Shown here piece after piece: positions 1 to 64,000 of a stretch of DNA of 64,000 nt (positions are counted from its first letter, which is position 1; each line of letters starts with the position of its first letter). Source of the DNA: Myxococcota bacterium (GTDB lineage Bacteria > Myxococcota > Kuafuiibacteriia > Kuafuiibacteriales > Kuafuiibacteriaceae); contig JAYZDF010000063.1 in NCBI GenBank assembly GCA_036337945.1, forward strand, positions 26,560 to 90,559, written 5' to 3'. The position numbers were made by a program, and so were the translations under genes. Below the pieces are notes generated by a model. The model did not search any database. It saw only the letters and a list, made by a program, of their open reading frames with translations, and was not told the origin of the DNA.

Positions 1-154
1 TGAGTTGGTAATACTCTGGAATACGCCCATCTTCAGCCCGGCGGTCTTTGGGGCACCAGCCCCCTGTTTCGATTCCCATCTGCATGGCCACATCGAGTGC
101 GGCACGGTCTACGCCCGTTTGTCCGCCTGATATAATTTTGAACTCGCTATCCAT
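1..154 (-). CDS. 5' fragment (N-terminal ~51 aa) of a SLOG/YpsA-like putative molybdenum-carrier family protein; the gene runs off the window
   Basis: ATG at 152-154 on the minus strand. Translation [51 protein letters not shown] carries the [12 protein letters not shown]...GGWCPKxRxAEDG signature of this family. Not in the ORF track because it is under 60 aa. Confidence 0.45.
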
Positions 155-297
155 TGCAAACCGCGCCACAACTGTCCGACGTCGGCGTTACTGATAGCCA
201 GACTAATCAAAATTGGTCTACAAATTTTTCTGAGTCGCCAATAATCATCAACAATTTTTAACGAAGAGTTTTACTTAAGATATCGAAATTACTCGTT

Positions 298-1587
298 TTA
301 TCTAAGCGAAACGCTGATATAAAGTGTCATGAGAGCGACGGCGCTGACAAAGCCAAGAGTGAACCACAGCAATCGGTGAACCTCTGAACCCGCATTATTT
401 GTGTTCTTTCGTTCGTTTACGAGACTCAATTTCGCAGGCTCTTTTTCATAGAGAATTGAAGTTTCGACTCCAGTTACACGATCGGCGAACGTCAGTGGTT
501 GGGGCATCACCGGGCCGTGCCTTGATTCTAAGGCACGAGTGAATTCACCTTTCTTGATTTCTTGTTCCGGTTTTTCATCGCGAACTTTTGGGCGGGTTAC
601 ATATTGTTCGCCGGTCTGGTGCGATGGAAGGTGGGAAAGTACAAGCGCCTCCCATCTTTTTTGGCCATGACTGGCTTCATCTGCCTTGTAGGTCCGGAAA
701 AATTCGCGTTCTACCTGAGATTCTAGTTTAGAAATAGACTGGTCGGCTGACTGAAGTAGGCGTTCGAACATCATTCCGGTCAATATATTTTGACCAGCGA
801 CGCGAATTGATGTGGGGCAACGCGAGACAATCGACTTAAGGATTTTGATCAAACCTGTCACTGGAGAGTGGGATGTTTCGGCGAGTTTTGGCTTTAGCCC
901 AATAAGCTTGGGTTGTCCTTGGTAGCTTATTAACACGTTTGTTTGCTCCATCCCATTAAGAATTTGGTATTGCGAAGCATCGTCTGAGAGCTGGCCCGAA
1001 ACTTCGTCGACGATTCTGATGAGTTCCATGGCGAGCCAAAGAAAAAGGCGTGGATCCAGTGATTGCTCTGGAAGTTTTTTTAGAAGAGACCCCAGTCCCA
1101 GGCCGAGGGTGTCTTCCGTCAGGACCATGAATTGATTGTTGGTATGGGTGTATCCATAGATACGCGCAATACCGTCGTGACTAATGCTGCGTGCTGTTTC
1201 CACAGCGGCGATGATTTTCTCTAAGCTGTTGGAATTAGCGTTGATAGGATGTGCTCTCATCTTTACCGGAAGCTGCGAAGAAAAACTTTGTTCCACATGC
1301 CAAGCCGGCGCGGATTCATCCTCAATTGGACCAATGAAGGTTACTGGCAATTCCGCGGCTTGCATCTTTTTGCTCGATAAAGGTCTGCAGACCGAATTCG
1401 CCCGCCCACCACGTGAAAAAATATCATTTTTCTGAGCAACATTTTGTCTACAGCACCGATAAATTCTTGGTTTGTCTCGAATTGGGCAAAATTTACAAGG
1501 GTTAAACCTCCTCGCGGCCGCAAAGCGCTTGGTGGCGTCGGTGAGTTCGGATTCTTCTAGCCAGATTAATCCGCACCAACAGAACAA
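298..1587 (-). CDS. hypothetical membrane-anchored protein: Cys-rich N-terminus (possible zinc ribbon), degenerate protein-kinase-like core lacking HRD (pseudokinase-like), C-terminal TM helix
   Basis: Long ORF. Motifs CWCG..NPCKFCP..RCCRQ at the N-terminus, GIARIYGYTHTNNQFMVLTEDTLG kinase-like segment, C-terminal hydrophobic LLWFTLGFVSAVALMTLYISV. The true start may be an internal Met (MQAAELP). Confidence 0.45.
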   Translation of the reverse strand: MFCWCGLIWLEESELTDATKRFAAARRFNPCKFCPIRDKPRIYRCCRQNVAQKNDIFSRGGRANSVCRPLSSKKMQAAELPVTFIGPIEDESAPAWHVEQSFSSQLPVKMRAHPINANSNSLEKIIAAVETARSISHDGIARIYGYTHTNNQFMVLTEDTLGLGLGSLLKKLPEQSLDPRLFLWLAMELIRIVDEVSGQLSDDASQYQILNGMEQTNVLISYQGQPKLIGLKPKLAETSHSPVTGLIKILKSIVSRCPTSIRVAGQNILTGMMFERLLQSADQSISKLESQVEREFFRTYKADEASHGQKRWEALVLSHLPSHQTGEQYVTRPKVRDEKPEQEIKKGEFTRALESRHGPVMPQPLTFADRVTGVETSILYEKEPAKLSLVNERKNTNNAGSEVHRLLWFTLGFVSAVALMTLYISVSLR

Positions 1588-1933
1588 GGTTGCGACCGGA
1601 AAGCAAACGCAAGCTGGTGGTTCAAAATCCGACGACCCTGGTCGTCGAGCGGGTTACAACCGGACCCTAAGTCAGCAAGATATCTCTCGGCTAGCCGCCG
1701 AACTTGAGGAGCGAGGGCGCCGCGGTGTCAATCGCTATATCAACCCAAAAAACCGCAGTAAGAAAGAGGGCAGCGCATTTGCGATAGCCAATGAGGGCAC
1801 TCAAAGTTTCGAGGTTTACGCGCAAGAAACGAAGCCGTTGTCCCGAGAAGAAGCGGTGGCCCAGCATGACGAGCTTTGGCGATATAATCGTTCAATGCGC
1901 GATCTTGTCGGTGTCAAAGTATTTGGCCACTAA
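1472..1933 (+). CDS. doubtful hypothetical ORF (low-complexity, basic) that fills the gap between two minus-strand genes
   Basis: 153-aa ORF with no recognisable motifs. It overlaps the 5' end of the 298..1587 ORF if that ORF uses its longest start. Confidence 0.2.
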   Translation: MSRIGQNLQGLNLLAAAKRLVASVSSDSSSQINPHQQNKVATGKQTQAGGSKSDDPGRRAGYNRTLSQQDISRLAAELEERGRRGVNRYINPKNRSKKEGSAFAIANEGTQSFEVYAQETKPLSREEAVAQHDELWRYNRSMRDLVGVKVFGH

Positions 1934-2710
1934 CCGACCATTGATAAACGCCAGTACCACGTACGCGATAAAGAAAGCTGTGATACCGGAAGTATCGTGA
2001 TAGTTCTGCACGCCGAGTAAGTCGTTCGCTTCATATGACTGTGCCGCGAAACAAAGAGCGCTAATCCGGCCGATGTTGGTAATGGCCGACAAAACTAAGC
2101 TTGCTGCGATGAGCCACGCGATGATTTTCGAGTGCGTACGCTTGAGACTGCCAACAAAGACCGCTAGAGCGACGAAGCGAACCGCTAGGCGCGCACCGCT
2201 ACATTCTGCTGTAATGTAGATCCGGTGGGGGTCACACCAAATTTGGTTATCTGTTCGAATAGCTAAACTCGTATCAAAAATCTGAGTGAACCATGAGGTC
2301 GCTGCTGCCGTAGATATCTGTAAGGATTCTCCAAAATGTAAATCAAGCAAATAGCTCGTTGGAGCGATGAAGAAAAGTAACAATATTCGTCCTGTTGCCA
2401 ACGCAGGGAAGTAGCGATGAAACAGTAGTAAAGTGGCCGGTGCGATAGCATAGCTTGCAATCCAGATTGCATCTAGCACTATGGAAAAAACAGAGATGAT
2501 TGCGAGCAACCAAGGAAGTTGTGAAATAAACGGAATATGAATGGGACCTGGCTCGGCGTATTTGCGTCCTAGCCATATTGCCCAAGCGGTCATGATAGGC
2601 GCGCAGATAATGATTTCTGCGTATCCACCAATTAATGCGTCAAAAAAAACTTCATACACCCCGTAAAGACCGATTAATATACTCGCGATGCATGCAATGA
2701 CGTTAGGCAT
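1892..2710 (-). CDS. exosortase/archaeosortase-family integral membrane transpeptidase (Xrt-like)
   Basis: Polytopic membrane protein. It has the family's conserved motifs: active-site AECSGARLAVRF (Cys-Ser-Gly then Arg), ITNIGRISAL (N-x-x-R-I) and NYHDTSG (His-x-x-G) in successive TM regions. A 9-nt gap downstream of lnt implies co-transcription. Confidence 0.6.
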   Translation of the reverse strand: MPNVIACIASILIGLYGVYEVFFDALIGGYAEIIICAPIMTAWAIWLGRKYAEPGPIHIPFISQLPWLLAIISVFSIVLDAIWIASYAIAPATLLLFHRYFPALATGRILLLFFIAPTSYLLDLHFGESLQISTAAATSWFTQIFDTSLAIRTDNQIWCDPHRIYITAECSGARLAVRFVALAVFVGSLKRTHSKIIAWLIAASLVLSAITNIGRISALCFAAQSYEANDLLGVQNYHDTSGITAFFIAYVVLAFINGRLVAKYFDTDKIAH

Positions 2711-2719
2711 AAGTTGTTT

Positions 2720-4102
2720 CTAATCCTGGCGTCGAAAACCGAACAGGAGGACAACGAGAGTGTATCCTAAGGTCAACGGTGCGAATACACCTTCTGTTCT
2801 CGTAAATATTGATTGCTTACTTTTGAGTTTTATTTTTCCAACGAGAATTCCCGGTTTCCATACTGGTAAATGATGTGTGACCTGACCGCTAGAATCGATC
2901 AGTAGACTTGGCCCCACTTGTGATGAGTGAATTGCTGGTCGCCGCCGCTCAATGGCGCGAAGTACTGTTTTCCGTGCATGCAGCTCGGCAATATTCGTAT
3001 GACCAAAAGCGCCTGGGTCCGTAAAGACTGCGATTGCTTTCGCCTCCTTGGCATGATCAAAAAGGCGCGGAAAAACGCTTTCCCAACAAATAACGGGGGC
3101 GATAGGGGCCTTACTTGGGCCGAGCACGGTTCCCTTCGTTCCCGCACCCAGTCCCGCCTCGATCACGGGTACGTTTTTTCGTTTGTCGTAAATTTGTGCA
3201 GTTTCGAAACCTGGCTCTATATACCAAACAGAATTAAAGTTGATTCCGTCATTGCGATACCTGGGTAGCCCAGCGAGCAGGGCAGGGCGAGTTGTAGAGC
3301 TTAGTGTCTTTCGTAGTTTCTCTTCTTTAGTTGGGTCATGAGGAAGCGCGGTTTCTGGCCAAACTATGAGTTCAACATCCGAAGGTACCTGACTCAAGCT
3401 ATCTGTGTAGGCGTTCTTTAGCACTTGTGAAAACTCGAAGTCTTTTGCTGCGAATTCATAAAACCAATAAGGAATCGCTGCCTGCACGAGTGCAACGTTT
3501 AGCCTTTGGTCGTCGGTTCGTTGTTCTTCTGTCTGTAAATGGTAAAGGCTATAAAGTGAGCTAAGTAGAAGCGCACAGAAAGCTGGTATAGCCGGCTTGA
3601 CCGAGAGTTGGTTTCGGACAGCATATAATGAGGCCCCCAGCCATGCGACGACAAATCCCACAAGATATGTACCACCAAGGTCAGCAATTTGAATGAACCA
3701 GAGTTGGTAAGCAAATCCGTCGCCAAGAGGGGCTGGATTCCAAGCGAGAAGTGTTCGGATATATTCAATTCCGCACCAAAGGGAAGCAACGGTAATTGGT
3801 GTGCCCCAACGCCCACGAAACAATAGTGGCAAGAGGACGACAAAAGCCATTCGGAAGAAAAGGTGCATCAGCCAGGCAACGCCGAATACGTCCCAGCCGT
3901 TTATGATGAAAGACCAAAACGCAAGGCCATCGAAACTGCCAAATAGGAATGCTGGAATGATTGCGCTGCGCGATGTCTTCGTTCTTGTGCATTCGCAGAT
4001 GATTGCGATTCCTAACACAGCAAGCCACGGTGCTTGATCATGAGAAAAAGACATGAGGAGTCCAGCGAGTGCACTCCAAAGCAAGCTCATATCCTTATTC
4101 AT
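2720..4102 (-). CDS. lnt: apolipoprotein N-acyltransferase
   Basis: N-terminal multi-TM domain plus C-terminal CN-hydrolase domain. Catalytic triad context is present: LIVWPETALP (Glu), YDKRKNVP (Lys), PVICWESVFP (Cys), followed by a C-terminal TM helix. Confidence 0.8.
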   Translation of the reverse strand: MNKDMSLLWSALAGLLMSFSHDQAPWLAVLGIAIICECTRTKTSRSAIIPAFLFGSFDGLAFWSFIINGWDVFGVAWLMHLFFRMAFVVLLPLLFRGRWGTPITVASLWCGIEYIRTLLAWNPAPLGDGFAYQLWFIQIADLGGTYLVGFVVAWLGASLYAVRNQLSVKPAIPAFCALLLSSLYSLYHLQTEEQRTDDQRLNVALVQAAIPYWFYEFAAKDFEFSQVLKNAYTDSLSQVPSDVELIVWPETALPHDPTKEEKLRKTLSSTTRPALLAGLPRYRNDGINFNSVWYIEPGFETAQIYDKRKNVPVIEAGLGAGTKGTVLGPSKAPIAPVICWESVFPRLFDHAKEAKAIAVFTDPGAFGHTNIAELHARKTVLRAIERRRPAIHSSQVGPSLLIDSSGQVTHHLPVWKPGILVGKIKLKSKQSIFTRTEGVFAPLTLGYTLVVLLFGFRRQD

Positions 4103-4374
4103 CGTTTGGTTATGGTACTCCTACAATTTTTTGTATCTGCGAGTTTTGCAGCATATTCGCTATCCACGGCAAATACGCCTAGGCCTGGCCGTTCAACGAT
4201 TCGTCCATTTTCCAAGTTTTGAAGCATAACGATAGGCTTTCCATTTTCCGCACCAATTCCTGGCGATATGAGACAGCCGTTCGGGGCCTTGTTGTGTTCT
4301 ATGCTTTGCCTTCTTCGCTTTAGGATTTCTTCTATTGTAAGTGCACGAGACAAGATTGGAGCACCTGTCTTCAT
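4099..4374 (-). CDS. hypothetical small protein; its ATGA overlaps the lnt start
   Basis: 91-aa ORF. The upstream in-frame sequence encodes a TM-like segment (FTFIAGLLVIAGFIHY) but lacks any ATG, GTG or TTG. Confidence 0.4.
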   Translation of the reverse strand: MKTGAPILSRALTIEEILKRRRQSIEHNKAPNGCLISPGIGAENGKPIVMLQNLENGRIVERPGLGVFAVDSEYAAKLADTKNCRSTITKR

Positions 4375-4524
4375 AGATGCTTCAGCCGAAAGAAACTGGT
4401 ACGAACTAATGGATGTGGGCTTTTGATTTTCTTCGAAAGCCTGGAGAGTGCGTTGGCCGTAGTGAATAAAGCCAGCAATGACCAGTAGGCCAGCAATGAA
4501 GGTAAATCGTTCGATAGGTAAGTT

Positions 4525-7242
4525 TTATCGCACGATCATGAGAATGTCATCATCATCAATCATATCGCCATCATAGTCGGAGTTGTCTTCCCAAACCATG
4601 ATGAGCTGCGTACCATCCACGGCCATGCTTGGCTCAATGGAAATTCCCTGATTGACAGAGTTCATACCGATGTCACTGATTGATGCGTACGGTGAGAACA
4701 TAGAGCCATTCCAAGTTCTCATATAAATATCGAGGTCGGTTCCTGCGCCGTTGATATCACCCGCATCCTCCCAACTTGCGTGGACGTTTCCAAGAGAATC
4801 AATGGCGACATCAGCATTGGTGCTCCTTCCGTCATTGATGTCGTCGCTCAAAAGGATCAGCGAGCCTCGGCCAGCTGGGGTTTGAGGGACAAAGAAGTTG
4901 GCCATGAAGACATCGATGTCAGTACCGTTATTAATTACGTTACCAGAACCGTGCCAGGTAATGTAGAGAAGCCCTCGTGAATCAGCTGGGTCAGCGGCAA
5001 TTCTCGGACGATAGACATTATCGAAACCGTTTTCTTCAGAGATAAGAACGATAGGTCCCCATGTGCAGCCACCTGCCATGTTGGGTGTAGAGCCGCGGTA
5101 ATAAATATCACGGTTCATATCGGTATCCGACATATCGATTTGCCCGTCATCTTGCCAGACGACATGCGGGCAGTTGTCTGGTGTAACCGCGATTCTCGGA
5201 CGGACAGAAACGCCATCTAAACCAGGAAGTGCATCACTGATTAGAGTTGGCTGGTTGAACCCAGCAGAACCACCGCTGGCGTAATAGATATCATAGTCTG
5301 TATCTCCGTCACCGTCGAGGTCACCATTATCTTGCCAGACCACGTGAGCGATGCCTCGGCCGTCGACTGCGACATCGGGATAAATGGAACGATAATCTTG
5401 TTCGTCAGGGCCTGAACCTGCGCCCATAGATGATTGAGATACCAGTAAAGCATTCGTGCCGAGAGACTGCCCATCGTGGTTTCGGTAGTAGATATCTGAC
5501 TCCACGTCGGTGTCTTGATCCAGTGCACCATCATCCTGCCAAACGATATGAAGCCCACCGTTTGACGCTGGTGATACGCTGACATTTTCGGAGTTACCGT
5601 CAAGAACGGGGTTCACAAAATTTGAAACTGTTTCGATGACTGACATCGCAGAACCTGTTCCGTAGAGACGAAGATAGATATCGCGGTCTGTGCCTTCTTC
5701 CGCTCGCTCTACGTTGTCACGCCAAACAACCCCGATTGCGCCATTCGTCGTGACGGCTACTGCAGGACGGTTACTACTTGCTCGGCTAGGATCACTTCCC
5801 CACTCCATTGGGGGAGGATCGTCAGAAACGATACGCGCGAGGTTTGCGACCTCAACGATCATCGTCACTGGGGTCGAGCTGTTCCCCGCGATATCAATCG
5901 CGGTGATGGTGAGTACATGACTTCCATCAGCAACCTGAGTTGTGTCCCAGGCGACAGAGAATGTGGAAGTGTCGGCAAGCGGGATACTTGTCAACGCTTG
6001 ACCATCGACGGCGACGTCAATCGCAGCCACGCCATTCATATTCATATCGGTTGTATTGTCGGTCGCTTCTCCTTCAATGAGAGCAAGGCCGGTCAGTGTG
6101 TCTCCTGCCATGGGCGACAAAATTGTGAGCGCCGGCATCGTGGTGTCTAGCGTAACTGTTGCAACGATGGGATTGCCGGAGGTTCTTCCGCAGAAATCGC
6201 GGGCGTCAATCTGAATAAAGTTCTGGCCTGCGCTGAGAGTGTAAGAAAACATAAAAGTTGTTTCCGCATTCTCCATGACGACTTCATCGTCGTTGACGAG
6301 AATCGCAGAGTTCGCCTCTTTTGTACCGCTGAGCATCAGGTCTGGATTCGACGTGTATGAACCCGGAAGCATAGCTGCTGGAATTTCTGGTTGCGATGGC
6401 GCTGTAGAATCATATTCAACTTCAACCGTGTGTGGAAGACTGATGTTTGTTCCGATTTGTCCAACAAACTCGAGAGTATTTTTTCCTTCATTGAGAGCTA
6501 CAGTGTGTGTCCACGTTGTTTCGTCACCGGCTTCGATTATGAGCGTGTCATTGAGGAGAACAGCTACTCCGGGTGCTCGTTTTCCGGTGATGACTTGAGA
6601 GTCGTCGCAGGTGGGTGACATTGGGTCATCGACGCTCAAGCCGATACCGCTGTCGTCTTGAAAGATATCGAGCTCGACAACTTCGCTTGCACGACATGAA
6701 TCACGTGCCTCGATACGAACTGTATTTGGTCCTGGCATGAGCATGACCTGAGCCGTCCACATTGTGGACTCATCAGGTGGTACAGCAACCATCCCGTCGA
6801 TTGATATTCCAGCACCTGCTTCTTTTTCACCTGAGATGGTGAACATTCTTTCCATAACAACCGCAGGAATCATTCCCGTGACCGTTGGTTTGGCGGGTTG
6901 TGTCAGATCTAGAGTCGTGTTCTTCCGAATGGAGTCACTTTCTTGACCCGTTGCACTTTTAGCAACGATCGTCAGCGTGTTTGTTCCTTCCATCATTTCG
7001 ACCGAAGCATTCCAGGCTGCCTTTTCGTCGAGGGGAACGACTTCCACTCCGTTGATCCAGATGGCAGTAGAACTCTGCTTGGTACCCGATATCGGTGCCG
7101 GTGAAGCGCACACTGTTTCAGCGAGGTCGGCGGTTGGTTTTTCTGGTTTGTCTGTGACGCTAGAGTCCGTTGTTTCTTCGCACGCGAAGCACAATGCGGC
7201 TGCTAAGATCGAGTAAAGTCGAAGGGAATTCGTATGAATCAT
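4525..7242 (-). CDS. secreted (lipo)protein with N-terminal Ig-like/Big-type domains and a C-terminal 7-bladed beta-propeller built from W-x-D...D-x-D-x-DIYYR repeats
   Basis: Signal peptide with Cys (AALCFAC). Seven repeats of about 45-50 aa, for example VVWRDN..GTDRDIYLR, IVWQDDG..DVESDIYYR, VVWQDNG..DTDYDIYYA, VVWQDDG..DMNRDIYYR, ASWEDAG..GTDLDIYMR. Confidence 0.7.
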   Translation of the reverse strand: MIHTNSLRLYSILAAALCFACEETTDSSVTDKPEKPTADLAETVCASPAPISGTKQSSTAIWINGVEVVPLDEKAAWNASVEMMEGTNTLTIVAKSATGQESDSIRKNTTLDLTQPAKPTVTGMIPAVVMERMFTISGEKEAGAGISIDGMVAVPPDESTMWTAQVMLMPGPNTVRIEARDSCRASEVVELDIFQDDSGIGLSVDDPMSPTCDDSQVITGKRAPGVAVLLNDTLIIEAGDETTWTHTVALNEGKNTLEFVGQIGTNISLPHTVEVEYDSTAPSQPEIPAAMLPGSYTSNPDLMLSGTKEANSAILVNDDEVVMENAETTFMFSYTLSAGQNFIQIDARDFCGRTSGNPIVATVTLDTTMPALTILSPMAGDTLTGLALIEGEATDNTTDMNMNGVAAIDVAVDGQALTSIPLADTSTFSVAWDTTQVADGSHVLTITAIDIAGNSSTPVTMIVEVANLARIVSDDPPPMEWGSDPSRASSNRPAVAVTTNGAIGVVWRDNVERAEEGTDRDIYLRLYGTGSAMSVIETVSNFVNPVLDGNSENVSVSPASNGGLHIVWQDDGALDQDTDVESDIYYRNHDGQSLGTNALLVSQSSMGAGSGPDEQDYRSIYPDVAVDGRGIAHVVWQDNGDLDGDGDTDYDIYYASGGSAGFNQPTLISDALPGLDGVSVRPRIAVTPDNCPHVVWQDDGQIDMSDTDMNRDIYYRGSTPNMAGGCTWGPIVLISEENGFDNVYRPRIAADPADSRGLLYITWHGSGNVINNGTDIDVFMANFFVPQTPAGRGSLILLSDDINDGRSTNADVAIDSLGNVHASWEDAGDINGAGTDLDIYMRTWNGSMFSPYASISDIGMNSVNQGISIEPSMAVDGTQLIMVWEDNSDYDGDMIDDDDILMIVR

Positions 7243-7302
7243 TTATAGTCTCCGTTTGAGGCGGCTGCGGTTAAGAACCGACCCGCTTACTATACCCCAA
7301 AT

Positions 7303-9042
7303 TTAGAGTTTTAGGGTACCGTAGGACAAATACATCATGGTTAAATTGATGGATAAGTGGCACAAAAATGGGGGTAGGAAGCTGCGTGACTTGTAGTACA
7401 TTAGATACAAAGGTATTCCAGCGCCTACGGTGATCATTCCAATTGATTGCCAAGCTTGCAGGCTCGTGGTGAGACCGACCGAGAGCTGTTCATAGCTCGG
7501 TGATAAATCTACCAGGGCACCCTCCGCAACGGGCGCTATTTGAGAAAAGTCGACCGCTTCAAGAGGGTTTGCAGCAAATGAGTAGTACGTCATATGATAG
7601 AGGCCAAAAAGTAAGCCTCCGAAGACGCTGGGTAGCCAATGGCCTGGCAGTCCTCGCGCCAGATTTCTCGCTAAAAACCCTCGGAAGAAGACCTCTTCAG
7701 CTGCAACGTGGAAAATTGTAAGACCAATGACCACTTCAAGCGCTGATTTTACCGCTTGAGCGGGAGACAAAAAGCCTACGCCGATGCCAAACCCAATCGC
7801 AGGAACCAACCATATTGGGTTACACATAAAATCCGCTTTGTTGAACTTTTGGTCTTTCAAGAAAAACAAGGAGAGAACAACGCCAAAGATGATGAGTAGA
7901 CCTCGTCGAAGGTAGAAGAAATTGTCGCCAGCATCGTAGAAGTATTCGTTGACTCCCATTCTCGACAGTACAGCCATCGCGTAAAGGGCCACAAAAATCA
8001 CGCCAAAACTGAAAATACTTCCGAGCAAACGGCTGAGTTTCGCTTCGGCGATTACATTGTCTCGTTTACCTTTTTTGGTAACTTTGAACGATGCTTTCGA
8101 ATTGGCTTCTGATTTCGATTTTTGGCGGGATTTGAATTCTGAGCCCAACCTATGTGAATCTGAGCTCGCGCTTTTCGTTATCTTCCCTGAGCTTATGTCT
8201 ACGGCGCGTTGCAGTTCGTTCGCGATGTCTCGTCGTCCGGGTTCAATCTCGAGCGCTGACTTGTAGAATTTGATGGCGGCTTTCGCACGACCTACTTCAA
8301 CGGTTGATCGACCGAGATAAACGAGAGTAGAGACACAATATGGAGATTTTTCATGAATCTCTCGTAACTTTCCAAGGAAACCTAGTTTGTCTTGATCGTT
8401 CTTCGCGAGTTTGAATTGAGAGTACGTAAAGGAAGAATGATATTCGGACGTATTTGGGTGTGCTTCTGCAAGCTTTCGAAATATTTCAAGTGCTTCACCC
8501 GCTCGACCTTCCTCAAGATGTCTAAGTCCCAAATCGAATTGAGAACGCTCTCGGAGGTATATAGCGACTTCGTCACCGGGCTCGTCGGTGTTTGCTGGGC
8601 TTACTGCCGCTTCTGCTTGTTGCTCAAGCGCTTGTATCTCCTGACTCATTGAAGCACTTGCCAGTGGATGATAGCTTTTGGAACGTTCGGACGAAGTGTT
8701 GTCGAATAAGAAGTCTTCTACGGTTTTTGGTCTTTCTTGTGGTGGTTCGGGTGTTGGCTCTTCTGTCTGTGCAGGCGCAGTGACATTGGGCGCAGGCGCG
8801 ACGCTGCTCCGACTTTGAATCTCTTGAAACGCTACTGCAAATTCCCGAACACTCAGAATGGGGACATACTGAGTGAAAGGTGCAACAGCAACGTGCGAGT
8901 TTGTAGCTATTTTACCAGCCCGAATCGAGGCGGATATATCCGCCGCGGGAGACGGTCCATATTCGTTCCCGTTTGCAATTCGGAGGCGATACAGCGGCTC
9001 CGTCATCGCGGATACTCTGTCACGCATTGCGCCTGTCAGCAA
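7303..9042 (-). CDS. multidomain membrane protein: N-terminal DUF4339-like domain, TPR repeats, C-terminal CPBP (CAAX protease/Abi) family intramembrane metalloprotease
   Basis: C-terminal polytopic region carries CPBP motifs EEVFFRGF (EExxxR), FGLLFGLYH (FxxxH) and CHLSINL (HxxxN). The middle has TPR-like helical repeats. The N-terminus GNEYGPSPAADISASIRAGKI...VAPFTQYVP is DUF4339-like. The track start is TTG; an ATG lies 15 nt downstream. Confidence 0.7.
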   Translation of the reverse strand: MLTGAMRDRVSAMTEPLYRLRIANGNEYGPSPAADISASIRAGKIATNSHVAVAPFTQYVPILSVREFAVAFQEIQSRSSVAPAPNVTAPAQTEEPTPEPPQERPKTVEDFLFDNTSSERSKSYHPLASASMSQEIQALEQQAEAAVSPANTDEPGDEVAIYLRERSQFDLGLRHLEEGRAGEALEIFRKLAEAHPNTSEYHSSFTYSQFKLAKNDQDKLGFLGKLREIHEKSPYCVSTLVYLGRSTVEVGRAKAAIKFYKSALEIEPGRRDIANELQRAVDISSGKITKSASSDSHRLGSEFKSRQKSKSEANSKASFKVTKKGKRDNVIAEAKLSRLLGSIFSFGVIFVALYAMAVLSRMGVNEYFYDAGDNFFYLRRGLLIIFGVVLSLFFLKDQKFNKADFMCNPIWLVPAIGFGIGVGFLSPAQAVKSALEVVIGLTIFHVAAEEVFFRGFLARNLARGLPGHWLPSVFGGLLFGLYHMTYYSFAANPLEAVDFSQIAPVAEGALVDLSPSYEQLSVGLTTSLQAWQSIGMITVGAGIPLYLMYYKSRSFLPPFLCHLSINLTMMYLSYGTLKL

Positions 9043-9231
9043 ATATGAGGAAGAAATTTGTCTCGACTTCGTTCATCTTTATCGAAAAATGCGACGAATA
9101 AATAGTTTGATGATTATTCTCGTGAATGAATAGTTAGGCTCCAAAGCCGTGGGAAGCTTCAGTGGGTGTGTGAATCACGATTTCTAGGGAGTGGGTCGGT
9201 ATGATTGCGAGGGTAGGTTGAAACAGGGTAT

Positions 9232-9444
9232 CTATTGCTTGTTACGTTTGATGATTCGTCGGCCCAATTCAGTACCAGCCACGACGGCGCACATTGCAAG
9301 AAAGCCGGGTTCGGGTGCCGATGCTCCCCCGCCTGCGCCTGCTCCTTGACCACCACCCCCGCCGCCAGCGAGTGCAGTCAGCGATGTGAGCATAATGGGC
9401 AGAATAACCATTGATCGTATGTATAAACTTTTGAACGTATTCAT
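9232..9444 (-). CDS. mini PEP-CTERM-like protein: signal peptide, then Gly-rich low-complexity linker, then PEP motif, TM helix and basic tail
   Basis: MNTFKSLYIRSMVILPIMLTSLTALA | GGGGGGQGAGAGGGASA | PEP GFLAMCAVVAGTELG RRIIKRNKQ. The track ORF starts 8 codons upstream at a TTG; the ATG (MNTF) with a preceding GGGGA is preferred. It lies 8-10 nt downstream of the pilin stop. Confidence 0.5.
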   Translation of the reverse strand: MNTFKSLYIRSMVILPIMLTSLTALAGGGGGGQGAGAGGGASAPEPGFLAMCAVVAGTELGRRIIKRNKQ

Positions 9445-9454
9445 CGTGTTCCCC

Positions 9455-10009
9455 TTAGAATCTACCAAACGTGAGATTAACTAAGCCGCCCCAAGTATTC
9501 ACCGGGGTTGCTCCTGAGAATGAACCAGCTGGTTCAATGTTATTAGGGTCTGTCCGCCACGCAAACATGAAGACGGCGGGTGCGCCGTTTACGTCGAGGT
9601 CACTTGTTGCCTCGCATCGAACGGCTTCGTTCAAGAACGTGCAGCCGTAATGATAGTAAACTTGCCCCGCGGGCTCGAACCCGATGTCCGTAAATGTACC
9701 GCTTCCCGTTTGTGATGCATTTTGCCCGCTCGTCGGAGAGGCGAAGCGAGGCCAAACTTTCTTCATTCCAGTGATTGGTATCCCTGGCTCGATGCGAGTG
9801 TTGCAGTACGTATCAAAGCTCGCTTTGAAAGCCACTTGGCTCGTTCGAATGCCGCCCAAATTGGTTTTGGCCTCGGTAGTGCGCGCTTTTAGCGTGTATT
9901 TTAGATACAGTGGGATGGCCACGGATGCGAGGATCCCGATAATTGCTACCGTAATCATCAATTCGATGAGTGTGAATCCGGCGGTTCCTTTCTTCGGTAT
10001 TTTCATCAT
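9455..10009 (-). CDS. type IVa pilin (PilA-like major pilin)
   Basis: Prepilin leader MMKIPKKGTAG followed by FTLIELMITVAIIGILASVAIP (Gly-1, Phe+1, Glu+5). C-terminal Cys pair (YGC...VRC) forms a D-region disulfide loop. Shine-Dalgarno AAGGGG lies about 10 nt upstream of the ATG. Confidence 0.8.
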   Translation of the reverse strand: MMKIPKKGTAGFTLIELMITVAIIGILASVAIPLYLKYTLKARTTEAKTNLGGIRTSQVAFKASFDTYCNTRIEPGIPITGMKKVWPRFASPTSGQNASQTGSGTFTDIGFEPAGQVYYHYGCTFLNEAVRCEATSDLDVNGAPAVFMFAWRTDPNNIEPAGSFSGATPVNTWGGLVNLTFGRF

Positions 10010-10060
10010 TTTACTTTGCCCCTTAACTCTATCCTATAAAACCGCAAACCAGGCCTGATC

Positions 10061-10076
10061 GCAAATTGTCAGCCTT
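10061..10076 (-). promoter_or_regulatory. candidate sigma-54 (-24/-12) promoter for the pilin gene
   Basis: Minus-strand sequence AAGGCTGACAATTTGCGA has GG-N10-GC spacing with a TTGC -12 element, about 50 nt upstream of the pilin ATG. pilA genes are commonly RpoN-dependent. Confidence 0.3.
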
Positions 10077-10209
10077 ATTTTCGGTCAACAACCTCTATTC
10101 CAAGCCACAATCTATGCAGACTTCGCGCCAGTCTCATTTCCCGAAGTTATTGTGCGAATGGTGACGATTTTTGTCACATTTGTTCCAAACGTTGTCAGTT
10201 TAGCGTCCG

Positions 10210-11166
10210 CTAGAAAGTGAATGTGTAAGATGCTGTAGGTTGGCCTGCGCTAGCCATTGGGGTTGTTATTGCGGGTACTTGACTGGAGCCCCAGCCGGTA
10301 AGTTGAAACAAAACGCCGACCAGACCGATTCCAACTGCGCTTCCTAAGGTCACATAACCCGTGAGTTGTCTGGATTGTGCGCTGAGCAGAAGTTCTTCCC
10401 GTTGCATGAATTCTGTTTGGGGTGTTGCGTTGCGAGCTTGAAGGTCTAACCCGTACATGGCGAAAGATGCAGCGCTTCCCAGAGCAAGGGCTCCAGCGAG
10501 CCCCCAAAAGGTGTACGCAATGTAATTCGGCCCATCGACCATTGGTACGTTTGACTGAAGCGTTACAGCGGGATTTTGTTGGATCGGAGGGGCGCCTCCA
10601 AACCCAGAAGCTGAATTTTGATTAGGAACCGGTGGAGGCAATGAAGAACCGGCCGACACGCGATTACTTTTCGGACGCGCTTTCGCTCTGAGAGGGCCCC
10701 CGTTTTGATATGCGGGCAACGCTTCGACTTTTGCGCCAACCTTTTGCATCGATTCTGTGATTGTCTTTTCTATGAATGACAGCCCAACGGCTGTTCGTGC
10801 ACGCACTCTTTCGACCGGATTTGATGTTGCAATATCTAATAGGGTGACTTGCGTAAGAACCTTGTTCTTTCTGCGAGCGACAATGGTATGAATCGCGTGA
10901 GAAGCTTCTGTAGACTGAGAAGCCGTTGAAATACACGACATCTTGTTTTTGCATTGTGCGAGCTTAAGCAGAACAAACCGGTCCACCTTCAACTCTTTAA
11001 TAGAGCTCTTCTTTAACTGCGCGGAGATACGTTCCAATATCAGGTCACGAGCAGGCTCAAGACCTTCACCGAGGATCGGAGGTACAACAACAATTTGAGC
11101 TTTCGCGTTGTTCGAAAAAAACAACGAAAGACATGTAACTAAAATAACGAGCCAACGTATTGGCAT
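10210..11166 (-). CDS. secreted hypothetical protein with two C-terminal glycine-zipper hydrophobic helices and an aromatic C-terminus (YTFTF)
   Basis: Signal peptide LSLFFSNNAKAQ. Gly-zipper segments GLAGALALGSAAS and GSAVGIGLVGVLF. No recognisable catalytic motif. Confidence 0.5.
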   Translation of the reverse strand: MPIRWLVILVTCLSLFFSNNAKAQIVVVPPILGEGLEPARDLILERISAQLKKSSIKELKVDRFVLLKLAQCKNKMSCISTASQSTEASHAIHTIVARRKNKVLTQVTLLDIATSNPVERVRARTAVGLSFIEKTITESMQKVGAKVEALPAYQNGGPLRAKARPKSNRVSAGSSLPPPVPNQNSASGFGGAPPIQQNPAVTLQSNVPMVDGPNYIAYTFWGLAGALALGSAASFAMYGLDLQARNATPQTEFMQREELLLSAQSRQLTGYVTLGSAVGIGLVGVLFQLTGWGSSQVPAITTPMASAGQPTASYTFTF

Positions 11167-11330
11167 GGCCGAATAGTTTCACGGGTTTGGGCTTATGCTC
11201 AAGACCCGATGCCCTAACAATTGGAATCCGGCGAAGAATAATTCACATCAACTGCGACGGATGGCCTGTAAGCTTCAATATTAGTGGTTTACACCAGTGA
11301 CCTTCGTGAGTTCTCGCTCGCTACTCGAAG

Positions 11331-14300
11331 TTAGGGCTTGAGTTCAAGCAAATAGGCCGCGCCGCAAAAATTTTGGTCACGGGCGGCGTCGAGCGCTCCG
11401 ACCCCCAAATAAGTAGCGCCAGAAATTTGAGCACTGGATAGGGTGTGGCCCGGTCGTCCGCCCGGGTAATTTGTTTGTCCGATAAAACTGGCGACTGGAA
11501 ATGGATTAAGGCCGACGCCATAAATGAACTCATACATCTGAATATCGCCCGCCAAAGACGTTCCCCCGTAATCACCGTAGGGCACACCAACAGCAAGTCC
11601 GACTCGGCCTTGCCCATCGAAATTCGGAATAAATGTCACCCCATTGCCGAAGTTGCCTGACCCTGTCGAACCCGGCAGAGAGAGAACCAGCTGATTGCTT
11701 GGGTCGCTGAAACCATAAAAGGTAGCAGTGGACGCATTTTCAATTGGTTCTGGCGTCAAAGTCTGAAGGTACGAACCCAAAATAATCCATACTGCGCCAA
11801 CAACATTGCCGTTCAGTCTGTACTCGTTTCCGCCGACTGCCAGATCAGGAAGTCCGTCAGAGTCGATATCGAGACCACCGCTGAGACTTGTACCCGCTCT
11901 TGAGAATCGCGACCGTGACTCGAGCGTCAAGAGCTGAGGAGTCAGATAGTCACAGTTGATTCCGGCTCCGAAGACAATCCGTATCGTTCCTTGATTCGTG
12001 CTTCCGTTATCCTCCTCACGGCTGCCAACGACAAATTCATCGCATCCATCGCGATTAAGGTCCCCGAGTTTTCCTAGTGAATGCCCGATTCGACTATTTG
12101 GGCTGATGCCGTACATCGTTGGTTGAACATCACAAATGATTTGAGTCCGTCCATTATTGCTCGGTGCGCGTCCATGAAGGATGGTAAAGCCACCAGAATT
12201 ATTTATACCGGGTGCATCCCAATTAACGCCTGAAACAATAACATCATCAAAGCCGTCGCCGTTCACGTCTACGTCGCCGACGACAGCGTACATTTCAGAG
12301 CTACGGTGAGGTCCGTAATAAATGTAAGCCGGTTGTGACGATATATTCCCATTGGAGTCACCGCGAAATATAAATACCGCGCCTGAGTTATTCTTGCTGG
12401 GCCCGCAAGTTGTTCCGATGACATCATAGGTACTGTTGTTAAAAGACGAAGGTTGATCATCGTAGCGAGCGACGACCGCAAAGTCATTGGTCCCGTCGTT
12501 ATCAAAGTCTCCGACGCGGCTAACGCTGAAACCGAAATGGTCACCGCCCGAATGTCGTCTAAATCGGTCGAGTTCTACATCTGGTTGTGTACCAAAGCCG
12601 TTTGCTGTTCCGAAATAAAGGGCGGCACCGCCGGCGTTGATGCCTACCGAACGAATATCTCTGGCGTGAGCGCCGACCAAAAAGTCAGTAATGTTGTCAC
12701 CATTCACATCGCCAACAAAATCTACTGATATGCCGAATTGATCACCCCCTGCGGAGCCGGGGAGCCCGAGAAGTTCTAACGGTTTGCTTTCGTCTCCAGG
12801 TACGAAAAACGGTGCACCTTCGTTAATGCCGTAGACATCAGAGTATGCAGAAAGTGCAACCAGGTCATTACGCCCGTCGCGGTCTAAATCTCCAACGACG
12901 TCAAAGAACATACCAAAGCGATTTTCGGAAGTAGGCCCAACGATGACTCGCATGGGCGTTGTTGTCGCTGTATCCGGTAATATTCCATCTTCGCCTTCGA
13001 AAATGAATATTGTCCCGGCGTTGTTGCGGCCACCAGGAATTTCGTCGCTATGGTTGCCGACAATTAGGTCGTTTCTCGTGTCACCATCGTAATCTGACAC
13101 GCGCACATACCATCCAGCTTCGTCATTATTATTCGCACCGAACCAGGACAGAGTAGCTGTTTCAACGGCAGATAGATTGAGCATTGGTGTGTCAGGCAAG
13201 TCGAGTTCTTGATAAATCCTGATAGCGCCTCGATTTGTTCCACCTGCGGCGGCATTTTCAGCCCGGAACTGCGTAACGACGAGTTCGTCTGCGAGGTCTC
13301 CGTCGAGGTCTCCAGCCGCCATGAAACGAGCAAACTGGCTCGATCTTTCGGGAGCGACAGTGGCTGCATACCCGCGAACTGGAAATGGCGTCAGCCCGCC
13401 AGGTCCGCTACCATCGGCAGCTCGGCCTCGATAAATAAACAACAGTCCATCATCGGTATTGGTGGGGCCAGCGTCATAAACAAAAGTACCCGCAGCAAGG
13501 TCACAAACCGCATCTCCGTTGAAGTCACCGGCGGCTAAAGCGCGCCCAAGTTGGAGGCTTGTCCGACCCGCGAATGTTCCGTCGCCCAGCGGCATATCCC
13601 CCCAAAGTGAAACGTCCGGTGTATCAGAAAATCCATCAGATCCACCCATATGGATATAAACAGCGCCTTGGTCGTTACTTCTTGTTCGTCGTAGGCGATC
13701 TTCGGCTAAAATTGCACCGATCGCGATGTCCATGTATCCATCGGCGTTGAAGTCACAAGCTTCGACAGCGGTTCCTGCGTAGTCAAATGCGTTAGTTCCG
13801 CCGATGGCTCGAGTAGGTTCTGCACTAAAGAAAGAATTCGGTTGTCCTGAAAAAATATAGACACCACCGTTATCGCGAGCGCCAATATCAGCGCGCATGG
13901 CACCGACGATCAGGTCGAGTAAGCCGTCTCCATCCAGGTCGGCAATGGTCATAGAACGCCCAAACTGCGCGCTTCGACCGCCTTCACTGAGGACGCGAAC
14001 CGGTGTTGGATCCAATCCTGTGGCAGTCCCTTGATAAATAAGCACAGCGCCTGAGTCCGTCGCATTATAGTTTGTTTCTGCCCAAGCCACGGCGACATCG
14101 TCAAACCCGTCTTGATTGATGTCTCCGGTTCGAACGACCGCGCCTGAATTAATGTATGAGCCAGAACGAGTTGTAGAACTGGTGAGAGAAGGGACAGCGA
14201 AAGCTGAAATTTGACTCGTTTGAGATGTGTAACGGTCTGTGACAGAAAGCAGTGTGTCACCTTCTGCTAATGCTTTGATTGTACCGTTCGCGTAAGAGAA

Positions 14301-15149
14301 GTTTGTATTACTCGGTGTAATATCAAAAAATCCGCTGCCTCCATTTATTTGAACTACGTATTCTGTTTCCACGGGCATATATACAGATGAGGGAACAGGT
14401 TGGAGAACGGCATTTTCTTGTAGCTCGATCAATGCATCTGCTGCGTCGCCTGTGAGAATATCTTCAATTCTAATTCTTTCCTGGCCAGCGCTTCCATTGC
14501 CCATGTAAAGACCGCTTGCCGAAATCGTACCAGTGCTTGCACCATTCGGCCGTGGCAAAATTCTGTAACTAAATTGCCCCGAGCCATCAAAGACTTCAAA
14601 TTGAACCTGTCCGTTTGTATCGATGGTCGCATTTTGAGGACGGACCTCAATTCGCGAAAGTACATTGACGGTTGCAGTAGCCGTTCCTGTGCAACCTAGG
14701 TCGGTGACGTGAATGGTGTCCGTTGTTTGTTCGACCGTGCCGGAAAGATAGGCTCCTGTCTCAATATTGAGTACTGCTCCGGAATTATTTTCTGCGAGTT
14801 CGAAAACATGAGCTCCGGTTCCACCACTCGCTTGGAAGTTGATGAGTCCCAAAGGTGTCGCTGATTTTGCTTCCGGTTGAACGGTGAGCGCAGGAGAGCA
14901 GGGTCCGATTTTCGCGCCACTGTCCGGTTGAATTGAGCCGGTATCCGGGCGAGCGAAACCTGCATCGGGCTCTGTGGGTGCGGCATCGACGGTTGCCTCT
15001 ACATCAGGGATGACAACTGCGGATGCATCCGGCCCGAGAGGGATCGGCGGTAGATCTACGGTTTGTTCGCATCCCAGGGCTACAGAGAATGCGACCGAGG
15101 GTATCAGCCATTTGCCTTGAGGCTTAGTAAAACTAGCGATGGAGGTCAT
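11331..15149 (-). CDS. giant FG-GAP (integrin-alpha/VCBS-type) repeat lipoprotein
   Basis: Lipobox VAFSVALGC. More than 15 FG-GAP-like repeats (DINQDGFDDVAVAW, DLDGDGLLDLIVGA, DFNADGYMDIAIGA, GDFNGDAVCDLAAG, DVNGDGFDDVIVSG and others). The track start at 15242 is an upstream alternative; I prefer MTSIASF at 15149. Confidence 0.75.
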   Translation of the reverse strand: MTSIASFTKPQGKWLIPSVAFSVALGCEQTVDLPPIPLGPDASAVVIPDVEATVDAAPTEPDAGFARPDTGSIQPDSGAKIGPCSPALTVQPEAKSATPLGLINFQASGGTGAHVFELAENNSGAVLNIETGAYLSGTVEQTTDTIHVTDLGCTGTATATVNVLSRIEVRPQNATIDTNGQVQFEVFDGSGQFSYRILPRPNGASTGTISASGLYMGNGSAGQERIRIEDILTGDAADALIELQENAVLQPVPSSVYMPVETEYVVQINGGSGFFDITPSNTNFSYANGTIKALAEGDTLLSVTDRYTSQTSQISAFAVPSLTSSTTRSGSYINSGAVVRTGDINQDGFDDVAVAWAETNYNATDSGAVLIYQGTATGLDPTPVRVLSEGGRSAQFGRSMTIADLDGDGLLDLIVGAMRADIGARDNGGVYIFSGQPNSFFSAEPTRAIGGTNAFDYAGTAVEACDFNADGYMDIAIGAILAEDRLRRTRSNDQGAVYIHMGGSDGFSDTPDVSLWGDMPLGDGTFAGRTSLQLGRALAAGDFNGDAVCDLAAGTFVYDAGPTNTDDGLLFIYRGRAADGSGPGGLTPFPVRGYAATVAPERSSQFARFMAAGDLDGDLADELVVTQFRAENAAAGGTNRGAIRIYQELDLPDTPMLNLSAVETATLSWFGANNNDEAGWYVRVSDYDGDTRNDLIVGNHSDEIPGGRNNAGTIFIFEGEDGILPDTATTTPMRVIVGPTSENRFGMFFDVVGDLDRDGRNDLVALSAYSDVYGINEGAPFFVPGDESKPLELLGLPGSAGGDQFGISVDFVGDVNGDNITDFLVGAHARDIRSVGINAGGAALYFGTANGFGTQPDVELDRFRRHSGGDHFGFSVSRVGDFDNDGTNDFAVVARYDDQPSSFNNSTYDVIGTTCGPSKNNSGAVFIFRGDSNGNISSQPAYIYYGPHRSSEMYAVVGDVDVNGDGFDDVIVSGVNWDAPGINNSGGFTILHGRAPSNNGRTQIICDVQPTMYGISPNSRIGHSLGKLGDLNRDGCDEFVVGSREEDNGSTNQGTIRIVFGAGINCDYLTPQLLTLESRSRFSRAGTSLSGGLDIDSDGLPDLAVGGNEYRLNGNVVGAVWIILGSYLQTLTPEPIENASTATFYGFSDPSNQLVLSLPGSTGSGNFGNGVTFIPNFDGQGRVGLAVGVPYGDYGGTSLAGDIQMYEFIYGVGLNPFPVASFIGQTNYPGGRPGHTLSSAQISGATYLGVGALDAARDQNFCGAAYLLELKP

Positions 15150-15298
15150 AAGGTATCCCTTTGGTACCACGATTACTGGGGTGGAAGAAAATTGGGACCG
15201 TCGAACTTTTGTTGGGGTAATAGGAGTTGCTGTATATCGCACAAGATCGTCGGATAAAGGAAAAGCCGCGTTGATAAGGATTAGGAATACGCGCTATT

Positions 15299-16828
15299 TT
15301 GAAACCACTCGTGAAAAAACAGATTTTTCCATCGTTCATCGCTATATCGTTGCTCACGTTTGGTTGTATCGCCGAACCCGTCGAAATGCCTCCAACCGCT
15401 ATGCCCGCCTTAGATGGAGGCATTCGTGTCAGGCCTCCTGTTCAACCAGACCCATTTCCAGTTGACCTTCGCAGCGTTGACTTTGGAGTAAGTGACCAGA
15501 TCATTCCTCTTCTCAGCGGAGGAATTGTCACCCGAACTGGAACAGTTGTCGAATATCGCGCTAATCTCGGACAGTCTCCTGTTGTACTCAATCATGCTTT
15601 TTCAGCGTTGCTTGACGCGGAAACTTTGCCTTGGGGCTCCTTGCTCCTCTGGACTGGTTCGGAGTTTTTTATCTGGGAAGATGACCAAGTAGTCCGTTCT
15701 CCTATATCTGAGAAGATTCCCGTCACGAAAAGTGGCGAATTGCTCATCGCTCCCGGACCGAGTGGAAAGAAAGATGTTTGGATTACCACAGACAGCGCCG
15801 TATTTTTATGGAGAGAGGAACAAGCGATCCAGCTTGACTTTGGTCCTCTTGCTGCAGGGCCGAAGCATCTTCGCTTCGGGGCGCCATGGAACACCTCTGC
15901 TGCGACCTGGTTGGGGACATCAAACGGCGTGGATGCCTTGGTCGAAACCGGCACGGTGACGACGCGCTATCAAAGCTTGGTGGCGTATCCAGTAGACAAC
16001 CTGGTGATTGATTTTGAAGGGACAGTTTGGGTGCTTACATCTGGTCGTTTGTTTAGCCGAGACTGGGACAACAACTGGGTTGAACACCTTGGCTTAGGCA
16101 CGGTTTTGGCGATCGCAGGCCACCGGGACTCCAAGCAACTTTGGCTGATGACAAAAAGGATGGGGCTTTGGTCTCATCGCGGCGGTAATTTTCAGCCCGC
16201 AGAATGGTCAGACAATGGTCTTAGCTTAGATTCGCTCGACCTCGAAAAGTTAGTTTTTAGTGGTTTACGTGAGGGTCAATTGATTGTGGGTGACCACTTG
16301 AATCGTTACGTAGTGACTCCTGGTCGATTTTTAAATCTTGAGGGTCTCGAGGACGGGAGCCTTCTTACGTCAACGGTGAGTTTTGATGTAAGGGTTTCCG
16401 AGCCACAGACCGTGGATGAAATTCAGGTATTTCTGGACGGTCAGCCATTGAGTCCGGCTTCATCACCTTCGAATTTTTCAATAAGCCCTGCGGGACTGGC
16501 AGACGGCTCGCACGAGATAAGTGTAAACGTTAGTTATTTAGACGGAGCCCCTGATTCACGGTTGGTGGTTCGTTTCTCTGTGTATAGTGAAAACCCACCA
16601 ACATGGGTCAACGACATCTTTCCTATTTTTCAAAATGATTGTGAAGTTTGTCATGGGCTAAGGGGAAGTGCCCGTTTGCTAAGTACGCCTGACTTGTGGC
16701 GTAGTGATATAGATATAATTTTGGACGTTGTTCGGAAAGGCACTATGCCTCTCCCACCGAGTCCTCCGCTTTCCGAGGGAGAGATCATTCAGATCGAAGG
16801 ATGGAAAGCGGCGGGTTATTTGGAGTGA
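15299..16828 (+). CDS. lipoprotein with a novel N-terminal ~430-aa region and a C-terminal PSCyt1 (Planctomycete cytochrome C, CxxCH) domain
   Basis: Lipobox LLTFGC. C-terminus IFPIFQNDCEVCHGLRGSARLLS...GTMPLPP...LSEGEIIQIEGWKAAG matches the PSCyt1 pattern. TTG start with AGGA upstream; an alternative GTG lies 12 nt downstream. Confidence 0.65.
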   Translation: MKPLVKKQIFPSFIAISLLTFGCIAEPVEMPPTAMPALDGGIRVRPPVQPDPFPVDLRSVDFGVSDQIIPLLSGGIVTRTGTVVEYRANLGQSPVVLNHAFSALLDAETLPWGSLLLWTGSEFFIWEDDQVVRSPISEKIPVTKSGELLIAPGPSGKKDVWITTDSAVFLWREEQAIQLDFGPLAAGPKHLRFGAPWNTSAATWLGTSNGVDALVETGTVTTRYQSLVAYPVDNLVIDFEGTVWVLTSGRLFSRDWDNNWVEHLGLGTVLAIAGHRDSKQLWLMTKRMGLWSHRGGNFQPAEWSDNGLSLDSLDLEKLVFSGLREGQLIVGDHLNRYVVTPGRFLNLEGLEDGSLLTSTVSFDVRVSEPQTVDEIQVFLDGQPLSPASSPSNFSISPAGLADGSHEISVNVSYLDGAPDSRLVVRFSVYSENPPTWVNDIFPIFQNDCEVCHGLRGSARLLSTPDLWRSDIDIILDVVRKGTMPLPPSPPLSEGEIIQIEGWKAAGYLE

Positions 16829-16833
16829 AAAAA

Positions 16834-18435
16834 ATGAGAATTTTATTCGCCGCTACTTTGTTAGCCACGCTGGTCGGGTCTGCCCAAGCAAGTGTTCCTA
16901 ACGAAGCATTGATGTGCAGGCCTGACGAGCCGCGCATGGACAAATTCGCTTATCTAAGAGCGCTGAGTTTGGATATTCGTGGAGATGTACCGACCTACGA
17001 TGAGTATGCTGAACTTGCAGCGAACCACTCCGATGTCCCCGATGCATGGATAGAGAACTGGTTGAGTAGTGAAGCTTTTGTAGAGCGCGCCGTTCGTGCG
17101 CATCGCTCTTTAGTATGGAACAACCTCGATGCAGTTCGGCTTGGTAACTATCGACAGAACTTCCGCCGGATTCGAGCCAGCGACAATAGTTTCGTATACT
17201 ACCGAGACCGCCAAGCGGCGGTATACAGACATGTCAATCGCCCTCCTTGTGATGTTGACCGGCCAGTAGAGTATGATTCAGCCGGGCGAATTAGAACCTG
17301 GGCAAAAGACTTCATCCGTAATGGAGAAACATATAGCGCGCAGGTTGAAGGTTACGTCATGGTGTCTCCTTATTGGGCGCCCAACACTTCGATAAAAGTT
17401 TGCGCATTTGACGCTCAAGTTGGGGACGTCTCCGCCTCTGGTTCAGACTGCCGAACGAACGGCGGATTCGGAGATGCCGGTTGCGGTTGTGGTGAAAATC
17501 TAAAATTGTGCCGGTACGGCAGCAATGTTTATTCGGAGCGAGCATCTCTTGAGCGCGATGTCGAACTTCGCATTGCAGACGTCATTCGCAACAATCGTCC
17601 GTACACAGAGATGTTTACAAGTCGTAAAGCGTATGTAAACGGGCCTCTTGTTCACTTCTTGAAACATCATATCGGATTCACGTCGGGTACCAGCTTGGAG
17701 CCGCTTCCGTTTGACGAGGCGAACCTCCCCGATATCCCGTTTACGGACTACAATTACTACGAAATCGATTTACCCGCCGAACATGCCGGAATCTTGACGA
17801 GCCCTAGCTTTCTGCTGCGCTTCCAAACAAACCGAGCGCGTGCGAATCGATTCTTTGACGCGTTTATGTGTTCTCCGCCATCTCCTCCTTCGGGCGGGTT
17901 GCCTGCCCAGGATCCAAACGCACGCATCGAGCCTGACCTGCAGTTGAGAGACGGCTGCAAATATTGCCACGCGCTCCTAGAGCCAGCGGCTGCGCACTGG
18001 GGTCGTTGGACCGAACGTGGTTCTGGCTTTCTTAGTATGGAGCAATTTCCTCCGACTCGCGCAGATTGCGAAGAGTGCGGACGAACTGGACAAGCATGCA
18101 GTCAAGAATGCCGCTTGCACTACGTAACCCAAGCTTTCACACCGGAAGAGGACCAATACATCGGTATGCTCAATGCCTATCAGTGGATGAAACCTTCTCA
18201 CCAAAGAAACGTTGAGTTAGGTCCAAAGTTCCTAGTTCTTACTTCCATCGTTGATGCCCGTTTCCCAGACTGCACCGCGAAGCGAGCTCTGGAGTCCCTA
18301 CTAGGACGCGAGACGAATGCTGCGGAGCAAGAATGGATTAAGGACCTTTCTAAGGATTTCCTAAACTCCGGATACCGATATCGCGATCTGGTGAAAGCCA
18401 TTGTGACCAGTGATATCTACAGGAGGATTCGATAA
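16834..18435 (+). CDS. periplasmic PSCyt2/PSD1 (DUF1549/DUF1553) family protein
   Basis: Own signal peptide MRILFAATLLATLVGSAQA. DUF1549-like motif YLRALSLDIRGDVPTYDEY...AWIENWL. Downstream there is a second CxxCH (DGCKYCHALLEP). The track ORF starts at 16801, upstream of the signal peptide. Confidence 0.65.
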   Translation: MRILFAATLLATLVGSAQASVPNEALMCRPDEPRMDKFAYLRALSLDIRGDVPTYDEYAELAANHSDVPDAWIENWLSSEAFVERAVRAHRSLVWNNLDAVRLGNYRQNFRRIRASDNSFVYYRDRQAAVYRHVNRPPCDVDRPVEYDSAGRIRTWAKDFIRNGETYSAQVEGYVMVSPYWAPNTSIKVCAFDAQVGDVSASGSDCRTNGGFGDAGCGCGENLKLCRYGSNVYSERASLERDVELRIADVIRNNRPYTEMFTSRKAYVNGPLVHFLKHHIGFTSGTSLEPLPFDEANLPDIPFTDYNYYEIDLPAEHAGILTSPSFLLRFQTNRARANRFFDAFMCSPPSPPSGGLPAQDPNARIEPDLQLRDGCKYCHALLEPAAAHWGRWTERGSGFLSMEQFPPTRADCEECGRTGQACSQECRLHYVTQAFTPEEDQYIGMLNAYQWMKPSHQRNVELGPKFLVLTSIVDARFPDCTAKRALESLLGRETNAAEQEWIKDLSKDFLNSGYRYRDLVKAIVTSDIYRRIR

Positions 18436-19217
18436 TGAAGATGCTTCGAATAGCAGCAAGCTCGCTTCTGAGTTTGAGTCTTGTTTCGTTTGGCTGTGAC
18501 AGCGCAAAGCAAGTCTACAACCCGCCCGTAGAGCAAACAGCGCCAACTGTGCTTGAGGTCGATGGTGACCCTTTCCTCGGGAAGAAAGCCATTGAACAGG
18601 GCACACTTGGCGAGACCACCTCGCATCACAATGCGTTTTCGCAAGTTTCACTTATGCCGAAACCACCGGTCGAAGAGGCTCCATATCGAAACCGAAGACG
18701 TATGGACTTGGATCAATTAACTGCTTCTCTCAAAACTGTCAGTGACGGCCTAGAGTGGACCGTAAACGGTCAAAACCAGTTCGACGTGTTGGCATCGACT
18801 TTGGGTAAGCCTGACTTCAATACCATCACGAGCGAAGACTTGGACCCCTCTGCGATGTTTCTGAAGTTTTTGAATGATGCATCACGCGATATTTGTTTCC
18901 AAATGGTGGAGCGTGATCTTCAGCGAACAGTTTCGACTCGTGTGCTATTCAAGCATGCGACACCTGAAATGACGATGGCGAACAATGCAAACGCTATCGA
19001 GATAAATTTGGTTTATTTGCTCAAGCGCTTCCATGGCATGTCCTCGGTTGCGTCTTGTGATGACTGCGACGAAGACACGCCAAATGCTCTTGGTCCCGAA
19101 TTACAACAATGGGTCTGGCTCTACCAGGCAGCTGAGCATGTTTCATCTAGTCCGGTGGATGCATGGCGAACGGTTTGCGTCGCTTTGATCAATCATCCGG
19201 ATTTCTACATGTATTAG
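18435..19217 (+). CDS. hypothetical lipoprotein
   Basis: Lipobox LVSFGC. TAATG stop/start overlap with the upstream gene indicates translational coupling. Confidence 0.55.
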   Translation: MKMLRIAASSLLSLSLVSFGCDSAKQVYNPPVEQTAPTVLEVDGDPFLGKKAIEQGTLGETTSHHNAFSQVSLMPKPPVEEAPYRNRRRMDLDQLTASLKTVSDGLEWTVNGQNQFDVLASTLGKPDFNTITSEDLDPSAMFLKFLNDASRDICFQMVERDLQRTVSTRVLFKHATPEMTMANNANAIEINLVYLLKRFHGMSSVASCDDCDEDTPNALGPELQQWVWLYQAAEHVSSSPVDAWRTVCVALINHPDFYMY

Positions 19218-19229
19218 GAGGCAACTGAG

Positions 19230-20603
19230 ATGACTTACACAAAAATAAATCGACGTCGTTTTCTTCAAAGCAGCCTGGCAACGGGCGCAGGATTAGGTGT
19301 TTTTGGCGGCTCCGGCGTGCTTGGCGCTTTGGCCCAACGCGCACCGGAAGTAGACAAAGACATCCATTATGTCTTTGCGTACTTTTCAGGTGGCTGGGAC
19401 ATCTTACTAGGCTTGGATCCAAGAGACCCTGCACAATTTAACTCTGGGAATATGAGCCAAACCAGAATTCAACCTGGTTATGAACTACTCAACGGTTCTG
19501 ATGGACAATTGATTCGGACAAGCTCCGGACTCGAATTTGGACCGTATATTGGCATGTTGGCCCAGCATCACGACAAGCTCGCCGTTGTGCGTGGCATGTC
19601 CATGGAGACGCTGACTCATGAAGCCGGACGTCGGCGTTTTATCACCGGAAAACCGCCGTCTGGTTTGCTGGCTCGGGGTTCGTCAATGGCGACGGTATTT
19701 GCGGCAATGCATGGTGCAGAACAGCCGATACCTAATCTTTCGGTTAGGGTAGAGTCGTACAATATTGACCAGCCAAACTATGCGACTGCTTTACGCACTC
19801 AAGGGGTTCCAGACCTCATTCGTGCGCTAAGGCCCTCTGACCCCGCGCTCTCGCGTCGTCAGAACGTACAGCTTGATCAATTGTTGTCGACCGTTGCGCA
19901 GTGCCCAACGACATTGAAGTCTAAGTCGCTGATCAAAGCTGAGGAAGCTCGAAAGCAAGCTCTGCAAATGACGACAACTCAGTTGGACCGACTGTTCGAC
20001 TTTCAGGCGAACAATAGTGAGATGGAGCAACTTCGTTCTGAGTTTGCCATACCGGGTGGTTCAGCGGGCTTGCAGTCACCGGAAGCGCAAACCGCGATGG
20101 CGGCTCAGGCCATCATGAATGGGATAAGCCGTACCGTGTCTATTCAGGCCTCTGGCGGCTTGGATACTCACTTCAACGATTGGGAAAACGATCAAGGCCC
20201 CCGACAACAGCAGGGCTTTGATGCAATTTCGCGTTTGATCACGAAACTGGAATCTAGTCAGTACAAAGACACCGGTGATTCTTGGCTAGACCACACGGTC
20301 ATTGTTGGTTTCTCTGAGTTCTCGAGAACTCCGATGCTCAACGCACGTGGTGGCCGAGATCACTCCCTTACGGGCGCGTGCTTTTTGGCAGGTGCTGGAA
20401 TCCAAGGCGGAGTAGCGGTAGGCGCATCTTCCAACCGAGGAATGGAACCCCAGGCGATCAATCTTTCGACTGGTTCCGTCGACCTCGGCGGTGAAGTGCC
20501 TAAGCCTGAGCATGTACTTCAGACTCTGATGTTCAATGCTGGACACACCGGCGACGAAGCTGACCTACGCGTATACCCGATTGAAGCAATTCGGCGGGGC
20601 TAA
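19230..20603 (+). CDS. DUF1501 family protein (sulfatase/alkaline-phosphatase-like fold) with a twin-arginine signal
   Basis: Tat motif NRRRFLQSSLATGAGLG. Its length and its position beside a DUF1549/DUF1553 protein are typical of the pairing seen in Planctomycetes and Verrucomicrobia. Confidence 0.75.
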   Translation: MTYTKINRRRFLQSSLATGAGLGVFGGSGVLGALAQRAPEVDKDIHYVFAYFSGGWDILLGLDPRDPAQFNSGNMSQTRIQPGYELLNGSDGQLIRTSSGLEFGPYIGMLAQHHDKLAVVRGMSMETLTHEAGRRRFITGKPPSGLLARGSSMATVFAAMHGAEQPIPNLSVRVESYNIDQPNYATALRTQGVPDLIRALRPSDPALSRRQNVQLDQLLSTVAQCPTTLKSKSLIKAEEARKQALQMTTTQLDRLFDFQANNSEMEQLRSEFAIPGGSAGLQSPEAQTAMAAQAIMNGISRTVSIQASGGLDTHFNDWENDQGPRQQQGFDAISRLITKLESSQYKDTGDSWLDHTVIVGFSEFSRTPMLNARGGRDHSLTGACFLAGAGIQGGVAVGASSNRGMEPQAINLSTGSVDLGGEVPKPEHVLQTLMFNAGHTGDEADLRVYPIEAIRRG

Positions 20604-20694
20604 CCCGCTTTTTCTCGGGCGCAACCGCGCTGTTCGTAATTCCTCACAACATAATTTCTGTCGAACCGACAACTTGGTATAGCTTGGTCTGCAG

Positions 20695-22125
20695 GTGGGG
20701 ATTGCTATGGATGGTGTTTTATCTGGCGAAGAATTAGCGGGTGTCGCAGCGGATTTCGCAAGTGAGCTGGACCTTGAGGAACAATTGAAGCCTTATCGAG
20801 AGCTTTATTGGTCCAAACCAGCCGAGCAGCGTCCTACTCTTTTTCTTGAAGACCTGACCGGCATACCTTTTCTATCGAAAATTGCGGGCATCGAAGCCTA
20901 TCAGCATCGCGCGCGAGTTCGTGCGGGAGACGGTGATCTGTTTGCAGCCGTCGGCCCGAAAACTGAAGGCTACGAGGAATACTGTCGAGACGTTCTTCTC
21001 CTTGGCTCGACGGAGTTAGTTCACGCGGAGCCTGTTGACGGTCTCATGGCCGTTGCGCGAGCTTGTATGAGTGGTCAGGCTTTCGAACGATTGCTCGAAC
21101 GAGCTCGAGAAGCGGGGGGATTTAGCGTACACCCCTACATGAGTATTGATGATGTTTGGCAATTGGCTCGACTCATCAAAGAGGAAACAGGTGTCCCTGT
21201 TTCCGTATGCGGCCCGCCCACGCCTGTCTTATGGATTGCCAACGATAAGAGCTTACTGTCGGAACTTGCAGTTCGTACTGCCGGTTCAGACATCATTAGC
21301 GAGTCTCGCCTTAGCACGATTCCCGAAGAAATGGCCGAAGCCTTAGTTCATCTCGCGCAGAGTCACGAACGCGTAGCACTTAAGCGCACGCGATGCGCTT
21401 CAGCTATGGGAAATAAAGTCTTCGATTCGAAGACCCTTCTCGCTTGGACGAAAGAGCAGTTGCACGAGCAAGTGGTTCGTTTTCTCACTGAAACAGAATG
21501 GGAAGAGGATGAGCCGGTGATAACTGTTGTCTGGGAAAAAGCGGTTTGTTCACCATCGACGCAATTATTTCTCCCACCGATAGGCGAGGGCGACGTCATA
21601 TTTAATGGTGTGTTCGAGCAAATTTTAGAAGGAGAAGAACAAATGTTTTTAGGAAGTCGACCGTCTACCTTACCTGCGGCCGTCGAAGCAAAACTCAAGC
21701 GTTCTTCTTTAGCTATAGCTGGAGCGCTACAGCATCTTGGATATACGGGTGTATGTTCTTTTGATTTCCTTGTTCTTGGGAATCTCTGTGGTGACTTTGA
21801 GGTACGGATAACAGAATGTAACGGTCGTTGGGGAGGAACGAGTACCCCAATGAATCTTGTGTCGCGCCTTATTCAAGGTCCCCGACCTTGTTATCGCGCA
21901 CAAGACTTTATTCATGAATCATTGGTGGGCATATCTTTTGACGAATTTCTGCAACGGGTCGGAAGTAAAGCCTTCAATGCGACAACTCAAGAAGGTAAAT
22001 TCGTATTTTACAATACGGGCTGCCTCGCAAAATCGGGGAAGTTTGACGTGATTGCTTTCGCAGATACCCCAGAAGAAACAGACGCTGCAATTTTAGAAGA
22101 GTTACCCAAGCTTTTGGGGCTCTAA
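20695..22125 (+). CDS. ATP-grasp fold protein (pre-ATP-grasp plus ATP-grasp, amidoligase-like)
   Basis: C-terminal half has CSFDFLVLGNLCGDFEVRITECNGRWGG, an ATP-grasp-type E-x-N metal-binding strand. No close match to a named enzyme. Confidence 0.4.
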   Translation: MGIAMDGVLSGEELAGVAADFASELDLEEQLKPYRELYWSKPAEQRPTLFLEDLTGIPFLSKIAGIEAYQHRARVRAGDGDLFAAVGPKTEGYEEYCRDVLLLGSTELVHAEPVDGLMAVARACMSGQAFERLLERAREAGGFSVHPYMSIDDVWQLARLIKEETGVPVSVCGPPTPVLWIANDKSLLSELAVRTAGSDIISESRLSTIPEEMAEALVHLAQSHERVALKRTRCASAMGNKVFDSKTLLAWTKEQLHEQVVRFLTETEWEEDEPVITVVWEKAVCSPSTQLFLPPIGEGDVIFNGVFEQILEGEEQMFLGSRPSTLPAAVEAKLKRSSLAIAGALQHLGYTGVCSFDFLVLGNLCGDFEVRITECNGRWGGTSTPMNLVSRLIQGPRPCYRAQDFIHESLVGISFDEFLQRVGSKAFNATTQEGKFVFYNTGCLAKSGKFDVIAFADTPEETDAAILEELPKLLGL

Positions 22126-22134
22126 TCTGAGCGC

Positions 22135-22869
22135 TTACTGCTTTAGATATTCATCAAGATAGCCACTCGTTTGAACGGCCTCAATAATAATTTTGGCAAC
22201 CCGATCTAGATCGCCCAGCAATCTATGACTCACCTCAAATTCTACGCTTGCGTATCGACCGTCTAAGAAGCGATTTCTAAAATTGGTGGTAATGCCGTCA
22301 TTGAGCCCGCTGTACGGCTCGTTTACTCGACAATCCAGTCCGCTTTCGTTGATTGCTTTGTGAATCAACTTTGTGATTGGACCGTCACCGATATGAGATG
22401 GGTCCACGAGAAGTCCGATATCCATTTCTCTGACTTGTCCGGGGTACTCATGTGTGAAGCTATGAACGCCTAGGTGGAGGCACTTGTGACCAGAGTCGAA
22501 AACACTGTGGATGTGCTTGAGCACTTCCGACCAATAGGGAGAATGGTAGGTCTCTAGGCGTTTTTTTCGGTCTTCATCTGATAGTTGAGAATTTCCAGGC
22601 ACCGAGACACCAAATGCGGTCGATGGAACGCTTTCGAGATTTTCTAGACTGCGATTTAGGTCCGCGACCAGTCGGCTGTACTGCCCTACGATTATGGGAG
22701 CTTGGACTGCGGCGGCCAATTTTCTACCAACATATTCTGCGCCAGGGTCCCAAGCGACATGAGACTCCAGGATCTCGTCGGACAGACCAAGGTTCCCCAA
22801 TTCCGGCGGAATCGCATTACTTGCATGTTCTATACTGACGACGGGCTGCCACATAGCTGACGCAAGCAT
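22135..22869 (-). CDS. N-formylglutamate amidohydrolase (FGase) family hydrolase
   Basis: VVSIEHASNAIPPELG near the N-terminus and HLGVHSFTHEYP...MDIGLLVD, as in the FGase/HutG-like zinc-hydrolase family. About 244 aa. Confidence 0.55.
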   Translation of the reverse strand: MLASAMWQPVVSIEHASNAIPPELGNLGLSDEILESHVAWDPGAEYVGRKLAAAVQAPIIVGQYSRLVADLNRSLENLESVPSTAFGVSVPGNSQLSDEDRKKRLETYHSPYWSEVLKHIHSVFDSGHKCLHLGVHSFTHEYPGQVREMDIGLLVDPSHIGDGPITKLIHKAINESGLDCRVNEPYSGLNDGITTNFRNRFLDGRYASVEFEVSHRLLGDLDRVAKIIIEAVQTSGYLDEYLKQ

Positions 22870-22973
22870 AGCAGGATTTTCACCTTAGATCGCTTGGGAC
22901 TTGTGTACAGAATTCCTGAAAGGTATGGATTTTCTAGCGGATACCTCTTTGAGGTTCCATGTAAGGATTAGAC

Positions 22974-24413
22974 GTGACGACAAAACTTTCGCAGTCCAAT
23001 CAATTTGAGCTTCAGATTTCTCCTAAACTGCTCATCGGGTTAGTCGTAAGCGCCGCATTGTGTGGCGGCCTGGCTATTTTTCAATGGATGGAGTTAATCG
23101 TAGCGCAGCGCGGAGGCTCGCTCTCCTGCAGTATAAATGAGACCTTCAACTGCGCTGCGGTGTGGGAAGCACCCTTTGCAAAAGCAATTCATGCAATGAC
23201 AAAAGTTCCTGTCGCAGGTTGGGGATTAATATGGAGTGTTGGAGCACTTTGGTCTGCTCTTCGCCTAGTGTCATCTGCTCTGAACCGACAGACGGGCGAA
23301 CATCAGGTACTTGCCGTTCGCTTGTTTGCGATCGCCGGCATCTTCAGTTCGCTCGTCCTTGGAGGCGTAAGTTTTGCAGCAGGAGCGATTTGCATTACCT
23401 GTATCGCAACGTATTGGTTGGTCCTGATTTTCTCCTCTTGTGCGTATCTCATCAAGTCACCGATCAAGCCTTCACAGTCTGCTCTTTTTGTCTCAGAGTT
23501 TCCGAAAGTGATCCTCGCGGTTGGTTGCGCGTATCTTGTCTGTTTCTATCCGGGTACGAAGACACCGCAAAAGGCGGCTTTGGCTCTGGAGCAAGTTGTA
23601 ACTACTTCAGATAAATCATCACCGACTCCAGCTCAAATGCAGGCCGAAGAATCAAAAAAGGCCAAGTTACCACCCCAAGACGAACCATCTCCCCCCCAAA
23701 GTTTAGAGGAACTCATCAGTCAATTCCCGCCTGCGAGCAAGCAGGCTCTCAGCGACGCAATCACTCGAATTCGCGCTCAGAAAAAACCGGAAGGTAAAAC
23801 TTGGCCAATTCGTTTTTATAAGGGCAATGAAAACGCCGGTGCGAAGTTTGTTGAGTTCACAGATATCAAATGTGGTCATTGCGCTCGCCTCGCTCTTGAA
23901 TTCAAAGAGCTTGAAAAAATTATTACCCCCTCCAAATTTCACGTCGAACCCAGACAATTTCCTCTAGATTACGAGTGTAACAAAGCTGTTTCTCCGGGGA
24001 TGAGTGATGGAACCGGTGTTCGCTGTATGGCTGCAAAGGCTCTCATTTGTTTAGAAACGAAGGATGAATATTGGTCTGTTCAGCTTGAAATGTTCAAGAT
24101 AGGACCATCATTGACCAAAGAGAAGATCGTTGAATTAGCTGCTCCACATTACAAAGGCAGTGATGCACTCAAGTCATGTATTGAATCCGAAGAAACCAAG
24201 AGGAAACTAGAGGACGATATCAAATATGCTATGCAATACGACCTCCACGGGACTCCACTCGTTTTGCTAAATGGCAAAGAGGTCCAGCCGATCGGCGCAT
24301 TATTATTTGCGCTAATGCTTGCAGAAGGAAACTTAGATGCTCCTGCTTTCAAGAGTTTGCCTCCGCCGAGTCCGGCCGCATTTCGCGACCCTCATGAAGG
24401 GCACGCTCATTAA
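22974..24413 (+). CDS. VKOR (vitamin K epoxide reductase family) fused to a DsbA-like thioredoxin domain
   Basis: Loop Cys pair LSCSINETFNC. Intramembrane CITC active site in a TM helix. C-terminal thioredoxin-fold CGHC motif (FTDIKCGHCARL). Confidence 0.7.
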   Translation: MTTKLSQSNQFELQISPKLLIGLVVSAALCGGLAIFQWMELIVAQRGGSLSCSINETFNCAAVWEAPFAKAIHAMTKVPVAGWGLIWSVGALWSALRLVSSALNRQTGEHQVLAVRLFAIAGIFSSLVLGGVSFAAGAICITCIATYWLVLIFSSCAYLIKSPIKPSQSALFVSEFPKVILAVGCAYLVCFYPGTKTPQKAALALEQVVTTSDKSSPTPAQMQAEESKKAKLPPQDEPSPPQSLEELISQFPPASKQALSDAITRIRAQKKPEGKTWPIRFYKGNENAGAKFVEFTDIKCGHCARLALEFKELEKIITPSKFHVEPRQFPLDYECNKAVSPGMSDGTGVRCMAAKALICLETKDEYWSVQLEMFKIGPSLTKEKIVELAAPHYKGSDALKSCIESEETKRKLEDDIKYAMQYDLHGTPLVLLNGKEVQPIGALLFALMLAEGNLDAPAFKSLPPPSPAAFRDPHEGHAH

Positions 24414-24418
24414 CGACG

Positions 24419-25417
24419 TTGAACATGTTTGAGAGTTTCGATACTGCGCCTCAAATTGTACACATTGATCGTCCGGAACTTGGGCTAACGGCATTTATCG
24501 TAATCGATCAACCGTCTTTCGAAATCTCGGCGGGAGGCGTTCGGACGAAAACATACCCCAGTAATGCCGCAGCACTCGACGACGCCAAGGCGCTCGCACG
24601 TGCAATGACGATCAAGTGCGCTTTGGGAGGTCTGCCCGTTGGCGGCGCAAAAGCCGTCGTAAAGTTACATGCTGGACTTCATCGTGAAAAGGCATTCATC
24701 TATTTGGGGGAGGTCGTAGAGTCTCTCGCCGGCAGGTTTCGGACGGCTGGGGATCTCGGCACGTTTGAGCACGACCTGCAGCTGATGGCTACCAGGACAG
24801 ACTTTGTTCACACGAATGAGCAAGCACTTGGTCGCTCAGTAGCACTTGGTTTATTGGCCTGTGTAGAAAGCGTTCGGTCTGAGATATTCGCCGACGGTCC
24901 GGCTGTTCTTCGTGTTTCCGTACAAGGAGCGGGAGCGATAGGTTCGTCCGTTGCAAAGGAACTTTCAGCTAATGGTTATAAAGTCATTGTATCGGATCTA
25001 GATGAGACAAAAGCCCTAGCAACCGGACATTCTGTCTTACCGGCTTGTGAAAGCCTGTGTGCGGAGGTGGATATTTTGTCTCCGTGCGCGATTGGTGGTG
25101 TTATCTCGGACTCGACGTGGTCCAAGCTTCGCTCAAAACTTATCTGTGGCGCAGCCAATAACATCGTATCTAGTCTGGACGTTCACTGGCATCTCCATCG
25201 AAAAGGAGCGGTTTTTATTCCGGATGTTGTGAGCTCTGCTGGCGCGGTTGTTGATGGAATTGGGGAGTCGGTCTTAGGAATGAGCGACCGAACAAGCTTG
25301 ATACTAAAGCTGGGTGAAACGGCGAAGCAAGTTTTTCAAATTTCGCAAAAGAACGACGAGCCACCACACCTCGCGGCACTGGGCCTAGCCGCGTCTCGCA
25401 TCGCTTCAAGAAACTAG
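24419..25417 (+). CDS. Glu/Leu/Phe/Val dehydrogenase family enzyme (leucine/phenylalanine dehydrogenase-like)
   Basis: ISAGGVRTKTY and ARAMTIKCALGGLPVGGAKAVVK align with LeuDH GGTRMWMY / GLNLGGGK motifs. Rossmann motif VQGAGAIGSSVA. 5 nt downstream of the VKOR gene. Confidence 0.6.
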   Translation: MNMFESFDTAPQIVHIDRPELGLTAFIVIDQPSFEISAGGVRTKTYPSNAAALDDAKALARAMTIKCALGGLPVGGAKAVVKLHAGLHREKAFIYLGEVVESLAGRFRTAGDLGTFEHDLQLMATRTDFVHTNEQALGRSVALGLLACVESVRSEIFADGPAVLRVSVQGAGAIGSSVAKELSANGYKVIVSDLDETKALATGHSVLPACESLCAEVDILSPCAIGGVISDSTWSKLRSKLICGAANNIVSSLDVHWHLHRKGAVFIPDVVSSAGAVVDGIGESVLGMSDRTSLILKLGETAKQVFQISQKNDEPPHLAALGLAASRIASRN

Positions 25418-27729
25418 GTTTTTACTTTCTTAGTCTCTTTGCTCTTTTTCTCTGCCTTCTCTGTTTGAGAGAATGAAAGCGTTAGTTGGCCTTCTGCGTC
25501 GTCAGAACCTTCGACTCCGACGTCGACATGGCCTCCCTGACTGAGTTCTCCAAACAATATTGCGTCCGCAAGTCGCTTCTTGAGCTCGTTTTGGATCACT
25601 CTAGCCATCGGTCGCGCTCCGTACTGTTTTGAGTAACCTTTTTTTGCCAGCCATTTTCTAGCGTCGATAGAAAGGTCAATTGTGACTTTCTTTTCTGCGA
25701 GTTGTACATCAAGCTCGTTGATAAACTTGTCTACGACCATCAATACAACCTCTTCTGGAAGTTGTCCGAAATTGATGATTCCGTCGAGACGGTTTCTAAA
25801 TTCCGGAGAGAAGACTCGCTCGAGTTCTTTTTTGCCGTCGTTAGCTTCAGCTTCACGACCAAACCCAATTTTTGCACTTGCAAGGTCCCGCGAACCAGCA
25901 TTCGTGGTCATGATTAATATGATATTTCTGAAGTCAGCCTTACGTCCTGTGTTGTCGGTCAGACTAGCATGGTCCATCACCTGCAACAGTACGTTGTAAA
26001 TGTCGGTATGTGCTTTTTCTATTTCATCGAGCAAGACCACGCAGTAAGGCGTTTTTCTGACGGCGTCTGTGAGAAGCCCACCTTGCTCGAATCCGACATA
26101 TCCCGGAGGAGCGCCGATTAGTCTAGAAACGGCATGTTTCTCCATGTACTCCGACATATCAAACCGAAGAAACTCAATTCCCATCACTCGAGCCAATTGT
26201 TTCGCCAACTCGGTTTTTCCAACGCCGGTCGGTCCTGCGAATAAGAATGAGCCCGTCGGTTTGTCCGCTGCACCGAGTCCGGACCTCGAGAGTTTGATCG
26301 CCGAGGCCAGAGAATCGATGGCATAGTCTTGGCCGAAAATGACCATCTTCAGGTCGCCTTCGAGTGTCTTGAGCCCTAATCGGTCATTCACCGAAACTGA
26401 TTTCGGTGGAATTTGCGCAATTTTTGAAACGACTGCCTCTATGTCCTTTGGTGTGATTCGAGACTTCCGTTTTTCGGCTGGCTGTAAGTGCGTCGCCGCA
26501 CCTGCTTCATCGATCACGTCGATCGCCTTATCTGGTAAGAATCTTTCATTAATGTGTTTTGCAGATAGTTCCGCCGCCGTTCTCAGCGCACGGTCACTGT
26601 ATTTCACTTGATGATGTTCTTCGTATCTGGAGCGTAGACCTTTTAGAATCTGAGTCGTTTCATCAATACTGGGTTCATCGACCCGAATTTTCTGGAACCG
26701 CCTAGCTAGCGCGTGGTCTTTTTCTATCGAACTTTTGTAATCTCGATGTGTGGTCGAACCCATACAGCGAAGTTCACCGGACTGGAGCGCTGGTTTGAGC
26801 AGATTCGACGCGTCCATTGCACTGTCATGGGTGGCTCCAGCACCAACCACTGTATGAATTTCATCGATGAAAATGATGGCGTATTCGACTTTCTTTATTG
26901 CTTTGAGAACGCCTTTTAGCCGCTCTTCAAATTCACCGCGGAATTTGGTTCCCGCAATCAGCGCTCCCATATCCAACGAATAAATCGTTGCGTTGGCTAA
27001 TACTTCGGGAACTTGCTTGTCGTGGATTCGCATTGCGAGGCCTTCGGCGAGGGCAGTTTTGCCTACCCCTGGCTCACCAACAAAGATCGGGTTATTTTTT
27101 CGCCGCCGACACAAGATTTGAATCGTCCGCTCTATTTCGCGGTCTCTGCCAATGAGAGGGTCGATATTCCCCGCGGCGGCAGCTTCGTTGAGGTTTACGG
27201 TAAATGCTTTGAGTGGATCACTTTCTTTTGCACCCGCAGCCGTATTCTCGTCCCCTGCAGTATCCTCGAAACCATGGTCTCCGTCGGGAGGCGACACTTT
27301 GCTGATTCCGTGCGAAAGATAACGAACAACATCAAGACGTGTAATGCTTTGCTCCTGTAATAGGTACACAGCGTACGATTCGTGCTCTCGGTAAAACGCG
27401 ACCAATAAGTTGCTCGTGTGAAGTTCGTCTCTGCCCGAAGAATGAACGTGCATGAGAGCACGTTGGAACACTCGGCTGAACATCTGTGTTTGTTCCGGTT
27501 CGACCTTCGTTCCTTCTGGAAGTGCTTCCATGCTATCGGTCAGATAAAGTTCCAGCTCTTCTCGTAATTTTTCTATATCACCGCCGCATGCGATGATGAT
27601 TTTCTTACAGGTTTCATCGTCGATAAGGGCGAATAGTACGTGCTCCAAGGTCACGTACTCATGACGTCGGTTAGCGGCCTCATTATATGCTCGGCTCAGT
27701 GATTCTTTGAGTGCTTCTGTATATTCCAT
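25414..27729 (-). CDS. clpA: ATP-dependent Clp protease ATP-binding subunit ClpA
   Basis: N-domain [35 protein letters not shown]. Two AAA+ modules, each with a Walker A ([16 protein letters not shown]). Directly follows clpS. Confidence 0.95.
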
Positions 27730-27731
27730 GC

Positions 27732-28037
27732 TTACTCAGGCTCCATGGTGCATTCCAGAGGAAAATCATATTTCCTCGCTAGTTCAACCGTTTTCGCCGT
27801 TTTGGTTTCCGCGATTTCCTTTGTGTAGGTCCCTGCCACGCCTATTCCAGCTTGATGTACGTGCATCATAATTTGAAAAGCACTGTCCTGGTCGCGATTG
27901 AAGACAGACATGAGTACGGAGACAACGAACTCCATGGTTGTGTAGTCGTCATTGTGCAGTAGAACCTTATATTTCCCTGGCTTCTTGAGCTTCTTCTTCG
28001 GTCGCGTAAGAACGTCGCTCTGTCGCTTTGTACTCAT
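27732..28037 (-). CDS. clpS: ATP-dependent Clp protease adaptor ClpS
   Basis: 101-aa protein with KVLLHNDDYTTMEFVV...VHQAG core, immediately upstream of clpA. Confidence 0.9.
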   Translation of the reverse strand: MSTKRQSDVLTRPKKKLKKPGKYKVLLHNDDYTTMEFVVSVLMSVFNRDQDSAFQIMMHVHQAGIGVAGTYTKEIAETKTAKTVELARKYDFPLECTMEPE

Positions 28038-28079
28038 CTAACTTTCTACCCCCCCGGAGAAATTCCCGAGCTGCCTCTC

Positions 28080-28101
28080 AAAAAAACAGGAATTGCTTCC
28101 T
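28080..28101 (-). terminator. weak candidate intrinsic terminator after the PaaI-like gene
   Basis: On the minus strand, AGGAAGCAATTCCT (5-bp stem, 4-nt loop) is followed by GTTTTTTT. Confidence 0.25.
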
Positions 28102-28121
28102 TATTTGACGAGAGCCAAGCG

Positions 28122-28556
28122 CTAAGCGCGGTCGCTCCTTCGAATAATATTGTACACGCCTCGCCCTATTGCGATGGGTACTTTTTTTCCTTCGGACTGA
28201 AATGCGACCATATCGGAAACCCCCACACGATTGCCTATTCTAAGAACTGTAGCCTCCACGATGATGTCTTCGCATAGACCTGGGCTCAAATAATCAATGC
28301 GAAGGTCCTGGGTGCTAAGTCTGTCTAACGGTTCAATCTTACTAATAAGTGCAGCACCGCCACAGGTATCAATCAAGGACGAAGTGACCCCACCGTGTAA
28401 AGCAGGTCGTGTGATATCGCCAACAAACTCCGGTCGGAAAGGGCACTCCAGTCGAGCAAAACCCTCGCTGATCTGCAGATTCTTGATACCGAGAAATTGG
28501 TTGAAGGGAATCTGGTCCATGAATTCGGTGACCTTGCTATAAAATTTTGCATCCAT
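28122..28556 (-). CDS. PaaI/4HBT-family hotdog-fold thioesterase
   Basis: 144-aa protein with HGGVTSSLIDTCGG, the conserved HGG motif of the family. Confidence 0.7.
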   Translation of the reverse strand: MDAKFYSKVTEFMDQIPFNQFLGIKNLQISEGFARLECPFRPEFVGDITRPALHGGVTSSLIDTCGGAALISKIEPLDRLSTQDLRIDYLSPGLCEDIIVEATVLRIGNRVGVSDMVAFQSEGKKVPIAIGRGVYNIIRRSDRA

Positions 28557-28684
28557 GTGAAATTGGGCCGACTACTCAGTCTTATACCCCGAATCGACTA
28601 CGTAGGCTTGGCTTAAAAGCCGAAAAGCAACCCCCGGCGAATCCGTGGGCTGCTCTTCGAACCATGCGTTTAGTTTGATATTGT

Positions 28685-29434
28685 TTAGAAAACGAATTTT
28701 GCTTCTTTGCTGACGACCTCCGTTCCGGCGTAGGCAGGGAACCGGATTTTTCGTGCTTGACGTGCCACACAGTTTCCTACTCGCTGTGCAATCGTGTTGC
28801 TTGCGTCAGAAATCTTTGAAGATGCGACTGAACCATCAAAGTTGATTCGGAAATTGATTCTCAGCGCGCCTGAACCACCCATTCCTCGGCTTGTGAGAGA
28901 TTTCACACATGTTTTCACTCCGCGCCAGTCTCGGACGATGCGAGAGAAGCTCGCGTCGCTTAGGTGAGATTCCAACTCTTCGCTGGCTCGGGTGTCGATA
29001 GGGCGACTTGCGACAGGCGCACTCGCTTTGCGTAACGATTTTCGATTCTGGCTGTTCAAGCTTGGGCCACTCTGTTTCGTGGGAGCAGCGTGTCGTTGCT
29101 TGATACGTTTCTGTGCAGCTTTTTCAGCTTTGATGGAAGCAGCACCAGACAATAAGTCGGCCATGGCCTGCAGCTCTTCGTTCTGGTCAACTGTCTTCGC
29201 AGCAGACTCGGGCTGCTCGTTTAGTACTTCCGCGCTTGCAGTCGCTGCTTCTTCGGATTGTTTGACCTGTTGCTTGACGGCAGAGCGGGCGAGTCGTTCG
29301 ATAGGGGATTTGACTGCCTTACCTTTCGTTTTGGAAGAATCTACCGATGAACTTGGTGAACAAGCGAAGGAAAACAATGAGATAGCTGCAATTGAAGTGT
29401 AAAGAATTGAAGAAGATTTAGTGTTGTTACGCAT
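28685..29434 (-). CDS. lipoprotein with a low-complexity linker and a TonB-C / AgmX-PglI-like C-terminal domain
   Basis: Lipobox LFSFAC. C-terminus GALRINFRINFDGSVASSKISDASNTIAQRVGNCVARQARKIRFP resembles TonB C-terminal / AgmX-PglI domains. Confidence 0.55.
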   Translation of the reverse strand: MRNNTKSSSILYTSIAAISLFSFACSPSSSVDSSKTKGKAVKSPIERLARSAVKQQVKQSEEAATASAEVLNEQPESAAKTVDQNEELQAMADLLSGAASIKAEKAAQKRIKQRHAAPTKQSGPSLNSQNRKSLRKASAPVASRPIDTRASEELESHLSDASFSRIVRDWRGVKTCVKSLTSRGMGGSGALRINFRINFDGSVASSKISDASNTIAQRVGNCVARQARKIRFPAYAGTEVVSKEAKFVF

Positions 29435-29480
29435 GATGACCCTGTTATCGACCAGCGTTTTTCGGACTTAAGCGAGAAAT

Positions 29481-29502
29481 CAAAAAAAATAAATTTTTTT
29501 TG
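29481..29502. repeat. A8/T8 inverted repeat (caaaaaaaa-taaa-ttttttttg) in the 84-nt spacer between two minus-strand genes
   Basis: Perfect 9-bp arms with a 4-nt centre, all A/T. Could be a terminator-like hairpin, an UP-element or intrinsically bent DNA. Confidence 0.3.
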
Positions 29503-29518
29503 AAAAAAGGGTAAAATT

Positions 29519-31888
29519 CTAGGGGGTCGCTGCAGTCGCCTCGGAAAGCATGTCGTTAACGGTTTGTATTCGGGCTGCGAGATCTCTAAATTCAGGGTTT
29601 GCCTCGTGTGCAGTTTCAAACCAATGCAGTGCGAGGTCATAATCGTTGGCTGACTCATAGGCGCAACCTATCTCGTAGTGCAGCTCAGTCACCATTTCGT
29701 CACTCGCGCCACTATCGATCGCATTGAAAAAATAACCAACAGCGCTAATGGAATCCCCCTGTTCAATGAAGCAACGGCCAATTTCAATGTATGAATCGAG
29801 GGTTTTTGATGGCGCTTGAGAAGCTATTTGAAATTCGACGATTGCTTCTTCCAACATACCCATTTCACGGTACGCCAAAGCAAGGTCGAAGCGAGATTCT
29901 AATTCTGATTCGTCTGATGCGTCGATGGGCTCACTTCTTTCCATAAATGAGTCGTTTTCAGGGATGGGTAGACCCTTGTCGATGCTTGAAGGCAGGTTTA
30001 GTTCTCCGGTTGAGGCTGATTCCATTGCGTCGCGAATCGCATCATCCATATTTGCTGAGTTCGGGGTGTCTGCAGCAAGTAAGTCCAGCTTGGTTTTAAG
30101 TTCGATGGCTCTTTGATATGCGGGCGCTTTTTCCAAAACATGTTCGAGCATGCTTCGCGCGTCTTCGTACATTTCCTGATCAATGAATAACGCCGCAGCA
30201 TCAAGGTCTTCCTCGTATGCATCAATTTTTTCCTTGTCGGCGCTCGGGAGCTCACTAATCGGTGTCTCCATGGTGAATCCGATGATCGCGTTCTTTCCGA
30301 AGTCAGCTGGATCCACGGCGCCTGCTGCGGCACCGAGTACATCAGCAGCTGATGGTGATTCTTTCGTTGCCGGTGTCTCTGAATCGAATGATATATCGCC
30401 AGTTCCGGAGTCGATATCAAAATCTACATCAAAGCTCGAAACTTCAGAAAATGGATTCTCTTCATTGCTGCGAGAACCATCAAACTCAATCTCAATCCCG
30501 TCACTGCTTTGCGATGCAAGTTCCTCTTGTAGCGCGGCGGCATCGAAGGCTCCGGTACTCATATCGACATCGAATTCCTCTTCAAAAGGATCTTCGAAGT
30601 TGAAGTCTGGCTCAGTAGCGGGATGCTCGGGTCTGATTGCCTTCAGTTTTTCTCTCGCCTTCTCTGCGGCTGTTTCATCTTGCCGGCCTGAGTGGATTTT
30701 GATCAGTTTGACCCAACTTTCTACTTCAAATTCTTTTTCATTCGTCTTCTCGTACAGGTCGGCGAGACGTTCATGAACTTCCACATTGTCTGCGTCAATT
30801 TTCAGAATGTTTTGAAGATGTTCGATAGCCTTTTTGTGCAAGCCATATTTTACATATACTTCGGTTTCGGTCAGTAACTTCTCTACCTCGTCGCTTGCGG
30901 ATTTCGGTTTGTCCGTGGGCTCTGACTTCGCCTTTGCCGCATTCACAGTTGAGCGGGGGCGACCTGATTTTGTGGGAGCAATTGAAGGTGGCTTTGGAAC
31001 GAGTCCTAAAGCGTTTTTCGCATCGAGGTCTTCGGGGTCTAACTCAAGGATGCGTTGGTAAATCACCATCGCATCATTTGTCTTATTTTTCGCGTTGTAT
31101 AATTTGACCAGCTCACGGTACACGAATAACGTTTTTGCTGTTTCGCCTTCGTCTTGGAAAGCAGACGCTAGCATGGTCAACGTTTCTACGTCGTCGGGCG
31201 CCACTTGAAATGCTAACTGAAGTTTGGCAAGTGCTCTCTTTGTATCGTTGTGTTGCAGATAGATCCGAGCCAAATCTTTGATCACGTCGGTTCTGTTCGG
31301 TGCGTGATAGACTAATCTCTCTGCGACTTTAATGTAGTCAGCGATACGGTCTTGGTCTCGAAGCGCCTCAGCCGCCTCACTGAATTCATTCGCTGCCTCC
31401 TGTAGCATCTCTTGCTTAGAGTAGGCTTCCGCTAAACGCACCCGCGATGCAATATTGCCCGGGTCTAGATCTACCATTCTGGTTAGTGCATCGAGAGCAA
31501 GCTTGGGTGAGCCATTTTGTTCGTAGAGCAATGCAATAGACTGAAATTGCCCCATGGCTTCTTGAACCAATCCGAGGTGCTCGTAGAGTTCTGCTAATTT
31601 GTTTGCGACGTCAAGATGAGTAGGGACGTGCTTCATGACCGTTTTGTAAACGGCGACAGCTTTCAAAAAGAAGCCTTGCTCGGAGTAAAATTCGGCAACC
31701 TGTTGGTAAACTTGAATTGCTTCGTCCATTGCTCCCTTCTTGGTGTACAAGTCCCCAATTTTTAGGAGTGTCCGGACATCTTTTGGATCTTCTTCAGTAA
31801 GTTTCTTTAGTTCGCGGATCGCCCGGTCGTAGTTACCTTTTTGGATGTGCTTTTGGGCCGCACTTAGTATTTTGTTCTTGTTCGCCAC
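29519..31888 (-). CDS. TPR-repeat protein with a central acidic disordered region
   Basis: Many 34-residue TPR units at both ends (for example NYDRAIRELKKLTEEDPKD, LGLVQEAMGQFQSIALLYE) and an acidic DE-rich middle segment. Confidence 0.75.
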   Translation of the reverse strand: MANKNKILSAAQKHIQKGNYDRAIRELKKLTEEDPKDVRTLLKIGDLYTKKGAMDEAIQVYQQVAEFYSEQGFFLKAVAVYKTVMKHVPTHLDVANKLAELYEHLGLVQEAMGQFQSIALLYEQNGSPKLALDALTRMVDLDPGNIASRVRLAEAYSKQEMLQEAANEFSEAAEALRDQDRIADYIKVAERLVYHAPNRTDVIKDLARIYLQHNDTKRALAKLQLAFQVAPDDVETLTMLASAFQDEGETAKTLFVYRELVKLYNAKNKTNDAMVIYQRILELDPEDLDAKNALGLVPKPPSIAPTKSGRPRSTVNAAKAKSEPTDKPKSASDEVEKLLTETEVYVKYGLHKKAIEHLQNILKIDADNVEVHERLADLYEKTNEKEFEVESWVKLIKIHSGRQDETAAEKAREKLKAIRPEHPATEPDFNFEDPFEEEFDVDMSTGAFDAAALQEELASQSSDGIEIEFDGSRSNEENPFSEVSSFDVDFDIDSGTGDISFDSETPATKESPSAADVLGAAAGAVDPADFGKNAIIGFTMETPISELPSADKEKIDAYEEDLDAAALFIDQEMYEDARSMLEHVLEKAPAYQRAIELKTKLDLLAADTPNSANMDDAIRDAMESASTGELNLPSSIDKGLPIPENDSFMERSEPIDASDESELESRFDLALAYREMGMLEEAIVEFQIASQAPSKTLDSYIEIGRCFIEQGDSISAVGYFFNAIDSGASDEMVTELHYEIGCAYESANDYDLALHWFETAHEANPEFRDLAARIQTVNDMLSEATAATP

Positions 31889-32051
31889 GTTCCGCCGCCA
31901 CGCACCGAGAAATACTCAGCACCGGGAGTATAGACAGTAGATGAGTCGGCTAGCAAACTAGTGACCACAGCTAACGTAGCGAAATAAGTGATATTGGTTC
32001 GATATATGACTCGGTTGTCTGGCGGGTATCCGAAAATTTTAGCAAGGAGCT

Positions 32052-33041
32052 CTAAGGTGTACCCGAATGAGCCGGCCCGCGACCGAGTTTTTTGAGCATG
32101 AATGTGACGAGTATCACAACGAAAACGATTACTCCCGCTACAGAAACGGCTACAGACCGTTCGAAATAGCAAACGGCTAACCCCGAAAGGCCAAGAAAAA
32201 TACCAAATCCATAGGCAGTCGCTGCGATAGAAACCGCAGAAAATCCGTTATTTCGCATCCGAACGGCGAAGTGATCTGGGCTACCAGACATGACAGGAAT
32301 TTTGCGGATGAAACGGACAGTCATGACGTAGAGGGTGTCGAAAATGGGAATACCAAGGATAATGATGGGTGCAATCCACGCGATCCGATGATGTCCGTCC
32401 GTGTATTTCCCAATCATAGCAATGGCTCCAAGCATAAAACCGAGAAACATTGATCCGGTATCACCCATGTAAATTTTCGCGGGTGGACGATTGAATGCCA
32501 AGAATCCAACCGCCGAACCTACAAGAGGGAGTATAAGCATTGGAATGACGTCCGGAGTTCTCATGAGAGCTATGATGTAGAGAAAGATTCCCGCGATCGC
32601 GGTGATTCCAGCTGCAAGACCATCAGAGACATCGATGAGGTTGAGAGCATTGGTGATGCCGATGACCCAAAAAAAAGTCAGCATCAGATTTGCCCAACCC
32701 GGGATAAAGCTCAATTGGACCATAATACCGGCCTTTACCAGAACTAAGACCGCTACCGCTTGTCCGAAGAGTTTGACCTTGGGTGAAAGGACTTTAAGGT
32801 CATCGAAAAGTCCCAGCATCACGATGATAGATGCTGACAGCAGTATGCCGGTAATTTTTGGTGGGAACTGTCCTTCATTGGTCAGCGCGAGTGCGAATAA
32901 GAACGCGAGATACATTGATACCCCGCCTAGGTATGGGGTCGGCTCTTTATGATTCTTTAGTTTGGTGTTCGGTATGTCCATCACGCCGTACTTGACGGCA
33001 GCCTTGCGAACAATAGGTGTGAAGTACAAAGATAGGAGCAA
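32052..33041 (-). CDS. polyprenyl-phosphate N-acetylhexosamine-1-phosphate transferase (MraY/WecA family, GT4 superfamily)
   Basis: Motifs FDDLKVLSP, NALNLIDVSDGLA and IYMGDTGSMFLGF of the MraY/WecA family, in a polytopic protein. The N-terminus may extend upstream. Confidence 0.75.
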   Translation of the reverse strand: MLLSLYFTPIVRKAAVKYGVMDIPNTKLKNHKEPTPYLGGVSMYLAFLFALALTNEGQFPPKITGILLSASIIVMLGLFDDLKVLSPKVKLFGQAVAVLVLVKAGIMVQLSFIPGWANLMLTFFWVIGITNALNLIDVSDGLAAGITAIAGIFLYIIALMRTPDVIPMLILPLVGSAVGFLAFNRPPAKIYMGDTGSMFLGFMLGAIAMIGKYTDGHHRIAWIAPIIILGIPIFDTLYVMTVRFIRKIPVMSGSPDHFAVRMRNNGFSAVSIAATAYGFGIFLGLSGLAVCYFERSVAVSVAGVIVFVVILVTFMLKKLGRGPAHSGTP

Positions 33042-33157
33042 GGCTACGACGAAGGCCGTAGGGTAACGAGCGGCTCCGAGATCTAAGGTGAGATCAACGG
33101 TCGATGTGACAAATGGAAAGATAACGAAAGCGTTTCTCTCTATGTTTTAGGAGTTGG

Positions 33158-34207
33158 TCAAGTGTTCAGATACGCGCGCCGCGTTTGATCGACCATGGAT
33201 TCTCGATTGAAACCCTCGCGTAAAAGTCGCTGGCGGCCTGCTTTTCCGAAGGATTCTCGAAGCTCGTTATCATCCAGCACCCGGGTAATGGCCTCTCGAA
33301 GGGCGTACGGCTGATTCGGAGGGACTAAAATCCCGGTTTTTCCGTCGACGACAACTTCAGGCGTCCCGCCCACGTGGGTCGCGACCACGGCTCGCCCAGC
33401 GGCCATCGCTTCCAGCAAAACCTGGGGAAGTCCTTCGCTACGAGAGGGCGCGACCACTAGATCTGCTCCAGCCATCAATTCGGCAGCATCATCTCGTGCG
33501 CCAATGAGCTCGAGCTTCCCGCCTTCGAGCCGATGTCTCTCACCCCCTTCACCGACCAATATAAAGCGCGCGTCCTCCCGATCGAAAGATTCAACGGCTT
33601 CTTTTAGGATATCAAAGCCCTTTATAGGAGTGAGTCGTCCTACTGCCATTACGAGCAGTTGGTCTTCAGGAATTCCTAAGCGAGTTCTCACTTCTTCCCT
33701 GCTCGGAAGTGCATGCTGGTGTCTGATCAAACTCGGATGGACAACCTGCGGCTTCATTCGGGGAGATAGAGATTCCTGAACTCGTTGGCTCACCGCGAGA
33801 ACCTGGTCAAATGCGTGCAGGCTCCCTCGCCAAAGTCTAGACTTGAATCTATCCAATTCCACGCCAGTGTTGTGGACAGTAGTTATGAATCGAGCTTTTG
33901 AAACCAAAGGCCGAGTCATAGCTGCTACGATGTCTGACACAGCAAGGTGGCTGTGGATGACATCTGCGTTAAATTTCTTGGCGATTCTTGCAAGTTTGTA
34001 GACAGGCTTGAGGTCAAGAGAAGACGAGATGTTGAGGACGTGAACAGGTATCCCTTGATCACGAATAATATCTCCAATCGGTCCATCACGGGTTGTCGCG
34101 ACAACGCAAACATCGTCTCCAAGTCGAGATAAATCGATGGCGAGTGCTTCGACGACGCGTTCGGCTCCGCCGAAACGCAGTCCATTTGTGAGTAATACGA
34201 CTCTCAT
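33158..34207 (-). CDS. glycosyltransferase family 4 (GT1-fold) protein
   Basis: MRVVLLTNGLRFGGAERVVEALA N-terminal GT4 start, C-terminal Glycos_transf_1-type region. ATGA overlap with the upstream gene. The track start at 34258 is an alternative. Confidence 0.8.
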   Translation of the reverse strand: MRVVLLTNGLRFGGAERVVEALAIDLSRLGDDVCVVATTRDGPIGDIIRDQGIPVHVLNISSSLDLKPVYKLARIAKKFNADVIHSHLAVSDIVAAMTRPLVSKARFITTVHNTGVELDRFKSRLWRGSLHAFDQVLAVSQRVQESLSPRMKPQVVHPSLIRHQHALPSREEVRTRLGIPEDQLLVMAVGRLTPIKGFDILKEAVESFDREDARFILVGEGGERHRLEGGKLELIGARDDAAELMAGADLVVAPSRSEGLPQVLLEAMAAGRAVVATHVGGTPEVVVDGKTGILVPPNQPYALREAITRVLDDNELRESFGKAGRQRLLREGFNRESMVDQTRRAYLNT

Positions 34208-34875
34208 CACAGCATGTTCCGATGAACACCCTCTAACGTAGCTTGCACCTTCGACCAATAGTTTTGTTCGTCGGGGTTGTTTTGCAGCAGAGAAACGACC
34301 GTTGTTTTTCTACCGCTTTTCGCAATCTGTGCCGACAATTCGTGAGTTGTGGAAATGATTTGATGAGCATCGCGTAATGCAACGCACTGGCGGCGCTGCA
34401 GACTGACTGGGTATCTGCTGTGCGCTCCCTCAATACTCTGTTCGCAAACGACGACGGACATACATGAAATGCTTTTAGCTACTTGGACGGCAGCAAATCC
34501 CCCTATATCCAAGGTTGAGCCATAAAGAATCTTAGGTCGTTCGCTGAAGGGGCGTCGGATGAGTTCTACCGCTAAAGCAAAAGTTGCAGACTCAACCGTG
34601 GCGTTTGGAAGCGGAGCATAAGAAACAAATGATGTTCGTGAAATAGAGGCTTGAACTTGTTTCTCTAGTTCCGCAGGCCATCCAGAGCCGCCTCTTAGCG
34701 CTCTGAGTACGGAGTGAGTCCATCGTAACCGTTTGTGGAGAACCAGAGTAAATACCTCAAGCTCTACGTTGGGTATCTTTTGTAAGTGCTCGATGAGTGC
34801 TTCGTCTGACTTTGATATGCGAGGAGCGCTTTTTGACCTCGGGAAAACCAAATAGCCGATTTTTAGAGGACTCAA
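34207..34875 (-). CDS. hypothetical protein resembling a glycosyltransferase C-terminal (Glycos_transf_1-like) half
   Basis: RPKILYGSTLDIGGFAAVQVAKSI resembles the start of a GT1 C-terminal domain. ATGA overlaps on both sides. Confidence 0.35.
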   Translation of the reverse strand: MSPLKIGYLVFPRSKSAPRISKSDEALIEHLQKIPNVELEVFTLVLHKRLRWTHSVLRALRGGSGWPAELEKQVQASISRTSFVSYAPLPNATVESATFALAVELIRRPFSERPKILYGSTLDIGGFAAVQVAKSISCMSVVVCEQSIEGAHSRYPVSLQRRQCVALRDAHQIISTTHELSAQIAKSGRKTTVVSLLQNNPDEQNYWSKVQATLEGVHRNML

Positions 34876-35477
34876 GATTTTTTCCCTAGCTTGCTACCAC
34901 CAATGCTAACGAGCTGAGAGCCGTCGCAATCTAAAGGTGCGTCAGGTAACCTGTCTTGATCAACGATTCGTCCATAAACGATTTCGATTGCTCCCAAATA
35001 AAAACGTTGGCTCGCGACATCTTCAGGTTCAGGACTCGCCGTGACGTAAATATCGCAATTAACGCCTATTTCTCGAAGTTTATCTGCTTCGGCCTCTTCA
35101 CTCACTACGATAGAGCCCGCTTGCTTTGCCGAAAGTAAAAGCTGCTTTGGTTTTGCATTAGAAATATCTCGCGCGTTCAAAGAGAGCACGAGTGCCGTAT
35201 CGGTGCCGTTCGCCAAGGTAACGGCCGATTTCGCGGCGCCATTCAGACCGATTGCGTGGATGATATGAGGTTGTAACTCGTTGACCGCTTTTGCTGCCGA
35301 GAACTTCGTAAAAAAAGATGTCTTGGTGGGAGCAAACACGAAAGCGTGGTGGCGCGGAGAAAGAGCGTTTCTTACCGCCTCAGATTCTTCTGCTCGATCC
35401 GTATCGCCAATAATCAAGATGGTGATCTGGGTATTTTCAATTGTCCCGTATCCCAACCCTGACTTTTCTTCGCTCAT
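34872..35477 (-). CDS. hypothetical protein resembling a glycosyltransferase N-terminal (Glyco_trans_4-like) domain
   Basis: ITILIIGDTD...HIIHAIGLNGAA...ALVLSLN...SIVVSEEAEADKLREIGV...IYVTASPE resembles a GT4 N-terminal domain ending. Confidence 0.35.
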   Translation of the reverse strand: MSEEKSGLGYGTIENTQITILIIGDTDRAEESEAVRNALSPRHHAFVFAPTKTSFFTKFSAAKAVNELQPHIIHAIGLNGAAKSAVTLANGTDTALVLSLNARDISNAKPKQLLLSAKQAGSIVVSEEAEADKLREIGVNCDIYVTASPEPEDVASQRFYLGAIEIVYGRIVDQDRLPDAPLDCDGSQLVSIGGSKLGKKS

Positions 35478-35609
35478 TCTGTGTCTAAACTCACCGAAAT
35501 GGGGCTTGGGTCAAGCGTTTCCCACCTGTAGACTCAGCCTTTTCAATATTTCCCTTATTTCGAGCCAAAATTACTCCAAGGGATCGTGGTATTAAGGAGG
35601 TCATTCATA

Positions 35610-36686
35610 ATGAACGGTCTGGATGTACTCATTATTGGCGCTGGCGTTGTTGGCTCTGCGATTGCCCGGGAAGTTAACGCACTTGGGATGAGCTGTTGGC
35701 TCGTTGATCGTAATCAACGAATGGGTGGAGAGACCACACATCGAAATAGTGGCGTTATCCACGCGGGAATTTATTATCCATCGGAGTCGCTGAAAACCAA
35801 ACTATGTATCCAAGGCCGAAAACTTTTGTACCAGTGGGTGAAAAACACCGGCGTCCGATTTGAAAACTGCGGAAAAATAATCGTTGCAACAGAAGCTGCA
35901 CAGTTAGCGAAACTTGAACATCGTCTTGAACACGCGAAACTATGCGGTGTAGACAATCTATCCTTTCTGTCCGAAAGAGCGCTCTTAGAACGAACAGGGA
36001 TTCAAAAAGCGGTCGGAGCACTATTGAGTCCTTCATCTGGAATTGTAGACCCGGTAGAGTTGACACGGTCTTTTGTGGCGCATTCACCCGATGTTGAACT
36101 GCTTCTCAGGACCGAGGTCATAGCTATTCATCAAGAATCGAATGGGTATCGAGTTGAAACTAATCGAGGTGAGGTACATACAAAATTCATAGTAAACTCC
36201 GCCGGTCTTTATTCTGCGAAGGTCGCGGCGCTGGGCGGAATGAAGCAATATAAATTGTTTTATTGCCGAGGAGATTATTTCACTTGGCGAACGAACCGAA
36301 CCATCGACACGTTGATTTACCCGGTCAAAGACCCATTAGACCCCGGGCTCGGTATACACCTCACGATAGATCTCAACGGCGGTTTGAAATGGGGGCCTGA
36401 TGCGCAATACGTAGGTGATACTATCGATTACGGTCCCGCGGACCACAAGCACGAACAGTTTCTTCAAGCTGTCCGTCGGCTTTATCCTGAAGTTCAAGCT
36501 TCGCACTTATATTACGAAGGCTGCGGGATAAGGCCCAAGTTAAGATCGCCAAACTCTCCTGAAGAATGGGATTTTGTGATTTCCGAGGACCAACCAGGAT
36601 TCATCAATCTCATCGGGATAGAGTCTCCTGGACTAACAGCTTCGATGGCTATTGCTAAGCATGTGACTAAAATGCTTGGGACTTGA
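35610..36686 (+). CDS. lhgO: L-2-hydroxyglutarate oxidase/dehydrogenase (FAD-dependent)
   Basis: DVLIIGAGVVGSAIA FAD fold. THRNSGVIHAGIYYPSESLKTKLCIQG...RFENCGKIIVAT closely parallels E. coli LhgO. Strong SD AAGGAGG lies 9 nt before ATG 35610; the track start at 35586 is an upstream GTG. Confidence 0.7.
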   Translation: MNGLDVLIIGAGVVGSAIAREVNALGMSCWLVDRNQRMGGETTHRNSGVIHAGIYYPSESLKTKLCIQGRKLLYQWVKNTGVRFENCGKIIVATEAAQLAKLEHRLEHAKLCGVDNLSFLSERALLERTGIQKAVGALLSPSSGIVDPVELTRSFVAHSPDVELLLRTEVIAIHQESNGYRVETNRGEVHTKFIVNSAGLYSAKVAALGGMKQYKLFYCRGDYFTWRTNRTIDTLIYPVKDPLDPGLGIHLTIDLNGGLKWGPDAQYVGDTIDYGPADHKHEQFLQAVRRLYPEVQASHLYYEGCGIRPKLRSPNSPEEWDFVISEDQPGFINLIGIESPGLTASMAIAKHVTKMLGT

Positions 36687-36690
36687 GGGT

Positions 36691-37077
36691 TCAGGATTTA
36701 GGCGGCGGAAGAGCCATGGTCGGCACTGAAGAAGTTTTGAGAAGCTGCTCTAAACTACAGCCTTGTATTTCGCACAGGACCTTATAGAAATATTCTGCAC
36801 CAAACACATGAACATGAGTTGATGTCCAAAGAAGAATAAGCATGAACTCCCCAACTGGCGGCGCAAGATTCTTCGCTTCGAGATGAATATTCAATCGTTC
36901 GAGAAGATTGGCTCGATAGTCTCCAAATGATTTCAGTGTCGAAGGTAAGACATCTTCGTAGAGGAAGCATTGACCGAACTGTTGTTCTATTTTGTTCCGA
37001 TAATCCCAAAGCCATTGATTTGCCTCCGAGCCGGCGATCTTGTGTTCTGCTTTTGCGAGGAGTTTTGAAAATGACAT
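36691..37077 (-). CDS. hypothetical protein
   Basis: 128-aa ORF, 2 nt downstream of the M23 peptidase gene. No recognisable motif. Confidence 0.4.
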   Translation of the reverse strand: MSFSKLLAKAEHKIAGSEANQWLWDYRNKIEQQFGQCFLYEDVLPSTLKSFGDYRANLLERLNIHLEAKNLAPPVGEFMLILLWTSTHVHVFGAEYFYKVLCEIQGCSLEQLLKTSSVPTMALPPPKS

Positions 37078-37079
37078 AT

Positions 37080-38264
37080 CTAGTGTTGGTGATTTGAATG
37101 TGAGATAGGAGGGTTTGCCGGCTCTTTCGACAAGCGAACGGCGTAGCGCCGCTTAAATAATTTCATCGGGTCTATGGGGCGTCCGCCATAGCGGAGTTCA
37201 AAGTGAAGGTGAGGACCCGTTGAACGTCCAGAGCTTCCTACAAGACCAAGCGGTGCTCCTCCATCAACTTTCACACCTACCGGGACGAGAATTTTGCCCA
37301 GATGAGCGTAAACCGTCTGATATCCGCCAATATGCTGAACAACGACCATTCGTCCGTAGCCACCGGCCCAACCTGCGTGAATGACGCGCCCGTTGGCGGC
37401 ACTTGAAACAACAGAGCCACGATCGGCACCCAGGTCGATGCCTGTGTGGAATTTGCGAGCACCATTGAGTGGGTCGCGACGCATACCAAAAAGACTAGTA
37501 TAAATCTGCGGTGCGACCGGCCACTCAAGTTTTGGTCCTTGCCCCGGTTGCGTGGGGGCAGGCGGCAACGGGCCGTCTGCGAGTACATTTCGCTGCAACA
37601 GTCGATGAATCTGCTGATGAAGGTCCTTTATCCGCCAATTCAATGCTTCCGGACAGGCGCCGAAGTGCCTTTCCGTAAGTTCTTTTTCTGCCGCGGTGGT
37701 CACGTGGGCTTGCAGAAGAACTCGCTTAGGCATGAGGTCATCGTCTGGAATGGCGAGACCGCTTTGAAGTTCATCAAGTACTCGTATCCAAACCGATGAG
37801 ATACCCTTTGGCCATTTCTTCCGTTTCGCTTTCTTACGCTTTTTCTGTTGTTTCGTGGTCATGCGTAGCTCACTCGTAAAATGAAACAAGGTGAGCTCTA
37901 GTTCTGCTGCAATTTGCTCTGGGGTTAACTGAACATCGGCTTGTCTTCGAGGCGGTGGCGCAACCTTTATTGCGTCCATCGGTTGAGGATGCTCAGGGCC
38001 AGCGTGAAGAGCTGTCTCGCTCGCGAGCTTGCTGGGCTCTGTTGTAGCAGTGGTATCCAAGGGCTGCGATGCTTCTTTATCCGAATCTTGTTCCGGAATC
38101 GCCAGTTGTTGAATTTGGTCCTCTTGCGAAAAATGCTCGGAAGAGGATGACGTCTCAGTTTCCCACTGAGAAAGGAGCTTTCCGTGTCCCGCAGCGCACG
38201 ATATCGTCAAGCAAAGCAAACTGGCGGTCAGCCAAGCTCGATTGCTTTTTCGAAGATGTCCCAC
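37080..38264 (-). CDS. M23 family metallopeptidase (LytM/lysostaphin-like)
   Basis: HTGIDLGADRGSVVSSAANGRVIHAGWAGGYGRMVVVQHIGGYQTVYAHL...GSSGRSTGPHLHFELR, i.e. the HxxxD and HxH motifs. N-terminal signal; Lys-rich basic linker. Confidence 0.8.
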   Translation of the reverse strand: MGHLRKSNRAWLTASLLCLTISCAAGHGKLLSQWETETSSSSEHFSQEDQIQQLAIPEQDSDKEASQPLDTTATTEPSKLASETALHAGPEHPQPMDAIKVAPPPRRQADVQLTPEQIAAELELTLFHFTSELRMTTKQQKKRKKAKRKKWPKGISSVWIRVLDELQSGLAIPDDDLMPKRVLLQAHVTTAAEKELTERHFGACPEALNWRIKDLHQQIHRLLQRNVLADGPLPPAPTQPGQGPKLEWPVAPQIYTSLFGMRRDPLNGARKFHTGIDLGADRGSVVSSAANGRVIHAGWAGGYGRMVVVQHIGGYQTVYAHLGKILVPVGVKVDGGAPLGLVGSSGRSTGPHLHFELRYGGRPIDPMKLFKRRYAVRLSKEPANPPISHSNHQH

Positions 38265-38441
38265 AGCGGTACGATAGCGACCTTTCCAGAATATAGCTAG
38301 AAACCGACGGTTCTCGAGGCAAATTCAGGTAGTTGCGCCTATCCCTGACCGCTGGTCCAGAAGGTTTTGCTTCTCGGTCGACAATGATCGTATGTATTTA
38401 CCGCGGACAAGGAACGTAGTTTACGCCCGCAGGACTTAACA

Positions 38442-41400
38442 ATGGGATATTCAAGAACGTTTTTGAACAGAATCGGGTTTTGTTTGCTGTTTGCAGCAGG
38501 CCTTCCAAAGTGCAGTTGTGACGAATCCGGCGGGATTCAGAGAGCCGCTGTCGAGATGAAGCTGACGCTGATGGAAGTTGATCCGTGCTTGCAACAAGCC
38601 ATCGGCCGAGACATCCCGGACGACTACGAAAGCATCAACCTGGCACAAGTGACAGACTTTGGCTCTAAGGGTGAAAGAATCTTTGAGATTCGCTCGATCG
38701 GAACTGCCCCTCTTCAAGTTCAAGCTGTGTCTCTTTCCGAAGTCGATGAAGAATTCACACTCGAAGTTCTTGATAACCAAGATCAGCCGCTCGTTTTACC
38801 CGCGGTTCTCACGCCGACTGCAGACGTTAATGCTCCGCCAGCGATAAAAGTGAAGGTCTCTTACTCCGCAGTCGACGCCGAGCCAGACTCGATAAAATTA
38901 TTGATTGAAACGGATGATCCCAATCGAAGTAACATCGAATTTGGTCTTTCTGCAGGGAAGGGCAAACTGGAAATATGCGGCACAAACGGCTGTGCAGAGG
39001 GTGCTAGCGTTGAATTTGGCGATGTTCCGCAAAATGAATCTGCAACTCAACAGCTGACGTTGAAGAATGTTGGTGAGGGAGACCTTGATATTCGGTCGCT
39101 GACCCTTGCTTCTCTGTCATCAGAGTTTTGTGCGCCGGAAGTGACGAGCATTGAGGGTAGTGTTCCGGGCTGCAATTTGGTTCAGCTCTGCACTACTCTT
39201 AAACCGGGCGAAGAATACGTAGTCAACGTCACCTACACACCCGCGGACGGTGGAGAAGATACCGGCGTAATTCGCGTCGTTTCTGGTGATGCAACTCAGG
39301 GGACCATTGAAGTTCCAATTAATGGAGTTGGATCAGGTCCTGCCGTTTGTGCTTGTTTGGTTGACGGAAGTGATTGCAACCCTGTGTCGACCGTCGATTT
39401 TGGATTTGTTGATATTGGCGATACGAAGTCACAAATCGTGCGTCTGACCTCGTGTGGAACGGAGCCGGTTGATCTCGTCGAAGCTGGACTCGAGACCGAT
39501 GCTTCGAGCTTTTACAACACAGATCCTGAATTCATGATGGTTCGCAACTTTGCGCCAGGTAATTTACAGCCTGGGGATTTCACGGAAGGAGAAATCACTT
39601 ACTCGCCGGTCACAGGTGGAGAAAACCGGGGTGGCATTCGGTTTCGTTCGATGCAGCAGGCCTCGCCAAGCTGGATTGCCCTCGTTGGTAAGACAGCGAC
39701 ATGTGATTTAGAGGCTGTACCTGGTCAACTCAACTTTGGCTCGATTGCCGGCGGCGCAACCGCAGACCGCACGGTCATCCTGAGCAATAACGGAGCAGCC
39801 GATTGCGTCATCAGTGCCATCAACGATCCCAGCTCCGCGGAGTTCACGTTCACAAATAAACCGATGTTGCCTCTGACAATTGGGCCGGGAGCATCTGAAA
39901 GCTTGACGGTTCGATACGCCTCACCAGTTCGCGCGACGCCAACTGGCGATAGCGCGACTTTCGTCGTTACTTCGAACGAACCCGCTCCAGATCAAGACGT
40001 CACAGTCAGTCTTGTCGCACAAGGCGGCGGCGCTGCAACTTGCGCGATTGACGTTCAACCTACAGGCGCAACCTTCGGTACTCGCGACGGCCAACTGTTA
40101 TTTGGTGCGGTTAACATCGGCTACAGTCAAACGCAATCGATTCGGGTGACTAATGTCGGCAACGCAAATTGCGAAATAACTTCTTTCAACATGACCGTTC
40201 AAGATCCCGGCGAATTCTCAGTTGCAGCTATGCCACTGCCGATCGTTATTGCTCCTCAAGCGACGGGCACCATTGACGTTACTTTTGCTCCAACGCATCC
40301 AATCATGGGAGGTCTCATACCGTTCCCTTGGTACGGCACAATTAGAAACTACGTTGATTTCGTTGTAGCCGGTCCAGGACTGGTCAAGACAGACTGGTCG
40401 ATCGGTATTCGCGCAACTCCAACGGAGCCAACGATCGACATCATTCCTGGAGAGCTCGATTTTGGAGTGGTCACGTTCGATAATCCGCGCCAGCCAGACA
40501 ATCGCAGCAGCTGTGGTTCTGAACGTCGTACTCTCCGAGTATACAACTCGGGTTCTGGAGATTTGGCTGTTACCTCTGTCTACATTGATACAACTTCAGA
40601 TTCCGTATTTGAAATCTCCGGGGTGTCTAAGAATGGTAATCCACTCTCACCACCTTATGCTGCGACTGTTGCGCCTGGCGAAAATATGGAATTAACCTTG
40701 CGCTTCTTCCCCACTCGCATAAGTCCAGCACAACACTCAGGTTTGTTGGTCATTGAAAATGATGTGACCATGCAAAGTACAGTGCCGCTGTCAGGTGAGG
40801 GAACAGCCAATGCTCAGCAAACAGATATTTTTGAGCAGCTGACGGAAAATAAGGTCGATATTTTATGGGTGATCGACGATTCCGGCTCAATGAGCGAAGA
40901 GCAAAGTAATCTCGCGAGCAACATCACCTGGTTCACTCAATATGCAAACAGCATCAACGTCGACTGGCAGATGGGCGTGACTACTACCGAAGTTAACGAT
41001 GCGGTCTCGGGTCATATTTGGGGCTGCAGTGGGTTCAACAAGATCATCACCCATAGTGACCCCATGAACGTTCAGGCGTTTCAGTGTGCCGCTCGGGTGA
41101 CCAATCCACCTAACGGGAACTCTCGTCCCAACCAGGGAGGTTCGGATGAACAAGAAGCTGGTCTAAAGGCGGCTCGAATTGCCCTTGATGCGCCGGTTCG
41201 CGATAATGAGAACGCAGGTTTCCTTCGCGCTGATGCTCGTCTTGCAATCATTATCGTATCCGACGAGGAAGATCAGTCGGATGGTGGCGTCAACTTGTAC
41301 GTTGATTTCTTCAAACAACTCAAAGGCTTTAGGAATCCTCAGCTGGTGAGCGTATCAGCAATCACGGGTGATGTTCCTAACGGCTGCGCCACAGCAGATG

Positions 41401-41711
41401 CAGCACCTCGATACGCAGACGCTGTCTCTCAGCTAAACGGGCAGTTTGAATCTATCTGTAACCAGGATTGGACGACAATGCTGCAAAACATCGGGCTCGA
41501 TGTTTTCGCACTTCGTACAACTTGGACGCTCAGTCGACCTGCTGACCAAAGCACAATTACCGTACGAGTGAACGGAAATGTTCTTTCGCCAGGTAGCTCT
41601 AACGGATGGACTTTCGACCCAACAACAAATGCCGTGACGATGAATGGCTCGGGGATCCCCCAGCCTGGATCACGGATCGAGATTCAATACACTGCGCAAT
41701 GTTTGCCATAA
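38442..41711 (+). CDS. large secreted adhesin-like protein with at least 6 choice-of-anchor-D / ASH-type beta-sandwich repeats and a C-terminal von Willebrand factor A domain
   Basis: Signal peptide with Cys (LPKCSC). Repeats of the form [LV]xFGxVxxG(x6-8)LxNxGxxxLxI, for example VEFGDVPQNESATQQLTLKNVGEGDLDI, VDFGFVDIGDTKSQIVRLTSCGTEPVDL, LNFGSIAGGATADRTVILSNNGAADCVI. MIDAS motif ILWVIDDSGSM. Confidence 0.75.
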   Translation: MGYSRTFLNRIGFCLLFAAGLPKCSCDESGGIQRAAVEMKLTLMEVDPCLQQAIGRDIPDDYESINLAQVTDFGSKGERIFEIRSIGTAPLQVQAVSLSEVDEEFTLEVLDNQDQPLVLPAVLTPTADVNAPPAIKVKVSYSAVDAEPDSIKLLIETDDPNRSNIEFGLSAGKGKLEICGTNGCAEGASVEFGDVPQNESATQQLTLKNVGEGDLDIRSLTLASLSSEFCAPEVTSIEGSVPGCNLVQLCTTLKPGEEYVVNVTYTPADGGEDTGVIRVVSGDATQGTIEVPINGVGSGPAVCACLVDGSDCNPVSTVDFGFVDIGDTKSQIVRLTSCGTEPVDLVEAGLETDASSFYNTDPEFMMVRNFAPGNLQPGDFTEGEITYSPVTGGENRGGIRFRSMQQASPSWIALVGKTATCDLEAVPGQLNFGSIAGGATADRTVILSNNGAADCVISAINDPSSAEFTFTNKPMLPLTIGPGASESLTVRYASPVRATPTGDSATFVVTSNEPAPDQDVTVSLVAQGGGAATCAIDVQPTGATFGTRDGQLLFGAVNIGYSQTQSIRVTNVGNANCEITSFNMTVQDPGEFSVAAMPLPIVIAPQATGTIDVTFAPTHPIMGGLIPFPWYGTIRNYVDFVVAGPGLVKTDWSIGIRATPTEPTIDIIPGELDFGVVTFDNPRQPDNRSSCGSERRTLRVYNSGSGDLAVTSVYIDTTSDSVFEISGVSKNGNPLSPPYAATVAPGENMELTLRFFPTRISPAQHSGLLVIENDVTMQSTVPLSGEGTANAQQTDIFEQLTENKVDILWVIDDSGSMSEEQSNLASNITWFTQYANSINVDWQMGVTTTEVNDAVSGHIWGCSGFNKIITHSDPMNVQAFQCAARVTNPPNGNSRPNQGGSDEQEAGLKAARIALDAPVRDNENAGFLRADARLAIIIVSDEEDQSDGGVNLYVDFFKQLKGFRNPQLVSVSAITGDVPNGCATADAAPRYADAVSQLNGQFESICNQDWTTMLQNIGLDVFALRTTWTLSRPADQSTITVRVNGNVLSPGSSNGWTFDPTTNAVTMNGSGIPQPGSRIEIQYTAQCLP

Positions 41712-41762
41712 AGCTAGGCTAAACAACTCCTTTCTCCAACAATCGTCGCGGTTCGAAAGTTT

Positions 41763-43130
41763 TTGTTCTATAACCGCTACGTCGTGGCTCGGTTTCCCGT
41801 AGATGCAGAAGGCCCGCGTTATAAACGCTCCGGTCGACTCAAACGCTTTGTGCGTCTGAGCACCGCTGCAGCCTCTATTGCCGGCTCTGCGGTCGTGAAG
41901 CGAGTTGGTCAAAAGCTCAAGTCCCAGGAGGACGACCAAGCGGATGCTTTGAGGGATGCCTTAGTAGGACAGGCAGACCATTTAGTAAAAACAATGGGAG
42001 AAATGAAGGGCGCGGCTATGAAGATCGGCCAAATGCTGTCTGTAGCGCCGGATGTTGTTCCGAGGGAATTCGCAGAAAAAATTAAAGCTCTCCAGGCAGA
42101 GTCAGTGCCGATGCCATACGAGTTGGTTTCAGAACAAATTGAAAAGTCACTAGGCCTGCCGCTCGTTGATGTATTTCATTATTTCGACCCGGAACCCATT
42201 GGTGCTGCTTCTATTGGTCAGGTTCACAAAGCTCGATTGTTCGACGGACGTGAAGTTGCAGTTAAAATTCAATATCCCGACATTAAAGATACCTTAGAAG
42301 CAGATCTCAAAAACCTTGGAAATTTAGCCGGACTGACGTTGGCCTTCGCTGACAAAAGCATCGTGGACGATTTCATGGAAGAAATACGTCAAGGAATCAT
42401 GGACGAGGCGGATTACAACAAAGAAGCCGAAAGCTTAAAAAAGTATGGTGCAATTCTTTCTGAGCATCCTGATATTGTTGTCCCAAGAGTGGTTGATGAA
42501 TATTCTGGAGATTGTGTCCTCACCATGGAATTCATGGAAGGGCAAAAACTAGATGTAGCTGTGGATGCACTTCCCACCCAAGAAGAAAAAGACCGGGTTG
42601 GTTATATGTTCTCAGAAATCTATGTTTGGATGTTCCATGAAAAATTTCTTCTGCATGCAGACCCGCATCCTGGTAATTTTCTCCTCACGCCGGATAAGAA
42701 AATTGGCATGCTGGATTTCGGTTGTATCAGGGAATATGACCCCGAGTTCTGCGACACTTGGTTAGAGATTCTTATCGCGAAATGGAATCACGACAAGGAC
42801 GATCTTCCTCGAGTCTTCAAAAAACTAGGCTTTACGGGCATGCGTGGGAGTGCTGGTGCAAATGCATCACAACTTAATGAAATCGCCGAAATGACCGTCA
42901 CCCCGTTTTTATACGATCGTACATTTGATTGGGGGGAGTGGCATCCCCAAGAAGAACTCAATCAGTTTTTCCGCGGCAACCTTGGGCTCATGCAATATGC
43001 GTCTCCTCCGAAGGCTATTTTCTATTTCCGAGTGGCCTTAGGTGTCTGGGGCTTCTTGCAACGCTGCCACATCAAGGGGAATTGGTACAAGCTGGCGCGA
43101 GAAGTAGCCGAAAAACGCGGAAAGCTGTAG
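41763..43130 (+). CDS. ABC1/UbiB-family atypical protein kinase
   Basis: KIGQMLS...PIGAASIGQVHKARL..GREVAVKIQYP and FHADPHPGNFLL...IGMLDFG. Confidence 0.8.
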   Translation: MFYNRYVVARFPVDAEGPRYKRSGRLKRFVRLSTAAASIAGSAVVKRVGQKLKSQEDDQADALRDALVGQADHLVKTMGEMKGAAMKIGQMLSVAPDVVPREFAEKIKALQAESVPMPYELVSEQIEKSLGLPLVDVFHYFDPEPIGAASIGQVHKARLFDGREVAVKIQYPDIKDTLEADLKNLGNLAGLTLAFADKSIVDDFMEEIRQGIMDEADYNKEAESLKKYGAILSEHPDIVVPRVVDEYSGDCVLTMEFMEGQKLDVAVDALPTQEEKDRVGYMFSEIYVWMFHEKFLLHADPHPGNFLLTPDKKIGMLDFGCIREYDPEFCDTWLEILIAKWNHDKDDLPRVFKKLGFTGMRGSAGANASQLNEIAEMTVTPFLYDRTFDWGEWHPQEELNQFFRGNLGLMQYASPPKAIFYFRVALGVWGFLQRCHIKGNWYKLAREVAEKRGKL

Positions 43131-43143
43131 ACTAAGATCCGGC

Positions 43144-44115
43144 GTGACAACACAAAGTCGTTATCAACTCCGAAGCTTGTCTCTTGGCGAGATATTGGAT
43201 GAATCTTTCATCTTATTTAGGGAAAGCTGGCTAAAGCTCATCGTCTTTCAGCTCATCGTGTTTGTCCCAACAGCTCTCATTGAAATTCTTGTCATTCGAT
43301 ACATCGGCAATTTAGCTCTGAACTATCTCAACTCGGGAGCTACAAGCGAAGAATGGGGTGGCGGAGCGCTCGTTTTCTTATTGAGCGGAGGCATGTCGAT
43401 ATTTGTGATTCAAATGATTGTCGCTCCCGTTGTCGGTTGTGTCCTTACGAAAGCGATTGCTGATTCTTACTTGTCGAAACGCTGGGGGATGCGTGAGCTG
43501 GTGAATGCTGCCATCAAATATGCTTTGCCCGCAATTGGGCTAGGTGTACTCGTAGCTGGAATTTGGATGCTCACGATTTGCATCCCTGTCTCCATTGGCG
43601 TTTCGCTTGCCTATGTTACTGTTGCAACCGGCAGTGTCTCTGGTCTCCTCACGTTTGTGCTTTACGGACTCGTCGCCATCATTTTTGGAGTCCCTGCCTT
43701 ACTGGGAGGCATTTATGTAAACTTGCGGTTTGCGCTCGCCTTCTGCGTCATGGTCCTCGAGGACAAGAAAATAGTCGATAGTCTTTCTCGTTCAGCGCGC
43801 CTGATGTCCGGGAGATATTGGGACGCATTCTCCTTGTGGTTCGTAATGTTCCTTATTTCAGTACTGCTCGGATTCGTTGCGACGTTATTTGTACCAAGTC
43901 CCTCTTTCGAAATGCTTCAGAGTGCACAATTACGGGAGCTAGTTCCTCAATTGGTTTCGTCTCAATCAATATCAACTGTATTGAGCGAATTTATGGGAAT
44001 GTTCAGTCGAACATTTATCGTTATTTGCTGGACACTTTATTACTTTTCAACTCGCTGTCGCCGAGAAGCTTTCGACTTAGTCATGCTATCGAAGAGCTTC
44101 GTGAAGAGGGCGTAA
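43144..44115 (+). CDS. polytopic membrane protein (DUF975 / GP-PDE-membrane-domain-like)
   Basis: N-terminus SLGEILDESFILFRESWLKL followed by 6-7 hydrophobic helices. 14 nt after the ABC1 kinase gene. Confidence 0.5.
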   Translation: MTTQSRYQLRSLSLGEILDESFILFRESWLKLIVFQLIVFVPTALIEILVIRYIGNLALNYLNSGATSEEWGGGALVFLLSGGMSIFVIQMIVAPVVGCVLTKAIADSYLSKRWGMRELVNAAIKYALPAIGLGVLVAGIWMLTICIPVSIGVSLAYVTVATGSVSGLLTFVLYGLVAIIFGVPALLGGIYVNLRFALAFCVMVLEDKKIVDSLSRSARLMSGRYWDAFSLWFVMFLISVLLGFVATLFVPSPSFEMLQSAQLRELVPQLVSSQSISTVLSEFMGMFSRTFIVICWTLYYFSTRCRREAFDLVMLSKSFVKRA

Positions 44116-44116
44116 T

Positions 44117-44761
44117 ATGTCACTTCCTCCTTCCGCAAGGGCTTTGGATATACATAAAGAAATCGAGTCGATCGTTTCGCAGCCAGAATATCGTCTCCAT
44201 GAAAATGAGGCGGAGAGTGTCCTAGAGGGTATAGGGAGTCTTGCGCAGGAAATTGTTACGTTCGCCCAAAAATTTCTTAACCAACTTTCTGACACAAACC
44301 CTATTGTTTTTTATATTATCCTTATCGGAGCGAGTGGATCTCTTCTTTTCCTTGCTTGGTGGAATATTCAGCAATTGAGGTTAGGGGCAATAAAGACCAG
44401 GAAGTCACATTTTGAAGGGAGCGGGACTTTTTATAGCCAGAACGCTCTGACCAAAAACATTAAAAGAGAGCTTGAGGAGGCCATTCGCGAGGACCAGTAT
44501 CTGAAGGCACTTCGAGCTCTTTTTCGCTTATATGTCATAGACCAAGAAGACGAGTTACGCAGTCTGGGTGTGGCATTGGGTACTCTAGACAGTCTGACCG
44601 TGCGAGAGGTTCTTGGGAGTTTGCCTAAAGAAAAAATTAAGGAGCTTGAACGGAATCAGGTTCTTAGCATCTTGGAAAAGAGCTTTTACGATAAATACGC
44701 TCTTTCGAAAGAAGACGTAAACGTTGTTGCTGAAGCGCTTGAGTACGAGAGACTGGCCTAG
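44117..44761 (+). CDS. hypothetical single-pass membrane protein (possibly DUF4129-like), in the MoxR-associated cluster
   Basis: Central TM IVFYIILIGASGSLLFLAWW. Starts 2 nt after the upstream gene. Confidence 0.45.
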   Translation: MSLPPSARALDIHKEIESIVSQPEYRLHENEAESVLEGIGSLAQEIVTFAQKFLNQLSDTNPIVFYIILIGASGSLLFLAWWNIQQLRLGAIKTRKSHFEGSGTFYSQNALTKNIKRELEEAIREDQYLKALRALFRLYVIDQEDELRSLGVALGTLDSLTVREVLGSLPKEKIKELERNQVLSILEKSFYDKYALSKEDVNVVAEALEYERLA

Positions 44762-44763
44762 TC

Positions 44764-46068
44764 ATGAAAAGCGTCAAAGAGATTATTCTTTTTCTCGTCA
44801 CGTTCGCAGTGGTTCCTAGCACGCTAGGAATAATTCTTTACCGCGATAATCCCGCTGTTCCTACCTCTAGTTACTCCACATCTCCTAATGGACATAAGGC
44901 ACTATACCAGCTCCTTTCTGCTTTTAATTATCAGTTGTCTCGTCGTCATATTGCCATCGATAAACGAATAGATGAAAGTGCGACCCTCATCGCGATCGAG
45001 CCCGGTGGGACATTTTTTCGTGATTTTCAAACAAAGTCAGATTCTTTTGTACGTTGGCTCCAAGACGGAAACTCAGCGCTTATAACCCTTGACTCAGATC
45101 CCGATAGTCTTGCTCAAAGAGACGATAGAGAAATCAAACGGATAGCTTGGATGCAGCGGGCAAAAGACTCTGTTGCCAACTTAGAGGAAACAGTGACGAC
45201 GACCAATGGAGAAACACGAGAACTTGTTCCGTCGTCAACGAAACGCAAAACTGAAGGCCCTTCTTATCTTTCGAAACTTTCGAAGTGGCTCACTATTTCT
45301 ATTCAAAGCAAAAGACACGATACGCTTGGTTTTGGTGATGTTCTTGTCACAAAGAGTGCAAAATCACCTTTAGACGGTTTGAAGCTTAGGGTTACGAGAC
45401 CGCGATTATTACAAGTCGACGCTCGTTATGAACTTGTGACGTCTGACGCCGGAACTCTGGTAGCCGCATTTCCTGTCGGGAAAGGTTCGGTATTTGTTCT
45501 TTCGGAACCTCGTTTGTTTCAAAATATGAATATTGCAAGGGGGGAAAATGCAATATTCGCGCTTCGATTGATTGAAGGTCTCGTGACGACTCCGAAAACC
45601 TCGCAACTTATCTTCGAAGAATTCAGTCACGCCGTAGCGCAAAGGTACACTTGGTCCGCATTCTTCTTAGACACTCCCAATGTTTACCTCTTTATGAGTT
45701 TTTTGCTTATTCTCGTCATAGCAGTATGGCAGCAAATGCCCCGCGAGTTTTCTCCAAAAAAGCTCAAGACCCAATCATTAAGCGCTCAGGCATCCATGAC
45801 CTCCGCGCTCGCCGGTCTTTATCGATTGACTCCTTCAACGAAAGAGCTTGCCTCAGCTTATCGTGAGTATTCTTTGCTGAGACTGAAGTACATGGTGTAC
45901 TTGCGAGGAGATACGAACCTTTACTCGGCTCTTGCCGAGACGACAAGTTTATCTCAGGAGGAGCTTGAAAGCATTTTTGAGCAACCTGACAATTTATCCA
46001 ATGACATTTTTGACCAAATTCGACGACAGCAAGAAGCTACTCGCATTTGTTTACAAAAAAATAATTGA
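44764..46068 (+). CDS. DUF4350-like membrane protein (TM helices at both ends), MoxR-associated
   Basis: N-terminal TM ILFLVTFAVVPSTLGIILY and near-C-terminal TM LFMSFLLILVIAVW. Precedes MoxR, as in the known DUF4129/DUF4350/MoxR/DUF58 clusters. Confidence 0.5.
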   Translation: MKSVKEIILFLVTFAVVPSTLGIILYRDNPAVPTSSYSTSPNGHKALYQLLSAFNYQLSRRHIAIDKRIDESATLIAIEPGGTFFRDFQTKSDSFVRWLQDGNSALITLDSDPDSLAQRDDREIKRIAWMQRAKDSVANLEETVTTTNGETRELVPSSTKRKTEGPSYLSKLSKWLTISIQSKRHDTLGFGDVLVTKSAKSPLDGLKLRVTRPRLLQVDARYELVTSDAGTLVAAFPVGKGSVFVLSEPRLFQNMNIARGENAIFALRLIEGLVTTPKTSQLIFEEFSHAVAQRYTWSAFFLDTPNVYLFMSFLLILVIAVWQQMPREFSPKKLKTQSLSAQASMTSALAGLYRLTPSTKELASAYREYSLLRLKYMVYLRGDTNLYSALAETTSLSQEELESIFEQPDNLSNDIFDQIRRQQEATRICLQKNN

Positions 46069-46119
46069 GGGCGACCTTGGATCCTGCAACAGGTGTCATG
46101 GTAATAATCGGGCGTAGTC

Positions 46120-47070
46120 ATGGAAGATCAAGTAGGCCTTGTCCAGAGTGTCGTCTCAAAGGGCGTAGGAGAAGTTGAAAAAATTATTTTCGGACAACGA
46201 GAATGTGTAATATCTGCCTATGTAGCATTGCTCTCAGGCGGACACTTATTGCTTGAAGGGGTGCCCGGGTTAGGAAAGACCTTGTTGGCTAAAAGCATCG
46301 CACAGACCGTGGATTGTGCTTTTGGACGAGTGCAGTTCACTCCAGACCTTATGCCGCTAGATATTATTGGTTCTAGTATTCTTCAAGAAAACCGATTTGT
46401 GTTTCACAGCGGACCAATATTCACAGATCTTTTACTTGCCGATGAAATTAATCGTGCTCCATCAAAGACGCAGAGCGCTCTTTTAGAGGCAATGCAAGAA
46501 GGTACGGTGACAGCCGATGGCGTAACACACCAGCTATCGGATTATTTCACGGTTATCGCCACTCAAAACCCGATTGATCAGGAAGGTACATATCCATTGC
46601 CTGAATCGGAAATCGATCGCTTCATGATGAAAGTAGTTATCGACTTTCCATCCGAGGAAGATGAGCTTCGTGTGATGAGCACTCATCATAGTCGTACCTC
46701 TGCTTTGACGAAGGACGATATTCAACCGGTGATTGATCGCACTGAACTTACGAACCTTCGGAACCTGGTTATGGATGTCTCAATCTCCGAAGACGTTATG
46801 ACATACGCGAACAGCCTTGTCCGAGCCACGAGGCAACATATTTCTGTTATGCACGGTGCTTCTCCACGGGCGGGAATATCTTTATTAAAGGCATGTAAAG
46901 CAAGTGCGGCAATTGATGGGCGTGCTTTCATTACACCTGATGACGTCAAACGATGGAGTTTACCGGTACTAAGGCACCGCCTGGTTTTAAAACCAGGTGC
47001 CGAGCTCAGCGGAACTTCTTCTGATGATGTGATACGAAATATTCTGGCCACAATGTCGGTGCCTACATAA
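46120..47070 (+). CDS. MoxR-family AAA+ ATPase
   Basis: GHLLLEGVPGLGKTLLAKSIA Walker A, LLADEINRAPSKTQSALLEAMQE Walker B/sensor region, about 316 aa. Confidence 0.9.
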   Translation: MEDQVGLVQSVVSKGVGEVEKIIFGQRECVISAYVALLSGGHLLLEGVPGLGKTLLAKSIAQTVDCAFGRVQFTPDLMPLDIIGSSILQENRFVFHSGPIFTDLLLADEINRAPSKTQSALLEAMQEGTVTADGVTHQLSDYFTVIATQNPIDQEGTYPLPESEIDRFMMKVVIDFPSEEDELRVMSTHHSRTSALTKDDIQPVIDRTELTNLRNLVMDVSISEDVMTYANSLVRATRQHISVMHGASPRAGISLLKACKASAAIDGRAFITPDDVKRWSLPVLRHRLVLKPGAELSGTSSDDVIRNILATMSVPT

Positions 47071-47076
47071 GTCTCG

Positions 47077-48513
47077 CTAAGTCTTGGGAGCTAAGACAAA
47101 CCTTATGGATTCATGGAGTTCGGAGTTTTTAATCTTGTCTTGACCCATGTTGGAATTCACCACGATTCGGGATGGGTTTTTTCTTTTTTCTTTTGGCTGC
47201 TTTAGTGAGCCCCCATGAGGCGCTCTGATAAAGGTATAGCCTTCGTTATATCCATCAAAAAGAAAAAGATACTCAGTGTCTTCCGAAGCGAGGCCCAGAA
47301 AGATCGGAGGAATTCTAAAATGTTCTGTAGATTTAGCTTTGAGGAAACTAATTGCCTTTGCCGGGCTTGTGATAATTCTAAATTCTAGACCGTATACCTC
47401 GCACAAAACTCTGGCGAGAACGTCAACATCTACAGAGCTACTGCCGGGCATAATCAAAGCTTCTTGTCCTCGCATGCCTTGTGGAAAGGCAACATCAAGT
47501 AGTCCTTCTAAAACTACTCCCATGAGATTAGGTTTGTGTGCCAGGCTATTTTGTTCGTGTAATCTCAATTGATGTTGGCTTGGCAGGTCAATAGTCGTCG
47601 TGCTCGTGACTTCATTCCAATATCGAAGCATTTCCGCGGGTGCATCAGAATACAAAGCAAATTCAATAGTGCGAAGCACGCTTGCACCTCCTTTCCCACG
47701 AATGATTGACGCGGGGCGAGCGAGTCTCTGAAGGGCCTGTCCAACGAACTCCTGGTGCAAAAAGCCTTGCCGAGTGAGGGCAGCGGATATTTTTGTTTTG
47801 TTAATAAAATCATCCAAACTGCTTACAAACGGTACATCCCGAAAGTCCGTATCTACGAACACGGAGCGATTACCCAATCGACGTTGACTGATCTCAACTA
47901 GGAGTTCTTTTTCGAGGGGAGATAATATTTCAAACATTTGCACTGCGGCTTTCTGTTGCAATACAGAAATTTCATGTAAACCGGACTGACAAGTGAGTTT
48001 ATAAGTTTGGCGAAGTTCTTCTAAAGGCTGGGGTGAATTAGCAATAAGGCGCAAAAGGATCTCCTGAAGTCCTGTGTCCAAATTGATGAATTTCTGGGCG
48101 TAAATTAGCCGCTGTAAGGCTCTTCTAGGCGAATTTGTAGCGTCTTCGAGTTTTCTACTCTCATGGACCCCTGTGAAAATAGTATCTAGAGTTTCTTTCT
48201 CGTTCGCAGAGAGTGCCGCCAAGGTGTCATCTTTGAGAGGCAGCTCAACGTCCACGATAACCCGCTCGTTAGAATGACATATAGACGATTCGTTCGTCGA
48301 GTGGCTCTTCTCTTTGCTTCTATATTCTTTCTGCTCTTCGTGGCTTTTGCTGCTAACCTCTTTGGTTATTTCGGTCGTTTCACTATCGACAGGCGGAACG
48401 GGCGGGGGTGAGGGAAAGTAACGACTACGTTCAGATGAAGCATTCTGAGTTTTTTTCTCTCGAATCTCCAAGGTGCCAACTTCGCGTTGGGACAGGGGTC
48501 GCTTTTTACTCAT
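47077..48513 (-). CDS. hypothetical orphan protein (disordered Ser/Lys/Glu-rich N-terminus plus about 350-aa folded domain) encoded antisense between MoxR and DUF58
   Basis: 478-aa uninterrupted ORF with no recognisable family motif. Confidence 0.5.
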   Translation of the reverse strand: MSKKRPLSQREVGTLEIREKKTQNASSERSRYFPSPPPVPPVDSETTEITKEVSSKSHEEQKEYRSKEKSHSTNESSICHSNERVIVDVELPLKDDTLAALSANEKETLDTIFTGVHESRKLEDATNSPRRALQRLIYAQKFINLDTGLQEILLRLIANSPQPLEELRQTYKLTCQSGLHEISVLQQKAAVQMFEILSPLEKELLVEISQRRLGNRSVFVDTDFRDVPFVSSLDDFINKTKISAALTRQGFLHQEFVGQALQRLARPASIIRGKGGASVLRTIEFALYSDAPAEMLRYWNEVTSTTTIDLPSQHQLRLHEQNSLAHKPNLMGVVLEGLLDVAFPQGMRGQEALIMPGSSSVDVDVLARVLCEVYGLEFRIITSPAKAISFLKAKSTEHFRIPPIFLGLASEDTEYLFLFDGYNEGYTFIRAPHGGSLKQPKEKRKNPSRIVVNSNMGQDKIKNSELHESIRFVLAPKT

Positions 48514-48543
48514 GACGATGCCACTCTAACACGGGAGCACTAA

Positions 48544-49899
48544 GTGCACGAAGTATCGCATCTTCAGAGAATTCTAGGTCTTAGGCCGAGAACAGAGTTT
48601 CTAATCCTTTTGGTCATAGGATTTGTAACGTCGTTAGCAGGGCTAACGATGGCTCTGAATTTTATCCCTTGGTTGATTGGCTGGCATGTTTTGATCATAT
48701 CAATCGGACTTTTGGATGTGGCTTTCTTGCTGAGGGGTCATAAGTTTCATTTTTCGCGCCAGGTTCCAGAAGTCTTGTCTTGTGGTGATGAGTTTGAGAT
48801 TCAATACTCACTGAGAAGTTCTAAGCCTATTGAAGTATTCATTCGTGATGAGCATCCGCTCGAAATTTCGAGCCTTTCGAGCGAAAAAAATTTTGAGTGG
48901 CGACGAATAACCCATGAAGTACAAAGGTGGTCCGAGCGTTTTTCTGCAAACAAGCGTGGAAATTGTAGATGGACAAAGAGCAACTTAATCATTCGAAGTC
49001 CTCTTCGAATGTGGGCCCAAAGGCTTCAGCCCCAATTACCTGTATCTGTACTGAAAATTTTTCCGCGTCTTTCTTCGAGTGATTCAAATCTCTATGATCC
49101 AACACTTTTGCTTGCCGAGTTTGGAATTCGCCCCAAGGGAAGAAGACGCGGTGTTGGTCAAGAGTTTCGTCGTTTAAGACCACTAAGCCCAGGGGATAGC
49201 ATTCGACGAATTGATTGGAGAGCAACGGCGAGAAGCCAACGACATATGGTAAGAGAATATCAACCAGATGAACGTTCAGAGGTGCTGCTTTGTTTAGACT
49301 TCGGTCGATTGATGGGGGTAAGGAACAGCGATGACCGCACAAAATTGGATGAAGCGATTGATGCGGTAGCGCGATTTGCCTTGGTCGCAATTGCGTCTGG
49401 CGACAAGGTGGGAATACTAACGTTTGGTGACCGAGTTCGAGACTTCGTGCCTCCGGCTGACGGAACTATGCAATTTCGCTTGCTTCTTGAGAGTATCTAC
49501 GATCTGAAGGCTTCACAGAATGAGTCGAATTTTACCGCGACTTTTAGCAAGATATCGCAGGCGAACTTTAAGCATTCGCTTATTGTTTTCTTCACGGATT
49601 TTGTTGATCAACGCAGTGCCGATGACCTTTTGCGTAGTTTGAACCTCTTGGTGAAGAAACATCGGATTCTGTTCGTGAGTATTTCTGATCCTGCCTCTGA
49701 AGACGTCATTTATGAGCCGGTTCAATCAACAGAACAACTTTCCCTTTCGTTGGCGGCCTTACATTTGAGTTTAGAAAGAGACCGGCTGACTCATAAAATT
49801 AGTCGTCTTGGAATTGAGGCCTTAGACCTTGGCCCAGATGAACTTACCTCAGGTGCAATTAATGCATATTTGCAGCTTCGCCACCGAGGAGATATTTAG
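48544..49899 (+). CDS. DUF58 domain protein (MoxR partner, vWA-like fold) with an N-terminal TM hairpin
   Basis: RRGVGQEFRRLRPLSPGDSIRRIDWRATARSQRHMVREYQPDE is the DUF58 hallmark. Confidence 0.8.
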   Translation: MHEVSHLQRILGLRPRTEFLILLVIGFVTSLAGLTMALNFIPWLIGWHVLIISIGLLDVAFLLRGHKFHFSRQVPEVLSCGDEFEIQYSLRSSKPIEVFIRDEHPLEISSLSSEKNFEWRRITHEVQRWSERFSANKRGNCRWTKSNLIIRSPLRMWAQRLQPQLPVSVLKIFPRLSSSDSNLYDPTLLLAEFGIRPKGRRRGVGQEFRRLRPLSPGDSIRRIDWRATARSQRHMVREYQPDERSEVLLCLDFGRLMGVRNSDDRTKLDEAIDAVARFALVAIASGDKVGILTFGDRVRDFVPPADGTMQFRLLLESIYDLKASQNESNFTATFSKISQANFKHSLIVFFTDFVDQRSADDLLRSLNLLVKKHRILFVSISDPASEDVIYEPVQSTEQLSLSLAALHLSLERDRLTHKISRLGIEALDLGPDELTSGAINAYLQLRHRGDI

Positions 49900-49985
49900 C
49901 GAGAACCTAGGGTTTACTCGAGAAAAAACAGGTTTTCGCCGAAAATCACTGACCTTTATCGCTATTCGGTGTTTATCTGGCAGCC

Positions 49986-50768
49986 ATGGGTGGTGGAATC
50001 ACGATTAAGAGCCATGCTGAAATCGACGCAATGCGCGTCGCATGCAGACTTGCGGCGAAAACGCTCAAGTTAGCAGGTGAACTGGTCAAACCTGGCATTT
50101 GTACTGATGACATCAATCGCTTTGTCCATGAGTACACACTCGATAACGGCGCCACTCCTGCGCCTCTCAATTACCATGGCTTTCCAAAGTCAGTATGTAC
50201 TTCGATCAATGAAGTCGTCTGTCATGGAATTCCATCGTCAAAAGAGTTCCTGAAGGAAGGAGATATCGTAAATATTGATGTGACAACCATCGTCGATGGA
50301 TTTCACGGAGATACGTCTCGAACCTTCTTCGTAGGTGCAGTATCGCCCGAACTAAAGAAACTAGTTGAGGTCACGTGGGAGTGTCTTCATCGAGGGATTG
50401 CTCAGGTAAAGCCAGGTGCAAGGATCCGAGAGATCGGCGGAGCGATTCAAGATTACGCAGAACCTTTTGGGTACGGCGTTGTGAGAGAGTACGTTGGCCA
50501 CGGCATCGGTCGTGGATTTCACGAAGACCCACAAATTCCTCACTATCGAGCGAAAGGGAAGAATCCTCGACTTCGTAAAGGGATGACTTTCACAATTGAA
50601 CCTATGATCAATCTTGGAACTCACGAAACGGTACTTGACTCAGACGATGGTTGGACGGTGAGGACTTTAGATAATCGCCATTCTGCTCAGTTTGAGCATA
50701 CTGTCCTTTGTTGTGACGAAGGTGTCGAAATACTGACTGACTGGAAATTTATCGATCAACCGGTGTAG
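49986..50768 (+). CDS. map: type I methionine aminopeptidase
   Basis: CHGIP, DIVNIDVT, GFHGDTS, HGIGRGFHE and the EPM/EHT metal-ligand motifs. Confidence 0.9.
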   Translation: MGGGITIKSHAEIDAMRVACRLAAKTLKLAGELVKPGICTDDINRFVHEYTLDNGATPAPLNYHGFPKSVCTSINEVVCHGIPSSKEFLKEGDIVNIDVTTIVDGFHGDTSRTFFVGAVSPELKKLVEVTWECLHRGIAQVKPGARIREIGGAIQDYAEPFGYGVVREYVGHGIGRGFHEDPQIPHYRAKGKNPRLRKGMTFTIEPMINLGTHETVLDSDDGWTVRTLDNRHSAQFEHTVLCCDEGVEILTDWKFIDQPV

Positions 50769-50776
50769 CCAACTGA

Positions 50777-51682
50777 TTAGGTCGTGGAGGCTTTCTTCGC
50801 AAAAATGCTTGGACCGATTTCCGTAAATACGACTCCAGCGATAATTAAGATTCCCCCCAAAATGGCATTTTCTCCGAGTTGCTCCGACAGGAGCACCCAA
50901 GAAAAAAGGGCTGCGAATACAGGTTCGAGAGCAAAAATGAGAGCGGCTCTGACTGGTGAAGACTCTGCTTGAAATTTGAATTGAAGAAGACCAGTTCCAA
51001 TCGTCGCAAATATTGCACAGTAAAGCACGGGCCAAACGGAGTCCCACCCGGTTAGATTCAGATTCCATTCTTCAATAAAAGGTCCGAGTGCTAAGGTTGT
51101 GACGGCAACAACTAAAAGTTGAGCGGTGAGGAAAGACCAATGCCCAAATTTTAGAAGATACTTCTGAAGGAGGACCAAATACATCGCGTAACCGAATGCT
51201 GAGCAAAGGGTCCAAAGATCTCCTGTCCGACTTTCTGTGAGCGAAAACGATGTAGTTCCACCAAAACCAGCCAGAATGTACATCCCTGTTAGCGCAATCA
51301 TCGCGCCCGCAATGGCGCTGCCGCTCAGCTTTGTTTTTCTAATGATAGCGTCTAAAAAGGGAACCATAATGACGTTAGTTCCCGTGATGAATCCACTATT
51401 CGCAGCCGTGGTTGTCTCCATTCCTATCGTTTGAGTCACATAGGAGGTCCCAAGTAATAAACCTAAGCCAAATGACGGGAGTAGAATCGCTTTCCCTTCG
51501 CGCCGAAGATCTTTGAAAGCGAAAGGCAGCATTATCAAACCCGCCACAAGAAATCGCCCGCCAACAAATGCAAATGGCGAGGTTCCTGAAGCTAAAGCGG
51601 ACCGGATCGCGGGAAAGGTTAATCCCCACATGGCGGATACGGACAACAGTCCTAGGTCTGCTCTGAGTCGATTCGCTTTCAA
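50777..51682 (-). CDS. EamA-family (DMT superfamily) transporter
   Basis: Ten-TM architecture with two EamA-like halves (SAMWGLTFPAIR...). Confidence 0.8.
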   Translation of the reverse strand: MKANRLRADLGLLSVSAMWGLTFPAIRSALASGTSPFAFVGGRFLVAGLIMLPFAFKDLRREGKAILLPSFGLGLLLGTSYVTQTIGMETTTAANSGFITGTNVIMVPFLDAIIRKTKLSGSAIAGAMIALTGMYILAGFGGTTSFSLTESRTGDLWTLCSAFGYAMYLVLLQKYLLKFGHWSFLTAQLLVVAVTTLALGPFIEEWNLNLTGWDSVWPVLYCAIFATIGTGLLQFKFQAESSPVRAALIFALEPVFAALFSWVLLSEQLGENAILGGILIIAGVVFTEIGPSIFAKKASTT

Positions 51683-51810
51683 GGTTTTACCGTTTTCGAG
51701 TCATCATAATGTTGGTTTTACAGCTGATTCTCGGTGATATCTCTTCATACGTGATTCGAAGCGGTCAGTAAACGACCGCATACAGAAGAGTATGTGCTAA
51801 GAGCTGTGCC

Positions 51811-52518
51811 ATGAAACTGCTACTTTTCGACATTGATGGCACGCTTATTCAGTGTGGCGGAGCAGGTCGCGCAGCGCTTTCTCAGGCTGTTGACGAGGTG
51901 TACGAAGCGAAAAAGATTATGGACCAAGTCCGCCTTGCTGGCGGAACTGACTACGGAATCTTCGATGCAATATTTCTCGCCCATTTTGGTCGATTACCTA
52001 CTGAAATTTCGGAGTTTACAGAAGGTCTGGATCGATATCTTGAGCTATTGCCAAAAAACCTGAGGAGTAGCGATTATAACTTTAGAATTCTCCCCGGTGC
52101 GACGGCAGCGATTAAACGTCTTGCTGCAGACCCAAATTATTTGCTCGGTATTGCAACAGGTAACGTTGAACTTGGCGCCAGAGCGAAGCTGGAGCGCGCG
52201 GATTTGTGGCACTATTTTCCTCTGGGCGGCTTTGGTTCAGATTCGAAATTTCGTAGTGGGCTCGTTTCGAAGGCGATAGAGCGTGCGGAGCAATATACTG
52301 ACGAAAGAAATTTACCTCGAATCAAGAAAGAGGATATTTTTGTGATCGGAGATACTGAATTCGACATTCGCTCAGCTCATGACGTGGGTGTGAAATCGAT
52401 AGGTGTTCGAGTTGGTTCCTCTCATGTAAACGATATGATTCAAGAAAAACCCAGCTTTCTTGTTGATTCTTTAGAGGATGTTGAGTTTTGGCAGGCGATC
52501 GGGCTCGATCATGCTTGA
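51811..52518 (+). CDS. HAD-superfamily hydrolase (phosphoglycolate-phosphatase-like)
   Basis: Motif I LLFDIDGTL, motif II IATGN and motif IV VIGDTEFD. Confidence 0.75.
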   Translation: MKLLLFDIDGTLIQCGGAGRAALSQAVDEVYEAKKIMDQVRLAGGTDYGIFDAIFLAHFGRLPTEISEFTEGLDRYLELLPKNLRSSDYNFRILPGATAAIKRLAADPNYLLGIATGNVELGARAKLERADLWHYFPLGGFGSDSKFRSGLVSKAIERAEQYTDERNLPRIKKEDIFVIGDTEFDIRSAHDVGVKSIGVRVGSSHVNDMIQEKPSFLVDSLEDVEFWQAIGLDHA

Positions 52519-53326
52519 CCGACTTCATGCGGTTGCGCTTTGTCCTTGCGTGATGCTTCGCTACTGCGTTTTTTGCTCGCTCGTCCTTATACTGGTTGGT
52601 TGCCCTCGAAAAGGAGAAGAGGAGCTTCGAAAAGGGAATGCCTACTTCGCGACCAAAAATTACGAAAAAGCGGCCGCTGCCTATGAAGCTGCGTCCTCTG
52701 CTAATCCGAAGAGTGCCCGCGGACCAGAAGCCAGAGGAAATGTTGCGTTTGAACAAGGAGACTTCAAGCTTGCAGAAACTTGGTACCGAAAAGCATTGGA
52801 AGCCAACCCGAGACACGTGACTTCGCGGCATAAGCTAGCATTGACCTTGGCCACGATGGAACGATTTGACGATGCGATTGCCGAGCTACAAAAGAGCGTC
52901 GAGGTTGCCGCTGATAATCCCTATGCACTGAGTATGATAGGCGGTCTGTATCGTAAACAAGGAAAGCTCCAAGAGGCAGTGAATATGCAATTACGCGCGC
53001 TAGACGTTGACGACAGCTATCATGCAGCCCGGTATGCTCTGGGGAATTTACTGGTGGATACGGGCAAGCTTCAAGACGCAGAACGTCAATTTGAAATACT
53101 GATGACGAGAGAACAAACCGCACTCAGTGAATATGGATATGCTCGACTTTCTGCCAAACGTGGTGATGCGAAGAAAACAGCGTTTTATCTAAACTCAATT
53201 GTGAAGCGCGGAGTTCAACAGCCAAAGAGAATTTTAGACGACCCAATATTCAAGCCTTTATGGACAGAAAAGCAAATGAGTATGCTTAGAACACGGCTTT
53301 CAACCGCGACTTCGACGTCAAGCTAG
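52511..53326 (+). CDS. TPR-repeat lipoprotein
   Basis: Lipobox LILVGC. TPR units (GNAYFATKNYEKAAAAYEAA...). Preferred ATG at 52511 gives an ATGCTTGA 8-nt overlap with the HAD gene stop. Confidence 0.6.
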   Translation: MLDRLHAVALCPCVMLRYCVFCSLVLILVGCPRKGEEELRKGNAYFATKNYEKAAAAYEAASSANPKSARGPEARGNVAFEQGDFKLAETWYRKALEANPRHVTSRHKLALTLATMERFDDAIAELQKSVEVAADNPYALSMIGGLYRKQGKLQEAVNMQLRALDVDDSYHAARYALGNLLVDTGKLQDAERQFEILMTREQTALSEYGYARLSAKRGDAKKTAFYLNSIVKRGVQQPKRILDDPIFKPLWTEKQMSMLRTRLSTATSTSS

Positions 53327-53344
53327 GATACACTTCAGTCGACT

Positions 53345-53767
53345 ATGTCGACCCTCTCGATAGATACGGTCTTAGCAAAAGTACGTAGTTATATACTCGT
53401 TACTGGTCGCTTTCAATTATTGCGTAGGGCGCTATGGAGCTTTCTCGCGCTCGATGTTCTTGTCACTATCATCTACATATTTATCGCGAGCGGGCCTTCT
53501 CAAGAGACGAGAGTGTGGTTTGAGGTCGGTGTGCCGGCGAACGTATTGATGATCAATACCTTCTCAGACGAGGAAGTAACTGATGTCGCGATCACACTGG
53601 ATAATAAATTCCTTTTTGAGCAAACAAGGTTGCCGGCAAAAACCAGCGGCTTTCCAATTGATTCATATTTCCGAGCCCAAGACGGCACGCGCCCTCCTGA
53701 CAATTACCGACCTAAGGAGGTCGTGCTTGAAATAAAGGGAGAGCGACGAACTATCGACCTTCGCTGA
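53345..53767 (+). CDS. hypothetical N-terminally anchored membrane protein
   Basis: Single TM FLALDVLVTIIYIFIASG. Confidence 0.4.
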   Translation: MSTLSIDTVLAKVRSYILVTGRFQLLRRALWSFLALDVLVTIIYIFIASGPSQETRVWFEVGVPANVLMINTFSDEEVTDVAITLDNKFLFEQTRLPAKTSGFPIDSYFRAQDGTRPPDNYRPKEVVLEIKGERRTIDLR

Positions 53768-53768
53768 A

Positions 53769-54413
53769 ATGAGGATGACCGAACGAATCGAAAAACTTGC
53801 TATCGCGATGGGCTTTACGCATAGCCCAGAACGCACAATTGCGACTGTGATGGCTTTTTATGATTCGCTGCAGCAAGACATAAAGCAGGTCGACGCTTCC
53901 ATATTGCTTCCATGTAAAGAAGGATGTGATGCGTGCTGTCACGAGTCCGTGTTCTTGAGTGCTCCAGAGTTCCTTGCTGTCTGTAATTATCTTTTTGAAC
54001 ACCGAGAACAGGCATATCGAGAGCAGTTGCTACGGGAAATGATAGCTCTTGCCGAAGAGTTTGCTGATGAGATTGAGTTCCTAGAATCGGCTCCAGCGGG
54101 TTTTGAGCGTGACGAGGTTGCAGCACGCATCAAGTTCAGATGCCCAATGCTTAGTGAGAATGGCTCTTGTTCGATCTATCCCGTTCGTGAACTCAACGGG
54201 CGTACGTTTGGGAAATCCTGGGACAGTATGAATGATGAGGCGTATGGCTGCACGCTTACAAGAGAAAGCTTGAGAATTGTCGATGCACCGAATACGAAAT
54301 TACCTGATGCTCGAGGCGTACGTTCTTCTTTCAACGAACTCGTCGAGCAGAACGACTTTGTTCATGTCTACCCATGGTGGTTTGCGAAATACCGAGCTTT
54401 CATCACGGGATAG
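53769..54413 (+). CDS. YkgJ-family Cys-cluster (putative Zn/Fe-binding) protein
   Basis: CKEGCDACCHESVFLS and RCPMLSENGSCSIYPVR, the CxxxCxxCC...C pattern of UPF0153. Confidence 0.6.
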   Translation: MRMTERIEKLAIAMGFTHSPERTIATVMAFYDSLQQDIKQVDASILLPCKEGCDACCHESVFLSAPEFLAVCNYLFEHREQAYREQLLREMIALAEEFADEIEFLESAPAGFERDEVAARIKFRCPMLSENGSCSIYPVRELNGRTFGKSWDSMNDEAYGCTLTRESLRIVDAPNTKLPDARGVRSSFNELVEQNDFVHVYPWWFAKYRAFITG

Positions 54414-54532
54414 AACGGCTGCGGTAACAACAATCGTTGGCGGCTCCGAAATGAGCCAAGAGTAACAACAATGAGAAGGCTTATCTGTCCTGCATTTAGG
54501 AACAAGCCAAGACCGCCTCGTGATGTAGAGAG

Positions 54533-55003
54533 TTACAGTTTCTGGCAGACGGGGCAGACACCGTATAACTCCATCTTGTGATGGATGAGCTTGAAACCGT
54601 GGGCCTTCGCAACGCGCTCCTGGAGGGTTTCGATTTTTTCTTCCTCAAACTCGACAATCCTTGAGCATTTTATACAAATCAAATGGTCGTGGTGTTCGCC
54701 GTCCGCCGCTTCAAATCGCGTGTGACCGTCATCAAAATTGAGCTCGGTAGCGAGTCCCAATTCGGTAAGAAGCTTCAGTGTTCTATAAACCGTTGCATAT
54801 CCGATGCCGGAATCCTTTTCACGAGCGAGAGCCAGTAGTTCGTCGTGGCTGAAATGACGGTCGTAACTGAAGAAAATATCCGTGAGAATTTCTCGTTGTT
54901 TTGTATTACGAAGCCCTCGCTGCTGTAGCGCTTCTTGAAGAGTCTCTTGCCGCTTTGTTACGACCTCAGGGTCGAGTCGCTGTTCTTGGGATGCTTCAAT
55001 CAT
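54533..55003 (-). CDS. Fur-family metalloregulator (Fur/Zur/PerR)
   Basis: DNA-binding helix ATVYRTLKLLTELGL. HHDHLICIKC structural-site motif and C-terminal CPVC. Confidence 0.8.
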   Translation of the reverse strand: MIEASQEQRLDPEVVTKRQETLQEALQQRGLRNTKQREILTDIFFSYDRHFSHDELLALAREKDSGIGYATVYRTLKLLTELGLATELNFDDGHTRFEAADGEHHDHLICIKCSRIVEFEEEKIETLQERVAKAHGFKLIHHKMELYGVCPVCQKL

Positions 55004-55050
55004 CTAGAGTTGTTATGAGTATAAGTTGAAATCTGTGAGTTTCCAACGAC

Positions 55051-55500
55051 CTAAGCGTTGTTTGATTCGACAGTTGGAGCATAATCGTAACTTTGTTCAA
55101 TCCATCGAGCGACCTGAGCAAGATCCACAGCTTGCTCGAACCGTATGCGAAGCGCATCATTACCCCAAAAAGGGTGCCCTCGACCGAGCCCTGAGGTTCG
55201 CGCTCTCTCCGTTTCTTCTGGCGGTAACCAAAGATCGACAAGGATGTGGTCTCGCTTGATTTCGACTTGTAGGAAAACCTTATCGTTGCGTCGATAGACC
55301 TCTACGCTTTCTTTCGTCTCATGTTGAAACCTAGGCAGATCGTCGATTCGATTCTGTAAGGCTTTGGAAAGAACAACTACTTGTGGCTCGGGGCGAATTC
55401 GTGGTTTCACGGAGCCACTGTTATCACTCAATTGTGAACCGGTTGTCCACTCTATAGCGTATCTCCATACGAGATCCTGCGGTTCCACCGGCCAAATCAA
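55051..55500 (-). CDS. hypothetical protein
   Basis: 149-aa ORF whose only Met start overlaps the upstream gene by 76 nt; it may instead start at an internal GTG. Confidence 0.35.
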   Translation of the reverse strand: MIWPVEPQDLVWRYAIEWTTGSQLSDNSGSVKPRIRPEPQVVVLSKALQNRIDDLPRFQHETKESVEVYRRNDKVFLQVEIKRDHILVDLWLPPEETERARTSGLGRGHPFWGNDALRIRFEQAVDLAQVARWIEQSYDYAPTVESNNA

Positions 55501-56074
55501 CGCGATTGTAACGTTCTACGTAGACAGTGTGCGCTCCGTTTCGAATATCTCCGATGGGAATATCAGCCCGGAAACGGTCTTCTTGCAGAATCAAAGGGTT
55601 TTCTGCGTCAATTGCTACTCGCACTTCGTCCGCGGGATCTGTTGCATCCCATTCGATGGTCAATTCATCGAAGGATTGTCTTCTGACGATTGCGTCATTT
55701 GGCGGTCGGGTGATCACATGGGCGTTGGGCCCGCCCAATTGGGCTACAAGGTCATCTTCGCCAGATTTTATTTCCAGTTGGATGACACGAGCGTAGCCAG
55801 TGAGGACTCCAGAGTAGATATACCCACCTGATGAAGAGCCTCCCTCAAGGTTAATACTAGTATTATTTTCCACGTCACTCACAACAACATTGGCGCCAAC
55901 GACATCGTTGCCTTGTTTACTGAGCGTCGCCGTAATTTGAGTGCTGTCTGCTTGGCTCCTTGCAGAAACTTCAACATATAGGGTTTCACTGCCTTCTCCT
56001 GCATCGGTTTCGCTGCAGGATGCGGCACAAATGAGTAAACCGCATAACAATTTGTGGGGCGTGAGACGTGGCAT
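55424..56074 (-). CDS. hypothetical lipoprotein
   Basis: Lipobox LLICAASC. TAATG coupling with the upstream outer-membrane-protein gene. Confidence 0.5.
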   Translation of the reverse strand: MPRLTPHKLLCGLLICAASCSETDAGEGSETLYVEVSARSQADSTQITATLSKQGNDVVGANVVVSDVENNTSINLEGGSSSGGYIYSGVLTGYARVIQLEIKSGEDDLVAQLGGPNAHVITRPPNDAIVRRQSFDELTIEWDATDPADEVRVAIDAENPLILQEDRFRADIPIGDIRNGAHTVYVERYNRVDLAGGTAGSRMEIRYRVDNRFTIE

Positions 56075-56610
56075 TACATGAAGAAGATGAGTTGAGTACC
56101 TGCTCGAAAGCCCCAGGCATCAGGGCCGTCAAAGTTGACCATGTAGTGTTGTTGAGCATCGATCCCCAAGAACAAATCACGCCCGAGTTTGAAGTCAAAT
56201 CCAGCAGAAACTGCTGGTCCCCACCAGGTGGGGAGGCCGTTATCTTGTCGATTCGCAAAATGGTTAAACACGCTAGAAACGCTGATCCAAGGCCGATATC
56301 GGTCCGTAAAGAGATAATATCTTACAGCGACTGGTTCAACATGGAGTATGACTACGGTGTTGATCAGACTAGGATTTATATGTTTGCTGAGTGATACATC
56401 CGCTCGAGAGTAAAGCCACCAATTGTCCTCGATTTTGTATCCGCCGAAAGCGCCAACTGCGACATTATCGGCTCGAATACCGGTGTTGGCATCCACGTTT
56501 AGGTAGCCAATATCGAAACCAAACGTGTAGCTTTTGTATTGCGCAGACGCAGACGGTGCCGAAGCAAAAAATACGACGAACACCAATGCCGGGAATATAT
56601 GACGCCACAT
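56074..56610 (-). CDS. small outer-membrane beta-barrel protein (OmpW/OmpA-like 8-strand type)
   Basis: Signal peptide ending ASAPSASA-QY. Alternating hydrophobic beta-strand pattern with aromatic girdle residues. Confidence 0.55.
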   Translation of the reverse strand: MWRHIFPALVFVVFFASAPSASAQYKSYTFGFDIGYLNVDANTGIRADNVAVGAFGGYKIEDNWWLYSRADVSLSKHINPSLINTVVILHVEPVAVRYYLFTDRYRPWISVSSVFNHFANRQDNGLPTWWGPAVSAGFDFKLGRDLFLGIDAQQHYMVNFDGPDAWGFRAGTQLIFFM

Positions 56611-56665
56611 TGCTTATTCAAGTAACCGGTTCTGAAATTGCTGACCACCGTTTTCACGTGCTATT

Positions 56666-57853
56666 TTGCAAATCGCGGAGACATGTACACATATGAATAC
56701 AAATAACTACCATTCTAGAACCTATCTTGGGTGTCTACTTCTCGGGATGGCAGTGTCGGGATGTCAGTCATGTGCATCCACAGTGATCCCACCGGAGGCG
56801 ATGGCGCATCATGATATCGCGATCCAATATCTGAATCAGGGGCAATGCCTGGAGGCTGAAGAGCGTTGCCGGCTCTCGCTCGAATATGCGCCGAATTTTG
56901 CGCACCCTCATAACTGTCTAGGCTTAGTAGAACTTCATTGCCGCAATAACCTTGAAGAAGCGGCTAGACACTTCAAGCGGGCTATCAGCGCTAATTCCGA
57001 TTTCGTCGAAGCACACAACAATCTTGGCGTCACTTTTTTCCGCCGAAATCCTCCGATGTACGACGAAGCTTGCGAGCAATATACAGCGGCAATCGAGATC
57101 AACCCCGGCTTTCTTGATGGTCGAGAGAATCTGGGACTTTGCCTCATGCGTCGCGGTGTCATCGCGGGTTCTAAGAATAATTTAGAACGTCGAAAGGAGT
57201 ATTTTCGCAAAGCTCGCAGTCATCTTATTCGCCTGACAGAGCTGAACCCCGACAATTTCAATGCGAGAGATTATCTAGGATTTATGGATCTGATTGAACA
57301 AAAATTTGCGGCTGCGGAACGAAACTTCAAAAGATGTCTGGAGATAGACGAGGAGAATCCGATCTGCGCTTTTCATCTTGGTCAAACGTACCTCAATACA
57401 GCTCGTTGCAATGACTCTATTCAGTACTTTGTCTCTTCGCTGAGGTCCGGTGATCAATCGATCGCTCCGGAGTCTCGAAAGAATCTGGCGCTGGCTTATG
57501 AGCAATGTGCGAAATCCGACGGAGCCATCAAATCGTTTCTCGAAACGATCAAAAACGATCCCGGTAACCCGACGCATCACTATGATTTAGGAAATATCTA
57601 TTTTGACAAGGGCCTTTATGACCGAGCCATCAACGAATGGGAAAATACCGTCAAATTGGACTCGACATACTGTATGGCCTACTTCAAACTTGCGCAGCAA
57701 GCGAACAAGAACTTGGATAGTGCGACGACAATACGACAATGCCAAAATTTTGTTCATTGTGCCAATGAGAAGAACAGGAACGAGGACGTGCCAAGATGGG
57801 ACAATGAAACTCGTGAGTGTAAAGAACTCATTAGAGAGCTTGAGTTAGAGTAA
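56666..57853 (+). CDS. TPR-repeat lipoprotein
   Basis: Lipobox MAVSGC. Multiple TPR units (AHNNLGVTFF..., HHYDLGNIYFDKGLYDRAINEWENTVKLD). Confidence 0.7.
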   Translation: MQIAETCTHMNTNNYHSRTYLGCLLLGMAVSGCQSCASTVIPPEAMAHHDIAIQYLNQGQCLEAEERCRLSLEYAPNFAHPHNCLGLVELHCRNNLEEAARHFKRAISANSDFVEAHNNLGVTFFRRNPPMYDEACEQYTAAIEINPGFLDGRENLGLCLMRRGVIAGSKNNLERRKEYFRKARSHLIRLTELNPDNFNARDYLGFMDLIEQKFAAAERNFKRCLEIDEENPICAFHLGQTYLNTARCNDSIQYFVSSLRSGDQSIAPESRKNLALAYEQCAKSDGAIKSFLETIKNDPGNPTHHYDLGNIYFDKGLYDRAINEWENTVKLDSTYCMAYFKLAQQANKNLDSATTIRQCQNFVHCANEKNRNEDVPRWDNETRECKELIRELELE

Positions 57854-57865
57854 AGCGACGAGAAT

Positions 57866-59032
57866 TTGATGTCTTCTGAATCGGTCAATAATAGTAGTGA
57901 TGTGTCTACAGATGGTAAGACACCAGCGCCGATTCAGCTCCATGTTCGAATCGAAGTCGATGGCAAACCTCCTCGCGATTACAACTATGATTTCCAACAG
58001 CGTGAAATTACTTTCGGCCGTGATCCCGACAACGATATTCAGGTTCCATTGACGACGGTGTCGCGTAATCATGCGCGGATTTTTTTTGAGCAAGGCGATT
58101 ATTTTCTCGAAGATCTCAATTCAACCCATGGCACTAAGCACAATGATTCTCGCCTGGGGAAACACGAAAAAAAGCTTCTACGTGACGGAGACGAAATAAG
58201 CATCATGTCTTTTTCTGTGAAGTTTCAAATGAATAGTGCGTACATGCTCGAGAGAAAACCTGGTGAGAAAACCGAGCATATGGCTCGCAGAATGGTGCAA
58301 GAGATAATCTCATCTGTTGCGGGGACCGAAGTCGAGCCTACCACGATCCGCATAATGAATGGGGTCAACGAAGGCACACGTTATGATTTCAAGGATAGTC
58401 AGACGGAAGTAGTTTTAGGCAGAAGTCCTGAATGTGACGTCATCATTGATGATCATAATGCGTCACGCCGACATTGCCTTATTAAGCGGACTTGGAATGG
58501 ATACACGGCTCAAGACCTCGGAAGTAAGAATGGTGTGCTGATCAATGGCGAGTCGATACAAGGTGTCCTTGACATAAAGGACAGCGATGAATTGCAAATA
58601 GGGGGAGTTAAGCTTCTTTTTATCGACCCTGCTTCAAGGTTACTCAACCAATTTGGTGGTCCTGCAGATAACACAGCGATGGAATCCCGCGTGACCGTAG
58701 GTCCGGGCGAAATGCCAAGTGAAGAAGAATCAATTGAAAGCTACGAAGAAGAGTATTCGTCCGAGGAGTATGAGTCGGAAGAGCATTCTGAAAGCTCTAT
58801 CGGCTATGATGAGGAATCGATCGGTGACCCTGAGCAGTCCTTTTCTGGGGAGGATTACTCAGAAAGTGAAGTAGACGATGAGCTTCAGGACGCAGAAAAC
58901 GAGCCAGAAGAGGGCGATCTCGAACTTCCGTCCGTAACAACTTCCAGCGCGAAAGGAGAGATAGCGATACTCCTTATTGGGCTTGGAATCTTTCTCGCAG
59001 CTGTCGCGGTGTTCGTTTTTCTGAAGATCTAA
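57866..59032 (+). CDS. tandem-FHA-domain protein with an acidic low-complexity tail and a C-terminal TM anchor
   Basis: FHA1 ITFGRDPDNDIQVPLTTVSRNHARIF...GSTHGT. FHA2 VVLGRSPECDVIIDDHNASRRHCLI...GSKNGVLING. C-terminal TM IAILLIGLGIFLAAVAVFVFL. Confidence 0.8.
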   Translation: MMSSESVNNSSDVSTDGKTPAPIQLHVRIEVDGKPPRDYNYDFQQREITFGRDPDNDIQVPLTTVSRNHARIFFEQGDYFLEDLNSTHGTKHNDSRLGKHEKKLLRDGDEISIMSFSVKFQMNSAYMLERKPGEKTEHMARRMVQEIISSVAGTEVEPTTIRIMNGVNEGTRYDFKDSQTEVVLGRSPECDVIIDDHNASRRHCLIKRTWNGYTAQDLGSKNGVLINGESIQGVLDIKDSDELQIGGVKLLFIDPASRLLNQFGGPADNTAMESRVTVGPGEMPSEEESIESYEEEYSSEEYESEEHSESSIGYDEESIGDPEQSFSGEDYSESEVDDELQDAENEPEEGDLELPSVTTSSAKGEIAILLIGLGIFLAAVAVFVFLKI

Positions 59033-59043
59033 CGTTGAGAACC

Positions 59044-60561
59044 TTACCGATATGTCAGGATTCGCACTCGCCCCGAATGACTAGGTAAGTGTTTATAGAA
59101 GAATAGAATGTCTGATGCATCTTTTGTATTTTTGTAGAGCTTTCGAACAGAACGAGTGGCTTTGACTTTAAAATTACGACTTGCGTTCGGGCGAAGTTTA
59201 CCAACAGCTTCTCCCTCAAGAATCTCAAAATCTTTATCTCCTTGGCCGATCCCAATATCTGCCTTTCGATCCTGATTTATGTCGACTCCGAAAACTGGAT
59301 AGGGTCCGTGCAAAGCCCCGCCAGTGCTGAAATCCAGGCCAAGCACGGAGGTGATTTCTAGTTCTGGATCCGTCTGAAAAACAGAGGATTTTTTCTGTGA
59401 CCGCTTACGAATTCGAAAATCCACTTTGAGTTCAGAGCTCAGGAGCACTCGAGATAGAGAAAAGAGGCTAGGCTTAGATAGCGGATGGATCATTTCCATC
59501 TCTCCATCGAGGTCGACGTCTTCGTATCGAACCAAGCTAGCAAATCCTTCGTCTGAAAATACTTGGTTGGGATTCTTCGAGAAACCGCCTCCTTTTTGTC
59601 CTAGATAAAGTCTGGTTTCTGTTCGCATATTCAGAACGCCTCCACTGATTTTTGTGGCAGAGATATCGGCAATTTGATCGCCATTCAAATCAAGAATTTG
59701 CAAATCGATTGTTGTATCTCTCGCTGCGTTTTCTTTTTGAGTACGTAATTTAAACCATCTTCGAACGCTTGGTGATTGCTCGAAGGTTCCATTGTTGAGT
59801 TGTTTGTTGACTGATATTCGGTCTTCGAAGTGACTGATGAGGTCTCGTTTACCGTCACCGTCGTAATCAATGAACCTTAGAAGAGGAATAATAGTTGTGG
59901 AACGAAAAGCGTATATCTTGCCTGAGCGGCCGCCTCGGGTCGAGCGCAAGTATGTATTTCTCTCTGCGTCATAAAAGTGCTCGGTTTCAAGTTTTATGTC
60001 CGAGTTAATTTTGTATAAAGCGCCTTTTCGCTCGTAAAGTTCGACGCCATCAACGAAGGGAACAATAATCCAAGTCTTATTTTCAAATTGTTTTACGAAG
60101 TCCCAATATATAAAGTCTTCTCTTTCGGATTTTCCCACGATATTGCGGGCTTTGAGTATTCGTATGGGTGAGCTTACTCGATTACGAAGCGCAACTTGAG
60201 CGTAAATACCTGAGGAGCGTAGATAGACAATTTCGGCTTTCTCATCGCCCATCACATCGGCAACAGTGAAAGCAACGGCGCTTTTTGGCGCTTGAAAGGC
60301 TTGTTGAGGATACTTAGCAAATGTACCGTTCTCTCTGAAAAATATTGCGAGGAATTTTTTTGAATCGACGCCGACGCCACGCTTGTAACTAAATACCAAG
60401 TCATTTTCTTCGTTTCCGTCAAGGTCACCCTCGGCTACCCACAATATTTCTCCAGGGACTTGTAAATCAGTTATCGCGTACTTTTTTGCTTGCGCATTTT
60501 GTTGGAAATGAACAGCCCACACGGTTATGAAAATCAGAGATGTTCTGAGGATATTCTTCAT
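59044..60561 (-). CDS. secreted FG-GAP/VCBS-like repeat protein
   Basis: Signal peptide; repeats GDLDGNEENDLVF, DYDGDGKRDLIS, DLNGDQIADIS, DVDLDGEMEMI, DINQDRKADIGIG. Confidence 0.55.
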   Translation of the reverse strand: MKNILRTSLIFITVWAVHFQQNAQAKKYAITDLQVPGEILWVAEGDLDGNEENDLVFSYKRGVGVDSKKFLAIFFRENGTFAKYPQQAFQAPKSAVAFTVADVMGDEKAEIVYLRSSGIYAQVALRNRVSSPIRILKARNIVGKSEREDFIYWDFVKQFENKTWIIVPFVDGVELYERKGALYKINSDIKLETEHFYDAERNTYLRSTRGGRSGKIYAFRSTTIIPLLRFIDYDGDGKRDLISHFEDRISVNKQLNNGTFEQSPSVRRWFKLRTQKENAARDTTIDLQILDLNGDQIADISATKISGGVLNMRTETRLYLGQKGGGFSKNPNQVFSDEGFASLVRYEDVDLDGEMEMIHPLSKPSLFSLSRVLLSSELKVDFRIRKRSQKKSSVFQTDPELEITSVLGLDFSTGGALHGPYPVFGVDINQDRKADIGIGQGDKDFEILEGEAVGKLRPNASRNFKVKATRSVRKLYKNTKDASDILFFYKHLPSHSGRVRILTYR

Positions 60562-61637
60562 GGTCGAACTTCTCGAAGAACGCGCAGCGCGTTTAGACCC
60601 AGGATTTTTTGGATACGTTCTGACGACCAGTTTCTATTTAGCATGTGCTGAACGAGACGAGGGTAGTGACTTCCGCACCTAAAATCTGATGGCGGTATGA
60701 TCATGCCGTCATAATCGCTTCCAATTGATGCGTAATCTTCTCCGACCACATTGATGACATGTTGCATATGCTCAACGACCATACTCCCGTCATTCAGCAT
60801 GTTTGAGGTCTTCAGAAAATTCACAGCGTATATTATTCCAATTGTTCCACCTGTATCCGCAATTGCCTTGAGTTGTTCATCGTCGAGATTGCGCCAGTGC
60901 TTTTTGACACCGCTTACTCCTGTATGTGTTGCCACAAGAGGCTGGGACTTGTCGTGATGTTCATGCGCGGTCCAAAAGCCTTCCGGGTTAATATGCGCAA
61001 GGTCCACTAAGATGCGTTTACGATTCATTTCTCGCACCAGTTCAACCCCGGATAAGCTTAGGCCTTTTCGTTTACCGATTAGCTTCAACGGGCTAGAGGT
61101 AATTCCATAGTTAGAGCTTGTGAGATGGACGAGCGTTATTCGAGTCACAACATCATTTGGAATTGAATCCAAACCTTCAGGAGCTCCCTCCACGGCATTG
61201 CCGCCCTGAATACTTACCAAGCATGCATGCGCGCCTCGTTTTCGGGCAGCCATGTATTCTGAGTAGTTTCTAACAATTTCAAATCGACCATCTGTCCCGT
61301 GAATAAGTTTGGTCATCTTTTCTAAGTTGGCCAAAAAGCAAGACCAACGGCTCTTTGCGCTTCGAAATGGATTGGTAGTAATTGACCACATTGCTCCAGT
61401 AAGCTCGCCTTCGATGATACGTGGGAAATCTAAATGACCAAGGTATAGGCCTCCGAATTTTCCTGGAACATGGTGTTTGTAGGGGTCGTAAGGAATGAGT
61501 CGGGGGACTAAATATCCTTCGATGTGTAAATCAATAATTTCGCTTTCGCGCGCGAGTTGTACAGCCTCAACTGAAATACCTTGCTTTTTGGCGAGTGCTT
61601 GATCGTCGAGCGGCTCAGGCGGAGTGAAGACAGACAC
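60558..61637 (-). CDS. membrane dipeptidase (peptidase family M19)
   Basis: IDLHIEGYL, VDLAHINPEGFWTAHE...VATHTG, TGGTIGIIY and IGSDYDG match M19 metal-binding segments. Confidence 0.7.
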   Translation of the reverse strand: MSVFTPPEPLDDQALAKKQGISVEAVQLARESEIIDLHIEGYLVPRLIPYDPYKHHVPGKFGGLYLGHLDFPRIIEGELTGAMWSITTNPFRSAKSRWSCFLANLEKMTKLIHGTDGRFEIVRNYSEYMAARKRGAHACLVSIQGGNAVEGAPEGLDSIPNDVVTRITLVHLTSSNYGITSSPLKLIGKRKGLSLSGVELVREMNRKRILVDLAHINPEGFWTAHEHHDKSQPLVATHTGVSGVKKHWRNLDDEQLKAIADTGGTIGIIYAVNFLKTSNMLNDGSMVVEHMQHVINVVGEDYASIGSDYDGMIIPPSDFRCGSHYPRLVQHMLNRNWSSERIQKILGLNALRVLREVRP

Positions 61638-61697
61638 TCTTGTACTTTTAGCACAAACGTTCCAGGATTTCTTAGTATATAAGAATGGTTCAAGAGA

Positions 61698-62543
61698 TTA
61701 GCGCTGGGGCGATATGGGCGCCTTATATAGACTTTCCAGAGTATAGGTTGGCTGTATAGAATCGTACTCGTCGGGTGCGCTCTTTGTTAGACCCGTAAGC
61801 ATGAGGACAGAGTCTATATTGGACTGCTGAGCACCCAAAATATCTGTGTGTATTTGGTCGCCGATCATCAGAGCTTGACGCGTGCCTACGTGTCGAAACG
61901 CAGATTCAAAAATCCACGTCTCGGGCTTCCCAAGTCGAGAAAATTTGAGAGAAGCATCAGGACCATACCTTTGAAGAAGTATGGCTTCGATCATCGTAGC
62001 GATACTTCCAGCGGTGATGCCGTAGCTGTCGGTTGTGCTTGGATAAATTAAGTCGGGATTTGGTAAAATCAAGTCCGGTGTTGTTCCCTGGTCAATCAGG
62101 CGAATAATTTGAGTGACGGCGAGGTCTACGGATTCTCGAAAACGGTATCCTGCTTCGTCTGCGATGATGAAGACATCGAACTCTCCATCTTTCACGTCCA
62201 CTACATTTGCTCCGGCAGATTTGGCAAAGTCAACCGAGGCCTTGGTGCCCATAATTTGAGTCTTCGCGCCTTGGAGCTCATGCTCTTTGAAGTAGTCGAC
62301 AATCAATGAGCCTGAACAGAGAATTTGGTCGGGATGAATCTTCATCTCCATACTCAAAAACCTTTGAGCAATTTCTTCATGAGAACGTGATGCATCATTC
62401 GTAACAATGAGAAAGTTTGTTTTTGCTGTCACGAGCTCTTCAACGAACGTCTTTGCGTTCGGAAGCGGGCCTTTTGCATCTACTAGTACTCCATAGGCAT
62501 CTATAAGGATGGCTTCGTACGAAGAAATGATATCTAAAATCAT
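61698..62543 (-). CDS. HAD-IIA subfamily hydrolase (NagD/UmpH-like sugar-phosphatase)
   Basis: LIDAYGVLVD motif I, NPD and GKP in the cap region, MIGDQIHTDILGA motif IV. Confidence 0.7.
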   Translation of the reverse strand: MILDIISSYEAILIDAYGVLVDAKGPLPNAKTFVEELVTAKTNFLIVTNDASRSHEEIAQRFLSMEMKIHPDQILCSGSLIVDYFKEHELQGAKTQIMGTKASVDFAKSAGANVVDVKDGEFDVFIIADEAGYRFRESVDLAVTQIIRLIDQGTTPDLILPNPDLIYPSTTDSYGITAGSIATMIEAILLQRYGPDASLKFSRLGKPETWIFESAFRHVGTRQALMIGDQIHTDILGAQQSNIDSVLMLTGLTKSAPDEYDSIQPTYTLESLYKAPISPQR

Positions 62544-62890
62544 CTGTCGATAGTCCTTTCTGTAAAACGAGAGAACCGAAAGCGTCGGGTGAGAACCTCT
62601 CGTGCGAGCTCAGAGTTAAATTCTGCGCAAGAAAAAATATCTACATGGAGTTGGCGTGATTGATGATGTGCGTGCAAGCTGATGTGGCTTTCGGCAATCA
62701 GAAGTAAACCAGCGGTTATGTTTTTCTCTGAGTAAACCTGAGGTTCACATACTGGAGTCATCTTCAGCGCTGATGGTAATTCATTCAAAGTATCCAAGAA
62801 AATACGTGTGTCTTGCAGGGTCTCTAAATCGCATTCGAATGCATCAAGGATCCAGTGTTGGCCGAGCGTAGTCATCATTGAGTGCGCCAA
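62540..62890 (-). CDS. speH: S-adenosylmethionine decarboxylase proenzyme (small SpeH type, pyruvoyl-dependent)
   Basis: 116-aa protein with LIAESHISLHAHH, the E-S self-cleavage site ESHIS[IL]HT. Confidence 0.65.
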   Translation of the reverse strand: MAHSMMTTLGQHWILDAFECDLETLQDTRIFLDTLNELPSALKMTPVCEPQVYSEKNITAGLLLIAESHISLHAHHQSRQLHVDIFSCAEFNSELAREVLTRRFRFSRFTERTIDR

Positions 62891-62908
62891 GACTGGCTGG
62901 TTTGTTGT

Positions 62909-64000
62909 CTAGAAGCAAATACCTTCGCTTGATCGATTTGTTGTGCCGTTAGGAATGAAGTTTCCAGCTGCTCCATCCCAATCTATTGTGCCGACATGCC
63001 AAAGATCATTGCAGATTATGCTTTGAGACACAGAACTCACCATCTGGCCCGCAATGAAGATGTCTACTGAAGCGGTGGAGGGCCCGGAAAATCTATCGTT
63101 GAAGTAGTGAACGTAGACCTCGTAACGTCCAGGAGCGGTCGATTGAAGATTGATCTCCTCTGGACCATTGCCATCAATGTCATCAACATCCAAAAACGGG
63201 TCATCAGTGTTGTCGTTCAAAATATTCCAATCGGGATTTTTATTCGCGTAGTAACAATCGTCCCCGGATACATCGAAAGGCGTTCCGCCTGGTCGAACAA
63301 GATGTAAGTCGATATCAGTCATAGCGGTATCCCATCGGAGGATTAGACTAATTGCTGTCGCTGTTGGTGGGGGAGGAACCACTTCTGCAGTGAGCGGGAT
63401 GTCAAGATTCGTCACGCCTGTTGAACCATTGTAGTTTAGCCTCAAGGTCCCGTTCACGACTCGAGGTGCACCGGCGGCCGTATAGGCGACTTCGAGCGCA
63501 ACAGAGCTCCCTGCGCTGATGTCAATGGTTGTGACCGGAGCAGTAAGGCTGAAATCTGGCCCTCCCGCTGTGATCTGACCTGAAACTAATCGAACGGGTC
63601 CGCCCATCGCAGTACAGCCAAGCATTTGTGTCCCGCTCATCCCTCGCTCTATGGGACCGAAGTTCACACTTGAAGGACTGCACGCAAGGCTTCCTTGGGG
63701 AATAAGGCCTTCTCCGGCCAGGCCTAGAGTAAGTTCAGGTCCGTTGGACGTTGGAAATCTAAATTGGTCTGGTCTGGGGCCTGCGGCTTTCGGAGCGAAG
63801 ACGATCTCTGCGGTTATTGAGCCCTGGGCAGGAACTTCGAGTGGAAATACAGCATTAGAAAAGTACTCATCTCCTGCAGCCACGGGCATTCCAGTGCTTG
63901 CTGAGATTGGATTTTCGATAATCCCAGGAGCAAGGCCCGTATTCGTGAATGTGACTTGCCCAATCTCGGAGGAGCCGATGGCAACGACGCCATAGTCTAA
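62909..64000 (-). CDS. 3' part of a large secreted protein (the frame stays open to the window edge): choice-of-anchor-D/ASH-like repeats plus a C-terminal PPC (pre-peptidase C-terminal)-like domain
   Basis: The reading frame continues past the track ORF start to position 64000. Edge sequence DYGVVAIGSSEIGQVTFTNTGLAPGII is repeat-like. C-terminus DIDLHLVRPGG...APGRYEVYVHYF is PPC-like. Confidence 0.55.
   Translation of the reverse strand, partial: LDYGVVAIGSSEIGQVTFTNTGLAPGIIENPISASTGMPVAAGDEYFSNAVFPLEVPAQGSITAEIVFAPKAAGPRPDQFRFPTSNGPELTLGLAGEGLIPQGSLACSPSSVNFGPIERGMSGTQMLGCTAMGGPVRLVSGQITAGGPDFSLTAPVTTIDISAGSSVALEVAYTAAGAPRVVNGTLRLNYNGSTGVTNLDIPLTAEVVPPPPTATAISLILRWDTAMTDIDLHLVRPGGTPFDVSGDDCYYANKNPDWNILNDNTDDPFLDVDDIDGNGPEEINLQSTAPGRYEVYVHYFNDRFSGPSTASVDIFIAGQMVSSVSQSIICNDLWHVGTIDWDGAAGNFIPNGTTNRSSEGICF

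Follow-up and report, generated by a model that had tools for sequence, protein, structure and literature searches.

PSCyt2 genes adjoin DUF1501 genes and PSCyt3 genes adjoin DUF1552 genes, in pairs whose function is reported as unknown (PMC5615132 Text S1; PMC3542564). The domain order PSD4/PSCyt3/PSD2 is the signature of the 'group III' proteins, which have been reported beside DUF1552 and not beside DUF1501 (He et al. 2017, PMC5615132 Text S1). Separate proteins that join a cytochrome c to a propeller are known from four-gene clusters of PVC bacteria (Kamneva 2012, PMC3542564), and related Pfam families have been named putative cytochromes for their CxxCH motif (PMC3542564).

Here, we analysed a 64,000-nucleotide stretch of Myxococcota DNA (GCA_036337945.1 JAYZDF010000063.1:26560-90559; the window). 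As the initial annotation of this DNA had proposed, it carries genes related to the PSCyt/PSD + DUF1501 modules of Planctomycetes and Verrucomicrobia, with a DUF1501 match of 99.4 bits in protein D and a PSD2 match above threshold in protein B. The features of the locus are as follows.

FG: 11331-15149, minus strand, giant FG-GAP repeat lipoprotein of 1272 aa, divergent from A
FG/A intergenic region: 15150-15298, 149 bp, presumed shared promoter region
A: 15299-16828, plus strand, lipoprotein of 509 aa with a propeller-like region, Big_7 and, at its C-terminus, a monohaem class I cytochrome c domain
B: 16834-18435, plus strand, Sec/SPI-exported, Cys-rich protein of 533 aa
C: 18435-19217, plus strand, small lipoprotein of 260 aa
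D: 19230-20603, plus strand, Tat-signal DUF1501 protein of 457 aa
Terminator-like hairpin: 20593-20609, plus strand, GGCGGG-GCTAA-CCCGCT then TTTTCT, overlapping the D stop codon (pattern match)

Organization of the locus

Read from the sequence, A, B, C and D are four co-directional ORFs, all on the plus strand. The four ORFs, their export signals and the two CxxCH motifs are present as first described and are conserved in orthologues, and A and B are indeed followed by a small lipoprotein (C) and then by a Tat-signal DUF1501 protein (D). The genes had also been said to overlap or abut. This holds for B and C, whose stop and start codons share TAATG (18433-18437), but A and B do not overlap: the TGA of A (16826-16828) is separated from B by 5 nt. 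A mechanical ORF start at 16801 would make B overlap A; the true start of B is almost certainly the ATG at 16834, with GGAG 8 nt upstream of it. AGGAGG Shine-Dalgarno sequences precede both C and D, the gap between C and D is 12 nt, and a B-C overlap of 1 or 4 nt is seen repeatedly across loci. The FG/A intergenic region contains one sigma-70-like match (15271-15300, plus strand), the count of promoter-like matches being not above chance, and region-wide matches like the terminator-like hairpin at the end of D are not above shuffled expectation.

Distribution and conservation

Relatives of B occur in 270 species-level genomes; all those listed are MAGs, nearly all labelled Myxococcota, and the best 120 listed homologues are all stand-alone proteins of 476-576 aa. 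In 87 loci whose ORFs were searched by phmmer, B is accompanied by A (76 loci), C (86), D (85) and FG (66). The order, with FG on the minus strand followed by A, B, C and D on the plus strand, is kept across loci; FG is usually but not always present, with a divergent orthologue upstream of A-B-C-D in 61-66 loci. All-vs-all clustering of neighbours revealed no other conserved neighbour in more than 9 loci. This divergent FG-GAP lipoprotein is a fifth conserved partner that the initial annotation had overlooked.

A and B are distinct ORFs in about 70 independent loci and have their own signals, in agreement with the earlier description of the cytochrome c and PSD-type proteins as separate and separately exported. 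Two independent assemblies, each with a B 96% identical to that of the window, share this arrangement. A is missing from at least 6 loci where the B-C-D core occurs, so that the core chemistry cannot depend on its cytochrome c domain, unless this is provided in trans. Averaged over alignment columns, identity is 55% in D, 50-57% in B, 44% in C and 17% in A, a gradient in sequence that fits a conserved catalytic core combined with a fast-evolving, substrate- or environment-facing A. Export signals were assigned from their motifs and from their conservation among orthologues; a strict regular expression finds a lipobox-like Cys in 52 of 64 orthologues of A, in at least 64 of 80 of C and in 41 of 54 of FG, and most of the others match loosely. 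A VKOR-DsbA disulfide-forming fusion is also encoded within the window, 2.4 kb downstream, and is syntenic in close relatives only.

The lipoproteins FG, A and C

FG starts MTSIAS..., has the lipobox VALGC and matches the Pfam families FG-GAP (7e-47) and FG-GAP_3 (1e-27); none of its 59 orthologues contains CxxCH. A has the lipobox LTFGC, and its motif predicts Cys23 as the lipidated-type residue. Its N-terminal region of 430 aa, previously called novel, is not wholly so: propeller-like repeats extend over about aa 60-345, with the motif W-h-x-T-x-x-G-h at aa 115, 160, 203 and 243, and a Big_7 Ig domain covers aa 352-409 (nt 16352-16525; 28.6 bits vs a cut-off of 24.1).

The C-terminal cytochrome c domain of A (aa about 430-509, nt 16586-16825) contains CEVCH at aa 448-452 (nt 16640-16654) and a distal Met483-Pro484 pair. 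Of 71 orthologues, 69 have CxxCH and the remaining two CxxxCH, and the C, C, H, M and P residues are invariant. This domain had been assigned to PSCyt1. However, a search with PF07635 gave no match in the window's A at E <= 0.1, and just 4 of 30 orthologous domains match at E <= 1 (best E 0.032). Cytochrome_CBB3 (PF13442) instead matches all 30 orthologues (best E 1.4e-7 for the domain set and 1.5e-9 for full-length proteins), with the window's own domain at 20.7 bits, under the cut-off of 27. The domain profile also matches solved CcoP, QcrC, PccH and c6 cytochromes (best E 8.7e-7). By HMM, A ends in a generic class I monohaem cytochrome c domain and not in PSCyt1. The haem domain appears to share the overall motif layout of PSCyt1, W..D[IV].P[IL]....CxxCHG...MPL...W...G. 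In about 70 independent assemblies, A ends at a conserved C-terminus (...W..AG[FY][PL]E-stop).

C has the lipobox VSFGC with Cys21. Its linker is variable, and its C-terminal domain, about 175 aa long (nt 18687-19214), is conserved and contains the conserved motifs RRRMDxDQL, TLGKPDY, LFxKFLxDAxRxxC, LLxRFHG and WRxVCVxLxxHPDFYxY. It matches nothing in Pfam, NCBIfam or the PDB. Its relatives, found by phmmer, comprise 532 representatives at 50% clustering, the best 150 of which are all stand-alone proteins of 160-380 aa, and hhalign found no kinship between C and B.

Protein B combines mostly sub-threshold signatures of two domain types

The type I signal peptide of B reads, by motif, MRILFAATLLATLVGSAQA followed by S. 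Among the 15 invariant Cys of B are CGCG and CxxC...CxxxC clusters, and a Cys-rich beta insert lies at about aa 100-230. CKYCH (aa 375-379, nt 17956-17970) lies inside the invariant GCKYCHALLEP, and 78 of 80 orthologues keep GCxxCHxxxEP; no solved cytochrome has its motif in the context CxxCHxxx[E/D]P.

B had been described as PSCyt2-PSD1, an assignment that did not survive the profile searches: PF07583 and PF07587 both fall below their cut-offs, and PSD2 (PF07624, DUF1585) is the sole family above its Pfam threshold. PSD2 scores 29.9 bits vs a cut-off of 25.8 at aa 475-528 (nt 18256-18417), covers profile positions 20-73 of 74 and matches all 26 orthologues (best E 8.5e-9); NCBI names orthologues of B 'DUF1585 domain-containing protein'. 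PSCyt2 (PF07583, DUF1549) reaches 22.5 bits vs 29.8, matching at profile positions 18-84 of 209 the helices at aa 32-97 of B; this partial match recurs in 26 of 26 orthologues, and the CxxCH falls outside it. The PSD1 match (PF07587, DUF1553; 16.3-16.4 bits vs 28.5) spans 35 residues (aa 497-531, profile positions 49-83 of 244), overlaps that of PSD2 and is weakly present in 25 of 26 orthologues. Two further matches are weak: PSD4 (PF07631, DUF1592) at aa 236-274, with 13.8 bits vs 23.3 and matches at E <= 1 in 16 of 26 orthologues (best 7e-4), and PSCyt3 (PF07627, DUF1588) at aa 318-387 including the CxxCH, with 12.4 bits vs 27, profile positions 2-83 of 98 and 11 of 26 orthologues at E <= 1 (best 0.003). 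Pfam profiles detected neither PSD3 nor PSD5 in B.

The matches thus follow the order PSCyt2 N-terminal fragment, PSD4, PSCyt3 and PSD2, colinear from PSD4 onward with group III proteins. Judged by these profiles, B mixes two domain types that are reported to exclude each other in PVC bacteria, and its neighbour is nevertheless DUF1501. The AF2 model of B (pLDDT 93.2, pTM 0.89) has no Foldseek match in the PDB at E <= 1. Its sequence profile likewise matches no PDB entry, solved cytochromes included, and there is no conserved distal Met and no identified second axial ligand.

Protein D has a predicted alkaline-phosphatase-superfamily fold

D has the twin-arginine motif NRRRFLQ (R8-R9-R10-F-L), and the twin-Arg is found in essentially all 75 orthologues; the TAT_signal profile scores 18 bits, under the cut-off of 22.7. 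The search with PF07394 confirmed DUF1501 (E 3.2e-28, aa 72-409; cut-off 27 bits), and DUF1552/HXXSHH (PF07586) reaches 27.5 bits over aa 100-183 only, below its cut-off of 30. The invariant residues are D57, T127, H130, D312, H314, E363 and R376-D377-H378, and T129 and H428 are nearly invariant.

The AF2 model of D (pLDDT 87.7) has 23 Foldseek matches in the PDB at E <= 1e-3, with probabilities of 0.9-1.0 for those listed, namely sulfatases, alkaline phosphatase, LtaS and phospholipase C; at weaker E come MCR-1, EptA-type enzymes and phosphonate monoester hydrolase. TM-scores are just 0.3-0.4 at 8-12% identity, and by sequence D matches nothing in the PDB. According to this confident predicted model, D has an alkaline-phosphatase-superfamily fold. 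Its invariant residues appear to lie in the order and secondary-structure context in which alkaline phosphatase and NPP-type enzymes place their metal ligands and Thr/Ser nucleophile, a mapping made by sequence order and predicted secondary structure and not by superposition.

A proposed envelope module and its alternatives

We hold with moderate confidence that FG and A-B-C-D constitute a five-gene cell-envelope module of Myxococcota, a compact and distant relative of the PSCyt/PSD + DUF1501/DUF1552 pairs, that works as outlined here. Most likely, its products form a complex in the periplasm that is tethered to a membrane and in which D is the enzyme. The observed layout suggests that A, B, C and D are co-transcribed and that B and C are translationally coupled. 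Conserved motifs point to Sec export and a lipid anchor for FG, A and C, to Sec export in the unfolded state for B and to Tat export of a folded D. D would be the catalytic subunit, a putative metalloenzyme of the alkaline-phosphatase superfamily by its modelled fold. D57, T127/T129, D312, H314, D377, H378 and H428 occupy the presumed metal-ligand and nucleophile positions, for which reason an ester hydrolase or transferase is proposed; it would act on an extracytoplasmic substrate by hydrolysis or transfer of a phosphoryl- or sulfuryl-type ester group.

By analogy with the PSCyt2/PSD1, PSCyt3/PSD2 and DUF1800 proteins and their DUF1501/DUF1552 neighbours, B would be the obligatory partner of D. 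It is probably disulfide-rich and helical, and its GCxxCHxxxEP may bind a metal or a single haem c. C, whose synthesis would be coupled to that of B, could tether the soluble B-D pair to the membrane through its long linker; gene order and gene overlap suggest such a physical association of B, C and D. A, and probably FG, may serve as accessory subunits whose propeller and Ig domains offer macromolecule-binding surfaces. A would also contribute a genuine His/Met cytochrome c domain, which suggests that one electron is transferred at some point of the cycle. A counterpoint to this proposal is that it is not obvious what a hydrolase-type enzyme would do with a redox partner.

A more far-reaching version, which we put forward as tentative and rather unlikely, is an apparently Myxococcota-only, five-component envelope machine in which c-type haem centres, that of A and a single haem on B within a fold that has no solved relative, are functionally coupled to the alkaline-phosphatase-superfamily enzyme. 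B, in which signatures of group II and group III meet and whose PSD2 is paired with DUF1501, could for that reason be a bridging form that unites PSCyt2/PSD1-DUF1501, PSCyt3/PSD2-DUF1552 and DUF1800-DUF1501 as one ancient two-subunit family. If true, the module would perform redox-dependent ester or polymer chemistry without a characterised precedent, and its few copies per genome would make it the simplest place to start in working out what that family does.

Among the alternatives, a purely hydrolytic or structural module without redox in its core is a real possibility, even if we think it the less probable course. The CxxCH of B would then be a disulfide or metal (Zn/Fe/Cu) site and the cytochrome of A dispensable, as befits the loci in which B-C-D occurs without A (at least six). 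The invariant Cys clusters of B are typical of disulfide/metal knots, B lacks a conserved Met or identified second axial ligand, its profile matches no solved cytochrome, and the VKOR-DsbA fusion nearby points the same way, though syntenic in close relatives only. However, on a Sec-exported protein, CxxCH is what cytochrome c maturation systems recognise. Its His is moreover as invariant as both Cys, a bona fide cytochrome c partner, A, lies directly upstream in about 70 loci, and the related Pfam families owe their naming as putative cytochromes to this motif (PMC3542564).

That a Planctomycete PSCyt1-PSCyt2-PSD1 protein was literally divided into A (PSCyt1) and B (PSCyt2-PSD1), keeping its usual DUF1501 partner, appears doubtful. 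The adjacent DUF1501 gene, the recurrent weak PSCyt2 and PSD1 matches in B orthologues and the c-type haem domain of A, with its presumed PSCyt1-like motif layout, speak for such a division; PSCyt1 itself matches just 4 of 30 A orthologues at E <= 1. Against this, the window's A lacks a PSCyt1 match, PSCyt2 is matched in a segment that excludes the CxxCH region, and the 35 residues of PSD1 overlap PSD2. The CxxCH of B is PSCyt3-like and stands after a PSD4-like segment and before the above-threshold PSD2, which is the group III signature (PMC5615132). Neither the best 120 listed B homologues nor the 87 loci include an A-B fusion, so that a fused ancestor is an assumption. The initial annotation's 'naturally split version' is right in that the proteins are separate; the direction of evolution is implied only by the word 'split', and separate cytochrome c and propeller proteins were already known (PMC3542564).

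It is highly improbable that the locus encodes a surface adhesion or recognition apparatus of integrin-like FG-GAP propellers, Ig domain and propeller, with DUF1501 as a non-catalytic scaffold. FG and A are indeed made of classic binding modules, lipid-anchored and fast-evolving, but D is the most conserved component, its invariant Asp, His and Thr fall at the expected active-site positions of the alkaline-phosphatase superfamily, and its export by Tat points to an enzyme that is folded and probably loaded with a cofactor or metal. Finally, a single gene at 15299..18435 interrupted near 16826 by a frameshift that arose in sequencing or assembly, which the initial annotation had named as its refutation, has a negligible probability: A and B do lie in different frames just 5 nt apart, but comparison of homologues and loci refutes it through homologue lengths, the separate ORFs with the conserved end of A before its stop, the Shine-Dalgarno sequence and signal peptide of B, the A-less loci and the same layout in the two assemblies with a 96% identical B.

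Comparison with known systems

The module shares with the 'group II' PSCyt1-PSCyt2-PSD1 + DUF1501 pair of Planctomycetes/Verrucomicrobia (PMC5615132; PMC3542564) an adjacent Tat-signal DUF1501, a large helical partner with CxxCH, a c-type cytochrome domain in the same cluster, and the C-terminal signature helices F..sGy.yr.LvkaIvtS..Yrr, matched by both PSD1 and PSD2. In contrast to that pair, its cytochrome c domain resides on the separate lipoprotein A and is not PSCyt1 by HMM, and B, at 533 aa about half the size of the group II partner (about 1000 aa), matches the first third of PSCyt2 only and has a PSCyt3-like CxxCH region. The module also has the further conserved partners C and FG and a host phylum of its own, Myxococcota, and occurs in 1-2 copies per genome among the listed loci, whereas many group II paralogues are reported per PVC genome. 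With the 'group III' PSD3/PSD5/PSD4-PSCyt3-PSD2 proteins (DUF1587/1595/1592/1588/1585) and their DUF1552 (HXXSHH) partner, it has in common the succession, across the C-terminal 300 residues of B, of a PSD4-like and a PSCyt3-like segment, both sub-threshold and the second holding the CxxCH, and of PSD2 above its threshold. It differs in its partner, which is DUF1501 and not DUF1552, and in the PSCyt2-like N-terminus of B, the Cys-rich beta insert and the undetected PSD3 and PSD5.

The PVC four-gene cluster of DUF1501, a PPC-domain secreted protein, PSCyt1-Big_2-PSCyt2-PSD1 and PSCyt1-WD40 (Kamneva 2012, PMC3542564) is likewise a multi-gene module with a separate cytochrome c + beta-propeller protein, Ig domains and a further secreted protein. 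However, the domain order of A is reversed (propeller, Ig, cytochrome), its propeller is Reg_prop-like or unclassified where the cluster has WD40, C and FG come from other families, and B has no PSCyt1 or Big_2 of its own. The DUF1800 + DUF1501 pair of Proteobacteria, found for example beside bacterial chitin synthase genes (PMC5122149), also combines a helical protein with a Tat-signal DUF1501, although the DUF1800 profile matches just 1 of 26 B orthologues (E 0.22). With the alkaline-phosphatase superfamily (type I sulfatases, alkaline phosphatase, NPP, LtaS, EptA/MCR-1), D shares its predicted fold, an Asp that follows beta-1, a Thr at the N-terminal end of the next helix and the later D-x-H and D-H pairs; it differs from these enzymes in lacking the sulfatase CxPxR motif and in its apparent need for a dedicated partner protein.

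Gene organization and start sites

Four co-directional open reading frames, called here A, B, C and D in their order along the plus strand, lie between 15299 and 20603, and a gene for a giant FG-GAP lipoprotein (FG) diverges from A.

Genes of the module
11331-15149 (-): FG, 1272 aa, lipobox VALGC, Pfam FG-GAP match 7e-47
15299-16828 (+): A, 509 aa, TTG start, begins MKPLVKKQIFPSFIAISLLTFGC, lipoprotein-type signal with Cys23
16834-18435 (+): B, 533 aa, ATG at 16834, CKYCH at aa 375-379
18435-19217 (+): C, 260 aa, lipobox VSFGC, AGGAGG upstream
19230-20603 (+): D, 457 aa, starts MTYTKINRRRFLQ, AGGAGG upstream

The four-gene arrangement proposed in the initial annotation is borne out by the reading frames, the export signals and the CxxCH motifs read from the sequence; the motif of A, CEVCH, is at aa 448-452 (nt 16640-16654). 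The genes had also been described as overlapping or abutting. B and C do overlap, with the TAA that ends B running into the ATG of C (TAATG); A and B do not. The mechanical start of the B reading frame, 16801, overlaps A, whereas a GGAG lies 8 nt 5' of the ATG at 16834, and translation from that codon yields a classical type I signal peptide, MRILFAATLLATLVGSAQA|SVPNE. With the TGA stop of A at 16826-16828 and B starting at 16834, the two genes do not overlap; they are 5 nt apart and in different frames. C and D are separated by 12 nt. A terminator-like hairpin, found by pattern matching, overlaps the stop codon of D, a suggestive position; promoter and terminator pattern counts in the region show no excess over chance. 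The GC content of the operon equals that of its flanks.

A and B are separate genes

The alternative that 15299-18435 represents one gene broken by a sequencing error was weighed against homologous loci from other genomes (87 loci), which speak against it. Each of the 120 best B homologues is a protein on its own, 476-576 aa long. In two independent assemblies with a B 96% identical to that of the window, the four genes recur at identical spacing, and even in loci where B is just 46-50% identical, A still terminates 4 nt before B. A orthologues all end right after a conserved ...W..AG[FY][PL]E, and at least six loci have B but no A. The stand-alone homologues, the repeated spacing, the shared C-terminus of A and the A-less loci together rule out a frameshifted single gene.

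Domain composition of the four proteins

A is the fastest-evolving component, with a mean column identity of 17%. It had been assigned a PSCyt1 domain, one of the Pfam families of the gene pairs of Planctomycetes and Verrucomicrobia (PVC), an assignment that our searches do not support: Pfam finds no PSCyt1 in the window protein, and among 30 scanned orthologues only four match it (best E 0.032), against 30/30 for Cytochrome_CBB3 and 26/30 for PccH. The window protein itself matches Cytochrome_CBB3 weakly at its C-terminus. CxxCH is present in 69/71 A orthologues and CxxxCH in the remaining two; the two Cys, the His and a Met-Pro pair are invariant, and the domain profile matches solved CcoP, QcrC, PccH, Kuenenia c-552 and c6 cytochromes (best E 8.7e-7). 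Judged by these features, the last ~80 residues of A orthologues are clearly a monohaem cytochrome c domain of class I. A Big_7 Ig domain above the Pfam threshold precedes it (aa 352-409); the L003 orthologue has no such region. Further upstream, a W-h-x-T-x-x-G-h motif recurs at aa 115, 160, 203 and 243, with looser copies further on, and weak matches to Reg_prop occur in two orthologues and a match to Vgb_lyase in one, so that aa 60-345 may form a divergent beta-propeller. The lipobox is retained in most orthologues.

B had been read as PSCyt2-PSD1, but PSD2 (DUF1585) is the one family above the Pfam threshold; the PSCyt2 match is partial, and that to PSD1 overlaps PSD2.

Pfam matches along B, with their recurrence among 26 orthologues
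aa 32-97: PSCyt2, profile 18-84 of 209, 26/26; N-terminal third of the profile only
aa 236-274: PSD4, profile 86-124 of 128, 16/26; sub-threshold
aa 318-387: PSCyt3, profile 2-83 of 98, 11/26; includes CxxCH
aa 475-528: PSD2, profile 20-73 of 74, 26/26; above threshold (29.9 vs 25.8 bits)
aa 497-531: PSD1, profile 49-83 of 244, 25/26; overlaps the PSD2 match

PSCyt2 has been reported to pair exclusively with PSD1 and to adjoin DUF1501; for PSCyt3 the exclusive partner is given as PSD4, frequently accompanied by PSD2, PSD3 or PSD5, and the neighbour as DUF1552 (He et al. 2017, PMC5615132, Text S1). Set against these pairings, the match pattern suggests that B mixes both types, the N-terminus being PSCyt2-like, the body resembling PSD4-PSCyt3-PSD2 and the neighbour being DUF1501. 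B orthologues share 15 invariant Cys, and 78/80 contain GCxxCHxxxEP. The AlphaFold2 model of B (119 sequences; pLDDT 93.2, pTM 0.89) begins with helices and ends in a helical bundle; between them lie a Cys-rich insert with much beta structure (~aa 100-230), a helical core and, ahead of the CxxCH helix (aa 376-389), a Pro-rich loop of lower confidence. A Foldseek search of solved structures with this model gave no match with E <= 1, and the family profile found no relative among PDB sequences. The C-terminal PSD2 helices (positions 475-522 of the B profile) faintly match the phycobilisome linker ApcE (PDB 6kgx_YH and 7y4l_63, E ~0.15), and a similar resemblance has been mentioned for DUF1800 proteins in a 2026 paper (PMC12981691). 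This match is probably compositional, and fits PSD2, PSD1 and DUF1800 having one helical motif in common.

A gene 2.4 kb 3' of D (22974-24413, +) encodes a VKOR-thioredoxin/DsbA fusion, an enzyme that forms disulfides in the periplasm. Its proximity is suggestive given the invariant Cys of B; it is syntenic only in the very close relatives L001 and L002 and absent beside the module in distant loci.

C has no match in Pfam, NCBIfam or PDB. Its lipobox is followed by a variable, often Pro/Glu-rich linker and a conserved ~175-aa domain with two invariant Cys. An exhaustive phmmer search gathered relatives in 532 cluster representatives, the top 150 of which all stand alone, at 160-380 aa. C may resemble PSD3/PSD5 in one motif like RRLT..EY and another, at the C-terminus, like SP.FLYR; a Pfam scan of 30 C orthologues returned a single PSD5 match (E 0.11). 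By hhalign C shows no relation to B, so it is neither a fragment split off from B nor a copy of it. An insert, SSVASCDDCDEDTPNALG (nt 18990-19050, ~aa 186-205), which places two extra Cys within an acidic stretch, is shared by the window protein and its closest relative and is missing from all other orthologues. More generally, NCBIfam holds no model for A, B, C or D, and sequence and profile searches of all four against PDB sequences gave no meaningful match except for the cytochrome domain of A.

D, proposed initially to be a Tat-exported DUF1501 protein, does match DUF1501 (Pfam, 3.2e-28), with HXXSHH/DUF1552 below threshold; the NCBI entry 'DUF1501 domain-containing protein [Myxococcota bacterium]', from a MAG, has the same sequence (100% identity). 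It is the most conserved component (mean column identity 55%); D57, T127, H130, D312, H314, E363 and R376-D377-H378 are invariant, and T129 and H428 nearly so. In its AlphaFold2 model (pLDDT 87.7), the Tat peptide (aa 1-40) is disordered. Foldseek pairs the model with 23 PDB chains at E <= 1e-3; the chains listed are sulfatases, alkaline phosphatase, LtaS and phospholipase C, at 8-12% identity and TM 0.3-0.4, and MCR-1 and phosphonate monoester hydrolase entries come in at weaker E-values. In the predicted secondary structure, D57 directly follows strand 46-52; strand 117-124 is followed by T127 and T129 at the N-terminal end of helix 130-139; D312 and H314 come after strand 302-308, and D377 and H378 precede strand 381-388. 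We take these to be the positions where the alkaline phosphatase/NPP superfamily places its metal ligands and nucleophile. The invariant residues of D would thus map onto that metal site, a correspondence drawn from the model's secondary structure rather than by superposition.

Distribution and conserved neighbourhood

When genomes were scanned by profile, one per species, 270 proved to hold relatives of B. The 80 loci listed are all from MAGs of marine and lake samples, Tara and Lake Mendota among them, and almost all carry the label Myxococcota, Bradymonadia, Polyangia, Sandaracinaceae, Myxococcales or 'Deltaproteobacteria'. Because a word-indexed homologue search returned only 6 relatives of A, its orthologues were recovered through synteny; by phmmer against all locus ORFs, A is present in 76/87 loci, C in 86/87, D in 85/87 and FG in 66/87. 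FG is divergent from A and syntenic with the operon in 61-66 loci, and on this ground belongs to the module. Among the loci listed, genomes carry one or two copies, and a 1- or 4-nt overlap of B and C recurs.

All-vs-all clustering of locus ORFs left B, C, D, A and FG as the only conserved families, the next occurring in at most 9 loci; of further conserved neighbours, such as cytochrome maturation genes, sulfatase maturases, transporters or regulators, none emerged in more than 9. Long antisense 'shadow' ORFs over B and D (e.g. L003:7515-8549 (-) and L003:10258-10689 (-)) cluster in 70-73 loci and were dismissed as artefacts of high GC and conserved coding sequence. An A-less FG|B-C-D variant occurs in six loci (L054, L058, L065, L067, L070 and L077, near position 7000 in each), all six retaining the CxxCH of B; five are second copies in genomes whose other copy carries A. 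At L022:13-6816 (+), a co-directional 2267-aa OmpA/TSP3/Lamin-tail-domain protein upstream of B-C-D replaces FG and A, and at L084:4678-6423 (-) a sigma-54 (rpoN) gene lies upstream of B-C-D. These variants indicate that B-C-D is the core, with A and FG as frequent partners.

The other large ORFs of the window are unrelated to the module. The first two listed below are conserved beside it nowhere else; the remainder are further envelope-related genes.

Other genes of the window
20695-22125 (+): 476-aa protein, sub-threshold Pre-ATP-grasp match
22135-22869 (-): N-formylglutamate amidohydrolase (FGase) family gene
2720-4102 (-): apolipoprotein N-acyltransferase (Lnt)
4525-7242 (-): 904-aa Big_7/Big_13 Ig-domain protein
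38442-41711 (+): 1089-aa ASH/HYDIN-type Ig-repeat protein (DUF1573)
59044-60561 (-): second, smaller FG-GAP_3 protein

A possible membrane-tethered complex

The distinct envelope addresses (FG, A and C lipid-anchored, B Sec-soluble, D Tat-soluble), the tightly coupled genes and a conservation that falls in the order D > B > C >> A suggest a membrane-tethered periplasmic complex. In such a complex, catalysis would fall to D, a metalloenzyme for a phospho- or sulfo-ester-type bond. B would be the partner that D requires, as throughout the related two-gene systems, and C may serve as an anchor produced in step with B. A and FG could act as macromolecule-binding propellers, with an Ig domain also provided, and the cytochrome c domain of A would imply an electron-transfer step. 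Since A is missing from some loci, this redox link would be accessory or supplied in trans. An adhesin-only reading of the module was considered and rejected. For the PVC genes, whose function both studies state to be unknown, membrane-associated electron transport (Kamneva 2012, PMC3542564) and a carbohydrate-related role (He 2017, PMC5615132) have been proposed.

Comparison with known systems

Few gene families have expanded as much in Planctomycetes and Verrucomicrobia as those of PSCyt/PSD and DUF1501/DUF1552. The Myxococcota module breaks the domain pairings reported as 'exclusive', which argues that the separate 'Planctomycete-specific' systems are one superfamily. It is also practical to work with: it is small, well conserved and present at one or two copies per genome among the loci listed, its parts reside on individually exported proteins with clear compartment signals, and confident models are available for B and D. 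These advantages, together with the broken pairings, make it a reasonable candidate for heterologous expression, haem/metal analysis and complex reconstitution; as every host found is an uncultured MAG, genetics in the native organism is currently impossible.

The nearest known systems are the PVC pair of PSCyt2/PSD1 and DUF1501, the PVC PSCyt3/PSD2 and DUF1552 pair, a PVC four-gene cluster containing a separate PSCyt1/WD40 protein (PMC3542564), and the proteobacterial DUF1800 and DUF1501 pair (PMC5122149). In contrast to all four, the module described here has a mixed domain signature, a compact B, a new C family, an FG partner, a low copy number in the genomes seen here and a Myxococcota host, and our literature search found no paper describing a Myxococcota A-B-C-D/FG module. 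It is a variant of a known, functionally unexplained kind of system and overturns nothing, while offering a cleaner, better-resolved form of this long-standing unknown.

Follow-up and report, generated by a model that had tools for sequence, protein, structure and literature searches.

An antisense gene of a previously unannotated family separates moxR from DUF58 in a Myxococcota genome and its relatives

Introduction

MoxR-DUF58 modules are widespread, and their cellular role is largely unknown. The canonical module, a MoxR ATPase (AAA_3) paired with a DUF58/vWA protein, is reportedly treated in work by Snider and Houry from 2006 and by Wong and Houry from 2012. A papain-fold transglutaminase-like protein is often present in canonical clusters. 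DUF4350 and DUF4129 proteins are the membrane partners of the module, the DUF4350 protein being a predicted part of a MoxR-vWA membrane complex (Makarova et al. 2015, PMC5898192). In MoxR-vWA ternary systems, the pair is joined by a lineage-specific third protein, such as VMAP, iSTAND, FtsH or a beta-propeller (Kaur et al. 2020, PMC7159879). The locus analysed here shares with these ternary systems a MoxR-vWA pair and a conserved extra protein, which we call X, as well as the deltaproteobacteria-type lineages in which they are enriched. X differs in having no VMAP, iSTAND, FtsH or propeller domain, in being encoded antisense, in flanking a plain DUF58 protein without effector domains and in persisting where the pair is gone.

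Two further precedents concern arrangement rather than gene content. In Staphylococcus aureus, menE-menC-MW1733-ytkD-MW1731 is said to form a noncontiguous operon, according to Saenz-Lahoya et al. in 2019. An atlas of such operons is available, and its authors consider them not predictable computationally (Iturbe et al. 2024, PMC11034616). Excludons, known from Listeria, are defined from mapped long untranslated regions and mutually exclusive expression (reviewed in PMC7154746), and a tool for them, ExcludonFinder, has been published (PMC12288877).

Gene content of the locus

The window, that is, the whole stretch of DNA analysed, comprises 64,000 nt of a Myxococcota bacterium assembly (GCA_036337945.1, contig JAYZDF010000063.1, positions 26,560 to 90,559). 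The locus contains the following features, listed with window coordinates, strand and supporting evidence.

38442..41711, plus strand: Ig-repeat (ASH/HYDIN-like) lipoprotein-like protein, 1089 aa (Pfam; signal-like N-terminus)
41763..43130, plus strand: ABC1 atypical kinase, opening the co-directional block (PF03109, E 6.6e-63)
43144..44115, plus strand: multi-TM membrane protein, 323 aa (weak GPDPase_memb/DUF975/DUF7847 Pfam matches, also in orthologs; several TM-like segments)
44117..44761, plus strand: single-TM protein, 214 aa, probably DUF4129-like (TM-like segment at residues 60-84)
44764..46068, plus strand: DUF4350 membrane-anchored protein (PF14258, E 6.6e-12; TM-like segments at the N- and C-terminus by hydropathy)
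46120..47070, plus strand: moxR, soluble MoxR-type AAA+ ATPase, 316 aa (AAA_3, E 6.9e-59 over the full profile; AAA_lid_2, E 1.1e-22)
47071..47076, no strand: moxR/X spacer, 6 nt, between convergent stop codons (sequence)
47077..48513, minus strand: X, 478-aa cytoplasmic protein of an unannotated family (dN/dS; family; AF2 model; no TM-like segment)
47080..48246, minus strand: folded domain of X, residues ~90-478, helical plus alpha/beta (AF2 model)
48244..48513, minus strand: disordered N-terminal tail of X, residues 1-90 (pLDDT < 50; composition; alignments)
48514..48543, no strand: X/DUF58 spacer, 30 nt, between the divergent starts of X (ATG) and DUF58 (GTG) (sequence and three-way alignment)
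48544..49899, plus strand: DUF58/vWA protein with two N-terminal TM-like segments (DUF58, E 9.2e-31; VWA_2, E 7e-9)
49986..50768, plus strand: methionine aminopeptidase (MAP, M24), downstream of and co-directional with DUF58 (tblastn synteny; Pfam on relatives)

The order of the multi-TM protein, DUF4129-like protein, DUF4350 protein, MoxR and DUF58 is that of the canonical module, but moxR and DUF58 are not contiguous in the X clade. In the window they lie 1473 nt apart with X between them, which is not a canonical moxR-DUF58 operon. An earlier note on this DNA had reported that a 1.4-kb minus-strand ORF splits the pair, and the ORF coordinates and strands were verified; its list of upstream genes (ABC1 kinase, DUF975-like, single-TM and DUF4350-like) was likewise correct, the DUF975 match being weak. 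The moxR product has the AAA_3 core, the AAA_lid_2 domain and the length (about 310-330 aa) of MoxR AAA+ ATPases, and the DUF58 product has the DUF58 and vWA matches and the N-terminal TM-like segments that mark a DUF58/vWA partner. The GTG start of DUF58 is conserved, with the N-terminus conserved from residue 1 in lineages L001 and L003 and from residue 5 in L005. The L005 ortholog of the 214-aa protein matches DUF4129 weakly (E 0.015, profile positions 5-68 of 69).

The surrounding genes also recur in relatives. In its C-terminal part the Ig-repeat protein carries a VWA MIDAS motif (DDSGS at residue 812), and its gene is the usual 3'-side neighbour of the X-holding block, with or without moxR/DUF58 (found in L001, L005, L009, L010, L012, L014, L015, L019 and L020). 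Synteny of the ABC1 kinase is kept in L001, L005, L019 and L022, and MAP is the direct divergent neighbour of X in several relatives without moxR at the locus (moxR-).

The protein X and its family

An exhaustive profile search with X recovered 62 representatives of sequence clusters (clustered at 50% identity) with E < 1e-3, 26 of them with E < 1e-30, all defined by the ~380-aa C-terminal domain and sharing 14 invariant residues. X is therefore a member of a new, previously unannotated protein family rather than the orphan it had been called, and a taxonomically unique gene is ruled out. Where a source is named, the members derive from MAGs of uncultured Myxococcota or "Deltaproteobacteria", and the family found so far is confined to uncultured Myxococcota-type MAGs and metagenome contigs. 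The dN/dS of X (0.17 and 0.13) is comparable to that of DUF58 (0.13) and DUF4350 (0.12), that of moxR being 0.06. X is a real, vertically inherited protein-coding gene. The reading of the ORF as a spurious open frame, with 1.4 kb of non-coding spacer or an antisense artefact, had the lack of annotation and nothing else in its favour; the dN/dS values, the size and invariant residues of the family and the confident predicted fold rule it out, plus-strand frames opposite X reach only 98 aa or less, and we give this reading virtually no chance.

X itself gave no Pfam, NCBIfam or PDB sequence match. Among 33 family members searched against Pfam, no match was taken as real even at an E <= 10 cutoff (a lone VMAP-M0 match at E 2.1 is noise), and no VMAP-N/M/C, iSTAND, FtsH or beta-propeller domain was detected. 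The PADLOC defence models returned only JetC (E 0.0021, 13.5 bits) and HEase (E 0.014), both over low-complexity stretches, which does not make X a member of either. As the earlier note had described, X combines a Ser/Lys/Glu-rich disordered N-terminus with an unrecognisable domain: its first ~90 residues are 58% S/K/E/T/P and are predicted to be disordered (pLDDT < 50 for residues 1-86). Two conserved short motifs stand out in this tail. The basic one is T-L-E-I-R-E-K-K (residues 14-21, 48451-48474), for which the family consensus is TLQVRVRxKNPxIERK; the acidic one is D-S-E-T-T-E-I-T (residues 43-50, 48364-48387), with DDDATEI as the family consensus.

The AF2 model of X (pLDDT 82.9, pTM 0.77) has its best Foldseek matches among papain-like (clan CA) proteins, which are non-significant (E 0.015-0.3, probability up to 0.97), and a search against a viral library found nothing. 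Matches recur among calpain, C39, Josephin and papain with weak E values and TM-scores of at most 0.37, the alignments to calpain cores covering about 280 columns. In layout, X is comparable to papain-like cores (calpain PC1-PC2, C39 ComA/PCAT1, Josephin), its beta-rich part coming after a helical one; unlike them, it has no conserved Cys (no alignment column reaches 30% Cys), its His433 is not universal (present in 27 of the 33 members, R or Q in the others), and we found no sequence-level link to papain-like proteases. Going by the model, the domain is weakly, even faintly, papain/calpain-like. The conserved catalytic Cys-His pair of clan CA cysteine peptidases was not found in the family, and because the domain has no catalytic Cys, X is probably non-proteolytic.

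Conservation and ancestry of the split

As a baseline, we sampled 63 metagenome loci anchored on DUF58 in which an upstream moxR could be seen. In 61 of them moxR directly adjoins DUF58, as the earlier note had assumed to be the norm, and the two exceptions both carry an X homologue. The split is thus exceptional in the sample, occurring only in this clade and always with X. The synteny comparison proposed in that note placed X in the same antisense slot in nine lineages (the window, L001, L003, L008, L005, L019, L010, L012 and L022), down to about 28% X identity, and none of the sampled relatives of the locus lacks X. Across lineages, the pairwise identities of the three proteins X, MoxR and DUF58 correlate closely (r 0.95-0.98). 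In L012 and L019, an extra gene lies between X and moxR.

The other proposed comparison, of GC and codon usage, showed X to match its neighbours (GC 0.452 vs 0.445-0.466; GC3 likewise native; synonymous codon usage z = 0.01), and no flanking repeats or mobile-element genes were found around it. The suggestion that X was recently acquired, as a foreign gene inserted in a contiguous moxR-DUF58 operon of this genome, drew on the interruption of a normally contiguous pair by a gene that had no database annotation. Native composition, orthologs in the same slot in nine lineages and co-divergence with the neighbours rule it out, and we regard it as next to impossible. One of the outcomes that the note had said would count against its idea, the same insert in relatives as a conserved known gene, was found in part, the gene being conserved in relatives and not a "known" one.

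At least eight related lineages retain the broader gene neighbourhood and X, N-terminal motifs included, without moxR and DUF58 at the locus; at X loci the two genes are always both present or both absent, and the neighbourhood of M23 peptidase, Ig-repeat gene, X and MAP persists regardless of the module. In trees built by neighbour joining only and rooted at the midpoint, the lineages with moxR (moxR+) were monophyletic in 0 of 200 bootstraps; moxR- L009/L011 grouped with moxR+ L010/L012 in 134 of 200, and the moxR- P0031 clade did so in 198 of 200. Because the moxR+ lineages are never monophyletic, the split looks ancestral and appears to have been followed by repeated paired losses of moxR and DUF58. 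Because X outlives the module in many lineages, it is not an obligate MoxR partner, and 'guilt by association' would over-read it as one.

Junctions and transcription signals

In other lineages, the stop-to-stop gap between moxR and X measures 6, 10, 15, 18 or 19 nt. The 6-nt spacer of the window shows no T-tract, no terminator and no hairpin that is stable or conserved (z-scores -1.1 to +1.6). The 30-nt X/DUF58 spacer is conserved and consists mostly of two ribosome-binding regions (with GGGAG 5-6 nt upstream of the GTG), so it has no room for promoters. In other moxR+ lineages the X/DUF58 spacer is 16, 24, ~30 or ~45 nt, or 2 nt in L019 by gene call, and X/MAP spacers in moxR- loci have normal divergent spacing (92-188 nt). 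Promoter and terminator scans at the locus gave chance-level results, and no terminator above chance was found between moxR and DUF58, which is permissive for read-through and not proof of it. Synonymous sites at the would-be embedded promoters showed no significant extra conservation in an underpowered test (X codons 1-40, +1.5 sd). Judging from the junction geometry, X and the module must give rise to overlapping antisense transcripts.

Discussion

That X is a real gene with a family of its own in an old arrangement, with an exceptional split and tight junctions, is something of which we are highly confident. We consider it somewhat probable that the fuller account also holds, in which X is a real, ancient gene in a split module whose overlapping transcription, which we infer from the sequence together with its regulatory effect, couples the two. 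X would have taken up its antisense place between moxR and DUF58 before the clade radiated, through an ancestral split of an otherwise contiguous membrane-protein/DUF4129/DUF4350/MoxR/DUF58 module and not through insertion into this genome, and the two genes, always co-present or co-absent, act as one unit on either side of it. With no terminator in the 6 nt between the stop codons, and mostly ribosome-binding sequence in the 30 nt between the starts, the promoter and terminator of each gene would lie inside its neighbour's coding sequence. By analogy with noncontiguous operons and excludons, whose overlapping transcripts repress each other by RNase III processing or transcriptional interference, the likeliest effect would be a reciprocal, mutually dampening expression of X and the module.

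The locus has the layout of a noncontiguous operon, in that co-directional, functionally linked genes flank an opposite-strand gene at a spacing that would make antisense overlap unavoidable. In such an operon, a single polycistronic transcript covers the flanking genes and lies antisense to the gene between them. The locus differs in being known from sequence alone, in the large size of X (478 aa) and its persistence after the flanking genes are lost, in a second gene within the antisense island in two lineages, in a conservation that spans much greater divergence than in the cases described so far, and in its occurrence in Myxococcota and not in Firmicutes. With excludons it shares divergent and convergent neighbours whose untranslated regions would overlap, at a 30-nt head-to-head and a 6-nt tail-to-tail junction; the X locus would involve both ends at once, and excludon untranslated regions have been mapped. 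As the sole exception to MoxR-DUF58 contiguity among the 63 modules examined, with long-maintained junctions that seem too tight for independent transcription, it is a natural candidate for testing if noncontiguous-operon or excludon regulation occurs and is under selection beyond the few mapped model species.

A possible, if doubtful, alternative is that the position of X is a neutral relic of an ancient rearrangement, inherited ever since, each gene having a compact or leaderless promoter of its own and Rho-dependent termination, and the overlap having no regulatory meaning. The tie of X to its wider neighbourhood whether or not the module is there, the tolerance of extra genes in L012 and L019, and the absence of promoter signal and of significant synonymous-site constraint all speak for such a relic. 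However, the junctions remain very tight (6-19 nt for one, about 16-45 nt for the other) in lineages in which X is only 28-30% identical, spacing relaxes beside MAP once moxR is gone, the split is absent elsewhere in the sample, and at such distances the transcripts can hardly escape overlapping to some extent. Rather unlikely, in our judgement, is that X serves the MoxR-DUF58 chaperone machine as a third component devoted to it, be it client, adaptor or regulator, its embedded position reflecting physical co-function, by analogy with the third proteins of MoxR-vWA ternary systems (PMC7159879). The earlier note had raised a lineage-specific partner or substrate of MoxR, which gains from the deep conservation of the position in nine diverged lineages and from the co-divergence of X with MoxR and DUF58. 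The disordered tail, whose conserved motifs are of a kind open to capture by a vWA domain or AAA+ pore, and the faint papain/calpain-like fold, a parallel to the transglutaminase-like protein of canonical clusters, point the same way. Yet the lineages without moxR/DUF58 keep X and its N-terminal motifs, co-functioning subunits are not usually encoded on opposite strands, no known MoxR-associated domain such as VMAP or iSTAND occurs in X, and its fold matches are non-significant.

Regulatory coupling could also take a sharper form, in which X would act specifically as an antagonist of, or a checkpoint on, the MoxR-DUF58 membrane machine: a papain-fold pseudoenzyme whose tail is captured by the vWA/AAA+ pair and whose expression is mutually exclusive with that of the module through a noncontiguous operon. 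We think this unlikely; if true, it would be a very deeply conserved case of the architecture, outside the Firmicutes examples known to us. With its confident predicted fold, the new X family offers a lead gene for MoxR-DUF58 regulation.

Leaderless mRNAs or Rho-dependent termination could limit transcript overlap at loci of this kind. In L012 and L019, read-through from moxR would have 2.5-3.5 kb of antisense sequence to traverse before reaching DUF58.

A conserved antisense gene divides the MoxR-DUF58 module

The gene order described in the earlier note, with a minus-strand ORF of 478 codons (hereafter X) between moxR and the DUF58 gene, matches the ORF map exactly:

46120-47070 (+), moxR; Pfam AAA_3 (E 7e-59) and AAA_lid_2 (E 1e-22)
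47077-48513 (-), X, 478-aa ORF (ORF map)
48544-49899 (+), DUF58 gene; Pfam DUF58 (E 9e-31), plus VWA_2

Pfam also confirmed the genes that the note had placed upstream of moxR: an ABC1 kinase, a multi-TM protein (the DUF975-like gene, with weak similarity to GPDPase_memb/DUF975/DUF7847), a 214-aa single-TM protein and a DUF4350 protein. A weak DUF4129 match covering the whole profile (E 0.015) was obtained for one ortholog of the 214-aa protein. By these matches, the locus is a known type of module consisting of a membrane protein, DUF4129, DUF4350, MoxR and DUF58. A membrane-associated complex of the DUF4350/MoxR/vWA set has been predicted (Makarova et al., PMC5898192), and hydropathy agrees with this prediction, as the 323-aa protein, the 214-aa protein, DUF4350 and DUF58 are all membrane-anchored; no TM-like segment was detected in MoxR or in X. 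The genes flanking X are typical MoxR and DUF58 family genes, but the locus lacks the contiguity that defines the canonical MoxR-DUF58 operon. Nor is X a third component of the VMAP, iSTAND, FtsH or propeller types that Kaur et al. reported for MoxR-vWA ternary systems (PMC7159879).

The public gene call for the DUF58 ortholog in the related locus L001 starts 35 codons downstream (416 aa; window position 48649 versus 48544) and would drop the first TM helix. The retained GTG, GGGAG and encoded N-terminus support the longer 451-aa form. In L002 (JGI Ga0163109_10000016, 11432-12382), moxR was called as two fragments of 148 and 154 aa, whereas it is intact in L001, a near-identical ENA contig; the break probably reflects a frameshift introduced in sequencing or assembly, and moxR of L002 is unlikely to be a pseudogene.

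A metagenome scan anchored on DUF58 returned 80 loci, with moxR visible upstream in 63. The two genes abut co-directionally in 61 of the 63 (estimated gap -75 to +280 nt), which bears out the premise that they are nearly always adjacent and co-directional. Both of the remaining loci carry an X homologue between moxR and DUF58, and the exception to adjacency is thus specific to X-bearing genomes.

X belongs to a protein family without annotation

An exhaustive profile search detected 62 cluster representatives of the X family at E < 1e-3, 26 of them below 1e-30, and X is therefore not an orphan as had been proposed. dN/dS values for X were 0.17 and 0.13 (against orthologs at about 76% and 61% identity), comparable to those of DUF58 (0.13) and DUF4350 (0.12); together with the conserved family, these values exclude a spurious ORF. 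All members with a source name are hypothetical proteins from uncultured Myxococcota or 'Deltaproteobacteria' MAGs. Sequence searches of the 478-aa protein recovered a family of homologues and no annotated relative: X had no match in Pfam or NCBIfam, nor among PDB sequences by single sequence or profile, even at E 10, and no recurrent Pfam family was found in 33 aligned members at E <= 10. The weak partial homologues P0053-P0063 carried no informative domains, and a profile search of a word-indexed protein database gave five matches that added nothing. PADLOC assignments to JetC and HEase were rejected as low-complexity noise.

Members of the family share, in order, a basic motif (consensus TLQVRVRxKNPxIERK; TLEIREKK at residues 14-21 in the window), an acidic motif (DDDATEI; DSETTEIT at residues 43-50), a variable low-complexity linker and a C-terminal domain. 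The C-terminal ~380 residues are common to the family, and the N-termini vary in length. AlphaFold required the 33-sequence alignment (pLDDT 82.9, pTM 0.77), since AF2 with only three close orthologs gave an unusable model (pLDDT 33). Residues 1-86 are predicted to be disordered, ~95-345 helical and ~360-478 alpha/beta. No significant match to this model was found by Foldseek against the PDB or in a viral fold library. The best Foldseek matches, none significant (E 0.015-0.3, TM at most 0.37), repeatedly included papain-clan cores (calpain, C39 ComA/PCAT1, Josephin and pro-papain), making a papain-like fold an unproven lead. X might stand in for a TgpA-like component; the transglutaminase-like ORFs gathered downstream of canonical DUF58 genes for a profile-profile comparison proved to be spurious high-GC frames. 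A cysteine protease was rejected because no Cys is conserved in the 33-member alignment; His433 is present in 27 of 33 members, and most of the invariant residues carry a charge (R211, D223, R297, E414, R444 and R449), with S128 invariant as well. X represents a new unannotated family, with a confidently predicted fold and no assignment.

The split is ancient and the module has probably been lost repeatedly

Related loci were searched with an 8-sequence sub-alignment, as the 33-sequence alignment lacked a sufficiently conserved stretch. X occupies the same antisense slot in nine lineages including the window, while eight further lineages keep X in its wider neighbourhood with neither moxR nor DUF58 adjoining.

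Loci carrying X (L, related loci; P, X family members), with amino acid identity of X where given
Window: X between moxR and DUF58; reference
L001: same antisense slot; about 76-77%
L003: same antisense slot; 61%
L008/P0005: same antisense slot; about 29%
L005/P0006: same antisense slot; about 28%
L019/P0015: same antisense slot
L010, L012, L022: same antisense slot
L014, L015: module absent; X directly between the Ig-repeat gene and the methionine aminopeptidase gene (MAP)
L009: hybrid histidine kinase in place of the module
L011: MMPL protein and phosphodiesterase in place of the module
L017, L020, P0025 locus: X without adjoining moxR or DUF58
L018: counted as lacking the module; X is the last gene of the available contig DNA, with the downstream side unseen

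The earlier note had suggested that X might be recently acquired. Comparison of base composition and codon usage, and of synteny among relatives, refutes this: GC, GC3 and synonymous codon usage of X are typical of the window (z = 0.01), and the same insert recurs in the moxR-DUF58 loci of nine lineages, down to about 28% identity. Across six split loci, the pairwise identities of X, MoxR and DUF58 were strongly correlated (r 0.95-0.98), as expected under joint vertical inheritance.

In lineages without the module, the usual neighbourhood is an M23 peptidase, a 1089-aa Ig-repeat/VWA lipoprotein and X, followed by MAP or an operon with a START-domain protein. JAVJQW01, JACKEN01 and DAIQNR01 are examples of such MAGs. 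At X loci, moxR and DUF58 are always either both present or both gone, which shows that they remain a functional pair across X. In a neighbour-joining tree of X (200 bootstrap replicates, fast distances), lineages with the pair fell into three deep clades interleaved with lineages lacking it, and were monophyletic in 0 of 200 replicates. L009 and L011, which lack the pair, grouped with L010 and L012, which have it, in 134 of 200; the P0031 clade, also lacking the pair, joined L010/L012 apart from the other clades with the pair in 198 of 200. The split layout is intricate and the same at every locus that has it; the parsimonious reading is therefore that it arose once, long ago, and that moxR and DUF58 were afterwards lost together several times. 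The persistence of X in eight lineages without the module means that, judged at the locus only, it does not need an adjacent MoxR-DUF58 pair; the proposal that X is a partner of MoxR is weakened accordingly, though still possible.

In some lineages without the module (L020, 6010-10836; the P0025 locus; L015, 5837-7982), a trio of small genes encoding ~67-aa, ~185-aa and ~470-aa proteins, none with a Pfam match, recurs near X. In some of these the trio, the START-domain protein and X form a co-directional run with X last; in L015 MAP separates the trio from X. The trio may represent a second conserved association of X.

Junctions suggest overlapping antisense transcripts

The stop codons of moxR and X are 6 nt apart in the window (6-19 nt in other lineages), and no stable or conserved hairpin, T-tract or terminator hairpin was found at this junction. 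The ATG of X lies 30 nt from the GTG of DUF58, a spacer mostly taken by two ribosome-binding regions; it measures 16-45 nt in most other split lineages and 2 nt in L019 by gene call, where the true X start is possibly further downstream. In loci lacking DUF58, X and MAP are separated by a spacer of normal length (92-188 nt). The short spacer is real, given the conservation of the DUF58 GTG, of its Shine-Dalgarno sequence (GGGAG) and of the first TM helix encoded. Two promoters cannot fit in 30 nt, nor a terminator in 6 nt, which would place the X promoter inside DUF58, and the DUF58 promoter inside X, unless DUF58 is expressed by read-through from moxR; moxR and X transcripts would overlap at their 3' ends. 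A search for embedded promoters through synonymous-site conservation was not significant, being underpowered with one close comparator.

In L012 and L019 the antisense island holds one more gene besides X, so that a single moxR-to-DUF58 read-through transcript is less obviously universal. This extra gene lies between X and moxR, co-directional with X; in L019 (9411-9986, +) its product has 191 aa and a prepilin-type N-terminal methylation motif (E 5e-9), and in L012 (about 9282-10760, +) the ORF of ~490 aa has a hydrophobic N-terminus. The island accepts additions on the 3' side of X.

In the best-supported reading, a conserved cytoplasmic gene has divided the MoxR-DUF58 module since ancient times, in this clade only, and the junctions force the transcripts to overlap in antisense. 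In noncontiguous operons and excludons, overlapping transcripts repress each other (PMC11034616; PMC7154746; PMC12288877). The window locus has the same architecture, known here from gene layout, and shows the structural features of a noncontiguous operon as read from its genes, although transcriptomes are required to establish such operons according to the authors who described them (PMC11034616). The X locus is thus a candidate noncontiguous operon or excludon, conserved over deep divergence, with a hypothetical regulatory effect.

Other features of the window

The MAG and a 1.23-Mb contig (ERZ27251039, JGI 3300012936) come from marine samples. No tRNA genes, and no Rfam families at the gathering threshold, were detected in the 64-kb window, and the only tandem repeat was trivial (43235-43263). 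The HAD hydrolase (51811-52518, +) and TPR protein (52478-53326, +) ORFs overlap by 41 nt as listed and by 8 nt in the tightly packed gene calls of L001; the TPR protein probably starts further downstream than the longest ORF implies. Large secreted or surface proteins (FG-GAP, Big_7, TPR) are otherwise frequent in the window, which also encodes a ClpA/B-type ATPase (25414-27735). The Ig-repeat protein (1089 aa; 38442-41711, +) bears a lipoprotein-like signal (…LPKCSC) and, C-terminally, a MIDAS motif of the vWA type (DDSGS, residue 812). Identity to the L001 ortholog is 98%, and the neighbours of this protein, at 77-97%, are far less conserved. Its gene usually lies beside the X block, also where moxR and DUF58 were lost, and this second vWA protein beside the MoxR module might be a client of MoxR.
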